A stretch of DNA of 64,000 nucleotides, taken from positions 34,198-98,197 of the forward strand of contig NMRA01000897.1 in NCBI GenBank assembly GCA_002633005.1, given 5' to 3'. Within the stretch, counting starts at the first letter, position 1. Every line of letters starts with the position of its first letter. Shown in pieces: positions 1 to 64,000 of this stretch. The notes under the pieces were generated by a model that was not told the DNA's origin, ran no database searches, and worked only from the letters and a program-made list of their open reading frames with translations. The translations under genes and the position numbers were made by a program. This stretch comes from Phoronis australis (taxonomy: Eukaryota > Animalia > Phoronida).

Positions 1-1478
1 AATAAAATGGCTGCCGAAGGCAGTGCACATTTGAAATAACTCGGCACAAATTAAAGAAAACTTCCGAATCGATGAATGCGGTATATCTGTGAGAGTTAAA
101 TCGAATCCTATTCAGATCATAACTTTGAAGTGGAATAATTCGGTGAGTACAACAGCAAGTCGGTTTTATGCTTAGGCGGACGAACATTGGGCTCCCCAGT
201 ATACCTTGTATATGCGGGATTACCCAGTCGCCAGCCGACTAGAGCGACGTCTTTCGTGAAAATACGATTGCACATAATATGACTGACAGGTGTCGCTCAT
301 TTCACGATGATCCCTGAAGAAGTAAGGTTGCTTCTTCAGGAATGTCTCTTTATTTTCAAAGTTTGGTTCGTTTTCTGCTGTCTTCTTTTCAGTGGTAAGT
401 CTCTTTGTGTTGACTGTGTTAATCCCTGTTGTAACTACTAGGGCCTATGTCTCAGTTTTGACAAATGACTTTACGACGGCGTTACGCAAGGCTTTTCGTT
501 ATTTCGTGTCTGTGTTCTGCGCGTTATGTTCTGTTTGCTTTCCACTTTATTGTCGTCTACTTTATTGTAAGCCAACGCTAGCGCATTGTCTTCTTCACAT
601 ATAGCCTGATGCACCTATTTTGACAAAGAACTTACGTTATTTTGTAATATCTTGCCTCTGATTAGTGTAGTCTGGATATCCTTGGAGGTCCTTGCCCTTG
701 GGAGATTTCCATGAATTTGGCAAATAGTTTTGTATTTAGTCCCGTTTAGACATCAACTTTTGACCCGGCACAACTGACACGGAGCAAATTGACCCGTGTC
801 AAGCGGCCGTTTACACACACTACTCACTAACTGTGGCAAGACAGAAATTGCAGGCTGGAGAGACTGAATCGCACGTACATGCGCAAGTTTACAAAACAGT
901 TGCAGAGACAAAGAACCCGTACGTAGGTCATTAGGCAAGCGCAGTAGAGATGATCCTTTCTACCTTGTCCCAGTTTCGCGTTTAGACATATAATTGACAT
1001 GGAGCAAGATGTTTGGGCGTAAACAAACGGGTGGCAAAATTTGCCACCGTGGTGTCAGTTTGCTCCGTGTCAGTCCCGTTTACACACTAGAACAACTCGC
1101 TCCTTGTCACTGTCAGCTGATTGATGACGTCTTCCCAATTTCAGACAGCCTCGGTGTATTCTACACTATCTAATATCCATTTGTATGATACTAATAACAC
1201 TCCTAGATGCACAACATTCATGGTGCATGCAGTTTTGGACGCTTTTCAGTGTTCCACGTTGCCGTTGTTCTTATCTGTCCCCTGTGGCCTTTTTATTTAA
1301 TGCACTATATGATAGCAAGAACACATTACCTGGTAATATGATACACTGATGATTCCGATATTAAACTTCCCTAGAAGAACACCGTGTGCTGTGCAGTCAT
1401 GGGTGTACATTTCATTGCTTTGTGTTGCTCTTGTATATTTTGAAGACGTAGGTGTATACATGTCACTGCTTTTTTTAG

Positions 1479-4400
1479 TTTATGCTGAGGTTGTCATACA
1501 TCCAAAAAGTCCAGTTAGAGCAGTGGAAGGCCAGACTCTAATACTCCTGTGTCAAGCCATGTATGACCAACCTCCATTTCAAATAGAGTGGAAGATTGAT
1601 GAAAATCTTCAGTCATCTGGTCGCTGTTCAACTAAAGCAATTGACGAGTTCAACAAGACACTTATCATACACTCTGTCCGAGATGAAGATGCTGGTGTGT
1701 TCACATGTATGGTTATAACCCGGGACTACAAACACAAGTCAAAATCAGTGCAGATGAGTGTGACAAGATGTAAGTGTGCTCACCGTTCTTTTTTCCATTT
1801 AGCAACAATTGTCATGCCATCAGTTGTATGGTTGTTTTCAAGTCATAGGAAGCTGTCATCTTTGTATGAAGTCGGAAAAAGGTCCATCTGCTTCAATTGC
1901 ATGCTGGGTAACCTATGGGATTTGACACTTGACATTCATGTTCTACTTGTCCTAGCTGTGAAAGATCCCATAGCTGGTCAAGCTTCAAGCCCCCAGAAAT
2001 GAAGATCCTTCATGACTGAAATCCTACCTGCACTGTTTTAAAGTTTTGACAGAATAACTTCACGAAATATTTTAATATTGATAGATTTTTCAATTACGGT
2101 AAGTGTAGAATTTTTCATGTTTCACTCACTGCATCATGATTGGAAATGATTGCACAAAAGACACAGAAAAAAGTGATTACTGAGTAGGTTTGAGAGCTAT
2201 CGATCACAAAAATGAGTGTTCATAAACAGGTTTCATTGTACTTTATAATATTGCATTCATATTGCCAGAAATACAATTTGGAAACCTATCTTTTTTGCAA
2301 AAAATAATGTGCAGGTTGATTTTTATACACATCATGAGGTTGTTTGAAAGTATGGATCTAATTTCTGGTGAATAGATCCGATAATAAGTTTTAGGAAGTT
2401 CTTGATTTTTCAGTTATTTTTCAGGTGTGTTGATGGAAGGCTTATGTTTGAGTTGTACATTTCAGCTGATAATGGAGGTTGTGGGTTTCGATGTGATACT
2501 GGCCACTGTATATTTGAACGTTACCGCTGTGACCGTCAGCGCAACTGTCCTGATGGCAGTGATGAAATTGGTTGTGATGGTAACCTTCAGCGCATTTGTC
2601 CTGATAGCAGCGATGAAATTGATTGTCATGGTAAGTTGGAGAACAAACAAAGTCAGTTTTGGCAACTTGACGTCAATACTTCTATCAATAAACATTTTTA
2701 AAGAGCCCAGCAACCATCAAAAGTTTGGAAGTTCTTCAATAATGCACAAAACAATTACTAAAATGTAGTTGCTGATTACAAGAAGCTCAAAATTTTATGT
2801 CTTTTTGTAATAGCTGTAACACTGTTCTCCACAACTTGTTTTAAAGTGTCGCTGCGTCCTGTTTGGCAGCATTTGCGACAGATTTGAGTTGCTTGTGAAC
2901 TAGATTGGAGAAAAGGTATTGCCATCATTAGCAATGTCTATAACACTTTAAGGTTTAGAATTAGAAGCACCTGGCCAAAACTGAATAGATGTCGTCTGAG
3001 TAAAGAAGGTCAGTAAATGTGCATTACACAAAACCTTAGCTGCCGCTCACTTGTGGCATTTTTGTTGGTGTTAGCGCACCTCTGACACATTTGGGTTTTC
3101 AGTTGTTGAGAACTCTGTGTATAGTGCAACTAGTGTTGCAAAGATTGGATGATTTATTGCTTACATTGTCACCAAAGAAAAACACCAAACCGAAATTGAT
3201 TCCAATACAGTGAAATTTAATGCGCATTAGAAAATTTAAATTACGTACGCACCCATATCTTCGTCTGGTGTTGTATTCTTAAAAACAAGGCAGCCAAATT
3301 ATCCTCGGCAGGATTTATTTTCTTTTGATTCATCACTTAGCAAATCCTGGCATTTCAAAAGTTGCTTATGTGCCTTTGTGCAGCTTTTCAAAAAAAAAAA
3401 ACACTGGATCTTGGCTGAAAGTTATGTGTGCGGTCTTTCTGTGTTGTCAGTGAACACAGGTTTGAATATGAGTTGAGGTGCCAGAACCAACTGTGTTTTT
3501 TTAGCCTTATTGTTTGCATGATGTTTGGTACCCTAGCCTAGTACTCATTTTGACCTTGGTCAGATGAAATTTGCCCCCAGATAGTGGGAGTTGTTTGATA
3601 ATGTATTAGACAAGTATTTGTAGGTAGGATACAACTGCACATCATGATGCTTTGATGTACAGTTGTTCTTTCATTTCAGATCAACTGTTTAGTAGTAGAT
3701 TTTTGTTTAGCAATGGCAAGTTTATTAACCTGAAAATGATCTGTGATCCCTTCCACGTCAACTGCTGTGGCGATGGTTCTGATGAGAAATATTGTTCACG
3801 CAGTAACTCAAGACATAGTATCAATTTTAATTGCCAAATATTTAAAATGCATTGATGATGTTGAAGTCTATACCTTCTGATAATGTATAATCTAATTAAG
3901 TATGCTTGAAATACTCTGGTATTTATCGAGTGGTGTTTAGCTTTGCTAGCAATGTGACAGGCTGTGACACCGAAGGTCATGAGTCCGAATTCATCTTGAG
4001 GCTGGATCCCAAAACAATTTTTCTTGCCGAATGTCATTTTAACACAAAAGGCGATACAAATCTTTTAGCAATTAGCTTTAAATTGTTTTTTAAACTCTTT
4101 TTTGCTTTAGGCCAAAATAATCTAGATTATTCTGTCATAAACTTGAAGTAATGAAACTTAAAAAAATAAGATTCAGAAGTTAGTTGTATGGAACTTTCTT
4201 AAACAGTCACTTACAGGGATGCTGTATTTTGAGACCCTGTTTTCGTCACTGAATAATGGACATCAAAGTTGCCAACTTTCTTGTAAACATTTATTATCTA
4301 AATTGAAAACAAATATTTCAGTTTTAGTCCTTTGAGCTGCTATGTTCCTATCATTTGTGTCAAAATATTGTCAACTTTTTGGTCTTGACTTGTTCCTTAT

Positions 4401-6091
4401 TCAGATTGCAACAGTGGGCTTGGGGAGGACAGGTTGTTGTTCGACATATCACGTTCGGCATATCATGTTTGGCATATCACGTTATGGCATATCACGTTCG
4501 GCATATCACATTCGGAGCATGATGCTTTCAGCACATCAAATCATCCACCCATTAAGCCTTTTTTAAACAATAACTAACATCAGTTCATCCCAACCCTTGT
4601 TGAACACTTGGAGACAGGTTGTGGACGGGTTTAAATCATCAGAAAATATTTTTAACAGAAGCCGGGTACGTTGCAGCTTTAGGTAAAAAATGAAGGAAAT
4701 CTTTGAAGTATTTCAATGTTGAGATTGTGAAATAGTATTGACTGAGTGCTGTGACTGTTGACATTGAGATTGTGAAATAGTATTGACTGAGTGCTGTGAC
4801 TGCTTACATTGAAATTGTGAAATATTATGAGTGAGTGCTGTTAATGTTTACATAGAGATTGTGAAATAGTATTGACTGAGTGCTGTGAGTGCTTACATTG
4901 AAATTGTGAAATATTATGACTGAGTGCTGTGACTGTTTACATAGAGATTGTGAAATAGTATTGATGAGTGCTGTGACTGTTTACATAGAAATTGTGAAAT
5001 AGCATTGACTGAGTGCTGTGACTGTTTACATAGAGATTGTGAATTAGCATTGACTGAGTGCTGTTACTTTTTGACATTATTGGAATACTGTGCCACACTT
5101 CTGATGATGTTCAGTCGTTGTGTCAAGGAAAGTTGTGTAAAGTCAATGACGAAAAGGCAAAAAGGCTTTACTTTAATATGGTACAATTCTGTATTAAATG
5201 ATATTGTTGCCAACAAGATCAAGTGTCTGTTTCCAGCTTATCCTTAACACTCCTGGAAATTTCTTTTTAGCACCGTTGACAACATCGTCACAAGTCCCTG
5301 AGCCCTACCCACGTCACACAGTGGACACGAGCTATGTGGTCATGGCAGGCATCTTTGCTGTTATTCTGATATTCCTTGTCCTTGCTGTAGCTGCCTGTAG
5401 AGTCCATCTGCGACGTGCTGCACAGCGCCCACTAGTGGCACACCGCCACCGACAGGAGTCAGTTGGTAATGATGTTCGCAGCAGAGAGCACCAGCCATTC
5501 ACCAGTGAGCGGCAGGTGTTCAATGGCCGGGTGCGTAATGTTTTGGCACGCAGTCAGGAGTACAGAATGCCAATGTCGTCTTCCGAGTACCAACGTACTC
5601 ATCCTATTGCCGTGCCAGTAGCCATACTACCCAATACTGTGCTGGAGCTGAATTCAGAGTTACAATTCATGCCGAATGCCACGGATGTGATGCTTATAAC
5701 ATCACCTCCGCCCTACTCTGAAGTGAAAGAAGAAGAAGAAGAAGCTCCACCCCCTTATTGCTCGGTCGAACATCTGGAGCAATTGTCACCCATTGCACAG
5801 TGTGCGGGAGATAGCGTGAGTGGGGAACAAGCCTCAGAACATCTGGACAGTGCACGAACTTCTCTGCTAGACCAATGTTTAAGAGTTCATGAGGAACGTG
5901 CTCATGAACATGACCTTAGATTGGACAGACATGGCGAAGTACAGAGACTTGCTGAAAGAACAAGCTTTGAGTTGGGAGATTCATCTGTAGAAATGGACCG
6001 ACTTTTGAACAATGGTCCCATGAGACCGACGGAAATGGTGAATTGTGATGAAAGACTTCAACCTGACGGTGCCAGCGGTGATGAAAGGTGA
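1479..6091 (+). CDS. Multi-exon single-pass membrane protein: Ig-like domain + LDL-receptor class A module(s) + TM + cytoplasmic PPxY motifs (LDLRAD/PMEPA1-like tail); signal-peptide exon not identified
   Basis: All introns phase 1 with AG/GT ends. Exon 1479-1769: Ig I-set (EGQTLILLC...IEW...DEDAGVFTC). Exon 2466-2579 or 2466-2630: LDL-A ([32 protein letters not shown]). Exon 3680-3802: degenerate LDL-A. Exon 5271-6091: TM ([21 protein letters not shown]) followed by basic RVHLRR, then SPPPYSE and PPPYCS, stop TGA at 6089-6091. Confidence 0.85.
4440..4516. repeat. Short tandem repeat, ~14-bp unit (CATATCACGTTCGG)
   Basis: About five diverged copies read directly in the intron. Confidence 0.75.
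4720..5066. repeat. Minisatellite, ~45-bp unit (GAGATTGTGAAATAGTATTGACTGAGTGCTGTGACTGTTTACATA)
   Basis: Seven to eight tandem copies visible. Confidence 0.9.
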
Positions 6092-6406
6092 GAAGACTCA
6101 AAGCTCTGTACCAGATGTCCAATCACGTGCCAGCTGTTGAGGATTATTAATCTCTGCTGAGTCAATTCCTTCCCAAAATCCCATGGTGCTATCAAGAGGT
6201 ACGGACTTACGTGAATGAGTAATTCGCCGATTAGTCTTTCAATGGATCGCACATTTCCCTCTGGAAAGATTTCATGTGGATTTTACAAGTCATCTTAAGC
6301 ATACTTCTTTGCTTCTAAATGTTTCACTGCCTTTTGTTGTGGGTTATCTCCACCTGTCCTTCACTGAAGCCATCTGCATTTCAGCCCATTGCGGCTGTGT
6401 CAGTTT

Positions 6407-6762
6407 GAGATCATTATTGAGATCATTATTATTGAGATCATTCTTATTGAGATCATTATTATTGAGGTCATTGTTATTGAGATCATTGTTATTGAGATCA
6501 TTACTATTGAGATCATTTTTATTGAGATCATTATTATTGAGATCATTGTTATTGAGATCATTGTTATTGAGATCATTGTTATTGAGATCATTCTTATTGA
6601 GATCATTATTATGGAGATCATTATTATTGCGATCATTATTATTGCGATCATTATTATTGAGATCACTGTTATTGAGATCACTATTATTGAGATCACTATT
6701 GTTGAGATCATTATTATTGAGATCATTATTATTGAGATCATTATCATTGAGATCATTATTAT
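6407..6762. repeat. 15-bp minisatellite (GAGATCATTATTATT), probably in the 3' UTR
   Basis: More than 20 tandem copies; they produce the low-complexity ORFs of the ORF track. Confidence 0.95.
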
Positions 6763-8041
6763 TTGCCAAGTCTGAAACAGAGATGTAATAGTGATTTAGT
6801 ATTATGTGAGATTTCAATGAATTGTTGACCATCAAGTACTCATTGAAATGTGATGATCCTTCTGTTTTCATCCATTAAAATGTGCTTGCATACACATGAT
6901 ATGCACTTGCATACACATAGTATGCATCTCAAAAGGTGTTGGTTTGCAATCATTGCCTGGATACTATAAATAAGAATTATAACATATCCATTTTTCAGCT
7001 GCCCTGACAAAAGTTCATCACCCAAATGCTTGTCGTTGTGCAAAGAATTTGCAATGAATGTTGTAATGTTGGTCGTCAGTCAGCATGTAATGTTGGTTGT
7101 TGGTCAGCATGTAATGTTGGTTGTCGGTCAGCATGTAATATACTGAACATATCTGGTGTCCCCATGAATTAGTCCCCAGGAAGTACCCCTTCTGGTTTTC
7201 ATAAGTGTCTTTGTCAGAGAGGACATTTGTTTAGGGGATTAATCCTCTAACTCTGTTTATTTTGGATGCTTGTTCCTAATAACGTTTTGCATTGCATTGG
7301 TTCTGTCATGATGGTTTACAGTGTACCAATTCAGTTACTTTCCTAGGGCACAAAGGACCCCATTAGGATCACATTGTCAGCTTTGTCAATTTTGAAGCAG
7401 CTAAAAGTGTATTGTCCTCTTTACCAGCAGAATTAAGTTGAGTCGAGTTCTGATGGCACCCTGTTATAAATGAACTGCATAGTTTTGAAAGCTGACTATC
7501 ATTTTTATGAGTTATCGCGTTAATATTAGAGCAAACTTGGTGCTACATAGTACCCTGTTGGCATCTTGTGGTGATGGAACCTTACCTCGGACCATACGTC
7601 TGTTTCTTGAAAAGTGACTAAAAACTTAAGTCAGAAATTTGGTCTTCACAATAATTACTAATTAAAGATTTACCCTTGTAATAATCAGGACATCACAGCC
7701 TGGAAATGAATGCACAAAGTATCTCTGAACAGGTCTGGGTGTTGTAATGTATTGGTTTTTGTTATAAACAATAGGTGGCGCAGGAGTGAGAATAATTGCC
7801 ACCAGAAAACGTGACTTTGCATCATCTGCATTATAGGTATATGGCCAAAAACTTTATACTTTTGTTAAAGTGAGATTTTAAAGGCGTGTGGAGCGTAGTA
7901 CCAAATTTCTAACTTAAGTTTTACGTCACTTTTCATGAAACAAGCCCCATAAGCCTTACCTCTGAGCAGAACCTTTACCACTCATCAAAAAACCTGCCAT
8001 AAGCTGCAAGTACCCTTACCACACACAGTTTTGTTGCAATT

Positions 8042-8219
8042 GACCTATCTCCATATCGCCAGGATTTTGAGTGACAGCTTAACTGACCAATCAGAACGCA
8101 ACATTCTTGACACACCTTCATTTCCAAGCCGTCATTTTACCTGACAAATAACACGTTGCCTGTAAAACTTATTGTTTGTTAGTCGACATTACGCAAGGGG
8201 GCGGAGCTTGCGATAGGTC
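8042..8219. mobile_element. MITE with GACCTATC termini flanked by AATT
   Basis: aatt|GACCTATC at 8038-8049 and GATAGGTC|aatt at 8212-8223. Its right end is the reverse complement of the element end starting at 13594. Confidence 0.6.
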
Positions 8220-8968
8220 AATTACCCCGTGATGCATGGTAAGGTCTGGGTGTGGTTGTAGTTTAAATTCCGTTGTGCAAGTTCTTTGTGCGTGGAGTTC
8301 TTGCAGTGCATGGTGTTTTTTGGGAATAGTAAGGACTCTACTGCTTTTAACGTCATGTATTCTGTTGCCATGGTAATAGTTCGACAAACAATTCTGGGTG
8401 CAAATGACTTGAATATAAAATATTTTGGATTGGTAGTGTGAATTATGAGTATGTGATGAGTATATTAATTTTGGCATTTTTATGGTGTAAATTTTGTACA
8501 AATTGATGGGACGCTTAGACCAAATTACTTCTGATAATATTTAGCAATGCTTTCTTTGACTGGACCATTTATTTTGATTGCAATAATAATCTTGTAAAGA
8601 TGTGGATTTTGTAAATGTTGTTCATAAAAAACAGAGTTTGAGATAAATGAAGGTGGATGAAAGTTATTCACATCTACCAAGTTGAAGTATGATATTGGGG
8701 CCATTTGCAGTGTAAAAATATTGAGCTTGTGAAAATACAGTTTTGATTTTTGAATGAGCCTGTGCACAAGTTATAGTTCTGATCATGTTGATCAGTCCTT
8801 AAGACACAAGTTTTTGAGTTAGAGGAGGTGTTAAGTGTTTGAAAGAAGTCCAATTGTTATGTAGTTAGTTGTTGAATGTTGACTTATTAATTTAATAATT
8901 ATACTTTTTAGTGTTTCCTGCAGATCTTGTGGCCAATCTAATTTTGACATTGTTAAAGATTTATTTGT

Positions 8969-8974
8969 AATAAA
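8969..8974 (+). promoter_or_regulatory. Possible polyadenylation signal of the receptor gene
   Basis: AATAAA after a long T-rich, 3'UTR-like stretch; no transcript support. Confidence 0.3.
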
Positions 8975-9015
8975 AGTAGAAAAAGATGAGGCATTAAGAA
9001 TTTGGTAAGGAAGTA

Positions 9016-9097
9016 CCATGCGTGAGAAGTATTATGCGTGAGAAGTACCATGCGTAAGAAGTATCATGCGTAAGAAGTATCATGCGTGAGAAGTATC
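9016..9097. repeat. 16-bp tandem repeat (ATGCGTGAGAAGTATC)
   Basis: Five copies visible. Confidence 0.8.
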
Positions 9098-9475
9098 AAT
9101 GATATTCTCATGAATACTTAGGTTATATAGGACCCTAATATGTCCAAATATGGCTAACTTCAGAAAGTTACATATATCCCGGAAATGGCCATCAGATTCA
9201 CATGAAATTTTCACATAATATGCTCTATGCAGTTCTTCAAAGCGTTGTTATCAATTGTTTATAAAATGTACCAGTTTTGCATTGCGGGCTGTCAGAAATA
9301 GGACGTAAAATTGTATAAAACCACAACTAAGTCGTATTTTACGTAACTTTAACCCTTTTGAGATTTCATCTTTAAATTTGACCATGTTGTTTTGCTATGA
9401 CTGCGTCTTTTTTACTTAATTGATCTGAAAAGATACGACACAATTAATATTGACAGACAGAAACGACATATATTT

Positions 9476-9599
9476 CAGTGGCAGATCTACGTTTTCTGTA
9501 AGGGGGGAGGTTTAGGACTCGAGCGAATCCGAGGCGCGTATAGCGCCGAGCGGAAGGAAGGTCGGGAGGAGGTTTGAACCCCCTGTAGATCCGCCTCTG
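9476..9599. mobile_element. Small MITE with 14-bp TIR
   Basis: CAGTGGCAGATCTA ... TAGATCCGCCTCTG; TSD not clear. Confidence 0.6.
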
Positions 9600-9886
9600 T
9601 GTTTACTGGAGTTAATTCCAGATTTTTATAGGATACCTGTCCATAAGCTCTTATATAATGGTAAGTATATGTGGTGTATGTGGTAATACCAGCTACCAAA
9701 ATATGATCAATAAATGAAGAAAACTTGAGCCAATGTCAAATACTAACAAACAACTTTGTCAGCCATCAACTTCAACACGCCTTTTGGCGATTACCGTATC
9801 AATTACACAAAACTCTGATCTGAAGATATCGAGTCCGACTCTTAAGGAGTTATTGATCGAGTTATACTTAAAGAGTCCAAATGTCT

Positions 9887-10047
9887 CAGTGTATAAGCTC
9901 TTATATAATGGTAAGTGTATAAACTCATATAATGGTAAGTGTATAAGCTCTTGTATAATGGTAAGTGTATAAGCTCTTGTATAATGGTCAGTGTATAAGC
10001 TCTTGTATAATGGTCAGTGTATAAGCTCTTGTATAATGGTAAGTATA
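9887..10047. repeat. ~26-bp tandem repeat (GTATAAGCTCTTGTATAATGGTAAGT)
   Basis: About six copies, plus an isolated copy near 9643. Confidence 0.9.
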
Positions 10048-10451
10048 ATTTTATTTCCAAGTATCTGGGGATCTTTGTAAGCATTTTTAGTCCGATTTGA
10101 AAACAAGTTGATTTTTTAAGTACAGTCTAGCTGGCAATTTGTGAGACTTCACATTTCTATGGTCAACAACCAACAAGTTTTGTACATTTATTGGGGCCCA
10201 AGTTTCAGCGGCTTGCAAAATACAAAACTAAAATGAAGTGAGTGATGTGAATAACTTGTAATATTTGCCCAAATGTTGAATCTACAATTATATAAAGCTT
10301 TCTATTAGTGTAAACTAAATACACCTAGTAAGGAATTACGGATATTTTTTAAATATAGAACTCTGAAAGATCCCATGTCGGGTATTTTTGACAACTATAA
10401 CCATACACATGTAAATATGCAAAATGTGGTTAACACATGTTGTAATGATCA

Positions 10452-10539
10452 GATATAACGTGCCCGAATTTTGAGAACCAGTTTTCTCAACTGAATAACT
10501 GGCATCAAACTGGTTCTCAAAATACGGGCACCTTATATC
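10452..10539. repeat. Short inverted repeat / hairpin MITE remnant
   Basis: GATATAACGTGCCCGAATTTTGAGAACCAGTTT pairs with AAACTGGTTCTCAAAATACGGGCACCTTATATC. Confidence 0.6.
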
Positions 10540-11691
10540 AGACTATTGCTACACATGTAACACGCGTACAAAAGTAAGTTGAAAACTATCAACAAGAACC
10601 ACAAGCAACAAGTCAAACCTCACCGAGACGGGACACAATATGGCAGAGGTGAAATTTTACTTTCTTATTTATCCATAAAAGATGTACCAACACATTAGTA
10701 CTTCTCCATGCTCAAGTTCTGCACTACACCGAGCACCAGGCAATATTGTCAAGAATTGTGGCAATTTTGACAATTCTTTTTGTCCGAAATTGGTGAGATT
10801 TTATCGTACTGATTGGTACACGAGCCAATACATTTACAGTACATGGCAAAAACAATTTCACAAAATGATCGGAATTCCTCAGCAGTAACGTCTGAACGCA
10901 AGTGGAATTTCCGTCATGACGATCGAGTGCGAGCTGAATTCACTGTCAAATTAGCTGGAAAATGATAATGGGTAGGCACTTGTCCCACTTGAGTTTTCTC
11001 TTATTAATTTCGACCTGTATTGTATCAGCGTAAAGACCACTACAGTCAGCACAACACAATGATACATTCAACACAAAAACTAAGTTCATGGAACTTGCGT
11101 TTACATAATTCTCCGAAAGAACAAAAACTGAAAAAACTTGAGATAAATTCACTGGAGAAAACGTTACACTTACACCCACCCACATTCTGTAATTCAGCCG
11201 TGCATATTGGAAGCAAACAATTTCCGTAAACATACAGTTGTTATTGCTTCTAAGTGGTCAAAGTGCCTTGACTTCTAACTCCATTTGAATGATTAGAAGC
11301 GGATAGGACTGTTTAGGGCAAACTTGTACAACTTGCAATACACAGTGAAACTACATATTCATACAGTAGGCCCTACAGATGATCACCACTATTTCTGTTC
11401 AATGGGTGACGCCCAGAGGTCAAGGGAACAGCCAAGGTACGTGTGCGATATACTTTGCTAGGAGGCTGCTGGCCGTCCTGACATTTGGGTATCACCTCCT
11501 TGTTGCTCGTTCGATGAAATGTCCACAAACTGTACCTCTATTCCATCAAACAAGAAGGTATGTTTCATTCATAAATCTATCTGACGTAAAATGCATTAAA
11601 ATCTTGGCAAAATTCTTTGAAAAGTCTCAGATAACGGAGAATTAGCATGAACTAAAAGCAGCCATTTTCAACGTGACGCAGAGAAGTGTCA

Positions 11692-11850
11692 GAAACCACA
11701 TGTCTCCAGAGGCTACTGGCTCTGAGGCCCAATGTTTTACTCAAAACCACATGTCTCCAGAGGCTACTGGCTCTGAGGCCCAATGTTTTACTCAAAACCA
11801 CATGTCTCCAGAGGCTACTGGCTCTGAGGCCCAATGTTTTACTCAAAACC
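11692..11850. repeat. 51-bp tandem repeat, three near-identical copies
   Basis: AAAACCACATGTCTCCAGAGGCTACTGGCTCTGAGGCCCAATGTTTTACTC x3. Confidence 0.95.
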
Positions 11851-12077
11851 GAACTTAAATAATTTTTGACATTTTCCATGTTTCTACTTTTATGCGAACC
11901 TGATAAGGGTCTATTTTTCTATGCTCAAGTACATAATGGTTTTGTATAACTGTTCAATACTAGTTTACACATGATGATCCCAGTACTAAAGCTATAACAT
12001 AGATTCTAAACTCGAAATCTCGGGTTTTTAGTTGAAATCTTGAGTTTTCACTCATATCAGTAGCACGAATCTAGAAG

Positions 12078-12275
12078 GAGGCAGTGTGGCCTAGTGTGAT
12101 AGGTGCTGTTTTCTTTACTCGAGGTCGTGGGTTCTTGTGGTCACACTGTTAAACTCTTGAGTCAGGTTTCTAGCTCCTGAGTTCGGTTTTAACTGTGGTT
12201 CCAGGTGATCAGTGCAATGGGCTCACATGCGCGGCCTGCGCATGTCTGGTACAACGTGTATAAGACCGCCTGCAA
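12078..12275 (+). mobile_element. tRNA-derived SINE-like copy
   Basis: GGAGGCAGTGTGGCCTAGTG (A-box-like) and GGTCGTGGGTTC (B-box-like); related to 12745-12850 and 34636-34760. Confidence 0.5.
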
Positions 12276-12744
12276 TTTTTAAAATTTCTACTTTTTAGCA
12301 CAAATCTAGGGGTCATCAAATACAAACTTGGACTAGGCCTTTGTCTATATAAACCATCCCATACACAACTACACAAAGTAGACATTTATCTTGCGTTCGT
12401 ACCAAAGTAGAACAACAAATGTCATAAATTCGACTGCGAGTACAAAGATTAGACCTCGAACCCCAGAATGACAGTAAGTGCTTCTGGCAATCTTCAGCAT
12501 TTTAACCAATAAACTTGTGTTCATAAACCTGTTTTAGAGTCACGTGCTATATATTCACGCACTACACTGCTCTGCGTATAAACTGCATGCTCACACATGC
12601 TCACCAAAAAAAAAGATTTATTAACAACAAATTAACATTTAATAAATACATTGAAAGCCCGTCTTATCAATTAAAATTTACATGGCCAAAATCTGTTTTC
12701 TAATTTTTTAAATAAATATGCATAGAGGTGGTTGTTCGGGAGAG

Positions 12745-12850
12745 GAGGCCGTGTGGCCTTGTGGGTTGAGTGTCCGCCTCCTTTCTCAAATCCCACTGGA
12801 CCCAACTGCTAGACTCTTGAGTCACGTCTCTAGTTCCTCAACTCGCTCTC
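12745..12850 (+). mobile_element. tRNA-derived SINE-like copy (degenerate)
   Basis: GGAGGCCGTGTGGCCTTGTGGG head; body shares ACTCTTGAGTCA..TCTAG with the 12078 copy. Confidence 0.45.
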
Positions 12851-13554
12851 AATTTGTGTATATGTCTAAATCTGTTACATGTCTTGTGTACATTTAGTAA
12901 AACAAAAATGGTTTCAAGTGTTTGGTGCAATTGGTCCAGCTGAGTGGCCAACACAATGTGTATCAGACCACCTGCACTTTTTATTATTGAGGTTACAGGG
13001 AAACTTTAACAAATATGCATTGTGTTTTAGTAACTAAAACAACACATTATATTCAGAAACACAAGTACAAACCAGACCACTTCTTATTTTTAACCCTTTG
13101 AGAAAATGGGTTTCAGTAATACAGTCGTGACATTTACAGCTGTCTTCAAAACATTTTTTGTGGGTAAAACTTTGGAGAGCTGACTGACTCCATGGGAGGT
13201 CTGGACAATACAGCAGCAGAGCCATGGAGTGTGCATGAATCTGAGGCCTGTGAGAGTCTGCTGGTCAGCTGGTCACTATAGTTGCAGTCCTGCTCATCGA
13301 TGTACTCTAGAATGTCCATTGATTCTAAGTCCTAGAAAAAAGAAAACCGCACTAATGCCAATTCTTCACTTATTTAGCGTACAAAATGGCCGATAAGTGA
13401 AATTCTATTTTTTTAAAGTTCTCCACAAAAATAAACATTAAGAAACCATAAGTCTGTTGCTAGCATGGTTTGTACTCTGTTGATTTAATAGAACAACTTT
13501 TTGTAATTTTTTCATTTTATGCATTATTAAAGTAATCAGCCTTTTGCTAAACAG

Positions 13555-13593
13555 AACAAGAGCAACGCAGAGCGTTGAAATGCGCCCACAATT
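13555..13593 (-). mobile_element. Terminal fragment of a Helentron-type HINE, interrupted by nested insertions
   Basis: AACAAGAGCAACGCAGAGCGTTGAAATGCGCCCACAATT is identical to the end at 28984. HINE sequence resumes at 25558 (TGTAGTATGTTGTACTTTGC, cf. 29090). Confidence 0.75.
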
Positions 13594-14349
13594 GACCTAT
13601 CGCAAGCTCCGCCCCTATGCGAAAAGTCACGTGACACCCGACATTCGAACGAGATGTCAGAGGCAAATACACTGTCGCTAAACGACGTTCCTGGTGAAAT
13701 CGATGAGTGTTTTTGCACTATTTGAAAACGCGTCGACAGGGACAAGAGGCGATGCTTTTCAACAGTGAATCGTACGTTCATGATATGGGAATTTGTAAAG
13801 GTGACGATGAAAAAATAAGTGCTCGAGGAGCCAGACAAAATCCGAAGAACCCCTCGGCCTCGGGGCTACCTTCACCTGCAGGGCTCGACATAACGAGCTG
13901 CAGGTCGCATTTGCGACCTGAAATTTGGAAATGCGAGCTGAGATTTTTGTCAGCTCGTATAAAGTCACAAAATGCGACCTGGAATTTCCAACGAATGCGA
14001 GCTGAGTTTTTACACTTCTCAACAGATACCTGGCAAATACAAAGCAGCTCTTGTTAATCCGACCGTTATTTGGTTGTTGCCAAATACAAGTTCAAAAGAA
14101 CACTAACAGGCCTCCCGATGACTTGTAAGCAAGTCGCGTGATCATGGGATATGCAGAATCAATCTTTGACGCGTTTCATTGGCTAACACTTTCGGCCACT
14201 TTTGTAAATTCCCGGATTCGTCGAGGAAAGTTTCGGGCCACTGCTTACACGTGATAAAACTTCACATAACAACGGTGTTTCTATTAATTCTTAAGTGATC
14301 AACTTACCAAACTTTGTGGTGGACAAAAATGCTTATTTTTCGCATAAGA
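13594..14349 (+). mobile_element. DNA transposon fragment (GACCTATC terminus, AATT target), possibly ISL2EU-like; runs into the gap
   Basis: Terminus shared with MITE 8042-8219. Broken ORF 13654-13850 (..FNSESYVHDMG..) resembles the N-terminus of SWIM/YqaJ accessory proteins of invertebrate transposons; family assignment is from memory. Confidence 0.4.
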
Positions 14350-16261
14350 NNNNNNNNNNNNNNNNNNNNNNNNNNNNNNNNNNNNNNNNNNNNNNNNNNN
14401 NNNNNNNNNNNNNNNNNNNNNNNNNNNNNNNNNNNNNNNNNNNNNNNNNNNNNNNNNNNNNNNNNNNNNNNNNNNNNNNNNNNNNNNNNNNNNNNNNNNN
14501 NNNNNNNNNNNNNNNNNNNNNNNNNNNNNNNNNNNNNNNNNNNNNNNNNNNNNNNNNNNNNNNNNNNNNNNNNNNNNNNNNNNNNNNNNNNNNNNNNNNN
14601 NNNNNNNNNNNNNNNNNNNNNNNNNNNNNNNNNNNNNNNNNNNNNNNNNNNNNNNNNNNNNNNNNNNNNNNNNNNNNNNNNNNNNNNNNNNNNNNNNNNN
14701 NNNNNNNNNNNNNNNNNNNNNNNNNNNNNNNNNNNNNNNNNNNNNNNNNNNNNNNNNNNNNNNNNNNNNNNNNNNNNNNNNNNNNNNNNNNNNNNNNNNN
14801 NNNNNNNNNNNNNNNNNNNNNNNNNNNNNNNNNNNNNNNNNNNNNNNNNNNNNNNNNNNNNNNNNNNNNNNNNNNNNNNNNNNNNNNNNNNNNNNNNNNN
14901 NNNNNNNNNNNNNNNNNNNNNNNNNNNNNNNNNNNNNNNNNNNNNNNNNNNNNNNNNNNNNNNNNNNNNNNNNNNNNNNNNNNNNNNNNNNNNNNNNNNN
15001 NNNNNNGGGGGGGGGGCGCTTATTATAACCCAGGGCGGTTGAAACCCGGTCTCCGAAACAGGTGAAATCGGAAGCTAAGATTCATCAAATTTACGCTGTG
15101 TGACGTATATGTAATCTATGAAAGACTTTCAACAAAACTGTGGTGCATTGCTACCAAACTTTACTACTAAATTACGATCATGTTACAGAAAATTGTGCTG
15201 AAATCCCAGGGCGAAAACTCGCCGACTGACTGCCTCGAAATCGCCGTCTTCGATATGGTTACTTCAATGCTTGAATAAAAATTTTTTCGGCTCAAGCAAA
15301 TTACCTAAAATCCTTATTAAGTTTTATAAGTAGCGTCTCCAAGATTTTTTAAGTTCCCGTGGAGTCTGGATTAACGGCAGGTTTAAGTACAAATCTGTGC
15401 AACATCGTGCCATCTACATGTATGATCGGCAACACGGCGAGAAAAATGTCTAGACGAACACACATGTTGTTGTCACGTGACGTTTGCTTTGAAGTTCGTC
15501 TGCGAGTAAGCGAGCGCGTGCGTGTCACCTGAGTTCATTTGCCAAAGCAAAGCCACGCAATCTAAGTAGCTAGATGTGTCTAAAGAAATTTGCACAAGCA
15601 GTAGGCTTAAACCAGAGTGTGTTTCATTCAGCACTTGCCAGTTGCGTGCTAAAAACTTTCAACATTTGTCTCGGTAAGGCCCATATTAGTCGCCGTGTAG
15701 CTGGAAGCGTACGTAACTATCTGACAGTCATTTTTCGGTGTAAGGGTGTGTAAGCATTCACTGTCAGTTGTCATTTTATCGGATATTCGGCTTAAAAACA
15801 CCAATTATGGTTAATCAAACAATCTATCTCAAAAATAACGCAAACATGTTTCACCCCGGCCAACCCGCGATCGAGAACGAAATTTGGCGCGAGAAGCGAA
15901 GCCAGAAAATGTAAGTAAATTTGATGAATTTTTGGTTGTTTTGAGTTTCAATACGAAAACAGAGACATGAGTTCAAGGCGTAACACATTGAGGAAGGACA
16001 GGTAGAAGTTTAGACTTGTGTCTCGTCCAAATATTGGAGAAAAGTTACTTTAACCGATGAATCGCTTGAGCCGAAGTAGGCAATGACCATCGCCTCTGTT
16101 GGCCCGAACCAGAGGCGATGCAGAGGCTATAGGCGCTCTGTACGCCGGTTCTACATCAATATATTAATCATGAGGAAATGACGTATGAAAATGTAACCCA
16201 ACGCTTGTTTTCCGTAGCATTGTCAGGATCTTTGATTTATGAACCTTTTTCTGTTAAAAGA

Positions 16262-16330
16262 AGCGATCGAGAACGCATTGATAAGCGATCGGGAACGCAC
16301 ATTTGAGTTCGCTAAAGCGATCGGGAAGGC
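16262..16330 (+). repeat. Left subterminal repeats GCGATCGRGAACGC (x3), copies of the TIR inner motif
   Basis: Same motif as TIR positions 15867-15880. Confidence 0.8.
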
Positions 16331-16475
16331 ACTGCGGTGTGTTGAACAATAGTGAACTTTTCAGTAATAAAGAGTTTTAAAAGTTACAAAACAAGTGTGG
16401 TTCAATGAATTAATGATATTTTGCATCATTACTGTGTTGCTTTTTTGTTTAAAACTAAATTTCATAGCATAGCAT

Positions 16476-16776
16476 CCCATACCAAAAAGGCCTCCTGCAA
16501 ACACTTGCGGCAAGCTTGCTGCAAAAGTTTCTGCAAATCAGCCACAAACACATGGAATGATCTCTAGCCAGAAAGTTGTAGTAAGTTTCCTGCAACCCAG
16601 CCGCAAACATTGCAGCAAACTTGCTGCATGTTTGCCGCTAGCATGCAGCAAACTTTCACCATGCAAATGAAGTTTGCAGCAAGCTTGCAGCAAACATCTC
16701 CATGTCCTTATTTGGAACAGTTCCTGCAAGGCAGCTGCACACATTGCTGCAAGCTTGCTGCAAACATCTTCATGGG
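16476..16776. mobile_element. CCC...GGG MITE (EnSpm-like non-autonomous) in intron 1 of the transposase-like gene
   Basis: CCCAT...ATGGG ends; internal dispersed GCAAGCTTGCTGCA repeats. Confidence 0.5.
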
Positions 16777-19700
16777 GTTATATAGAAGTTTCTGCGAACC
16801 ACCTGAAAAAATATTGCTGAAAGACTACAAAATACTTGAATTATGGTATGAATAATTTAATAAAAAATGTCCTTGGCTAATACATTATTTTTATTGTATG
16901 CCCACTTGTTAAAACAAGAAAATACAGAATCAGCTGCATACTCGATTTAACATGATAGTTTTCAATCTTTTAATGTATGTCGACTAGAAATGAAATCAAC
17001 ATCACATGACAAGGAATAACAGAAACTACAAAAGTGTCTACAGTGGCAGTTAGTAATAATACTTGTATTACAATCAAAATTGTGTCTAAAGAGAACAACT
17101 AGAATGTATGCAAGCCTTAATTACAATATGCCAATATGTTTTATGCTTAACGCACGACAAAAATCTATGGTAATTGTAACTAATCAAAACTAACAACAGC
17201 AACACAGAGTGTTGAAATGTGCCCACGGCTGTGCCGCCTACGGGGTGTTAATCAGCATTGAAAATGGCAAAAAAATGTCGAATGCCAATAAAAAAACCCC
17301 ATGAAATCAGATTTCCTCTCAGTGAAAATAAGGCATACTTAGCACAACATGTCGAGCATATTAAAGTATTTTATTTTAAATTACCTCATTACTGGTCAAC
17401 TAAAAAGAATCACTCTTAGCAAGTTGTATGTTGAAATTTGCAATATTTCGACTAGGGATATCATCCAACAGCAACATTCATTTAGCTAAGGCATCAAACA
17501 TAAATTAAACCTTTCCATTCTACAATATTTCTTAGGTGTTGAAAAGAACAATTACAGAGGTTGTCCAGTTATAGTCATACTAGTAGACGTTCTAAACACA
17601 TTCTACTCCAGACTAATCTGTATTGCAGCAATCAGTGGTGTTGCATAGGGATCGTGGGATGATCGCTCCACTTTTCTTCCTTAGCATATATTTCCATAAA
17701 ATCACCATGAGCACTACATGTACAGCAAGCGTTATATTTTAGTTATGGATATTTTCACAAATTATTTTATTTTTATTTCAGGAAACAATTTCATTGTTAT
17801 TATTGCCCGGCAAGCTTCAACGACCATGAAAAAATCATTGCCCACGCTGTGGCGGTGCCTTTTAGATGAAACTACTGGGAAAATGGGACTCTAAACTAAG
17901 ACGCATCCAGGAGTTATTCCACGAGACGTATCAGCTGGGGGAAAACAAATTGTTGCGACTGATGAAAGTGAGTGCCGAATATTTTTACAAAACTGCGACA
18001 ACAAAAGAAAAAAAAACCGAACACGCCAGTGAAGTCAAGCAATGATAGTGAGTTTGCCAAAGAAAATCTGAAAACAGATGAGACTCCCAGTAATGAAGAA
18101 TTAGAGTTTGACAAGATGTGCTTCTTGCTTCCCCAAGTCATAGAGATAATGAAAGAAAATGGTCTCATGGAATCTTACGTGAAACTGATTGCACTTCTTG
18201 CCTCAGGTAGACTGCCTTTGAACAACATATGTTTCCTACTATTCCTGGATAGTCGAGTGGTTTTCGGTGGAAAATACTTCCAAAATGCGTTACCAAAACC
18301 CACAAACTCTTCGGTTCTGGGAAATTGGCTACCAGCTATTTCATTGAAAGTTCATCAGATTTATGTCTGGACAACGAAATACAGGTCAGATTTTAGACCA
18401 GTCAACAGCAAGGGGAGAGTATAGCTCAGGTCAATTCAAAGTGAACTTTGCAGTGCCATCTCTGACTACAATACAACATAACCTTTCTAAAAGGAGTCCG
18501 TTTTTTCCAGGAATAAAAAGGCAGACAATTGAAAATATAGCCCACACTTATGAAAGCTCTCCTGTAATTTTAGCTGTGGATGGAAAAAAAAATAAGTCGC
18601 GGAAAGGGCAAACGCATGGAGGATATTGACCTGTGGGGTTTTGAACCAAAGCCAACTCTTCAGGAAAGATTGAACCAAGTTGAAAGAGAAGTGGAATTCG
18701 TGAATGAGCTAACAAAAGAAACGGATAGACTAATGACCTATAGTGTTCAGACCATTAGTGCAATACCCTCAACGTCACGTGAAAAAATTCATTCCGGACT
18801 CGTTGAATTGATTAAGTTCATAGGATATCGTAATAAAACAATGAGAGGCACTGAACAGACGCTAATTCGCTCTGAAGAGAAGTTCAAGCGACTCGGCGGA
18901 GATGACTGGATGAAATCCAAGTATTTCCCGGTCATCTCTTTAATGAGGACAAAACGCAGTGAAATTCGTGCCCACCTAAAAGGTCTTCAGCTGTCAGACG
19001 AGATCACAAAATTGGGAATTGACCTAAATGGGAAATCAAACCTTCATTCCGAGAAGTTAGTTAAGCTTGCAGAACAACAGAACTTTTATTCACTGAACCC
19101 AAACTTCAATAAGTCGACTGATCCACGTTATATGCAACAAAGAACCCCGGAGTGGTTTTCTTTGCGCAGCGAAGCGAAAGTTACTGGAAGTACAGCCAAT
19201 TGTGCACTCGGCTTAGAGACCTTAAAAAGACAAAAAGAACATTTTCACCAAGTAATTCATGGCATAGAAAAACCTCGTCACAGTGCACTTAACACTCAGA
19301 GAATGCTTTATTTAACTGAACACGAACTGGATGCAGTTGCAACAATGACATCTAAAGTATTGCCGTTTCTGTTTCCAGAACTGAGCTATTATGAAGAAGG
19401 TTGCCAAACAATACCTCACGGCGACAAAGCAGCATTCATGGTAGTGAGTTCGGATGGCAGTCTCAGGACAAATGATAATGCAGAACCAATAATGATGTAT
19501 GAAAACAAGTGCAAAGCACCCCAGTCCTATAATCCTAACGCATACTACAAGATTCCTAAATATTACGCTGTACAGTTACTCTCTGAGATGTTTGCTTACA
19601 GATGTGACAAATTACTCTTTACGTGCTGGTCAGAGACGTCACTTACTGCTTTCATGGTTAATTTCGACCATCATCTATGGGGAATGTGCTCGGAGGAAAT

Positions 19701-22700
19701 GACAGAAGTGTATGGCAGTCCAAATCCAAAGCTACTTACTAAGTTCAGACCTAGTCGAAAGCTCATCCAAGAACAAATCGCTGCATTTATGGAGAATATC
19801 ATCCACTTTCTCGGTGAGTTTATGTCGTGTGTTGCTGTGAGATCACCATCGTCAGACGTCCAAAGTGATGACGCTTATATATCGCCACAGAGTTCAAATG
19901 ACGCCAAGCCAATTTCTACAGCTCGAGAGTTACAGAACTGCCTTGTGTCGACGAAAAACTGGATTAATCGGGCTCATCAGTTGTCTAGGACAACTGCATC
20001 CGAGATTCTGGTCTACATGGTGAACGGTTTAGACCGGACTTACCATGCCGAAATAAATGTTGCTTATCCTATAGCGTATGCAATGAAGGGAACAAGCATG
20101 AATAATGCCACCTTTAGAAGTATGATGAATCAAGTTATCTCTGAATGTGAAGCAAGGGGGTCTAAACGTGCCGGCCACGTCTAGTGATGGACAATGGCAT
20201 AAGTAAGGAGTTCGCGGTGATGACAACGAACCACTGACTGTCTTGCAATTACAGAAAGATCACTGGTCAAGTGTGATGTCACAAGATAAGAAGACGATTA
20301 TGTCCCAAATAAAATCTAAAGCAAGTGTAAAGAGTTTTCCTGAAGATGTCCAAAAAGAGTACAATGTCAATGGTTCCGTGACTGTCTGGCACAAGAAAGA
20401 TTCATCGATGACTGGGTATCTAAACACAGACCACTCAAAATCCCAGAGAAATGCAATCATTGATGCTACTTGCCAGAACAGATATGATGGGACTGAATCT
20501 CAGCTGTTATCTGTAAAAGAAACATGTCTCGCACTTTTTGAGGATGAACACTTTGAAAACACTTCTCTCGAAACTCTAAATGCTGTTGAAAATATAATTG
20601 AAAGCTCAGTAACAAATAACGTGCAGAATTTGCATGAGTTCCTTGGACAGGACTATTTTGTCGAACCATGGTTGTTCCAAGAAGAACCAGGTGCTACACA
20701 CAAAGTTTTGGCGCAACATCTGACGTGCTCTTTGGGGCTTTTGAGGCCATGTACATTAATGGCCATGACGACTTCTATGTGCAAACTGTGATCGATATGA
20801 GTGTTGATAAAATACCTTTGAGAAGAGATGGTGACCGTATGGAATTGGACGAAGAAAATCTCAACTACACAGTATATGCCAATGATGACAACACATGTGT
20901 GGACACAGAACATGTACTTGAAAGTAAGGAGAATGGAAATGCGGAGCTGTTAGTTTCCGAGAATCGTTACGCTGTGGACACTGCAACGTCTGAATCCATG
21001 CTGAATGCTTTAAAAGCAAATGAAATGGCTGAAAACTATCATAAATGGTCACAAAAAACTGTTGAAGACTTCAAAAGACTTTTTGCATGTAAGACCACTT
21101 GCAATAAGGCACTCCACAAGTTTGAACTCCAGATATGTCTACAAGTGTTACGTGTGCAGCACGGTGTTTGTTTTGACATTAAACCCTCAAAGAAGGAGCT
21201 AGTTCAGTTGTTCACGTCTACATTGAACTTTGGGGTAAATCCCCCTAATAGGAAGTATCATCAGCGCAATCGAAGTGTTTGCTCACTTAGAAAAATGTGT
21301 TGTTCTGTTTTAGAACGTGCATCAAAACAAGAGCTTGCTAAGATTCTCGCAGAAAACACATGGGATAAAGCTTTACAACAGTGGATTGAATCTGGACCAT
21401 TGTACCACACTTCGTGTTTTCTTGATAATGAAAAGAGTATGAAGAATTGGTTTTCTCGTCCAAGTACTGACCATTACGGCAAGAACAGGTTCCACTTCAC
21501 CGACGCCTGTCACATTTTGACTTGTATTAGGACAAAACTCTGTACTACTGGAATTGCTGGTTTAAAGCGAAAAGCATGGGAAGATGTTGCTCTATCTCGC
21601 AAAACCCATCTCAATATTGCTGTGATTGAGGATTGCGTTGACAAGCAAGATGTAGCTTTAGCAAGACGTGTATTTTCCAGGGATGTTCAAGAAAATATGC
21701 TTGACGAATATGTCAACGAGAAAGAATTTTGTGAGTTAATACGAAACTGGTTTGATGCCGAGGACGAGCCTGCCATACCTGCTGCTGAAAGATGCATCCG
21801 AAGGCTTCGACTTAGAAAATGGCTTTTAGAAGAATTTGCAGTGAACACGTTTCCGCCACAAACCCGATATATCAGAGGCATACCGATACAGACTTTCGAG
21901 GCATTGTTGGTGCACTTGGAAAGGAAAATGCAAATTTTCCCTTGCTGCAGAAATCAAACATATAATGTTCGTATAATAGGTTCTCAGCAGGTGGAAAACT
22001 TCTTTTCAACATTTCGAGATATGGACTCCACTGGACAAGGGACACCAAAACCAGACTCCATTCCTCATATGATGACAGCAGTTGCAGATTTAGACTACTG
22101 CAGAATTGACCCCAGCAGGAAAGCAAGATTTAGAATCAAGCTTGTTTCCTACACATGATTAACTGTAAATTACGCGGACATATCAACTCTCATGTTTGAT
22201 ATTTTACAAAAGTGTTATTTTTCAGTTAAAATTTTGAAGATGTGGCAACAAAACGCTCCCTGAATAAAAAATGAAAAAATGTTTCACATACCTATCCTCT
22301 GAGCTGTGACGGGAAAAAAGTTTTGAGGGCGATGTAAGTGTAAATTTATTTTCACACAAGGGCTCGTATGTATAATCAAAATAGGAACTAGTTGAACTGT
22401 AAGAAATTATATTAATTTAACAACTAGCTTGTCAGGTTTTGTAAGAGGTGACACTAAGAATTTGAATTGTTTCAAATGCATTCACGTTTACATGTTTAAT
22501 CTTCTATAAAACCCCCTACTTGGTTTCAGATCATTCTATATGTCAACCACACGAGCCGGAGTGTATCCAATGAGACAGTTTGAGTCCGGTGAAACCCAAG
22601 AATGTTTTCACGGCCAAACGCAAGGCATTCATTCTGCATTAGTTTTTAGTCTGATAACTCCAAGGTTAGTGTTATGTGATACACGTTAACTGTAATTGTT

Positions 22701-23861
22701 ATCTTATATACATTACTTTTTTCTGTAGTCAAATTTCTCTTTTTTCGTCTTCATCTATTCGTTATCATAATGTCGCGTATTAGTGCTGATAAAGGTACGT
22801 AAAGCACCATTGTTTTAAAAAATATTCAAATCGTGGCATTGTCAAATAAGCAAGGTCTTCATGAGCGCCGGGTCAAAAATACCCTTCAATAAATAAACGT
22901 CCAAGCGCTTATGCGTCATATTACGGTATTTCCACTACTTTGAAAACAGTGGCAAGTGTAATGCAGCTCACAGGCTAGCGTCGAAAGCTTTAAAGGAGGA
23001 TTGATTACTCATTAAATTTTGAGACCTCATAAGGTCGTAACCCTTCGGAAAGGAGGGAAAGTGTCGTTGCCAAGCGAGTCCGCCCATAGTGAGAAAGGAG
23101 TGTGACAACACCATTCGCGAGATGACTCGAAGATACCTGCTCATAAACGACTCGGATTTCAAAATTTATCAGAAGTTGTGTAGCCAAAAGTATTGTGGTG
23201 ATAAAAGTGTTGGGATTTTGTTTAATGGTTTACTAATAACATCCATACAGAGTTGAACAGACTGACTTGCTACATCCTTGAGGCTTGTATGTGTTTTGTG
23301 TTCTTGGTCCCGAGTTCACTGTGCTATAATTTCAGTTCATGGGACATTGAAAAAGAGTGAGAGGAGTTGTAATACACATACTATATTGTGATTTTCTCAA
23401 AACGTAGTGACAATGTTGTCTTTAAGTCATTTCAAGACACACTATAGTAACTACACTGGAAATCAACAATATGAAAGCAAAATTCCGTAATAATAGTAAT
23501 CTTTTAATCACACATCATCTCAAAATACGTCATAAAAATATATAAAATATAGCTCTGGGTAATCAACATTACAAAAGAATCATTGAACATTCCCCATGAG
23601 GTATTTTTGGAATGCATTGCACTTATTATAGACACATATTTTCTTTTTAAAATCTTATGGTAATAACAATGGCCAATGGCACTTAGTATGGTCATTTGAA
23701 TATACCTAAACACTACAAAAATGCACTGGTTCTGTTTAAGATAGATAAAATAACACAAATGTAGAAACTTTAGAAAAAGGTTCAAAATACCACATCTGGC
23801 AACTACCAACCATAAACTCTTTTAATCAGAATAAAAACTTAAACAAATTTCACTACTGGAC

Positions 23862-24993
23862 TTAATGAAGCTTCTGTTTTTTGTGCCTACAGAGGGAGGC
23901 ATAATGCTTGTACGATTTGCCGCATCCACAACAGAAAGCAGTGACCTCATGTTGTGACGCCATGTGTCGCTTTAGGCTCACTTTCTCTGTGAAACATTGG
24001 TTGCAGGCATGACACTGAATTGTCTTGTCTCCTGAGCACAGTGCTTCATGTTGTGACTTTTTGTACCTATTGAAAAACTTCTTGCCACATGAAACACATG
24101 AAAATGCTTTGTAGTTTGCGTGCTGGCTCATGTGATCTTGAAACTTTGTTTGTCTCACGAACACTTTCCCACAGTCCGTCACTGGGCAGGTGAACGTCTT
24201 GGTTGCAGTCCTGTCACAATGCTTTGATGCCATGTGGTCAAGCAGTGTTGATTTTTTACTAAACGAAGCTCAATAGTTCTTTGTCACAAGCACTAGTTCT
24301 CCTTTTTGAAGGTGTAGACGTTAAGAAGCTAAAAGACTTATCTTGTGGCAGAAGTTCAACTAAAAAATATCAAAAGCATTTCAGTTATACTTGTTAGGTT
24401 AAATCTCACAAAAATCATGAAAAACAGTGAAGTATAATAAACAATCAACCCACCCGGCGCCTATTTCAGGGTACGTATTAAATGTAAAACTGACACAACA
24501 CCGTAACTTGAACGAGTATTCAGGCCAATGCATAGAAAAAGAATGTGCGTTCACGATCGCTTTTTGCGTTCACGATCGCTTTTTTGCGTTCACGATCGCC
24601 ATATGAAAGTAACGATTTCGTTCTCGATCGCCGTCTCACACAAGGACAAGCTTGTATTGGTAAATATCTCGCATTGTTTCACAAAACATAACTTCGAAAG
24701 GTGTCACCTGGGGCAATGAAGCTCTAAACGTCACACTTCTTTACTTTAGAACTCTGGAACTGCTAATAACAAGTAAAACTTGTCGACTTTACGACGCGCA
24801 AGGCATTTTATCGGAAGGCATTACTTTCTGGGTCCTTTAGTTGATAAAATAAGCAAAACCAAACATCATTTCAGATCGGCAACAAAGGTTAAGCTCTGAT
24901 GCTTTTCTCTGTGTCGCATTCGTGCCAAAGTAGCCACTGTTTAAGAAGAAAATGACACTAAGACTCACCAGGTACATCATCGTCGTCTGCCAT
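23862..24993 (-). pseudogene. C2H2 zinc-finger gene (about 5 fingers) carried by the 9.2 kb element; one apparent frameshift
   Basis: Exon 1 24993-24969 (ATG GCA GAC GAC GAT GAT GTA CCT G|gtgagt); exon 2 24359-23862. Fingers: CPVTDCGKVF..DHMSQH, CVSCGKKF..HEALC, CHACNQCF..HMASQH, CGCGKSY..RHKKQKLH. The first finger (..SFSKKSTLLDHMASKH) is out of frame with the exon start near 24275. Confidence 0.8.
24547..24632 (-). repeat. Right subterminal repeats GCGTTCACGATCGC (x3) plus CGTTCTCGATCGC
   Basis: Reverse complement of the left subterminal/TIR motif. Confidence 0.8.
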
Positions 24994-25899
24994 TTGTGCG
25001 GCAAAGTGTCGTTCTCGACCGCTTTCCGGTCGTTCCCGATCGCAGGTTGGCCGGAGTGTGTTTTATAGTCTTAGAAATTGTCGGAAATTAGCGCCAATAT
25101 TCATTTCTTATCGATGCTATGCTACCCGTTTCATGAATGGATAGTTTCCAACTGTCTTTGATGACAGGTTCATGGATGTAGCGCGCGCTTCCTGGCCACG
25201 TGCGTTTAACATCGAGTTATTTTTATTCATGAGACAGTCGATGTGTACTGAAAGGTCAGACCATAGTGGGACGCGGTCGTCGCGAGAGCGTAGCAACGCC
25301 GTTGGGTTCTTTTTGAAGCGTTGCGTTACTTTGAAGTGTAAAGTCACAAATAAATACAATAGTAGCAGTGCCGCTGGTGGTTTAGAAGACTCGTTTTTTG
25401 ATAAATTGAAGACGTTACTGTAGCCGAGTTTTAGGACTGTAGGTACGTCATTGTTCGCATATGTACACGTTCATGGACTGGGCGCTTATTTCTGCAGTCT
25501 GAAAACGCGTGGGGGGCGCTTATAGGGGCATGGGCGGTTATTACGGCGAATACGGTATGTAGTATGTTGTACTTTGCAAGATGGAAAGGCATCTGAAAAC
25601 AGAGAATTAGCATCACATCATAAACAGATACCTGTATGCCAAATTTTATGAAAATACGTTGAGGACATTTGAACATACAGAGGTAAACGGAAAAAATAAA
25701 ATTACCACTAGGTGGCACACCAGAAGTTAGCTCCGTCGGAACATCATCGTCATGTGTTGCCAACATCATATAAATACACTTACTAAATTTGGTAAAGATC
25801 CTTCGAACGATTTAAAAGATACAACCATAGGCGCAAAAAACTGCCACTAGGAGCATACATGTCAGAATGTCTAGTTGTACCCAACTAATCCCAACTTAT

Positions 25900-27360
25900 C
25901 CTGTCATCACTACTGATGCAAGCCCGTTGCTGACATCATGTTTGTTATCAAACTGCCCCTGCAGGTGGCGCAGCTATTAGTGGGAATAGTTGAATTTGTT
26001 GAAACGCGTGATTGATGTCTCTAACATTGAGCTTGTGGATGACATCATGTAAGTTAGCTCCCTGTCCACAGGTGACGCACTGATTAGTAGGAATCGTTGA
26101 ATTAGTTGAATCCAACTAATCCCAAGTCAGCTCAACCTATCCAGCACTGAGCTATTCAATTAATTCAACTAATTGTAGCGCCAGCTAAAGTATAACTGGC
26201 AATGTGAGACAGAAAAACCCGAGTCACTGACCTGCCTGCAGGTGGCGCAACAATAAGTGGGAATAGTTGAATTAGTTGAAATGCATGTTCTGTGTCAAGT
26301 TGAGAGCCTTTTGCTGACGTCATGATTGTTATCAGTCTGTTCCTGTAGGTGGCGCAGCGATAAGTGGGAATACTTGAATTAAGTTGAAATGCCTGATCTG
26401 AGTCTGTCAAGTTGTGAGCTTGGTGAGCCTTTTGCTAGCGCCATGCGCTTTATCTGTCTGCCTGCAGGTGGCATAGCGATTAGTGGGAATAGTTGAATTA
26501 GTTGGAATGTGGGTTCTGAGTTTCTCAAGCTGTGAGCCTGTTTCTGACATAATGTTTGTTATCAGCCTATCCCTGCAGGTGGCGCAGCGATTAGTGGGAA
26601 TAGTTGAATTAGTTGAAATGTGGGTTCTGCGTTCCTCAAGCTATGAGCCTGTAGCTGACATAATGTTTGTTATCAGCCTATCCCTGCAGGTGGCGCAGCG
26701 ATTAGTGGGAATAGTTGAATAAGTTGAAATGCTTGTTCTGTGTCTCTCACTTTGTGAGCCTGGTGAGCCTTTTGCTGGCGTCATGTACTTTTTCAATCTG
26801 CCTGTAGGTGGCGAAGCGATTAGTGGGAATAGTTGAATTAGTTGAAATGTGTGTTCTGTGTCTCTCAAGTTGTGGGCCTGTTGCTGACGCCATGTTTGGT
26901 ATCAGGTCTGCCTGCAGGTAACGTAGCGATTAGTGGGAACAGTTGAATTAGTTGAAATGCGTGCTTGGAGTTGCTAAAATTGTGAGCCTGTTGATGATGT
27001 CATGTAAGGCGTTCTCTACCTGCCCACAGGTGGCGCAGCGATTAGTGGGAATAGTTGAAATGCGTGTTCTATGTCTGTCAAGTTGTGAGCCTTATGATTA
27101 TGTGATAAACTTTATCTACCTGCTCTACTTGATCTACCTAACTTTATCTACTCGTTATTTAGTGGGTCAACCCCGTAGGTGGCGTTACATGTCTGCCTTC
27201 AGGTGGCGTAGTGATTAATGGGAATAGTTGAATTAGTTGAAATTCGTGTTTGGAGTCTCTAAAATTGTGATTCTGATGGTGACGTTATGTAAGTTATCTA
27301 CCTGCCCACAGGTAGCGCAGCCATTAGTAGAAGTATTTGAATTAGTTAAAATGCGTTTTC
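25900..27360. repeat. Satellite-like array, ~110-bp unit (CCTGCAGGTGGCGCAGCGATTAGTGGGAATAGTTGAATTAGTTGAAATG...)
   Basis: About a dozen diverged tandem units; a further unit near 28100-28200. Confidence 0.9.
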
Positions 27361-28269
27361 TACTTGATCTACCTGTTTCGTTGAGAGTTTGTATTATTTT
27401 AAGTTTGCCAGTTCTGCCCTCTGTTGTTTATTTTATGTTTCAGCTTGGCTACGCCACATTTATTGTTTTAGTATAACCTATGTCTTAGCCAGGACGAAAT
27501 TTACAGCTACCCTGAGCTTTTCTCACTTGATTCTTGTAGAGGATGGATGTGTTTCAGTTACCTGCCAGTTTTTTAGTTGAAATATATGTCACAGCGTTCA
27601 AGAAAGTAAGTTTTTTTTGTTGGCTTATTAGTTGTATTGCAGTGTAGGTAATATTGTAATTTCTGACTTTTCTTATATTTAAAATAGGGGTAATTCTTTG
27701 GAAGTGAAGGTTCTCGTTTCAGAAACACGTGTTTTCAGAGGTGTAGTTTAGATTTCTTTCGACAGTTGGCGCTCTTAGCAGTACGTTTATTTCCGTTCAC
27801 CGTGTGGCGCTGTGATTTGTTTATTTACATCCGGTTTTTGATTAGCGGGTTTGTGGCTTTGATATATGAGTTTGAATTGTACTTAGGGTTTTCATGACAG
27901 GTTTTGGATATTACTTACTTACTTACGTTGGTTTATTTGCTGTGACATGCAGAGATTATTATTTCTTGTATTTATGGTGATTTTTGGTTTGTTTTCAGAT
28001 TGAACTTCTTCTTCTAGACTTATACTGATGTCTGATGTAAAAATAAAGTTCCAATTTAAACGCTGCTGCTGTTTATTCACCCTGTGCGTGAGCCACTACC
28101 TAACCGTGTTTCTCAAGTCGTGAGTCGGTTGCTGACGTCATATAAATTATGTACCAGCCCCCAGATGGCGCGGTTATTAGTACGTATAGTTGAATTAGTT
28201 GAAATCGGTTTAGTAGACCTACAGCTTCATATTAATCGATTAGTAGGTCCCTACCAAAGATTCTGACAT

Positions 28270-28983
28270 GACTCACTAGGAGACGCCACAGAAGTCAAAA
28301 TCGGCGAAAATCATCATCAGCCGTCCACTTCATAGTAAGAACATACGTGCCAACTTTCGCAATCATCTCTTGATAAACGAGTGGACACCAAAACAGAATT
28401 GAAAACAGTAAAAATTGCCACTAGGTGGTGCAAACTACGTCAAATTCATCTGAAAACGGAGAGATAGCGTCATCTCATTAACAGATGCCTTTAAGCTAAA
28501 TTTTATGAAAATACGTTGAGGACCTTTGAATATAAAGAGGTAAACGTAAAAAAAAAATTGCCACTAGGTGACACACCAGTTGTCAGATCTGTCTGAAAGT
28601 CGTCGTCCTCTGTTGTTAACATTATATAAAGGCCCTTACTAAATTTAGTAAAGATCATGCACACGGTTTAGAAGATACCGCCACAGGCGCAAAAAAATGC
28701 CACAGTAGTCGAAGTCGTCGGAAAATCATCGTCAGCAGTCGAATTTATAGTAAGAACATACATGCCAATTTTCACAATCGTCCATTGAGCGGTTTGGTTG
28801 ATAGAGGGGTGGGCAAAAAAAAAGAGTCGAAAACAGTAAAAATGGCCACCAGGTGGCGCAAACTACGTCGAATCCATCCGAAAACGGGAGTATGGCTTCA
28901 TCTTACTAATAGGTGCCTATATACCAAAGTTTCGGAAAATCCCTTCAAGACTTAGGGACGTCAAAAACAGATTCGAAAACAGT
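28270..28983 (-). repeat. HINE internal ~145-bp core repeats
   Basis: Units with GCCACTAGGTGG, similar to 25560-25860 and 32150-33050. Confidence 0.75.
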
Positions 28984-30800
28984 AACAAGAGCAACGCAGA
29001 GCGTTGAAATGCGCCCACAATTGCACCGCATACGGTATCCTTCTAGGGTTGTTTATTGGTACCATAAAGTGGCCAGTAGAGGGCATATATGTAGTATGTT
29101 GTACTTTGCAAAATGGAAAGGCATGGTCATTGTCTCCTCAATAGGCTAGGGGCAAAATGTGAGTAATCTTCATAATACAAGCACATCCTATACACCAGTT
29201 GCTTAAAGCACCACAGAAANNNNNNNNNNNNNNNNNNNNNNNNNNNNNNNNNNNNNNNNNNNNNNNNNNNNNNNNNNNNNNNNNNNNNNNNNNNNNNNNN
29301 NNNNNNNNNNNNNNNNNNNNNNNNNNNNNNNNNNNNNNNNNNNNNNNNNNNNNNNNNNNNNNNNNNNNNNNNNNNNNNNNNNNNNNNNNNNNNNNNNNNN
29401 NNNNNNNNNNNNNNNNNNNNNNNNNNNNNNNNNNNNNNNNNNNNNNNNNNNNNNNNNNNNNNNNNNNNNNNNNNNNNNNNNNNNNNNNNNNNNNNNNNNN
29501 NNNNNNNNNNNNNNNNNNNNNNNNNNNNNNNNNNNNNNNNNNNNNNNNNNNNNNNNNNNNNNNNNNNNNNNNNNNNNNNNNNNNNNNNNNNNNNNNNNNN
29601 NNNNNNNNNNNNNNNNNNNNNNNNNNNNNNNNNNNNNNNNNNNNNNNNNNNNNNNNNNNNNNNNNNNNNNNNNNNNNNNNNNNNNNNNNNNNNNNNNNNN
29701 NNNNNNNNNNNNNNNNNNNNNNNNNNNNNNNNNNNNNNNNNNNNNNNNNNNNNNNNNNNNNNNNNNNNNNNNNNNNNNNNNNNNNNNNNNNNNNNNNNNN
29801 NNNNNNNNNNNNNNNNNNNNNNNNNNNNNNNNNNNNNNNNNNNNNNNNNNNNNNNNNNNNNNNNNNNNNNNNNNNNNNNNNNNNNNNNNNNNNNNNNNNN
29901 NNNNNNNNNNNNNNNNNNNNNNNNNNNNNNNNNNNNNNNNNNNNNNNNNNNNNNNNNNNNNNNNNNNNNNNNNNNNNNNNNNNNNNNNNNNNNNNNNNNN
30001 NNNNNNNNNNNNNNNNNNNNNNNNNNNNNNNNNNNNNNNNNNNNNNNNNNNNNNNNNNNNNNNNNNNNNNNNNNNNNNNNNNNNNNNNNNNNNNNNNNNN
30101 NNNNNNNNNNNNNNNNNNNNNNNNNNNNNNNNNNNNNNNNNNNNNNNNNNNNNNNNNNNNNNNNNNNNNNNNNNNNNNNNNNNCAGGACTTTTGAAGATA
30201 CAAAGGTAAGCGTAAAAAACTAAAATTGCCACTAGGGGGCACACCGGTAGTCGGATCCGTCCGAAAGTTCGCACATGCCGTCCCATTCATGAATGGAACA
30301 TATGTGCCAAATTTCATGAACGTATGTCAAAGGGTTTTGGAGATAGAGCAGCGGACGCCGGACGCCAGACGCCGGACGCCGGACGGACGCCGCCCGTACG
30401 GACGGACGGACGGAGATGACGGCATAATGCGTCCACATATAAATATGTGGGCGCATAAAAATGGCCACTAGGTGGTGCAAACTAGGTAGAATCCATCTGA
30501 AAACGGACAGCGTCATCTCATTAACAGATGCCTGTATGCTAAATTTTATGAAAATACGTTGAGGACCTTTGAATATACAGAGGTAAACGTAAAAAACTAA
30601 AATTGCCACTAGGGGGCACACCGGTAGTCGGATCCGTCCGAAAGTTCGCTCATGCCGTCCCATCCACGGAAGAAACACATGTGCAAAATTTCATGACCAT
30701 ACATGTAGGTCAAGGCGTTTTGGAGATAGAGCAGCGGACGCCGGACGGACGAAGATGACGGTATAATACGTCCACATGTAAATATGTGGGCGCATAAAAA
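28984..30800 (-). mobile_element. Helentron-associated non-autonomous element (HINE/DINE-1-like) spanning the gap, with a duplicated 5' end
   Basis: On the - strand: T-tract, subTIR ATGCGCCCAC with inverted partner, (CCGT)n microsatellite (~30400-30412), core repeats, 3' subTIR plus hairpin CAACGC..GCGTTG and TTGTT end. Confidence 0.75.
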
Positions 30801-31200
30801 TGACCAAATATGGCAATTATTTTTGTGCAAAATAAGTGGAGAGTTATCATACACAACCTCAAACACTAGCTACGCATTTGCACAGGTGCATCACAGAGAG
30901 TTTACTAGCTACACTCTTCGCGCAAATGCTGTCACTAGAATGAGCAATAGAAAATTGACACCAATTTCATGCATTGCAAGAATTCGAGCACACAGTTACT
31001 ACCTTAAGTGGAGTACAAGAAATAGTCATGTTTCGATATGGCCACGAAATTATGAGTTATACCTCGTTGCCGCATGGCAATGGAGAAGTCGGTGGACAGC
31101 AGTCTGCAGTACTGTCTCATATGGGGATTTGGGGATTTAATGTAGAGGGGTTTCCCAGTGTTGTTTAAAGATTCTTTGTGACCATCATGCTACCAAATTG

Positions 31201-34200
31201 TCACTGTCGTTTGATGGGATATTCAAACGATTCACTCAAAAACTGCAACATCTCAAAATGTTCAAATAAGAGAATTTGCATTTCTGACTCAGTCAACTCC
31301 AGAATTAGAAATTGAGACAAGCAAATGATGTTTTCGTCCTTTCACAGTACTAAAGGGTTATGTTCCAATTAGAACAAATGTAAAAATTTATTCATGATGA
31401 TCTTTTCTGTGCCTTACTTTCTTGAAGGTAATACCACTTTGATGATCATAAGTCAACATTCAATCATACCACAAAACAAGCATAACAAAAACAGACATAT
31501 GTGTAGTCTAACACAATCAGAAATAAATAGACTGGGGAGACAGCATTTGCATCAAATTTGGTTTAAACACAATAAATCTTTCAAATGGACATTCTTAGCG
31601 CGAACAGTCATTTTACAGAAATTAACACTAGAAGAGTGGAATAGAACCCACTACCTCCATAGTAGCAACTGAATGCTCTGGGGCTGAGCCTAGTCCCACC
31701 TGTTTTAAATAGCAATGAAAGTAGTTTTTAAACTTAAAAGTGTATTTAAATTGTAAGGACACAGGCCTTGATTTCAGGGAATGTCTGGCACACAACGATG
31801 AGAACTGGCAATTTGTGATAAAATCACAAAAACAGATTTTATTGTTGCTCCAGTCAAAGTTTATAAATTCAAAAAGTCTATCTCATCCAACAACAATTCC
31901 CAATGCTTTTATTTTCAGCTGGAAAATAGATAATATCCCTTTAACAAGAGCAACGCAGAGCGTTGAAATGCGCCCACGCATGCATCGCAAATGGTGCGCT
32001 TTTAAGGTAATTTATTTGTATCATAAAAATGGCCACTATATGGCGCAAAAACGTACAATCCATCCAACAACGGGGAAAATGCCATATTTCATAAAAATCT
32101 GTCAAGGAACTTCAGAGTAACAAAGGAAAACAGAACAAAGTGAAATTGCCACTTCTGGGCACAGCGTCCATTCCATCCGCCAAAATTCCCACTAGGGGGC
32201 ACACCAGTAGTCAGATCCGTACGAAAGTTGTCGTCGTCCATTGTCAACATCATGTAAATACACTTGCTAAATTAAGTAAAGATCCTACAGTTTAATAGAT
32301 ACAGCCATGAGCATAAGAACAAAACTGCCACTAGGAGGTGCCACAGTAGTTGAACTCGTCGGAAAATCGTCATCAGCCGTCCACTTCATAGTGAAAACAT
32401 ACATGCAAATTTTCACAATTATCCCGAAAGCGGTTTGGTTGATAAAGTGGACGCGAAAAAACAGATTCGAAAACAGTAAAAATGGCCCCTAGGTGGCACA
32501 AACTAGGTCGAATCCATCTGAAAACGAAGAGATAGCTTTAACTCATTAACAGATGCCTGTATGCCAAATTTTATGAAAATACGTTGAGAACCTTTGAACA
32601 TACAGAGGTAAACGTAAAAAAAATCAAATTGCCACAAGGTGGCACACCAGTAGTCAGATCCATCTGAAAGTCGTGGTCCACCGTTGTTAAGATCATACAA
32701 ATACACTTACTAAATTAAGTAAAGATCCTGCGAACGGTTTAGGGGATACAGCTGTCCACGCAAAAAAAAAAACAAAACTACCACTAGGAGGCGCCACAGA
32801 AATAAAGTCGTCGCAAAATCATCGTTAGCCGTCCACTTCATAGTAGGAACATACACGCCAATTTTCACAATCATCCTTTGAGCGGTGTGGTTGAGAGGGG
32901 TGGTCGCAAAAACGGACTCAAAAACAGTACAAATGGCCACTAGGTGGCGCAAACTACGTCAAATCCATCTGAAAACAAGTGGATAGCGTCATCTCACTAA
33001 TATGTGCCTATATACCAAATTTTATGAAAATCCGTTCAGGACTTTTGAACTAGGAGGCATACCGGTAATCGGATCCGTCCGAAAGTTCGCTCATGCCATC
33101 CCATTCACGGAAGGAACACAATTTCATGAACACATCGATGTCAAGGTGTTTTGAAGATAGAGCCGCGGACGCCGGACGGAGATGACGGCATAACGCGTCC
33201 ACATATAAATATGTGGGCCCATAAAAACAATTCATATGCTTGCACAGTACTGCCTATTTGTACATTACCCTTTCCGCACTACAGACACTGAGCGAAGACA
33301 GATGGTGCGGCCATATTGTCTCTCGGTCGATTCCAGTATAAGTATCATGGAACCCTGGCATATACTTGTTTGGAGAAACAATGTACTCTGCCACAGCTCT
33401 CTGTCAAGGAAGATAGGACATAACAGTTAGACTACAAATTAAAGTTTTGACTCTTGGAAATATCTTTAAACGTCACAATATTTGCACCCAACTCTAAGGT
33501 ACCCACCTTCCTACAAGCAGAGGGTTTAGTGCAAGTTTCTGGCCATGACCTTCTTGGCTCTTTTGGCTGGGTTGTATCAAGAACTACATTGTGGACCATG
33601 GCAACGGGTACAGATGAGGCAGGATAGCGCAACGATGCTTCATCATTATGAGCCAGTAATTTCTGCGCATTCATCATCTCACGAATCCCGACCATTCTGT
33701 TCTGACATTCACTACTATTTTGCCTGCCGGTCGGCAATATCTGACCCCTTGCTGCACCTAACACATGATGCAGTTGTAAAGTTGGTGCTGGTCTGTCAGA
33801 CGATACAATAGCAGACGTAGTTGTGGCAGAGGCATCTTGACTCTGGTGCTGGCTTGCAAGTGAAGGGGAAGTCTGGGTCTGTGAATCACTGGAAGGCATG
33901 CTAAGGTGTTTGGTCATAGAGTGGCAAGATATTGCCAGCTCTCTTTCCTCTACAAAGAAATTGAGTCAAAATATACACCTCAAAAATTGGATGGTGAAAG
34001 GAAATTTTGTCAACTTGGGCGACAGGCTCAAATAGATGAAAACTATGGGTGGCAGATTTTATAGGAACAGCCATGAATTTAAGAACTAACTTGAAGTTGT
34101 GCAAGCCCATTAGGCAACTTACAGTATGCAAAAATCATGAGATCAATTATGTTACACCCAGAAATTTTACTATTATTAGATCACAAAATAGTGTTCACAA

Positions 34201-37200
34201 AGCCAGCTAGCCTGCAGAGCTCCGTTGACAATTACAATAAATCAAGGTTCAACTTGCCTTCAGTTTCACGTGATCGTGACCCTACACTCCGCCTGACAGT
34301 TGCAGAATTAACTGAACCAGACATAATGGGAGCAGGCGTCTCATTTGTGCTGGAAATAAAACAAGACATCCAATCATTCCAAGAGAGCTTGGGACCACAG
34401 ACTTTCCTCATTTGAAATCAGTGCAATGGAAATAATCATCTTTGCAAAGAACAATGTTCCTACATTTTGTTTCTTACCAAAAATGTACTTAGTATATGGT
34501 ATTGACACAATTTCGAATGATTCTGAACTAACTGTACAGTATTTTATTATCATCCATCATTGTATTACGTTATAATACCAAGCAAAAACACTGCTCCATT
34601 TGCCCTAATCACTAAATGCATGCAACAGGAGAGAGGAGACAGTGTGGCTCGGTGGTTTGAGTTCTGCACTCCTGTTTGACAGACCCAGGTTCGAATCCTG
34701 GCTTTAATGGCAAACAATCGAGGAGTGTACAAAAGTGTCTACTACTACTCTGAGCTCGATTTTACTGGTGAATGTAACTAAGTGAATGAATGAGAACCTG
34801 AATATAATGCAAAAGTGATTTCTGGGGCTGTGCTAAAAAAAAATTTAAGGGGACATACAGTACACAACAAAAGCACAGTACAGCCACTGAATTATTAGAC
34901 TTCGTCCAGTCTGCCTCACGCCTGGCCAGACCGGAGCGTAACCGGAACGCAGGGGTGAGAGAAATCTGTCACGGCCTCCTCACGCCTACTCTCCAGGTAG
35001 CTCTAACGCTTACCTCCGGTTTGGTTAACGCCTTCCTCACGCTTTTCTCACGCTTCCCTCACGCCTTCGGTACCTGCGGTAGCATACAGTACCGTGATGG
35101 TGCGCCGGGCTAATTAAAATATCATCTAGATCTGCGTGTCAGGTGGCGTTGTTTGTGTAGCTTTTGAGTAATCCGTTGTTTTTGGCATCTTACTCTACTG
35201 AGTTCCGTCAAACACCGCATTTTCTCATACGAACGAACTCCTTTAACTCGTCTGCGTTACATTTATAGTGTCCAAGTTATTACTTGAGGTTTTGGCGAAA
35301 AAACTTAAGTTTTTCTGAAGAACTTAAGTTTTTAAAACCTAAGTTTTTCGCCAAAAACTTAAGTTGTTCAGCACAATGTTAAGTTTTTCAAAAACTTCAT
35401 TTTTTTCGGGTGTAAAACTTAAGTTTACACAAATAAACTTAATTTTCAAGTAATAACTTAACTTTTCGTGAAAACTTAAGTTTTTTGTACTAACAAAACT
35501 TAACTTTTTCTGGTCTATTTTCATTCAAAGTTTTTATACGAAGGCCAACACACGTCGGGTACCAATTCAGTGAAAGCTGCAAACTAGAATTTAGACTTCG
35601 AAAGCCGAAGTTCACTCAATTACCCGGTTTCAGTACACATTGTATATCCTGCTGAGGTTATAAAAACATTACCCTCATAGCACTACTACAGAGTAAAGCG
35701 AGCTCTCAAGTGCAGCCAGGAATCAGCACTAAAATCAATCTACATAAAATACATGTACTATGATCGGCACTATTGCCTTTGATCTACCAGGTTGAACATA
35801 AATGAGAATTAATACACAGTTTAGTTTATATTTAATGTAACAAGAACTAAAATGTCAAATAATAAATCCACTAATCTACAATGTTTCGTGCAATTCATTA
35901 CATATCCGTGATACATTTCTGCTAATTTTGTTGATTTGATAGCATTAATTGTAGTATTACTCACTTGCCGCTTGTTAATGAGTTCCAGTTGAGTAAGTGG
36001 ACCAGTCTGTGCACCCAAGCCTGTTTTAATGAACTGTATCGTCATATAATATGGATGCCCGGAGACAGCTGACCAGTACCATATATATAGGCCTATTATA
36101 TTGCAAACGCAGTTGGCAATTTTTTACCGATGTTGTCAAAGTTCTTACAGTTGTTTCCTATTCCAGCACTGAGAAATGTTTCTTGAAATACAATAGAGTA
36201 TATTGTTCCAGTCGCGCTAAACGAGTTGAAATGGCAATAATGAATGTCCCGACTGTAGAGAAGGCAGGAAAACTGACGCCTGGCTCACGGTGAGCTCGCG
36301 CTTCGTTCACGCTTAGGCTCACGCCAGCTTTCACGGTTGATTCACGCCTCACTCTCCGGTCAGTCTCCGGTTACGCTCACGCTTAGCCAGACCGGAGGCA
36401 GACCGGACGAAGCCTAATAATTCAGTGGCTGTACTGTACTCAGACAAAATGACCTGTAATGGTTGTCATGACAGCTGGGCAGAAGCCGAATTCATTGTCA
36501 CATTTTGATTTCAAATTCATGTTCAAATGATACATTTCGAATATGTGTGCACGCTAAAGTTGTCCTAGATATACAAAGGGACTCCATTCCTTCATAACTC
36601 ATCCTAGTTCAATCCGTAGTACACCACATTGAATCCTGCAGGTAGACAAATGACATAGAGAACAAACCGCAACTAAAAACAATCATCCACATTTTAAATA
36701 AAATGGAACCCAGAACTGGCTTATGGAAGTACCTGTTACATTTTGGAGCAACAAAATCCATTGGATAATAGAAGAACTTGTACCTTCTTGCTGGCCACAG
36801 AAAGATTCTACAGTACATTATCTATCAACTCAAATCTTCTGTTTTATTATCAACATTCTTAACACTAACACAGCACATAGTAACATCCTACAGACATGTA
36901 CACGTTATATGGTGCTCAACACAAAATGACAAGCACTGTAAATTTTAACTACGCCTTACCTTAGTTTTAACAACCTGTACAAATCTTCCTTTACCTCTGC
37001 ATAGTAATCTGAAAATTTCATTAAATGTGAAGATTCATAATGGCCAGGTTTCCTCACAAAACCAAAACTCAATCTATAATGAGCCCATCAATCAGTTTAT
37101 ACACAGAAGGGGTGAAGATTAGTGCCATTGTCAAGACATTTCCTGATTGCATTTTGCTAGGCACAGAGGGGATGCTTACAAGACCCCACATTCAAAACTT

Positions 37201-40200
37201 TAGTCCAAGTTTCTTAATAGGCTAGGTGCAGATTTGTTTTCCAAAAAATTACAGTAACTGCTGTGGTAGTCTTAACTTACCAAAAAGCATTTGACAGAAT
37301 TCTAATTTTTACTATAAAAGCGAGTATTTAGCCCCCATGTTTTGAAAGCAAAAATTTCGCTCAAGTCAGGGTTTCACAAGCACATAACCATAACACTTTT
37401 AGTTTTTATGTGAATGTCTTAAACTACCAACTATTGAAAGAGCATTTTATGTGAATGTCTTAAACTACCAACTATTGAAAGTGTATTTTATGTGAATGTC
37501 TTAAACTACCAACTATTGAAAGTGCATTTTATGTGAATGTCTTAAACTACCAACTATTGAAAGTGTATTTTATGTGAATGTCTTAAACTACCAACAATTG
37601 AAAGTGTATTTTATGTGAATGTCTTAAACTACCAACTATTGAAAGTGTATTTTATGTGAATGTCTTAAACTACCAACAATTGAAAGTGTATTTTTGTCCA
37701 ACCTCAGGGTTTTATTTGTAGAACTTGCATTAAGTATTTAGTCCCTATTACAAACATCACTTGAATTTAAACTTTGAATTTCGAAGTTGAACTTAACAAA
37801 GACACAAGTTCACATCAGAAACAGAACAAAAATATTGAACACAATAAAACAGCTCAACAAAACAAAAAAAGAACAGAGAGCACAGTCGTCCATGCAAGAA
37901 AGGTTTGATTGTTCATAACTCACTGCGGTCTCTGAATAGCTTATGTGTCTTCAAGCCACCAAATAAATCAGCGGCTATTTGAGACATCGGAAGATACTAA
38001 AACAATGTGCTAGATATAAAAATGACAAACTAATTGCTTTTAACATGTAATTAAGCGGCGCAGGTAAAACAAGGGTCCTACTCGCTGAACCAGATACATT
38101 TCATTAACGTGGTCATGTGGGTTCAGCCTAAAAATGCCCTTAGGCTGATGAATTGCTGTTCACTGTTAATCTATTCAGAAACTAATAAGAGCAATACAAG
38201 ACTGTTGATATACTGCGTGTAGCACAGATGACGATGCAAAAGACAGACATTTTCATAAGAGGAAGCCACTAAAGAACACCTAAAATCGGCTCTAAGGTCA
38301 AAGTTCAGTTATTCTAAGGTCACAGGCTCAGTTATTCCAAGTCAGAGAAGTCCTCTGGAAACTAAAAACATAGTTTCCAAAGTCTTAGGAACACCAATGA
38401 TTCAAAAGCAGTTAGAAAGATAAAGATGCACATACAAAATTCGGATTTGTCCTAAAATAAGCAAGTGCTGTCTTATCTTCAGTAAACACAGCTGCAAAAT
38501 TTTACAGAGAATAGTCATTAAAGTGGTTTTGCACAAAGAAGATGGGGTAAAAATACTACAGATGACAGTAATTTGCACCTACATAAAAAGTGGGGCTTCT
38601 CTTGGTTAGCACGACCAGGCGAATATTGAGTTGAACATTGCATATTACTGTACAGTTATATTGATTTGAACATTGCATATTACTGTACAGAGTTATATTG
38701 TGCTGAACATTGCATATTACTGTACACAGTTATATTGAGTTGAACATTGCATATTACTGTACAGAGTTATATTGTGCTGAACATTGCATACTACTGTACA
38801 CAGTTATATTGAGTTTAACATTGCATATTACTCTACAGAGTTATATTGTGCTGAACATTGCATACTAGTGTACAGTTATATTGAGTAAAACATAGCATAT
38901 TACTGTACAGAGTTATATTGTGCTTTACTCACTTTGCCAAATATTGTCTATTAGATAAGTGTACTTAAAAGTTCATTTTAGCAGCACTTATTGCATCATT
39001 GTGCAAAAACAAACCACTCAGGCTTTCATGATTTAGAGAAGATGCAGCCCTCAAAACAATTTAAAACAAACCTCAGGAAATTCATCACTATCCAATGAAG
39101 TGGGACGTGATGAACTCTTGACATTTCTCTCTTGGGACTGAGGAGTGAAAGGAGTACAGCAGTTGGTGGGACGGGGCTGAGAAACAAGGCACTCGTCACG
39201 GTTCTTCGACTTGGCTTGGAGAGGTTTTTGGTGGCTTTTCTCCTTACGCCAAACACAGCAAACTCTGGGCAGGTTTTCTTCATCTGCGTCCAACTCCACA
39301 GGACTGCTACTACCCATATCCATTGCTCTATAAGACAAAGCAAATGTTACAAGATGAACTGCCAACAAGCCATGTTACAATGTTGCTTAATTGTCCATGG
39401 TTGGGGAACACATCTGCTTCAACTGCTAAGATGTAAAATGGGCTGTCATTCACAAAAATACAGGCTGAAGCAATTACCCATAATGCTAGCAAAACTCTAA
39501 GGAATGACAGTGACACTATGTATTTCACAGTCACCTTGGTGTTCAATAAGGATGCCTGCTAAATTTGACCATTCTTTGGATGACTAACAAGTTTTATTCT
39601 GAGACCAGCCACAGCACACGGACACATGCAAATGTGGCAATCAACCAAACTCATATACTAGAAAGAAGTCAGCTTGGCAACGTTAACTGTTTGAATTGAA
39701 TGAGTGATTTGATCAGATAAGAGGATTGGTGCCCACTTGAAGTAAACATGCTTGATACCTGGTGTTTGATGCGTGGTTACAATTCCACTGCAACCCACTA
39801 GGTGTTTACTAAAGAGTAAATTGAAGGTTAAAGGAGACAATTACTTGCATATGCTACTGGCCAATTTCTCTCTGAAATTAATCCCCTAATTCTGTTAAAC
39901 AGTTTAGTACCCAAACCTGAATACCTTCCACATTTTGTCACTGAATAATATGACAGTTTACATATAAAGGTCCTGTTGCATCTTGTTTAATGACTAAATA
40001 ACATTTTTCTTCACTAACATTGCTTTATCACTACAGGCTTCGCTAAGTCCAGTTTCTTTACAAGCAATAATTTTCTTCATTTCTTCTGCTGTTTTGAGTT
40101 TCGTATTCTCAGACAGTCGCAATGGCCCTAAAAGTATAGGAATTTTTAATCCCATTCATGCAAGACACACAGCTACAGTTGTATTAAGAACTGTAGTGAA

Positions 40201-43200
40201 TATAGAAAATATATCAACAATACAAGGAAAGAAAATAAGATTTAACACAATAGTGGAAGGCACTTTACACATGTGAGGTTTGAGTATGACACAAGCATAA
40301 TTGTAACACAATTAAGCTCCACAATTGCTTAGCATAATGTACCAACTACTTAAAGATCTAAACCAAACTGTACTGCAGACAACACTGCTAGCTAAAATCT
40401 AGATATTATTACCTCACAATTATGTACTATAATTCAGAACCATGCTAAATAATAGTGCACATACTTTCACCTTCTAGACAGCAATGAAAATCTAGTGGTG
40501 GACAGACGTCTGTACTTCATATTCTAATTAATATATTCAAGACAAAAAACTCAATTAAGAATATGAAATTTCCGTTGCCATGCAACAACCAATTAATAAG
40601 TGATTATCATTATCAGTGATATCATGCATTAAAAGCAATAACTTAATACCCCTTCTAATAGCATCAGACTTCCTTGCATTGTTGTATAGCCCTAATCGGA
40701 TCTGAAAATGAATAATGAATTATGTAAGATTTGTCATACATCCATATTGCGTGAAAACAACTTAATATTCACTACTTGCCAATTTTTCAGTTGAATAAAA
40801 ATTGCTAATGTTGCACCACTAGAGGTAGAATTGATCAACTTCTATCCTATGTCACAGAGTACAAGGCAAATTTATTACCTGAACATGAGTGTGACCTGTA
40901 TATGCGTGCCAAAAATGCACTGTTTAATTTTTGTGCATAAAAACTCTGATGATATAAATACGAAACCCATTGTTTGTATGCAAGTCTTGGAAAAGCTAGT
41001 ATTAAAGCACCAGATACACACATCCCATAATCAGATATTCGGGATCCAAAAACAAAAATAATAAACTTCAATGCTCTAAAAGTATATGTAACAACCACAC
41101 TATATTTAATGTTTAGGCGCAAGTTTAGGAGACACCACTTACAGTCAAGCGATCACTGGTTATAGCTGTAGACAACAGGTTTCCAGTTGCCTTTGCACAC
41201 TGAAACAAACACAGTCAAGAAATGTTTAATTTACACACAGTTGTAAATGAAAACTGTTTAACAAGTAATGCCTATTTTTACAGCTTTCTGGCAATCTAAA
41301 TTATTAGCGTGGCTTACGCCTAGACGCCAACTTCAACAAGAATCTGGTGTGTCTTTTCCCACAGTGTTACACAGAGCTAAAGCACTGAAGCCAATTTTTG
41401 TTGCAGTTCCAAAGAGGACTGTATTGTGAACCGTATGAATGTATGATAGATGAACTATAAAATTGGAAACACTATCCTAAGAACAACAGAAACATCATTA
41501 ATCAGATGGGATAATCAACAGTTCTAGGTAATTTCTTTTGCAATGTTACTACAGTTGTATAATTTATATGCACATAATATTAAAGACATATTTGCATGCT
41601 CCAGTTAAACTATGCTAATGCATAGCAGGAACTAAACAACAAATGAAATGCTATTTTAACATAATATACGCTAAATAAAGTGCAGTTGTGTATTCAGAGG
41701 CAACAAAATGTGAAAACAAAAATTATGCAAATAGGTGACCTTTGCACTAATGATGTATGTAACAGGCTCACATAGCCCATATAATGCAGTGTTATTCCAC
41801 AGCACGTCAGTCCTTACTGGACACGGTTCAGTGATTTGTGGCAGATCATTTTTGCCACAAAACTCGTTCTTAAAGACATTTGGCAATTTTCAACCTGATC
41901 ATATTCACATTGTCGCTATATGTTGTGCTTCTAAATAATTATTGGCCAACCAATCACAGAGATAAGGAATCAGCGTGCAAGTTCCACTTTAAGGTCCATG
42001 TGCCCACATAAGTTATGTTGTGTTTTTCAAAGAAAAATTATTACTGTGGTGTTTTCTATGTAGGCACATGTGTCTTGGCTTCACCTACACACACATGTGG
42101 TTATTCCTTGCATGTGCGCATGTCTGGTGGTATTCATGTGTTTTATTTACTGTGAATACTTTTCATTTATTAATAGCTAGTGATAAATTGAATACATGTC
42201 AAACTACATCATTTTATGACCAGCAAGTTAAGTTTCAGTTACCGTATTTGCCGTAATAACCGCCCAGGGCACTTAGACAAGTTTGTTCAAATTACCTGAA
42301 ATCCTCCTTAAGTTTTCCAAGTGGCGCCCCTAAGATGTTTAAGTTCCCGTGGAGTCAGGATTAACGGCAGGTTTTAAGGCACTATTTCCGCTTCATTTTT
42401 GTTAAAAACTTCATGAAACGGATCTTTACGCAAACACTGTTATTCGAAACCTAAGCCCAAATAATAGCCTTCGCCACGGCATCGAATTCTTTTATAATGA
42501 ACTGAATTTAATACAGATTTTTTTAGCTAAATTTTTCATTTTGTGTGGTGCACCAAGAAATAAATGGATGCCGGACGAAGTGTCAATCGAAGAATCAAGT
42601 GTCGAATATGAACTTGGAGTTTCAATTAATCTCAAGATCGTATACAGGCCTACGTGAACTGGGAATACCCACTCAAATAATCACGCTCAAGCTACTATAA
42701 TTAGTTAACGGGTGAAATAAGTGCTTTTGGAACCAATAATTACAGAAATTTGCTACATTGAACAAAATATTCACCAGATTTCTTTAATGTGTATTTAATT
42801 ACAAGCTCACGCTTACGCGATCTTCAGATTAAGCAAAATTCACGTTCACGCATACCAAACAAGTAATAGCAGGCGTTCGGTATAAATATAGGTTGTCCTC
42901 CGTTGAAAAGGCTTGCTAATCGTCCTCAAGTTGAGTATTACCGCCGTAAAGCTTGAAATGAAGATCAGTTTGGGTGCTGGACTTATCTACCATCCCAGAT
43001 GGCTGTTACACGGTCTCAGTAAGGAAAGATTTTGCTCGAGAGGTAAGTCGTCAACGGATGTCCGAGGCGCACTTGTTACAGCAATGCTAACCATAAAGTT
43101 TTCAGAATGTTATGGTAGATTTATTTTACTGCCTAACAGTACATAATAAAGCACACCGACATTACAATATTCCTGTAGTAAAATCCTTGGTGTCTTTGAC

Positions 43201-46200
43201 TGAGTATTTTTTGCGTTATTTTACTGTTTTAGTTGTTTAGCCCTCAGGCTCGGTTTCATCCACTTGTGTCGTGGATTAATTTGAGCAAACCACAGGCGTC
43301 CTCAGCTTCTGATCGTCCCTAATACACTGGATATACATGTAATGCTATTATATGCAGTGTATTAGGGACGATCAGAAGCTGAGGGCGCCTGTGGAGCAAA
43401 CAAAGAAGCCACATTTACAAGTGTTTCTCATGTAAAAGTAAGGGGACTCAAGGTAAGGGCTGTTGAAACCAATTAAGATTCGTTGTGTCATTGTGTGATC
43501 TAAGATGTAACAGCAATCCTTGAGTAAATAATCATTTGATAATCCTCTCTTTTGCAAATTCATGTCACCTTGCAGTGTGTATAGAGACTGACAGTCTATA
43601 CAGCCTCTTGGTGCTAGTCTTGATACTCTAGCAGCCCTACACAACTAACTAGTCTTGTGGTTGTTTATGTTGACTGGCAGTCTATACATGTAACCAGTTA
43701 GTCCTACTTTTGATACTCTCTGCAAGCCTAACTGTGTAATTTTGTGGTTGTATACAGGACAAGCTGATAGTCAATACACCCTGCCAGTGGTAGTGTGGAT
43801 ATTCCCAAATTGGTGGTTTGTATTAAATAATGTTATTTGTTGTTCTTCAGGGCATTGCACCAGACAGACAAGCATGAGTGGACTGCTCCACTGACAACTG
43901 CCAGCACTTTCAACTTGCATAGCAGGGAGTTACTAGAAGGTGCTGATGAAGACAAATGAATTGAGAAGGGGTCATCTGACCATGATGCATTCAAAAGAAC
44001 CCAACATTGCTGAAGAATGCTTCGCCATCAACAGCAGGTACCTATTCTAGCTTTGGATAATGGCACATTATAGCACTCTGTAATGTTAACAGCAACAGAA
44101 AGTGTATTGTTTTTACCAAGGTATCAGCACCCAATTGCCATCTCACGTTAACATGGATTTGATTTTATGTTGCAGAACCAGAGACGTGTTTTGCTACTCT
44201 CAAGGCCTTGTGTACTGGCTTACCAGAATTCTGCTAGCTATCAAGGATCACAGCAGGCCAGTCCTGGAACATGAAGCCGGCAATGCATTTTGGCTACTGG
44301 TGTGGCCACGACTTAGTATTCAACAGGGGTTTGAAACTAAATTGTAAGTGACCATTAGCCGGGTACTGCTAAAATGAGTGACGATAATTTAGGACTCTGC
44401 TAGAAACAAAGGGGCAAACACAAAATTGAGATGAAGACGTGGGAAGGCCTTTTTTGCAATGAACAAGCCATGCCACGTCCTGTTATGTCCCCAAGGCTAC
44501 ATCAGTGCAGCTTATGACAAAAAGACCACCTGCAATGCTTACAAGAAAGTTGAATTTGATTGTTCCTTGAATGGGAGATGATTTAAATAACCAAAAATTG
44601 TGATGTATGAATTAAAAATGTCCGAGTGTGCTCCACATGTCCTGTGTGCGTGTGCATTGTGTGTTTATTTTCATCCATGCAATGTTTCCTTGTCCATACC
44701 AATGTTGCATGATATCTCAAGAACAGTGCTGTAGTGGGGCGTAGGCGCACGTAGGCACAGCCAACCACCTTTTGGCAATTGAAGGTAGCGCTTACGCACC
44801 GTACAGTGCTCAAGGTGATACGGTGGGCTTTTGGCACCTACTTACCACAAATTTTACCACTTCAGCACTGCTCAAGAAGGAAGTTTTGTTTGTATTTTGT
44901 GCTGAAGTTTAGATGACAGCCTTGTCTTTGAATTCACAGTCACATTCAGAAAATCAAGATTATACTTGGATAACATTTGCCCATGCAATTTTGTGTATTT
45001 ACAAAAAGGTGTAGGTGGCCTATCTCCAGGTGTTAGTCACATTTTGAAGGTCACAATATGCAATTACATAGCCCTGAATGCTGCATCTAACCCAGCAACC
45101 AACCAAGGAGTTACGTGTTGCCTAAGGTCACTGTAGCATTTTCATTTCATTGACCTAATAGACATGAAAATACAACAGTTATTTTTGTGTTCACAAAGGT
45201 TGAGAGAGGCTTTCATTAAGATTGGTTTCAAAATCATTACCATTTAAAATTATGAAAGCCTTGAAAACTATCACATCCTGATAGGCATAGCAGTGACACA
45301 GCTTTGAACATTGGGTGGCCTTCGGTCCTGGACGGCAGCCCCAGGTGCAGGCCTTCATCTAGGTGGCATCTAGGGTGTCCAACTACACAACCCGACATAA
45401 ATTTAGACACATTAGGTAGGTTGCCCTATTTAGCTTTTGGACGCCCAAGTAAAGTGTACCATTTTTTTACCTAACAACAGCCCTGGAAGCTAACTGTCCT
45501 GGCCGAATAAGAAAGTTAAGACATGGTGTAAGATGGGATAGACTTTATTACACACCACAGTAACATTCCACACCATAACAGCGATTTGACTTAAGGTCAT
45601 AGAAATAGTCAAGAGTCATTGGTCATAGATGCCTTCATTAATTAGAAAACTAACTCATGTTGAACGCCCTATTCTTTAAATCGTTTATGAACCACCTGCT
45701 AAATGCTAATATGTGGTGGGGAACAATTCAGCCACCCTGTGACAAATGCTGTTATTTGTATTGTTTTCTCTTCTTGAAAGGTGTGAAACTCTAATCACTT
45801 AATTAACTACATGTAGTATATTTTTATATTTTGAATAACGAAAACATGTTATCCAGTGTTTGAAACAACTTCGAAAAAGTTTCTATAACACTGAAAGAGG
45901 TGCATAATGTACTAATTGTTTGAAGAGTTTCATATGTTTCACACTCTTCATGTTTCAGGGTAAATCAATGCTGCTGCATTCATTTTCGTGTCTGGCACTG
46001 ACATTGAAACAATTGTTATTATTTCTAGGGGAGCAACTTATCTTCAACAAGAAGAGCAGGAGATGGTTGTCCATTCTGGTGAAGGCTTCTAAGAGCTATG
46101 ACGAGCTGATGATTGTGAAAACCCGGTTAAAAGACATGTCTGACATGCACTGCTTCCATGAACATAAAAGCAAAATGACTCCCGCTTGTTGTCTGACAAC

Positions 46201-49200
46201 ATTGCCGTCTTCGAATGATTGCCATCAGTAGAAGTCAATGCGTCAAAGAAGCTGCCTGACAGAGGTTATTTAAGATGATATGGCAACTGGGTGTTATTCA
46301 GTTAGTTTGTTGCAGAGGATCATCTGGTACTACAGTTTGGTTTATAGTCATGATACATCCAGTTATGCAGAAGTTAACATGTTCAGTCAGGCCATCGACC
46401 TTCAAACTCTGCCATGGGCAGTTTGTGTAGTGTCAATTTGGAAACTGTCAAGGCTTGTAATTTTCCTCTTTTAAGAGGATTTACTCTCTTTTGGTTTCGA
46501 TTTCCTCTTATTATATTTCCAATTTCCTCTTTATGTCTCTTTTTTGATCATTATTTTGACTTCTATACCAAAAATCTCTATCAAAGACCCTAGTATTAAT
46601 TTGTGGAATGATACATCACCTGTCATTGATCAGTCCAAGCCCTGAACCTTAACTTTGTGCAAACAATTTCTTTATGGAGCGTTTGGTTTACAGAAACACT
46701 TTCTACATGGTGAGTAAGATACAACTGGTAATACCAGTTTAACTTGTATTACCATTGGATAGTTTTCTTGATTCTTAATTATTTTCTCAGCCAAATGTGT
46801 AGTCAGTGGTTTGTCTTCAGGTGGGTCATAGAGAGGCGGATATTTGTATACAAGGGTCACCATAAAGCTTCTGTGTTACGTAAAATTATGTTTTTAGTGA
46901 TGTTTTACTGCTTAGGCAATTCACATTCATATTAAAACCTGCATTTAGAAATCTTGAATTTGAGAGTGATAGTGTTGAACATTACAATATATATTTTGAA
47001 TGGCTATGCTGTTGGGTTAGAGGTTGTGCTTGTAAGTAAGGTGTGTTACATGAGTACCAGATTACTCGCGATTGGTCATTGCAAAAGCTATAGAACTTTA
47101 AATCAGAAAATGTTGCAACTTCTGATTATGGGCCATGGCCAAACAACCAGGAGACTATGTCTGTTGAAAGGATATCTTGTTTTGTTAATTTTGTCCAATC
47201 ATCTTTCTGTCACCTGCTATTGCATTATTGGCGTTAATCAGGAAAGACAAAAGCAGGAATCAACTAAAAACTCGTACCCCTATCTCACAAATTAGACATT
47301 ATGTTCCTTGGTCGGTGGCCTTTCCCACAGTTGCATGCAATTTGCTAAAAGCGTTCGTCATGCTTTTACTGTTTAGCAGACTTTGAAAATTCTTTTGAAA
47401 TTTTCCTCCAAGTTTTGAGGATTTTCGATGGTTACAGAGCATTAATTTGTTGCAGAGAACTAGGTGGGAAGTCAATTTTAGTATTTTACATTATTTTGAA
47501 AAGTTAATCCATTACTGGTTTTACGAAATTGGGGCCATTGCCCTACATGACGGTAACTAATTTAAGGATGCTCTAGGTTATTGTTGCAAGCCAAAATCCA
47601 AATGGACTTTTTATACTACACTAAGAAATAAAAAGTTCACTCTGACAGTTGTGCTTTCATCTCACAAAGTAACAATTGTGCACAAGCAAGTTTCAGTGCT
47701 CAGCTACAATTGTTGTGTAGCCTGTATGTCCCAATAAAGTCTGTGAAAATTTTTGTCCAAACAAAACTGTGCAACTCTGTCCACATGTCTCCCAAGATGT
47801 CCATGTTGCCCCAAGAAAAAGTTTCTGTATGCCTGATGTCAGTTAGACGCATTCTGACCAGTCTCTGGCTTCAGTGTCATCACATTTCGTTGCAGAGGCA
47901 AGTACACCTTCTCCAGGCAAAACACTTGGAAATCCTGAAAGCATTGGTAAAATATATTATCGTGCGGTTTCGCATTACTGTAGATTTGATAAGGAACATT
48001 TGTCTCTTGTAAATGAATTATATACAACAACAACTGGTTGATTGGGGTTGACATCCTATACTGGACAATCAAAACGTATAGAATTATTTTCATTATTGCA
48101 GACTGAACTCACCAATACTTTTGTAAATTGACATTTGGTTGGTTTGGGATGGGATTTGCTACTGAGATTTGATTTGAGTTCTTGGCCAGATTTGTTTTCC
48201 TTCAAAAAGTGATTTGAATTGTGTGGCTGTATATCTGTTTAAACCAATTGAAGACTCAAAAGTAAAGTAGCTATAGGAGTCTTTGAGGTCCTGGTGACAT
48301 TAATATGAATCACCTTAAAAATGAAAAAGAGCAGACCAAAAAGTACTAAGCAATTTTGTAAAATGTTTCCCACTGATATATGTAGTCTGTAGTCAATACT
48401 AAAAACTTTGTAGTGATTAAATTTTTAGACAACGGTTTAGTGAATACTTACAGGTAATAATGAAACGCAGTTAGCAGATTGCTTCCCACAGCACACTTTT
48501 ATTTCTGGTTGGCATTTCTTGACACCTGTGACACGGGCACCATGATGGATCTTCTGATTGTGCTGGGTAATGATCCAGTGAAGTGACCTGTGGTAGCCTA
48601 AATTCTAGACGCGGGGGTCTTGCTTGGCGACATCCAACATTAGGTCTCTCAATTCCTTCTTTTATTCATGCGACTGATTCGACCCTAAAGTGAGAGTAAT
48701 TCAGTGACAACTTTCACAGTAATGAGAACAATTTTTATAACTTTTGTTTGTATTGTTGTAGGATTTATTTGCCAACAAGTACAAAGACAACCGCTGTATG
48801 ACTATCAGATTGGAAATAATCTACTGGTTTAGGATTGGGTTTTGGATTAATTCATAGGCGGATTTGGGGGGTGGATACGGGGCCTGGCCCCCCCCACCTG
48901 GCTGCCGCAAAAGAAGCAAAACGGCAAGAGCGCGAGGAAACATTGAGTCCACTAATTAATCTCGGTACTTAACATGTGGCTGTGAGGGGGGGTTGGCTCG
49001 GACCCGATCGTATCAGGGGACCTGCGTAAACGCCTTCTCATTTTTTTGTTTTTTTAGTCCACTGTTAGCTTTGTAGTACGAGGACCAGAAATTCGAGCAA
49101 CACAATTTTTCGGGCTGGGTTCTCGCATTCAATCGTAAACCACACTTGCCCAAGACAAAATGTTGCCCCCCCTTATGGTATCCTCGATCCGCCAATATAA

Positions 49201-52200
49201 TTTAGAGATGCAGCCATGGAATCGTTTCTACCCCATGTACTAGGTCCAGAGCTCTATAATTGCAAACCCATGCTGTCCCAGGGCCTGGGACAGTGTCACG
49301 CAGGAAACTTATTTTTCGTAAGCAACTGATATCGTGCACCTCCGAGTTGTACATAATCTCCCAGAAGAGGAAACGTAAACAACCAAGCTCGACGAAGTCA
49401 TGAATCACTAAGACTCGATTGCAGGTTTAAAATTGAACACAACTCACGAGGTTGTAGCCTGTATATTATGTAATATAGACAAGTACACGGATACGTCGAC
49501 TTCGAATGACTCAGGATAGCGACAGAAATAGTTGAGAGAACCGAGGTTCAGACCAAAATAATCTTGCTGTTTACGAGTAAGAATCAAGCTGTGATTTCCA
49601 AATGTTTGTACATTCTGATTTCTTGTTTAGCTGGCAAGAAGTCACAAAACACCTAACTCACCTCGACCGCTTGCTTGACATGTTTGTCTTCCGTCAGCTG
49701 ATTCGTGTGCATTATGGGTAATCTCTCCACTGGCAACCCCGCATAAATAATGAGGTTTGGCTGAAGGTCCGCACACTTTTTATAAATTTAAAAAAAGTAA
49801 TAGTAAAATAACGAGAGTATGTACATCGCTGTAATTTACGAAAAGAGTTAATTTTAGTGATATCTTTCGATTGGCAAAGCTCAATTTGTGATCTAAGCAG
49901 GCGAAAGTAAAGGAAATAGTGACTTTAAGTACAAGTCTGTGCTACATCGTGCCATCTACATGTATGATCGGCAACATGAGAAAAATGTGTGGACGAACAC
50001 GCATGTTGTTGTCATGGTGACATTTGTTTTAAAGTTCGTCTGCGCTGACTAAGCAAGCGCGTGCGTGTCACCAGAGCTCATTTGTCAGAGCAGAGACCGT
50101 CTTTTGGCCAGAACCACGCAATCTAACAAGCTACTAGAAATTTGCACAAGCAGTAGGCCTAAACCAGAGCGTGTTTCATTCAGCACTTGCCGGTCTCGTG
50201 TACTAAAAACGTTCGACATTTGTCTCGGTAAGGCCCACATTTGTCGCCGTGTGACTAGATGTGTACGTGACAATTATTTTTTGGTGTAAGGGTGTGTACG
50301 CATTCACTGTCAGTGTCATTTTGTGGGATATTTGGCTTAAAAACACAAATTATGGTTAATCAAACAATTCATCTTAAAAATAACGCAAACAAAATAGTAT
50401 TTGAAACTGTCGGAAATAAGTGCCAATATTCATTTCTTGCCGATGCTATGATACCCATTTCACGAATGGATAGTTCCCAACTAATGTCTTTGATGACAGG
50501 TTCATGTATGTAGCGCGTGCTTCCTGGCCACGTGCTTTTAACACTGGCGAAGCTTTTTATTAGTCTTCGATTCGCGGTTTTCATGTGTACAAAGAAATTT
50601 GGATTCCTGTTGAAGGTGGGAAATATCTACAAAGCAATCCCGCAGACTGAAAGGCCAGACCATTGGTCCTCGCAAGATCAGCAAAACTTTTGTGTTCATC
50701 ATGGCGGAAGTTTGAAGTGTATAGTCACGGCTAAATACCGACATAGCGGCGAGGCTCGTGGTCTACAAATTCTGCTCACAATTTTTTTCAGGACTGCCAG
50801 ATATTATTGATAAATGGATGACGTTACTGTAGAATTTTAGGACTGTAGGCGCTTATTTTTATAGCAAAGACTGAAAACGCGTGGGGGGGCGCTTATAGGG
50901 GCATGGGCGGTTATTACGGTGAATACGGTATGCAATCATTTACCCCATCTCAGTTTTACTCACGCGCCTAATCCCCAATATCGGTGCAGCTTCACATGTA
51001 AGTGTATGGACCTAAATTTGCAAATACGATAGTGATTGACAAGTTTAGATGGTATTAATTTTAACAAGCCAGGGTTCTATTACTATGAATCATCACATTA
51101 TCTGCACTCAAGCAGCACCCAAAATTTGCAATGGCCCTAAAACCCATTTGTGCTAGGCATATTCTAAGAACTCTAAATATGTTAAGATTTCATATAATAA
51201 CATGCTAACAGGACCATGTTCCAAGCTAGCAGACACATACCGATGAAATTTCCTCAGCAAGCTTGACCTGTTCCCTGAATTCATCCTCTTTCTTGGAGAG
51301 CTGAAAATGTGCAAAAATGGTCATAGATGCATGTCCACATTTCATCAATTTCCATCAACATGACTTCTCATTAAACGTCAATATAGTGTAGCACAGATTG
51401 CACATCAAAATGAACAAAAGGTGATGGCCTTAGATGGCGCCACCACATTCAGAATTAAATCAATACTACCTGGTGATATCACTTTTTTCACATAGCAATT
51501 TAATATAGAAATTGAAGTTTTTGGCAAGTCATAGAGCAGGACTGGTGTAACTCAAATACATCAATTAACATTCTGTAGCTGATGGCCAACAAAGAGCACT
51601 GAGGTCATCATAATGGTACCAAACATGCTTTTACCTTCACATCCTAACCTATGTATAACAGATTCCCCAACTACAGAAATGTGACTGTGTACCAACCATT
51701 TCCGCAACAAAAATGAGAATGGATGTTGCAAGAAAATGAAATGTGATGATGACATAACCCAAAGCAGTGCTATCTCTCATGCTTTAAGACCAGGGCTTGT
51801 TCTAGCAAAGACTGACACTAACTCAAGACAAAGACAGTTTAACGCAAGTGAGAATATCTGTCACTGGTGTAGCTGGAAAATGACAGGATGGTGGAAAAAA
51901 ATAAAATGATCCCAAGAATGAAAAACAACGTTGCAAGATGCATGAAATTCTTTCAAAATATTATTAAAGTAATGCGAAAAGAATAATCTTTTTCCACCCA
52001 ACATACTTTGGACTGCTGCCTTAGCTTTACTTTGTTTCTCTCTGACCGTGTGTGTCTTTTCTTGATTTTTTGAAAGGTATCTTCAATCTGTCCTCTGTCC
52101 TTGGGTCCAGACATGCCTGAAGGCAGAAAAGTACAACAGGCAACAATTTAGCTGTTCACAAAACTTCAGGTTTTTTGGTTTGTGAAATTACAGTGTTTAT

Positions 52201-52700
52201 TTATATTAGCAAAAACACATGTTAAGTTTTGTTATACACAAAATTTGTAGGATACCGGAGGCATGCACACTCTACCAACCTTGTGTCCTGCCCGTTCTCA
52301 AATTGTCTTCTTTTTGGGAAACACCTGGCTGAGCGGAATTGAGATGTTGTCTGAAAACTATAGAGCAAGATTGTTGTCAGTGACATTCACTAGTACATGA
52401 GAATTGCAATAATGGTGAAGAAACACAGCAGTAGCAGGACCGACACTATGAGTCACAGCCAACTTAACATCCCGTCATAGGAATTACACAGTAACCAAGG
52501 TCTACCCATCCACCACAGTGTGTTTCCGCTCTTAAAATGATAAAAAATCCAGTAGTTTTAAAATTACAGAACCTAACCTTTCACAAAAAATCGATGATTT
52601 TATTTATACCTGCACTTGCTATCATCGTTGGAAGAAAATAATACCGGCCGATGCCTACCTTCTAAGATAGAATTTCGAAGTGTTTCTCTATCCCCAGCAG
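31201..52700 (-). CDS. Uncharacterised multi-exon protein-coding gene (~490 aa reconstructed, 5' end not found)
   Basis: Exons 52700-52610, 52350-52280, 52116-52031, 51300-51241, 41894-41818, 39327-39072, 37996-37924, 37008-36960, 34349-34258 (GC donor), 33949-33507, 33400-33269, 31242-31201 (TGA). All junctions are phase-compatible and give one open frame. Confidence 0.65.
31943..33227 (-). mobile_element. Complete HINE copy in the last intron of the - strand gene
   Basis: Both ends present: AACAAGAGCAACGCAGAGCGTTGAAATGCGCCCAC and CCACATATAAATATGTGGGCCCATAAAAA; internal core repeats. Confidence 0.8.
34636..34760 (+). mobile_element. tRNA-derived SINE
   Basis: TGTGGCTCGGTGG (A box) and CCAGGTTCGAATCCTGG (B box / T-arm). 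Confidence 0.6.
34881..36431. mobile_element. Non-autonomous TA-flanked (Tc1/mariner-type) element with long imperfect TIRs
   Basis: TA|CAGCCACTGAATTATTAGACTTCGTCC ... GGACGAAGCCTAATAATTCAGTGGCTG|TA; CTCACGCC subterminal repeats; internal AAAACTTAAGTTTT palindrome array at 35295-35510. Confidence 0.85.
37405..37692. repeat. 41-bp minisatellite (TTTATGTGAATGTCTTAAACTACCAACTATTGAAAGTGTAT)
   Basis: Seven tandem copies. Confidence 0.95.
38623..38924. repeat. ~37-bp minisatellite (ATATTGAGTTGAACATTGCATATTACTGTACACAGTT)
   Basis: About eight tandem copies with alternating variants. Confidence 0.9.
43291..43393. mobile_element. 103-bp foldback MITE with 8-bp TSD
   Basis: GAGCAAAC on both sides; arms CACAGGCGTCCTCAGCTTCTGATCGTCCCTAATACACTG and its near-perfect reverse complement. 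Confidence 0.9.
44724..44870. mobile_element. hAT-type MITE
   Basis: TIR CAGTGCTGTAGTGG / CCACTTCAGCACTG; 8-bp TSD CTCAAGAA. Confidence 0.9.
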
Positions 52701-53380
52701 CTAAAAAGGAATGGTTTCTAACGTTGTGTTGATGCTCAGACTGTTTGTCCATATGTCCTGTAATGATATTAATATGATTGAGAACCTCAAAAACCACATC
52801 ACAGAATTCAACACTTGAGTGTTTTGATGTTTTCTGAAGGTTTATTTAACACTTATTTTGGCAAATAACAGCAGTACATTAAGACAACAAGTATAATGCA
52901 GTGCCGAACTATTATTTCAACAATCCTGTTTAAAATTAATGTTGACTGTACTTTAATATAAAATTTGCCTCATAAATGATTATAACAATTCCTCAAAATC
53001 ACCTCTACATTGCAAAACTATCTCTTCTAGCTTTGCAACAAGTATTCGCCCATTTCACTGGTTGTGCCAGGGTGTTATTTGGCAAAATATTTAAAACGTC
53101 AGCAACATGGAAAATTTGTTATAATACAAAAAGAAAGGAAGCAAATAAGACAGTAACACTGTTTTGTCACAATATAAAGCATAAGTGTACCCATGTTTGA
53201 CATTGCACTCACTACCAAAACCTATTTTTGGACAATTAAATTTCATAACTTGATGGGCCAATCTGACAATAAAAATAATTGAGGAGCCTGAATAGTATAC
53301 GGGTTGTCGCATCCTTTGCCAAGGTTTCATTATCACTTGCTGGTCCAAGGGCCCTCACTCACCTGAGGGAAAGGTGTCTG

Positions 53381-54141
53381 CAGGCCTTCATGCAGCGTAC
53401 GTCCTGGGCGTCCATTTGGATGCCACAGCACTAATCTGAACGCCCTGGCAAGGAGGCCCAATATATCATTTGGACGCCCTGTCAATCAGAATTTGTCCTT
53501 TGGACACCCACATTGTAAGTTTACTGGGACTCTCAGTTAATGAAAGAGAGAAGTTGGGGCCTTTCAACTCAGAAATAAATATACAATGTATATAAAATGT
53601 ATGTAAAATGTTACAATGTTCAAACTATTTTCAAAGTATTTAGTAGACCTGTCAATCATAAGAACATGTTTGCTTGCCAAAGTGTCTCTGCCATGGACAT
53701 ATTAGCATCATCTGTGCATTTTTCTTGAGTTGGTAACTGCAGCTTTGATGACTCATTGTACATAATATAAAGCTAGTTACGATTATATGACAAACTTTAT
53801 AACATCAATTTGCACTCATCGTTCAACCAAAATCTGTAATATCTGTAACCTGTTTGGTTAGCTGTGAATTTGGCTGTTTTCGTAATTTTGGACATAACAG
53901 TCTTGATCTACACAGTTTTTAGTAAAAAGATTACTACAAGAAAGCCGTTTTTGTAAACTTACATGTAAAAGCCTTGTTCAATGCATTTTTTGTAAAAAAA
54001 CTTTCTGTGTGTGGGGGGAGGTTGTTACTGGTGAATGGTGGTGGGGCTTGGGGGTAATGCGTCATTGGAATCACGGACGCCCTGGAATATTGGGAACTCC
54101 AGTTTGGACACCCTATTTTCGAAATCCTAGATAAAGCCCTG
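53381..54141. mobile_element. hAT-type non-autonomous element
   Basis: CAGGCCTT...AAAGCCCTG with 8-bp TSD GGTGTCTG; paralog at 55520. Confidence 0.88.
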
Positions 54142-54365
54142 GGTGTCTGTGCTTTCTGAGCGGGGAGAATTTTTAATCACTGGGAAGAAGTTTTGATCTT
54201 GATGAGAGGAATTTTGTGTGATTTTCAAATGTTTTTCATAGGGGATTGGGAATGACATTCGGACCCACATTAATTGAAACATTAAGGGCCCTATGGTGAT
54301 CACAACCACCTGTCACTTCACTCAATCTAACCCAATTCTCCTCCTCACAATCAACACAATTTCTG

Positions 54366-55070
54366 TGTCAGAATATAGTCTGACTGTATTATTAGTTGTA
54401 TTGTTTTGTTTTGTTATTCAGTTTGATTGGCATGACCCCTGAGTTAAGTACAATGATGATGTAATTTGTTTACTACAGTATAGTGTGGAACTTTCTAGAA
54501 AACTCTAGCATGACAGTGATTAATGCAGTCTGGAATATTCTAGAGACTAGTACATGTTTGTAGAATGGTTGGGTAGATTCAGGAAAGTTCTAGAATGTGC
54601 TTGAATTGATGAAAAGTTCCAGAACAATGCATTGGGCTATAAATACACAAGCACGGGTTTGTGTTAGTCAGTTGAGTCCAAGAAGATCACGTAAGTTCAA
54701 GGGAAGATCAAGTCAGTTCAAGTAAGTTAATCAGGAGAACTACAGTTGAGTTGCATTGAAGAGAATCACCAGTTACAGCGATAGTCAATAGAGAGCCAGC
54801 TATAGAGACAGCAAGTTATTGAACCAACGAGTGTAACAGTTGCTGGAAGTATCTCAGCAGTTCATCACAAGTCAAGGCTTCGCAGCACTGGCTGGAGCAT
54901 AAACAGACATTAATTAAGTCGGACGTTTTGTTTGAGTAGGCTTGTGAACGTTCGGTCGGGATTAATAAAGGATTAACTCGAACCAGTCTTCAGTCTATCG
55001 TTGCACCGAAAGCTATTAGCACCGGCCTGTAACAACCTGCGCCCACCCACACACGGGGAAAAACGTGACA
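54366..55070 (+). mobile_element. Solo LTR (705 bp)
   Basis: TGTCA...TGACA termini, 5-bp TSD TTCTG, TATAAATA near 54638, AATAAA near 54964. Confidence 0.88.
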
Positions 55071-55519
55071 TTCTGTCAACACAATTTCTGTCGTGGCTAT
55101 CACTAATTTCTCCCAACCCTCAATAACAAACTTCACATCTTCAGTTTTCAATTTCTTTAATAGAATGAAGGCTCAGTGGGAGATGTTGTTCCTGCTGGAA
55201 GGAATTCAAGACTCCCAACTGGTTCCAAGGGTGCACATAGTAATGTGACTGATAGTTTAGCTCATGGATTTTTTTAGCACATAACTCTCATCATATATCA
55301 AATGAACTAAAGGTAGAACCTTTTGCTTTCCAGCTGTTACGTGAACTTCTGGAAGTCTCGCGACATTCTCAAGCTCACTATACTTATCAACTGCTAGCTA
55401 GCCTGTGATTTGCTACTGGACCTTCATTGACAGTGAAATTTGAACCAGACAGTGGCCAATCAAAGTGCATCAAGTAATGGCAGGATTGAGAACATTGCAA
55501 GACTTCTCGCAGTTATGAT

Positions 55520-57025
55520 CAGGCCTTTATGCAGCGTACGTCTTGGGCGTCCAAATGGACGCCTTAGCACTAATATGGATGCCATGGCAAGGACGTCCAA
55601 TGTATCATTTGGACACCCACTATCAATAGGAACCGTGTGACACACACATTGTAATGATTACTAGGAAGCCTATGAAGACTCACAGTGGTGGCTCTTTTTT
55701 CAAAGCAGGAAGACATATACAATGTATATACAAAGTATATACAATGTTGCTTTGCTCACACTTGGTCTACATTTTTTTTAGTAAAACTGCTCACTACAGA
55801 AGGCCGTTTTGTAAACTTAGACGTAAAAACCTTGGTCTATGCATTTTTTGGTAAAAAATCTGTGTGTTTGGGGGGATTGCTGGGGGTGGGGGTCATGCGT
55901 CGGAATCATGGACGCCCTGGAATATTGGGAGCCCCATTTTGGACACCTTATTTTCGAAATCCTGGATAAAAGGCCTGGGCCCGGTCTCCAATCTCCGTAC
56001 TCAGACTCGAATCATGCTCAAACTCACACTTCATACTCAACTCGAGTACAGACTCAGCTTTGGTGTATTCAATGTCATACTCGAAAACTCTGTACTCGAA
56101 ATTTCGAGCACGTACTCAGTTTTCGAGTGTACTCGAACTGAAGTGTATCTCATCTATATTTCGAGTACGATTTTGAGTAAAAATTTGGAGTCTATGCTCA
56201 AATTTCAAGTTTGGTATGGCAGTGTGCTTGAAATCGTACTNNNNNNNNNNNNNNNNNNNNNNNNNNNNNNNNNNNNNNNNNNNNNNNNNNNNNNNNNNNN
56301 NNNNNNNNNNNNNNNNNNNNNNNNNNNNNNNNNNNNNNNNNNNNNNNNNNNNNNNNNNNNNNNNNNNNNNNNNNNNNNNNNNNNNNNNNNNNNNNNNNNN
56401 NNNNNNNNNNNNNNNNNNNNNNNNNNNNNNNNNNNNNNNNNNNNNNNNNNNNNNNNNNNNNNNNNNNNNNNNNNNNNNNNNNNNNNNNNNNNNNNNNNNN
56501 NNNNNNNNNNNNNNNNNNNNNNNNNNNNNNNNNNNNNNNNNNNNNNNNNNNNNNNNNNNNNNNNNNNNNNNNNNNNNNNNNNNNNNNNNNNNNNNNNNNN
56601 NNNNNNNNNNNNNNNNNNNNNNNNNNNNNNNNNNNNNNNNNNNNNNNNNNNNNNNNNNNNNNNNNNNNNNNNNNNNNNNNNNNNNAAAAAATGAATAACA
56701 GTTACAGAACACTCAGAATTCCACGTTATAGACATACTCTTGAAGTTGTAGCGACAGCAGACGATAATGTAGGCCTAGTTCTTGGGGTGGTCTATTCCAA
56801 TAGCGAGCGATGAATCAGCGCGGCTTTGCGTGATTTTGCACTTCACATCATAAAGAGTTCCATAGCAACTCGAGTATGAGTGTCAGATTTGAGTACGTTT
56901 GGAGTCTACTCGAAATAAGACATTAGATACGCTTTTTTGAGTACGACTCCAGTGAGCACGATTTTGAGTATGAAATCTCGAGTATGAGTATGAGTCTGAG
57001 TACGGAGATTGGAGACCGGGCCCCG
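55520..57025. mobile_element. hAT-type non-autonomous element, second copy, with a nested MITE at its right tip
   Basis: 8-bp TSD GTTATGAT at 55512-55519 and 57026-57033; body homologous to 53381-54141. Confidence 0.85.
55978..57022. mobile_element. PIF/Harbinger-like MITE (contains the gap)
   Basis: TIR GGCCCGGTCTCCAATCTCCGTACTCAGACTC / GAGTCTGAGTACGGAGATTGGAGACCGGGCC; 3-bp CTG/CCG flanks; ACTCGA/TCGAGT internal repeats. Confidence 0.8.
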
Positions 57026-57042
57026 GTTATGATTTCTGCTGT

Positions 57043-57430
57043 GTTGTAGAACTGATTTGCTTCGAGTGAATCATATGAGCCTCTGTTAGCCACTTGCTAA
57101 CGGACAATTGCCTATTAGCTAAATGGTTAGCATGTTCGCCAATTTTTTAGGATGGATGATTGAATTCCCGGGTCGGGTAATCTCGGCTGTTACTACAAAT
57201 GGCGTAGTTGGCAAACGGATGATCTACGGATAAAAAACTGCCAACTAGAACCCGCGGACCTCAGATGGCGCGCAAGGTTATGGCGATGGTAAAAATTCAG
57301 AGTCGAGGACCTGCAGAGAGGCAACCTTGTGTTCACCTGTGCTATGGTGGTAAAGGTACCAAGGAAAGTTGATGACCTGTATGTGAGACAACCTGGTGTC
57401 CACTTTCCTGGTGGCGCTCCAATGGGGCTA
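57043..57430 (+). mobile_element. LTR-retrotransposon fragment: tRNA-like LTR end followed by a PBS
   Basis: ...TACTACA (57191-57197) then TGGCGTAGTTGGCA (57200-57213), resembling a tRNA-Ser PBS; upstream TAGCTAAATGGTTAGCATG is tRNA D-arm-like. Confidence 0.45.
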
Positions 57431-57751
57431 TTCGGAAAATTTACATTAACTAGAGGGCATGCGTGTACTAGTGATGATAGATTAAGCAGCCTCGCTTTTG
57501 TGAGCCCTTTAAATACATGGTGAAATGGCTTGCAGTGTTGCCAACTGAATCTGAGATTGCGTGAAAAAGGTGCAAGTAAGCATGACTTTATACAAAGGAA
57601 AGGTTTGTGATTATTTTAACAATTATTAGATGTTTATTCTACTGATGCCTGTTAACTGAGGTACTCGCCGATGTCGACTTCGCGGCAGTTGCCAGTTGGG
57701 TTAACCTTTGTTGTGATGTGTGTTATGCTACTTGACGTAGCACTCGGGATC

Positions 57752-58270
57752 TTTCAGACATCAACACTTATATGAAACACATCAACACCCTGAGAAACCG
57801 CCTAGTCCACCCCAAAGATCCCACCCCACTTGATCGCCAATGTTGTGTTATGTATTGACTGTCATGCACTAAGACCTGTCTCATACTTACATCGGCGAGA
57901 CCAAGCGATCCCTGGGCACCAGAATCAAGGAACACTATAAACCGGACAACCCCACAGGCGAGGGGGAACATCTCGGAATCCCCGGCCACACTGCAAGTGG
58001 CAAACATGCCAAGATACTGGCCAAAGAGGAAAACTGGTTTTCTAGAAAGATCAAAGAGTCAATATACATAAAAACTAACAAGCCTACCATATACCGTGAC
58101 CAAGGTTTGCAACTCCAGTCGATCTATGACGCTATACTACTTTCGGAAAACAGAAGGACCGGAAACCAGGACGCCCCCCCCTACTAGTCGTTGACAAAGA
58201 ACTGTGGAGTACAGTTCGAAACGTTTGAACTTCTAATCCCCAGTCTCCGAGTAATTTGATTTCACTTATA
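57752..58270 (+). mobile_element. 5'-truncated Penelope-like element (GIY-YIG endonuclease remnant)
   Basis: Broken frame NTLRNRLVHPKD..VMY..C..TYIGETKRSLGTRIKEH and ILAKEENWFSRKIKESIYIKTNKPTIYRDQG. Confidence 0.85.
58186..58228 (+). ncRNA. Degenerate Penelope-associated hammerhead ribozyme motif
   Basis: TTGACAA (CTGANGA variant), stem II GAACTGT/ACAGTTC, then GAAACGTT. Confidence 0.45.
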
Positions 58271-58518
58271 AACCAGCAAGATCTTCCCATCCAGTGCGGA
58301 TCTGTTGTCAAAGCCTACTTTCTATATCGGAGACAACGAACAAAGCTCTTGAAAAGGAACATCTATTTTTAAAGAAAGATATTTGTTAATTTACTTATTC
58401 AGGTCCTTAGCGGGGGGATTGGCATAGGGGTTTGGAGTTGTAAAATTTGGTGCAACTGAATGTGTGGAAATAACAGGTAATAGTGTCTGGGGAAAGAGCA
58501 TGGTGAGGTAATTCTTAA

Positions 58519-60160
58519 AGGAGAATGCCACCCGATTTAATTAGTGTGTTTAGCCGTCTTAATCGGTCTATATCCACTTCGCCTCGCATACGGTCAACCT
58601 TACCTTGCCAAGAGGTGTCGCGTTAACCTGTGAGGAAGGTGAGAAACGACGCTAGCGACGTCAGTGGTTCATATGCAGAGTGAATGCCGCTATGTTGCTG
58701 TGCATCGTTCCCGCTTGTCCGAAACGTAAGCAGCTGCGAGGAAAACGGGTTTATCGGTTTTTTACTTCCTCGAGAGTACCAAATGCTTAGGAAGTGGCTC
58801 ATGGTAGTGAAGAATGAAATGTACGCTGTAAATAGCAAGTATGAGGCCGTGAAACATCTCCGTGTCTGTGGCCTGCAGATGTCGACAGTGCCTGACGAAT
58901 TCCGGCTTACCAAATAACTCCATAATACGTTCCGGCGCCTCTCTAGTATTTCTTCATCAGTGTATTCCTGTTCGAATTGATAGCCTGTAAAACTTAACGA
59001 TCCACCTGCGAAGTCGGGACTGACCATGAGCTCTATCTCGTCCTAAGTCGGGATTGCGAGTTGCCATGTTGGCGTTTATTACTGAACTTTCTGTTTCAAA
59101 ATGAATTATTCTCACCCTAATCAATACTTATATAAAACTGAAACAAAGTCTGTCTCATTAGATGCAATTTGTAATGCCATTGGAGTGTTCATTAGTGCAA
59201 ATGATTTGAGAAGCCAGCAATGAATAAATCACTGCGTTACCGGCTTTAAGGTGCAATAAAACCGTTGACGGGACACCGAGCTTGGCCGTGCGAGGTCATG
59301 CAAATTTAGTGTTTGCTGGCAGAAACTGTTGTGAAACAACTCGATTTCCATCTCACGGCCAGGTGTTAGGAGAATCTTTATTTTCATTTACATTACTCAA
59401 ATAATGATTGTCAATGAACAACGTCTGCCCTAAAGTGGAACTTGAATTCACGGCCCCCGACGAGTAAGTAGATTTGCAGTTTCGTGGCTAAATCACCAAC
59501 ATAATCAGGTGCCCATTACTTTGGCTCGCTTGTATAGTATTTTCTTGACTGGAAGTTTAGTTTCCACTGAACTTTGGCTGGTTGATGTTCGTGATGTCTG
59601 ATCAGTTCCCGAGCCACTGGCCGGGAGTCAATCCGGCGGGCCGCGACGGGCCTGATCGGGCTCCGAGCCACTGGCCAGGATAACAAGGGCTTTGTGTTTA
59701 GAACTAAACAAATCACAAGTTCAAACAACACAGATCTAGGTTCTCCTGTTTGTATCTCACGGAAAATATTTCGAAATTATCTCCGAACAAACCCCAAACT
59801 GCTGCTACGGACCTTATTGGCGTGCCGAACTTTGTAGGTTACGGTGTGTCCAAATACCGATAAATCCGTAACAGCGAAATAAAACAACACGTTTTTATAA
59901 GAACTCGGTGTATTTTTAAGGGTTTTACATCGAAGTTTGATGATTTATTGGTGTAAAACGATGAATTCAAGCGATAAGCTGACACCAGTACCCCGTGTTG
60001 TGAACTGCTGAACAGACTGCGTGTGAAACCGATGACGTCATTGGGTAATTTCAACACCTCCGTCTGCCGTCAGGTAACGCAACCGTACGTGTCGTCATGG
60101 AGTAGAACTACTCAATCTAAATAGATACAAATTAGGTTGTTTTTTGGGTGGCATGCTCCT
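58519..60160. mobile_element. Kolobok-type internal-deletion derivative
   Basis: TTAA TSD; TIR AGGAGAATGCCACCC / GGGTGGCATGCTCCT. + strand THAP-like stub at 58684-58917 (C..C..FLLPRE..RKW..RVCG); - strand stub GYQFEQEYTDEE near 58950-58990. Confidence 0.85.
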
Positions 60161-62173
60161 TTAACCTTCATGAAGTTCCTTCAATTTTATGTCATGAAAC
60201 TGTTTTGCTATCAATTGTAAACCCATAAAATATATATTACATTTTCTGAAACCTCAGTGAATTGAAATGTTGCAAGTCGTTTATAAATTCAGATGGCTGC
60301 CATTTCTTGTGAAAATTGCATTTTTGATGCTGCTATACGATTTGTTATTACTCTTAAACAACAGAAAGATTATCCATCATTTTTAAATGACCCAAGTCTT
60401 CACATCTATTAAATGAAAAATAAAAAGTCTGAGAAACGGTTCCCTTAGCCTTAGACAAGAAGTATGCTTGTCAAGACTCATGAATCTGTAATAGGAGTTT
60501 AAAATTGCAGAACGTATCAAAAATAAAAGGGCTTGAAAATGGGTAACAAAGGTTTGAAGTTGTCTCAAATAACTTGCATATTTTGCAGACAAGTGATGTG
60601 TTTAAAGAATTGTTATGGCTACGAACGAAAAATAAAGACGAAAATTTATACAATACTTATTATATACACCCTTGCTTTCTGAAAATAGTAATTATTTAAT
60701 TTTGTGTGAAACTGTAGAGCAGTCACCATATCACATTTTTGAAAAATGGGTAGCATTTTTGACCCAACCTGGAGTAGTTAATTATTCATATTTCATTCAG
60801 GTTCAGTGACATTTTAAGGCCACTTAAAGCTGTAACATAAGCAAGCCTTGTTACTCCTTTCTCTTCTCAACAACATTTCCATACACCAGCAGTGCTGCAT
60901 GGCACAATGTACAAGTCAGTGGCCCTGGAGAAATGAGAATCACAGTACTAAGTTACCATAAGACAATGTGCCAGTGGATTGATTGCGTATGAAAAGGAAC
61001 TACATCTGACTGCTACACAAGTCAGCCTGGTTAGTGAAGATGCCCTTTCATAGGCCGTCATGTGTGAACAATAGCTTATTTCCTTTCCTGGAAGAAACAC
61101 GAGGGACTGAAGGTAAAGAAGACCTAGTGACACTCTGGTCTAGTTCAAGGTCAGATTTTGGGCACAACACGATTCAAGTGATATGCTGTCGTGTTTACGT
61201 TCAAGGATCTAATAGTGGATGTTATTGAGGCTGATGATATTACATGAAGGAAAGCCACATACCAAAACTGCACATTTTTTACAAATGCTTCCATAGGCTA
61301 TTGAAATAAGACCCCAGTGAAATGAAAACCAAAAGAATCTGGTATAAATACCTGTCTTTTCTCACTGAGTGACATTAACTTTTCCTTTCAGAAGAAAGGC
61401 TATTATACTAATGGTAAAAAAACTTTTTAATTTGGTACACATTATGGGGAAACGACATTCAGTGACTGCATTGTCTTATTGTCAGTAGAAAGCCAGTTAA
61501 TGTTACACTTTGATGATCGAATAAATTTTTCATCAACAGGCAAGTTTGTCACAAATTATTGAAACCACAATATGTCTTCAGTTTTAAAGTCCTATTCAGT
61601 GCAGTTGAGCTCATTCTTTTATGCTGAAATGATTAGCGATTACGCTTGCAAATTGTCATTTTCCTGTTTACCTATAGAAATGTGCAGAGATCAAAATCAT
61701 GATGTAATCCCTTTGTTTACATTTGATTTGTTTGTGTGTAATTATTTTTAGAGCTTTCTTAAGAAGACCTTTGAACAATTTTAAGTTTTGTGTTAACTTG
61801 TCTACAACAAAAGTTCCAAATGCAAGAAAAGTATGTTTTCAATTGGCTGGATAAGAATCTGCTAAGCACAAGATTCGAGAATAAACAATTATCAGTGTAT
61901 TTAAAAACAAAATGGCAAACTGAACAACCACATACATACAAATAAACAACATTGTTAAAAACAATTGTAATTTTCCCAATGCAATAGAGTCCATAATTAG
62001 GCATATCAAGGGCTGACTTTCTGAATTAGGTTCAATTCTTTCAGGTCATTGCTGAAGGATTGCTTTTCACTTTGTCCAAAGGTAAAATAGGCGGTCAGCA
62101 GGCAGCTGGTTTCAGTCGTTTTCTCTCACCTGTAACAGAAATGTTAGCAAATTATAAAAGAAAACACAGACAA

Positions 62174-64000
62174 AACCACTTATGTGAGGTAAAACATATT
62201 TGACGTTTCATCTTGTAGAAACTAACCTTTGTACCCAAGTCTTATTTAAGATCTGAATTAAAATATGTGAAACAGGCTAAAAGTGATTTAACAATGTGTA
62301 TTTTTCATGACACCTACAATGTGCGTCTGATCTCAACAAGTAAAATTCATTCTAGGTGTCAATTTATATTCCAATGCAATGTTATATTTACTGAATAGCT
62401 TATTCGTGTTAATTCAGTTACTAATCTGGTAGTCCTGGGGGTGGGGTCCGTTATGAAATAAGGAAACTCACTCATCTAGAGAATTTTATTGGACATACAT
62501 GTAGCACAGTTTTGAAGAGAAACTGCTGTGAAAAAGTCACCTTGACTTCTGAGCGTCACGTACCATACACCTCTTATATTGGGCGCACTCCCACTCAGGA
62601 CAATATGTGAACTGTATGTGCTGCTAGCCTACCCGGCATCGTAGTCCCGGGTGAGTTTCTGAAAAGAAACACTTAGTTCCATTCAATAAACCCATTATTC
62701 AGCGGGGTAACTGGTGGGATTAACAACACCGAACGATGTTGATAGAAACTGATTGCTAAAAACTTACCAAGTAACGTTATATAGTCTCGAAATGGAAATG
62801 CATAGAGCAAAGAAGGGGCTTCGGCATCCACACACTTTTTGTCAGTTGGTTGACCCTTTTGACCACAATTCTCCATGCCTGTAGTAACCTAAGGTCTTTT
62901 GGGAATTTGTGATCACCTGTCAAAGACTTGCACCAGGGAAAATAGCAATTATAAGGCTTAGCACGACGACGTATTTTGATAACAATTACGTCTTTTTACT
63001 AACTGTTTACATGCAGACAGCGACGCATGCGCAATTCAATCACCACTAGTACAGCAGCGACACTGCGAGAATGGGGCTATTGGGAGAATTCTCCTCGCGG
63101 TGTCGCTGCTGTACTAGTGGTGATTGAATTACGCATGCGTGGCTGTCTGTATGTAAACATCTGGTAAAAGATGGAATTTTTATCAAAATACGTCGTCGCG
63201 CTAAGCCTTATTACTGCTAATTTCCCTGGTGCAAGTCTTCAACAAGTGGCCACAAATTCCCAAAAGACCTAAGGTTACTATATTCGGGGACAATTGCGGT
63301 ACACAGGGTCAACTAACTGACAAAAAGTGTGTGGATGCTGAAGCCCCGTGTGTGCTCTCTATCATGTCTATGACTATGCAGATCCATTCGGAGACTACAC
63401 AACATTACTTGGTAAGTTTTTAGCAATCAGTTTCTATCAACATCGTTCGGTGATGTTATCCCCACCAGTTACCCCACTGAATAACAGTTTTATTGAGTGG
63501 AACTAAGTGTTTCTTTTTGGAAACTCACCCGATGCCAGGTAGGCTAGCAGCACATATTCATATTGTCCTGGGTGGAAGTGCTCCCAAAATAAGAGGTGTA
63601 TGGTACGTGATGCACAGAAGTCAAAAGTGACTTTTTCACAGCAGTTTCTCTTCAAAACTATGCTGTTTCCAATAAAATTCTCTAGATGAGTGAGTTTCCT
63701 TATTTTATCGTGGACCCCACCCACTGGACCACCAGCTCAGTTATCGAATTAACATGAATAAGCCTTAATTCAGTAAATGTCGTAACATTGCATTGGAAAA
63801 AAAATGACACCTAGAATGAATTTTACTTGTTGAGATCAGAAGCACATTTTAAGTGTCATGAAAAATACACATTGTTAAATCACTTTTAGCCTGTTTCACA
63901 TATTTTAATTCAGATATTAAATAAGACTTGGGTACAACGGTTATTAGTTTCTACACATAAACATGAAATGTCAAGTATGTTCAGCCTTACAAAAGTAGTT
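62174..64000. repeat. Long inverted repeat / foldback, ~900-bp arms with ~24-bp spacer; runs off the window end
   Basis: 62174-63069 is the diverged reverse complement of 63094-64000 (e.g. TACCCAAGTCTTATTTAA / TTAAATAAGACTTGGGTA; CAATCACCACTAGTACAGCAGCGACAC / GTGTCGCTGCTGTACTAGTGGTGATTG). Confidence 0.92.

Follow-up and report, generated by a model that had tools for sequence, protein, structure and literature searches.

A 9,207-bp DNA transposon occupies positions 15852..25058 of the window, the 64-kb stretch of Phoronis australis DNA that was analysed, and the key feature of its transposase is a nuclease nested between the first and second catalytic aspartates (D1 and D2). We are highly confident that the element represents a lineage of P-type transposons with such a nested nuclease. 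The whole is probably best explained as a dead copy of a cut-and-paste transposon with a transposase of predicted P fold, whose nested nuclease would resect the donor ends. The predicted P-like fold, the nested nuclease, the 5-bp target-site duplication (TSD) and a zinc-finger gene together likely mark an undescribed branch of the P-type elements.

Element borders, empty site and inactivation

The element is a real transposon with terminal inverted repeats (TIRs) and a 5-bp TSD at the observed insertion. The TIRs are 29 bp long and lie at 15852..15880 (plus strand, first bases CAC) and 25030..25058 (minus strand, last bases GTG). As the first-pass annotation had reported, they are complementary at 26/29 positions. 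Their 22-nt pattern occurs twice in the window and in none of 100 shuffles. That annotation had also read the flanking TGTTT (15847..15851 and 25059..25063, plus strand) as a TSD. When flanks of 2-10 letters were compared, identical words were found only at length 5. The empty-site joint 15846>25059, in which five letters fit both sides, carries a single TGTTT copy. Contigs of X4, X5 and X1 contain it, and so do raw reads from X6 (52 reads, 40 starts), X7 (59 reads, 47 starts) and X8 (51 reads, 34 starts). Because these reads skip 9,212 bases, that is, 9,207 plus 5, the 5-bp TSD is demonstrated at one insertion; no flanks of further insertions were found among the matches listed, and the length therefore refers to this insertion only. 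Minority joints with other spacing (1-8 reads each) were also seen, because the host repeat is polymorphic at the site. This high-copy repeat is split by the element (15300..25557; left part to 15851, its left limit approximate, and right part 25059-25557). Its depth is very high on both element flanks, and a second, uninterrupted copy lies at about 49924-50930.

Two convergent genes that start just inside opposite element ends were noted at first pass, and both starts were located: gene A at 15909-15910 and gene B at 24993 on the minus strand. The coding part of gene A exon 1 (15909..15910, plus strand) consists of the first two letters of the start codon, which are followed by a GT donor. 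The splice joint 15910>17782 has GT..AG ends and was found in one X1 contig only; the spliced frame gives M-K-Q-F-H-C-Y-Y-C, resembling the N-termini of homologues. Intron 1 (15911..17781, plus strand) contains a palindromic array, at about 16470-16830, and a fragment of a different high-copy repeat (16077-16148). The main exon, encoding the transposase (17782..22118, plus strand), was delimited by tblastn with intact homologues, read differences and translations. A joint at 22115>22527, in which 3 letters fit both sides, was found in X1, X6 and X8. The 3' exons for the C-terminal domain (22530..23183, plus strand; inner limits approximate) resemble homologue C-termini, as judged by eye.

The copy in the window is inactivated, as had been proposed. 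Gene A carries at least six frameshifts (near 17858, 18008, 18248, 18584, 20156 and 20697) and three stops (near 18345, near 20204 and, in frame, within the last coding stretch at about 23030-23183), its donor at 22119 reads GA, and gene B has one frameshift, near 24270. Other Phoronis australis copies are free of several of these breaks. In keeping with mobility, two sets of intact, near-identical homologues were found, each spread over different contigs: one of four 1608-aa proteins that differ at 1-19 positions and one of four 1253-aa proteins that differ at 1-8. These could be alleles from several assemblies.

The transposase and its nested nuclease

The gene A family comprises 597 clusters in animals, with members in molluscs, an annelid, amphioxus and a hemichordate; the TIRs, the 5-bp TSD and gene B are known from Phoronis australis, and elsewhere the family is known here by its proteins alone. 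The product begins with a single C2H2-type zinc finger, not THAP (17792..17851, plus strand), matched by Pfam zf-C2H2_4 at E 0.0014, short of the curated cut-off. A similar motif was found in 7/45 long homologues, a set in which the N-terminus is often missing, and THAP had no match in 35 long homologues (again many without the N-terminus) or in the scanned pieces of the window. The catalytic D1 on strand beta1 (18579..18581, plus strand), which we infer to be the equivalent of P D230, is D in 37/37 long homologues covering the column. A helical stalk (18640..19140, plus strand; limits approximate, from a homologue model) leaves the RNase H fold after beta1; in the model, long helices span 246-366 and 671-691, and matches to four-helix bundles span 244-695. 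There follows a YqaJ/lambda-exonuclease-like PD-(D/E)XK domain (19150..19590, plus strand), for which the Pfam YqaJ match has an E of 0.026 in this copy and of 0.01 or less in 22/35 homologues. The remainder of the first RNase H half (beta2-beta4; 20005..20197, plus strand; PF21787) contains D2 at 20186-20188 (D in 44/45). A second insertion (20250..21480, plus strand) consists of a linker, acidic and variable, and a small helical domain that has no clear fold (best Z 5.6 for the model), and the distance from D2 to DxxH ranges from 168 to 562 aa across 45 homologues. The last catalytic segment (21496..22005, plus strand) carries the DxxH signature (21496-21513; 45/45), a helical insertion domain and the catalytic E (21994-21996; 44/44).

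The first-pass description of a DDE/YqaJ fusion holds in that both parts belong to one protein, but the two are not joined end to end. The YqaJ block is inserted inside the DDE fold, between the D1 and D2 blocks, in 50/50 stored proteins spanning both (gap 397-489 aa), and 150 stored proteins were recovered with a query without YqaJ. The YqaJ region matched PDB 3syy at E 2.4e-5 and lambda exonuclease at E 0.0012; the structure matches had Z values of 15.7 and 14.2. The residues equivalent to those of lambda exonuclease are largely kept: R28 in 40/45, S35 in 38/45, E85 in 38/45, D119 in 43/45, E129 in 43/45 and K131 in 42/45. A complete PD..ExK site is present in 31/36 homologues, and the conserved residues suggest that the nested nuclease is likely active. 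The nuclease may be dispensable, because 5/36 homologues are without the complete site; three of these form one clade in a tree of this family alone. According to PMC11611040, R28 of lambda exonuclease binds the 5'-phosphate and the enzyme acts as a trimeric ring. A transposase dimer would be unable to form such a ring in the same way. The likeness to lambda exonuclease and LHK-Exo (YqaJ, PF09588) extends to the fold, the PD-ExK site and the 5'-phosphate-pocket residues, whereas the nuclease of the element sits on a helical stalk within a transposase.

Homologue P0102, not the window protein, was used for the fold prediction (pLDDT 86.8); P0102 is about 29% identical to the homologues nearest the window copy. 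The transposase is predicted to have a P-type fold, a split RNase H with a helical insertion domain. The model matched Drosophila P transposase (6p5a_A) with a VIA Z of 28.3 and an rmsd of 2.9 over 374 of 442 residues, against Z values of 10.0 for RAG1, 9.7 for BbRAGL and 8.6 for Hermes (rmsd 6.6), in agreement with the earlier reading of the protein as P-like rather than RAG1-like. The best Foldseek match of the model was also 6p5a (E 1.6e-5). The C-terminal profile found 6p5a_A residues 317-444 as its best match (E 0.0012) and as the sole transposase among eight rows, with the family DxxH aligned to P, and positions 62-134 of PF21787 (TNP-like_RNaseH_N) were matched in 7/35 homologues, 2 of them above the cut-off. 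We prefer a divergent P-type lineage because both fold and sequence profile put the enzyme beside P transposase. The earlier statement that the element fits no superfamily that could be named is right in that it matches no described group that we found, but the enzyme is no orphan. A hAT-type transposase was rejected (Hermes Z 8.6 vs P 28.3; no hAT Pfam match in 35 proteins). The title of a paper cited in PMC12730594 gives hAT5 a 5-bp TSD, a length that the element has as well.

Features common to the element and the P superfamily (PDB 6p5a/6pe2; THAP9, Galileo, 1360) are the predicted fold of the HTH, split RNase H and helical insertion, D/D/E catalytic residues with DxxH, the match to PF21787, subterminal repeats next to TIRs of about 30 bp, and a gene with introns. 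By contrast, D1 and D2 are 73 aa apart in P and 494-587 aa apart in this family, with a stalk and YqaJ insert of about 480 aa, and the element has a second insert after D2, a length of 9.2 kb, a C2H2-type finger where P has THAP, and a separate convergent zinc-finger gene. The TSD is 8 bp in P, 7 bp in Galileo and 1360 and 8-9 bp in BuT5, but 5 bp here, at one insertion. The helical insertion domain is, by its sequence, homologous to the GTP-binding domain of P. Mapped by HMM alignment and counting back from E531, with the alignment at K385 unreliable, the position of P K400 is K in 0/45 homologues and that of D528 is D in 0/45; the D444 position is D in 7/45 and E in 18, and the N447 position is D in 45/45. 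S409 is kept in 33/45, F443 is F or Y in 41/45 and V401 is kept in 22/45.

Gene B and the subterminal repeats

Gene B (23862..24993, minus strand) encodes a small protein with five C2H2-type fingers (Pfam zf-C2H2, E 6.4e-13) in two exons (exon 1, 24993-24969; intron, 24968-24360; exon 2, 24359-23862). The splice joint 24359>24969 was found in X8 (4 reads) and X1, and RNA cover comes from one strand; the gene is spliced and transcribed in the Phoronis australis family. Within the window, a 13-bp motif of the type GCGATCG-A/G/T-GAACG is confined to both element ends and points inward. Four copies lie at the left end (15867..16329, plus strand; at 15867, 16263, 16285 and 16317), the first of them within the TIR, and six at the right (24548..25043, minus strand; 5' ends at 25043, 25022, 24631, 24599, 24579 and 24560). 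These motifs are likely to be protein binding sites.

The gene B product may be an end-binding helper, though we consider this less likely than not. One alternative, which stands a little below even, is that gene B plays no working part in the lineage and is instead a passenger that was captured, or a repressor particular to the family in this species. No homologue was found at E<=1e-10 among 74-237-aa proteins (3 candidates), although the search was word-based and weak for short proteins. Moreover, intron 1 of gene A holds other captured pieces, and gene A has its own finger and P-like HTH region. On the other hand, the start and first exon of gene B adjoin the right TIR, its intron is clean, its transcripts are stranded, and its depth is family-wide, the gene B contig depth being equal to that of gene A.

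Proposed mechanism, alternatives and implications

In the mechanism that we propose, the subterminal 13-bp repeats would be bound by the N-terminal finger/HTH region, and the five-finger protein of gene B, which would read about 15 bp, would probably help end binding in THAP's place. The DDE site would nick the 3' ends and transfer these to the target, at positions staggered by 5 bp; GTP would probably not be used as in P. The nuclease, with its lambda-like 5'-phosphate pocket, would resect the 5'-phosphorylated donor ends, and this would channel repair to homologous gap filling from the sister chromatid, by which the element may gain a copy. Of the roles considered for the nuclease, 5'-end resection at the excision site is the most likely, and we give it a little less than an even chance.

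A second possibility, which we regard as unlikely, is that the nested nuclease takes part in excision itself, cutting or trimming the non-transferred (5') strand at the transposon ends to give long 3' overhangs of the P type, so that one chain would do the jobs of TnsA and TnsB of Tn7. TnsA cuts the 5' strands. It is described as a PD-(D/E)XK enzyme of transposon excision (PMC3424549), and the mechanism behind the 17-nt stagger of P ends is given as not known in PMC7776569. Because the insertion lies within the catalytic fold, each active site would have a nuclease tied to it. By the HMM-based mapping, moreover, several residues of the P GTP site are not kept in the homologues. However, P makes its stagger without such a domain, one homologue clade has lost ExK yet keeps D, D, DxxH and E, and the domain resembles end-loading exonucleases (3syy, lambda), with TnsA absent among the matches listed. 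It is more doubtful still that this is a superfamily-level lineage of animal transposons in which excision is shared between a P-derived DDE core that works without GTP and the nested PD-(D/E)XK nuclease, with a separately encoded five-finger protein recognising the ends instead of THAP. If excision were shared in this manner, the transposase would be a eukaryotic single-chain counterpart of TnsA plus TnsB of Tn7.

The element could also be already catalogued, for example in Repbase as an amphioxus or oyster family, filed under P or left unclassified, and be an ordinary member of a known lineage. We consider this rather improbable. Homologues do occur in well-studied groups (Branchiostoma, bivalves), and both Kolobok and ISL2EU are known to include lineages with an exonuclease. 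KolobokE has a DxxH-type DDE transposase and a lambda-exonuclease-like nuclease (PMC9587614), but its TSD is TTAA, its termini are RR..YY and its exonuclease is described as lying downstream of the transposase domain, whereas the element has TGTTT, CA..TG (CAC..GTG) termini and the nested arrangement. ISL2EU (PHIS) is likewise a transposon with TIRs and two ORFs; it encodes a YqaJ domain, the role of which is stated as unknown in PMC4482050. It differs, by the same account, in that this domain belongs to the second ORF, the transposase is of the Harbinger type (THAP-HTH-DDE), the TSD is AT and the ends are GG. The full-text literature, with Repbase and Dfam outside its scope, yielded no description of such an element, YqaJ occurs 0 times in the main text of a survey of bivalve TEs from 2023, and the named homologues are annotated as hypothetical, uncharacterized or YqaJ-containing.

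That a Transib/ProtoRAG-type element carries or acquired a foreign protein is very improbable and largely refuted: RAGL transposons do have TIRs that begin with CAC, TSDs of 5 bp and genes in convergent orientation (PMC7204232), but the enzyme has DxxH instead of C(2)C/H(3-4)H motifs and a structure match to P far above RAG1 or Transib, the partner gene is a C2H2 array and not RAG2-like, the TIR departs from the RAGL consensus beyond CAC, and no RAG1-like ORF was seen within the element. Because only CAC and the TSD length resemble Transib/RAGL, the Transib-like end chemistry claimed at first pass is unsupported, and these features are likely convergent.

As this element shows, CAC ends are insufficient to identify Transib/ProtoRAG even when joined by a TSD of 5 bp and two convergent genes. 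According to PMC7776569, no eukaryotic transposase other than that of P is known to require GTP; a widespread relative that has the predicted P fold, changes at the GTP site, a target stagger of 5 bp and a nuclease for 5' ends attached to it offers a comparison for the questions of GTP and of the 17-nt stagger. With the nuclease built into the catalytic core and intact homologues at hand, point mutants can probe the role of YqaJ. Hundreds of animal proteins now labelled "YqaJ domain-containing" are probably transposases.

Element ends and the empty site

The element (15852..25058, 9,207 bp) is bounded by 29-bp terminal inverted repeats (TIRs) at 15852-15880 and 25030-25058 that match at 26 of 29 positions, as the first-pass annotation had proposed. 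The TIR pattern occurs twice in the window and in none of 100 shuffles. The TGTTT duplication that it had reported is also present at both ends; when flank lengths of 2 to 10 were compared, the flanks were identical only at 5. A 13-bp motif that forms part of the TIR is found in four copies at the left end and six at the right, all pointing inward, and is absent from the rest of the window. The element is thus a real feature.

Empty sites are readable here because the element interrupts a non-coding, very high-copy host repeat (15300-15851 and 25059-25557), of which the window holds a second copy (~49924-50930) and a fragment (~42240-42374). The right end of this repeat reads ...AATACGGTA and resembles pogo/mariner-type MITE ends. 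The second copy lacks the element, and since it differs at the target bases (~50391), it does not alone give the length of the target site duplication (TSD). The joint 15846>25059 skips 9,212 bases, that is, the 9,207 of the element plus 5, and five letters fit both sides. Among the read and contig sets bearing the same species label (X1 to X8), it was found in contigs of X4, X5 and X1 and, when raw RNA runs were mapped to the element, in 52 reads of X6 (40 starts), 59 of X7 (47 starts) and 51 of X8 (34 starts). A second empty-site form of equal length was seen in 17 reads of X6 and 21 of X7, and forms with other spacings in 1-8 reads each. The joint confirms the 5-bp TSD for the single insertion studied; no further insertion appears among the read and contig joints listed, so the TSD length rests on one event. 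Contig depth across the interior is even (~100-190 in X2, 770-1170 in X4) and exceeds the depth of rare variant contigs about tenfold, which hints at several copies, contig depth being no copy number.

Genes, nested repeats and surroundings

Two genes start inside opposite ends, as had been suggested from the sequence. Gene A, which encodes the transposase, begins inside the left end, where one contig of X1, a set labelled 'DNA?' that nevertheless has splice-like joints and is of unsure nature, joins 15910 to 17782 over a GT..AG intron. This intron splits the start codon, and the product begins M-K-Q-F-H-C-Y-Y-C, as homologue N-termini do; a start at 15968 was dropped in favor of this read-supported joint. 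The main exon ends at 22118 and is joined to ~22530 in X1, X6 and X8, and the last coding stretch (~23030-23183) resembles homologue C-termini in a by-eye comparison. Gene B lies on the minus strand, with its start at 24993 and a single intron that is supported by four spliced reads in X8 and one X1 contig; its product contains five C2H2-type fingers. First mates over its main exon lie on one strand only (16.3 vs 0 in X8, 6.6 vs 0 in X6 and 5.8 vs 0 in X7). These reads derive from the family and not necessarily from the window copy, which is inactivated, as expected from the first reading: gene A carries at least six frameshifts, three stops and a GA donor, and gene B one frameshift. The frameshifts listed for gene A, and its stop near 18345, are absent from contigs of the same species.

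A 70-bp hairpin-containing piece in intron 1 of gene A (16077-16148) is covered by many RNA reads. These reads run on into unrelated 5' flanks and a single common 3' sequence, so the element has probably captured the end of a different repeat family here; the piece has no Rfam match, nor did a scan of 15000-26000 yield one. A palindromic array of TTGCAGCAAGCTTGCTGCAA-like units (16470-16830), also present in family contigs, is probably a nested small element, and one X2 contig skips 16444-17689. Elsewhere in the window, plus-strand host gene exons lie at 1337-1999 and 5198-6088. They encode an immunoglobulin domain (Pfam Ig_3, E 1.7e-12) and a stretch that combines a hydrophobic segment with PPPY motifs, and the product is likely a membrane receptor. 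A low-complexity, trinucleotide-derived repeat (6370-6790) has long open frames on both strands, and assembly gaps (runs of N) lie at 14350-15006, 845 bases left of the element, 29220-30183 and 56241-56685.

Protein family, predicted fold and nested nuclease

The central open reading frame of gene A retrieved five long proteins with 40-46% identity. Its C-terminal part, without the lambda-exonuclease-like YqaJ domain, retrieved 597 clusters at E<=0.001, the best 150 of which are listed, and 118 at E<=1e-30. Members with names belong to Dreissena (KAH3813853.1), Pinctada, Littorina (KAK7105400.1), Batillaria (KAK7507914.1), Owenia (CAH1798622.1, CAH1782775.1), two species of Branchiostoma (KAI8490370.1, KAI8508949.1), and Ptychodera; most are nameless. 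Two clusters each contain four near-identical full-length proteins on different contigs. This would fit an element that moved recently, but the proteins may instead be alleles out of several assemblies. Alignment-based locus scans found no relatives in viral or metagenome contigs; five back-translated motif loci (three metagenome, two prokaryote-genome, no viral) were dismissed as chance matches, none having a tblastn match. The Atlas gave nothing beyond one unnamed YqaJ cluster. One close homologue, P0184, is filed under a bacterial metagenome-assembled genome (Candidatus Thiodiazotropha sp., 5.3-kb contig), likely through host-animal contamination. In P0048, the transposase C-terminal part is fused to a GFO/IDH/MocA oxidoreductase, probably by a gene-model join.

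A P-type fold is predicted for the family. When the model of the intact homologue P0102 (75-sequence alignment; pLDDT 86.8, pTM 0.82) was compared with 48,161 solved chains, the Drosophila P transposase matched best, with 374 of 442 residues aligned at Z 28.3 and rmsd 2.9 (model range 97-1128), and Foldseek agrees; Z was 10.0 for RAG1, 9.7 for BbRAGL and 8.6 for Hermes. The top PDB match of the C-terminal sequence profile was likewise P transposase (6p5a_A, residues 317-444, E 0.0012). In 7 of 35 homologues, Pfam PF21787 matches the block that directly follows YqaJ, always starting at profile position 62-66, which indicates that the first half of the domain is displaced upstream by an insert. 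A Pfam scan of 74 fragments gave no transposase C-terminal family. The GTP-site residues of P transposase include K400, S409, D444, N447, F443 and D528, as given in excerpts of PMC7776569. In 45 homologues, the S409 and F443 positions are largely kept and the D444 position is mostly E or other. The K400 position is never K, the D528 position never D and the N447 position always D; therefore, to judge from the alignment, GTP use may be altered or lost in the family.

All 45 proteins with a length of 1000 aa or more share a fixed order: D1, helical stalk, YqaJ, beta2-beta4 with D2, second insert, DxxH, helical domain and E. The catalytic residues are conserved (D1 in all 37 covering the column, D2 in 44/45, DxxH in 45/45, E in 44/44). 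YqaJ lies between the D1 and D2 blocks, 397-489 aa apart, in all 50 of the 187 stored proteins that contain both, by block profiles built from these same proteins. The second insert, after D2, is variable; its helical domain has no clear fold (best structural match Z 5.6), and we do not claim a SAP-like reading, the sole basis of which is a weak Pfam row (E 0.069). Model residues ~391-609 match exonucleases (Z 15.7 and 14.2), and the YqaJ-region profile matches LHK-Exo (E 2.4e-5) and lambda exonuclease (E 0.0012). The D..E-x-K motif is kept in 31 of 36 homologues with both aspartates, and the equivalent of lambda R28, which binds the 5'-phosphate according to excerpted text of PMC11611040, in 40 of 45.

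Putative mechanism and place among known transposons

We infer that the element works in the same mode as the P element: the DDE site would excise and insert it with a 5-bp stagger, and the 5'-phosphorylated ends arising at excision would be the substrate of the nested nuclease. Zinc fingers read ~3 bp each. Since five fingers would read ~15 bp, the gene B protein may replace THAP at the 13-bp subterminal repeats. It is just as conceivable that gene B is a passenger, since a word-based search of proteins of 74-237 aa (E<=1e-10) traced no homologue outside Phoronis australis.

As for the nuclease, we tentatively favor, at close to even chances, a role in resecting the donor flanks, which would lead to homologous gap filling and so restore the element at its old site. 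We lean this way because unrelated groups (ISL2EU, KolobokE) recruited the same kind of nuclease, because P excises without any such domain and because one clade has lost the nuclease site. The main alternative, that the nuclease processes the non-transferred strand like TnsA of Tn7, seems to us less likely.

No THAP domain was found in the scanned window pieces or in 35 long homologues, many of which lack the N-terminus, and the TSD, 5 bp in the one insertion, differs from the 7-9 bp of P elements; the element is, therefore, not filed as an ordinary P member. KolobokE (PMC9587614) and ISL2EU (PMC4482050), as described in excerpts of those papers, have the same nuclease but differ in its position and in ends and TSD. 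That the family is already catalogued is rather improbable: a search of the full texts of articles returned no description of this architecture. Related families may be recorded in the supplements of papers on Kolobok, PHIS and bivalve TEs. The CAC ends and the TSD length are common to Transib/RAGL (as compared in excerpts of PMC7204232), but the core and the partner gene are not.

By predicted fold and sequence profile, the element likely belongs to an undescribed variant branch of the P-type transposons, in which the catalytic core encloses a nuclease. Five homologues keep the DDE residues while the exonuclease motif is incomplete; two of these are P0122 and P0123, and the other three (P0092, P0130 and P0136) form one well-supported clade (support 100/100). 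This clade provides a natural test of the need for the nuclease.

Follow-up and report, generated by a model that had tools for sequence, protein, structure and literature searches.

A decayed 9.2-kb transposon whose transposase, of predicted P fold, carries a nested YqaJ domain that likely trims 5' DNA ends

Background

TSDs in the wider P group of transposons are 7-8 bp long. The P element itself has a 31-bp TIR with internal binding sites and an 8-bp TSD, and its excision leaves 17-nt 3' extensions by a mechanism described as unknown and with a need for GTP (PMC7776569). The transposase considered here has in common with the P transposase and THAP9 (structure 6p5a) the fold (as predicted), an HTH ahead of a split RNase H domain, the catalytic series D/D/DxxH/E and a helical insertion domain, and its element shares with the P element TIRs of about 30 bp, a CA start and a multi-exon gene. 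To this extent the P/THAP9 label given in the preliminary description of this DNA stands, whereas other features depart from P: a stalk and exonuclease of about 450 aa lie between strands 1 and 2, which places D1 and D2 some 510-590 aa apart rather than 73; a second insert precedes DxxH (168-562 aa in homologs, against about 36 in P by hand count); the TSD is 5 bp and not 8; a second, zinc-finger gene is present; THAP was found by Pfam neither in four of four full-length homologs (E up to 5) nor in five pieces of the window, that is, of the whole 64,000-nucleotide stretch analysed; and several GTP contacts appear to be replaced, in a hand mapping from one weak alignment.

Dada, KolobokE and ISL2EU offer precedents for accessory exonucleases. 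Dada (Laccaria, Ectocarpus) likewise has a full-set exonuclease nested in a DDE transposase, where it is proposed to process cleaved ends, but that domain is of the DEDDy 3'-5' type and lies between D2 and DxxH, while the one here is of the PD-(D/E)xK 5'-3' type and lies between D1 and D2 (PMC3706591). KolobokE, too, combines a DDE transposase with a PD-D/ExK nuclease resembling lambda exonuclease, but the nuclease is located downstream of the transposase and the termini are RR...YY, as opposed to a nested domain and CAC...GTG (PMC9587614). ISL2EU is another animal DNA transposon with a YqaJ domain, but there YqaJ is a separate ORF accompanying a PIF/Harbinger-type transposase with THAP, an AT target and GG termini (PMC4482050). 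Lambda exonuclease and LHK-Exo (PF09588) share fold and aligned motifs with the nested domain, which differs in belonging to a 1500-aa eukaryotic transposase and in having no partner annealing protein within the element.

A literature search outside Repbase, Repbase Reports, subscription journals and supplements, where the family may be catalogued, found no published account of a P-type transposase with a nested YqaJ domain, and the available part of 10.64898/2026.09.03.748810 makes no mention of YqaJ or exonuclease. New here are the element ends and 5-bp TSD, the MITE host site, the opposite-strand zinc-finger gene and a near-intact transcribed relative. We consider it likely that the locus is a decayed 9.2-kb transposon encoding a P-fold transposase with a nested YqaJ domain that trims 5' DNA ends.

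Domain layout of the transposase and conservation among homologs

Twelve motifs had been assigned to 18560..22020 in the preliminary description, and all twelve were recovered there in the order given: ILAVDGKK (18567), QRTPEWFSLR (19138), VTGST (19180), SSDG (19447), ENKC (19501), YYAVQ (19561), EILVYM (20002), YPIAYAM (20065), TSSDGQW (20177), FTDACHILTCIR (21496), DKQDVALARRVFS (21640) and GSQQVENFFSTFR (21979). They are spread over three frames in the window copy, and both the gene and the element extend far past that span, within 15852-25058 (Table 1). The motif set is not a product of chance, since tblastn of four long homologs tiles 17789-22119 with homolog order kept and with main blocks at E 1e-90 to 1e-180.

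Table 1. Features of the transposon and of its insertion site, in window coordinates
Feature	Position	Strand	Details and basis
Whole DNA transposon	15852..25058	none	9207 bp; TIRs, TSD and empty-site joints
Left TSD	15847..15851	+	TGTTT, 5 bp; lengths 2-11 tried, flanking direct repeat at 5 only
Right TSD	25059..25063	+	TGTTT; flanking repeat and empty-site joint
Left TIR	15852..15880	+	29 bp, begins CAC; 26/29 complementary to right TIR
Right TIR	25030..25058	-	29 bp, finishes GTG; pairs with left TIR
Left subterminal CGATCG-core repeats	16257..16330	+	Putative transposase binding sites
Right subterminal CGATCG-core repeats	24542..24631	-	Putative transposase binding sites
Left half of high-copy MITE split by element	15010..15851	none	Continuous paralog at 49924-50932
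Right half of MITE	25059..25557	none	Finishes TACGGTA
Transposase exon 1 (3' part)	15882..15910	+	Ends AT, start codon split by intron 1
Intron 1	15911-17781	+	GT..AG
Transposase exon 2	17782..22118	+	6 frameshifting indels, 3 stops; tblastn, reads, Pfam
RNase H strand 1 with catalytic D1	18567..18590	+	D1 codon 18579-18581
Insertion between strands 1 and 2	18650..19995	+	Helical stalk, YqaJ/lambda-exonuclease, returning helix; roughly 450 aa with approximate limits
YqaJ PD-(D/E)xK core	19138..19600	+	W/R/S pocket; D 19453, E 19501, K 19507
RNase H strands 2-4 with catalytic D2	20002..20197	+	D2 codon 20186-20188
Second variable insertion, D2 to DxxH	20210..21400	+	Acidic, poorly conserved, then helical
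DxxH, helical insertion domain, catalytic E	21496..22017	+	DxxH 21502, 21511; E 21994-21996; conservation and PDB match
Intron 2	22119-22529	+	GA..AG in window copy
Transposase exon 3	22530..22664	+	Skip of 411 letters shared by 14 X7 RNA reads and an X2 contig
Last transposase exon, remnant	23046..23159	+	One stop; tblastn with homolog tails
Second gene, C2H2 zinc-finger array, convergent	23862..24269	-	Pfam zf-C2H2, E 6.4e-13

The catalytic columns are strongly conserved, with D1 being D in 71/71 covering homologs, D2 in 67/70, the D and H of DxxH in 60/60 each and the final E in 57/58; D1 and strand 2 are 448-525 aa apart in 41 homologs. For the region from DxxH to E, the best PDB sequence match is the P transposase (E 0.065). 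Pfam detects YqaJ above its cut-off in 4/4 homologs and below it in the window copy (E 0.026, score 15.2 against a cut-off of 22). At strands 2-4, positions 66-132 of PF21787 match, again sub-cut-off. Exon 2 starts with a C2H2-like CxxC...H motif, and the N-termini of homologs are C2H2-like or variable.

The earlier proposal that one polypeptide holds two nuclease active sites is supported at the sequence level by the 41 single-ORF homologs that span D1 to E (median pairwise identity 28%), among which 36 retain both the D/D/DxxH/E and the YqaJ sets and 5 lack at least one catalytic residue. The wider set of 109 homologs is biased toward proteins with the insert, because the query contained YqaJ. 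A search with the DDE part only found 37 new proteins, of which 36 match the YqaJ region upstream and one begins too late to judge, and all nine that reach D1 have stalk and YqaJ between. Within the YqaJ domain the W (64/64), R (63/64), S (65/65), second S (70/70) and D, E and K (70/70) are nearly or wholly invariant, and the W, R, S, E, S-x-D, ExK and Q motifs align with residues of lambda exonuclease; we take the conserved W/R/S residues to be the positions at which that enzyme binds a 5' phosphate. The SSDG motif had been suspected of reflecting decay, a reading at odds with the homologs, in which the canonical P is replaced by G/A/S/T in 22/109 cases (by S in 3) with the catalytic D kept.

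Possible roles of the nested exonuclease

On balance, we lean toward an active role of the YqaJ domain in trimming ends. The DDE site would nick the element's 3' ends and join them to the target with a 5-nt stagger, and the tethered exonuclease, its 5'-phosphate pocket intact, would degrade DNA in the 5' to 3' direction, starting at the phosphates that the break leaves. As substrate we tentatively favour the donor flanks, the digestion of which would steer repair to re-copy the element from the sister chromatid. Lambda exonuclease acts as a trimer, a requirement that a transposase dimer may not permit.

A different substrate, which we regard as unlikely, is the element's own non-transferred strand, whose trimming or release would yield a long 3' extension like that of P and would replace the GTP-dependent second-strand step. 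The origin of the 17-nt extensions in P lends itself to this idea, as do the anchoring of the insert beside D1 and the fate of the GTP contacts. In P these comprise K385, K400, V401, S409, F443, D444, N447 and D528, all but K385 of which were mapped; the V (29/59), S (42/60) and F/Y (52/60) are kept to varying degrees, D444 is D in only 10/60, N447 is replaced by D in 59/60, and K is absent from the position assigned to K400 (0/59), as is D from that assigned to D528 (0/58). This mapping, however, was made by hand from one weak alignment; moreover, a processive exonuclease would need to halt inside the TIR, and the stalk, some 120 residues long, may keep the domain off the active site. It is less probable still that the domain does no more than bind DNA ends, or that it works apart from transposition, for instance by degrading excised copies or competing DNA; the function of the YqaJ ORF of ISL2EU is described as unknown (PMC4482050), but the invariance of D, E and K favours catalysis over binding alone, and each of the 41 + 9 spanning proteins has the domain at this place within the catalytic fold.

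Genes of the element and state of the window copy

The 29 letters of exon 1, which ends 59 bp inside the left element end, are joined to 17782 in one X2 contig with loose ends, and the last-exon remnant is matched by 3/11 homolog tails (tblastn, E 2e-4 to 8e-4). At the zinc-finger gene the mate bias in X6 is opposite to that at the transposase, and its first exon probably runs from an ATG at 24993.

Compared with reads, the transposase gene has frameshifting indels at 17858, 18008, 18248, 18584, 20156 and 20697, the last four of which coincide with frameshifts guessed beforehand from the sequence (~18250, 18584-92, ~20160 and ~20700-50), and it has stops at 17892, 18345 and 20204, of which 20204 is not among the read differences listed. 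None of the six frameshifts is present in reads of one species label, which also show splicing; it follows that the window copy has decayed and that there is a near-intact relative which is transcribed. The RNA reads lie 2-15 deep per strand, each read or contig covering a part of the ORF and none the whole; at 18008 the RNA reads are divided (4/7 without 2 letters, 3/7 without 3), at 20697 just 1/2 agrees with the indel-free form, and the X5 run was left out (9/30 bins covered, depth 2-3). That the window element is intact and its breaks are assembly errors is very unlikely. Three of the indels do sit in homopolymer runs, and the window allele is absent from X1 and X2 contigs at the sites listed, but the copy also has changes that are not homopolymer errors: about 32 bases lost in one place, 2 bases lost outside a run, two stop-making substitutions, the GA splice donor, the absence of the start of a 3' exon and about 2% substitutions.

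Element ends and insertion site

The boundaries rest on a joint from 15846 to 25059 that skips 9212 letters, with 5 letters fitting either side, in three contigs (two X1, one X2) and 51 X6 RNA reads. The TIRs are the longest-ranked inverted pair in the range examined (11000-30000), and no further TIR copy was found within the 64-kb window. The motif CGATCG[ATG]GAACG occurs eight times in the 64 kb, each time in the element, at most 510 bp from an element end and in inward orientation; these repeats are likely binding sites of the transposase, judging by their arrangement. A repeat starting with CCC at 16476 was rejected as an element end, being located within intron 1, and matches to the TIR pattern in two GC-rich actinomycete contigs were attributed to chance, the common part being a 22-25-nt match only.

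The element is inserted, at an A+T-rich target, into a high-copy MITE. MITE depth in X1 is 100-200 times that of the element interior, 94 X1 contigs have unrelated flanks past 25557, which marks the MITE edge, and the in-window MITE paralog differs precisely at the TSD spot. The 5-bp TSD represents one insertion, and the empty sites used are paralogous MITE copies.

Both 5-bp TSDs and CAC termini are hallmarks of Transib (PMC1131882), and it might be supposed that a Transib-type element with CAC...GTG ends just carries this gene. We hold this to be highly improbable: the element contains no second transposase, exon 1 begins its splice to exon 2 from within the left end, the termini are CACCCCG and CACTCCG with neither the CACAATG heptamer nor the A-rich nonamer of the Transib pattern at either end, and the predicted fold is far more distant from Transib (Z 11.2) than from P (Z 27.8). 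The A+T-rich target is a further difference from Transib.

Predicted structure

The insertion of YqaJ inside the RNase H fold, as first proposed, was examined with an AF2 model of the distant homolog P0102, not the window copy (pLDDT 86.3, pTM 0.82). Foldseek ranked the P transposase first (E 2.4e-6), and VIA-align fitted model residues 97-1131 to 6p5a (Z 27.8, rmsd 3.1, 376/442 residues) and residues 397-609, nested within them, to lambda exonuclease (Z 15.3); Transib gave rmsd 5.2 at its lower Z, and RAG1 Z 10.6. By sequence, a profile of five close homologs had no match in PDB, and a 70-sequence profile matched lambda-family exonucleases but not the P transposase. The model has a stalk of helices 246-366, a returning helix 671-692 and a helical insertion domain of helices 928-1076, and it predicts that the RNase H core closes around the insert of about 450 aa, with the exonuclease on its helical stalk. 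A P-type fold with YqaJ nested between strands 1 and 2 is almost certainly the architecture.

There is only a slim chance that VDGKK is not D1 and that YqaJ is an N-terminal fusion and no insertion at all. The structural fits to P gave no residue-level superposition, and conserved acids exist past the insert (E698, D706, D708), but D220, the D1 of the model, is conserved in 53/54 and lies on a strand of the model (215-223), and PF21787 matches in 4/4 homologs begin only at profile position 66, directly after the insert, with positions 1-65 missing there. Moreover, residue 97 of the model and residue 136 of the 6p5a chain are where the fit to P starts. Of the 376 aligned residues no more than 320 can fall within 250-569 of the chain, so its N-terminal part must contribute 56 pairs or more; provided that the alignment is sequential, the segments on both sides of the insert then belong to a single rigid fit.

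Implications

Exonucleases of the lambda type turn up in transposon groups that are not related to one another (KolobokE, ISL2EU). Here the exonuclease is locked into the catalytic fold of one protein, in an element with defined ends, a TSD and signs of intact transcribed copies, and its role is therefore testable by one point mutant. A P-fold enzyme with a 5-bp TSD, seemingly without several GTP contacts, would further reveal how far the 8-bp stagger, the GTP requirement and the 17-nt ends of P are bound up with the fold, and the loop between RNase H strands 1 and 2 would, on the model, tolerate a catalytic insert of 450 residues. Whether the family forms a group of its own beside P, with Transib-like ends on a P-type fold, THAP and the GTP cofactor lost, and the nested exonuclease indispensable as a second catalytic centre in the processing of ends, seems to us doubtful.

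Distribution of relatives

The possibility that the locus is an endogenous viral element, YqaJ being common in viruses and Pfam naming the domain a viral recombinase, is close to negligible given the introns, TIRs, TSD and P-type core, the lack of virus-like ORFs among those of at least 120 aa, and the viral contigs, in which 0/41 candidate stretches were confirmed. Relatives of the locus were likewise not found among candidate stretches in metagenome contigs (0/210 and 0/489) or candidates in prokaryote genomes (0/98). The family occurs in molluscs (Dreissena, Mytilus, Batillaria), an annelid (Owenia) and amphioxus (Branchiostoma), where the record labels seen are only 'YqaJ domain protein' or 'hypothetical', and it includes multi-copy, near-identical proteins (four of 1608 aa and four of 1253 aa) that differ by 1-19 residues. 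In the ESM Atlas there is one weak unnamed cluster (0.81, YqaJ 64%), which we note as a lead only.

Homologs and conservation of the two nuclease sets

The window is animal-type, repeat-rich DNA with N gaps, and the motifs named in the preliminary description all occur in it in the order claimed, spread over three frames. By themselves, the ORF at 18574-20184 gives a weak YqaJ match under the cut-off (E 0.026) and the C-terminal piece has P transposase as its best PDB sequence match (E 0.065), so the evidence for the architecture rests on homologs. When longer proteins were sought, five matched; four of these are single ORFs (1253-1608 aa, 98% query coverage, 40-43% identity) and tile window positions 17789-22119 in tblastn. 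For two of the four, the cluster contains four full-length, nearly identical proteins from different contigs (1-19 differences). Such sets would be expected if the elements had moved recently, but alleles or repeat assemblies might give rise to them too.

A representative search returned 973 proteins at E <= 0.001, 150 of which were listed, and 109 of 171 collected proteins were aligned (length >= 500 aa, near-duplicates removed). The stretch from D1 to the catalytic E is spanned by 41 of the 109, and in 36 of these (median identity 28%) both proposed catalytic sets are conserved, namely D1, D2, DxxH and E of the DDE transposase and E, D, E and K of the YqaJ exonuclease; in 5/41 a residue is missing or the protein is cut short. 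The suggestion that the SSDG motif may reflect decay is not supported, serine being no proof by itself: among the 109 aligned homologs the P position holds P in 87, G in 12, A in 6, S in 3 and T in 1. To counter the bias of a YqaJ-bearing query, we searched with the post-insert part alone. Thirty-seven of its 41 matches were new; 36 of them match a YqaJ region upstream, some partially (20-50 bits), and one starts too late. All nine new proteins reaching D1 have the stalk and YqaJ in between, and this search, which reaches only proteins sharing short words, found no close relative without the insert. Named hosts are Dreissena, Littorina, Pinctada, Mytilus, Batillaria, Owenia and Branchiostoma; two records named as bacterial MAGs, on 3-5-kb contigs, are probably host contamination.

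A predicted nesting of the exonuclease in a P-type fold

The transposase is predicted to be a P-type fold with a nested exonuclease, as judged from an AF2 model of the distant homolog P0102 (70 sequences, pLDDT 86.3, pTM 0.82). In the model, D220 lies on strand 215-223; long helices, the exonuclease and a returning helix follow, and then strands 698-706 and 718-726, D759 past strand 753-758, and a helix carrying E1090. Consistent with an RNase H-like fold, Foldseek places P transposase at the top, ahead of lambda-family exonucleases. In VIA-align the model fits the Drosophila P transposase structure 6p5a with Z 27.8 (rmsd 3.1, 376/442 residues, model 97-1131 on chain 136-569) and lambda exonuclease with Z 15.3 (model 397-609), as against 11.2 for Transib, 10.6 for RAG1 and 8.4 for Hermes. 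Residues of the 6p5a chain before position 250 must supply at least 56 of the aligned pairs, judging by the numbers; provided the alignment is sequential, a single superposition on P therefore covers the parts before and after the insert. D220 would correspond to D230 of the P triad (D230, D303, E531; 10.64898/2026.09.03.748810). The same source places insertions usually between strand 5 and helix 4 and notes a strand 1-2 insert, only a short one, for Mos1. The D1-D2 distance in YqaJ-bearing homologs is ~510-590 aa, and all four single-ORF homologs match Pfam PF21787 (P/THAP9 RNase H, N-terminal part) from profile position 66 only, just past YqaJ and below cut-off.

Ends, target duplication and internal layout

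TGTTT directly flanks the terminal inverted repeats on both sides; of lengths 2-11 no other fits, and the chance of two random window 5-mers agreeing is 0.0012. The flanks are the two halves of a high-copy MITE, and the joint of 15846 to 25059 occurs in contig sets X1 and X2 and in 51 reads of RNA run X6, with five letters fitting either side. Slightly different joints lie close by in other MITE variants, and at the insertion spot itself the in-window paralog deviates. A CGATCG-core motif occurs eight times in 64 kb, always close to the element's two ends and pointing inward. X1 depth at 16102-16465, a summed depth and not a copy number, is ~70 times that of the element interior and suggests many short left-end derivatives.

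Features of the window outside the transposase ORF
Feature	Position	Orientation	Remarks
TIR pair	15852-15880 / 25030-25058	inverted	26/29 complementary
Repeat nested in intron 1, probably a separate small element	16476-16830		starts CCC; many internal inverted GCAGCAAGCTTGCTGC-type units; X1 depth raised
C2H2 zinc-finger gene inside element	23862-24269 and 24993	minus	convergent, right end; starts ~65 bp from right end; apparently frameshifted near 24270
High-copy MITE family, presumably Tc1/mariner-pogo-like	15010-15851, 25059-25557, 49924-50932 (uninterrupted), 42240-42374		TACCGTA/TACGGTA ends; plentiful in RNA reads
Exons resembling immunoglobulin-domain membrane protein	1337-2002 and 5198-6091		PPPY motifs in tail; by-eye reading
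Tandem array	6339-6838		15-bp unit, ~30 units
Cluster of dispersed 110-170-bp repeats	25533-33142		CCACTAGGTGG/CTGCAGGTGGCG cores
111-bp array within this cluster	25920-27350		
Long foldback	62223-63943		nested inverted arms of 40-190 bp, 85-96% complementarity, around 63080

Possible role of the exonuclease and comparison with known systems

In an element with these ends, a 5-bp duplication and a single chain that conserves both sets of residues, the DDE site would nick and then, at a 5-nt stagger, carry out strand transfer; the YqaJ domain would trim DNA 5'-to-3'. The W, R, S and S of its pocket hardly vary among homologs and align with lambda exonuclease residues that bind the 5' phosphate. 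Because the first 5' phosphate from a 3'-end nick would lie on the flank, our tentative preference is that YqaJ resects the flank, promoting copying from the sister chromatid. That YqaJ instead trims the strand of the element itself, leaving a P-like extension, seems somewhat less likely, and draws some weight from GTP contacts that appear replaced in a hand mapping (P residues from PMC7776569).

The preliminary description, of a YqaJ domain inside a P/THAP9-like DDE fold, is upheld with qualifiers: the feature is real and the YqaJ-bearing transposase would work like P transposase, yet we do not class it as an ordinary P member because the element lacks two of the P features tested, THAP and an 8-bp TSD. 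Transib has similar ends and a different enzyme (PMC1131882). Accessory exonucleases have precedents in Dada (nested DEDDy; PMC3706591), KolobokE (PD-D/ExK, downstream; PMC9587614) and ISL2EU (YqaJ as a separate ORF; PMC4482050); YqaJ nested in a P-type DDE fold was not found in the literature searched, Repbase being outside that search.

State and expression of this copy

A divergence of ~2% separates the window from the X1 and X2 contigs (two samples of one study) and from reads of RNA run X7 (a second study with the same species label); these sequences lack the window's indels at 17858, 18008, 18248, 18584, 20156 and 20697 and its stops at 17892 and 18345. The six frameshifts account exactly for the frames found by tblastn, and RNA support for the indel-free form at these six sites is, in order, 4 reads, 4/7, 10/13, 9/10, 4/4 and 1/2. 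Splicing of 22119-22529 is seen in 14 reads and that of 15911-17781 in one X2 contig, so X2 may be RNA, although guessed as DNA; no single read or contig in the X1, X2 and X7 records covers the whole transposase ORF. The window copy, which has a GA splice donor and is missing an exon start present in nine reads, is a dead member of a family in which near-intact copies exist and are weakly transcribed. A second subfamily, ~10% divergent and of lower depth, appears in X1/X2 contigs over 17858-18405 and 20288-20742.
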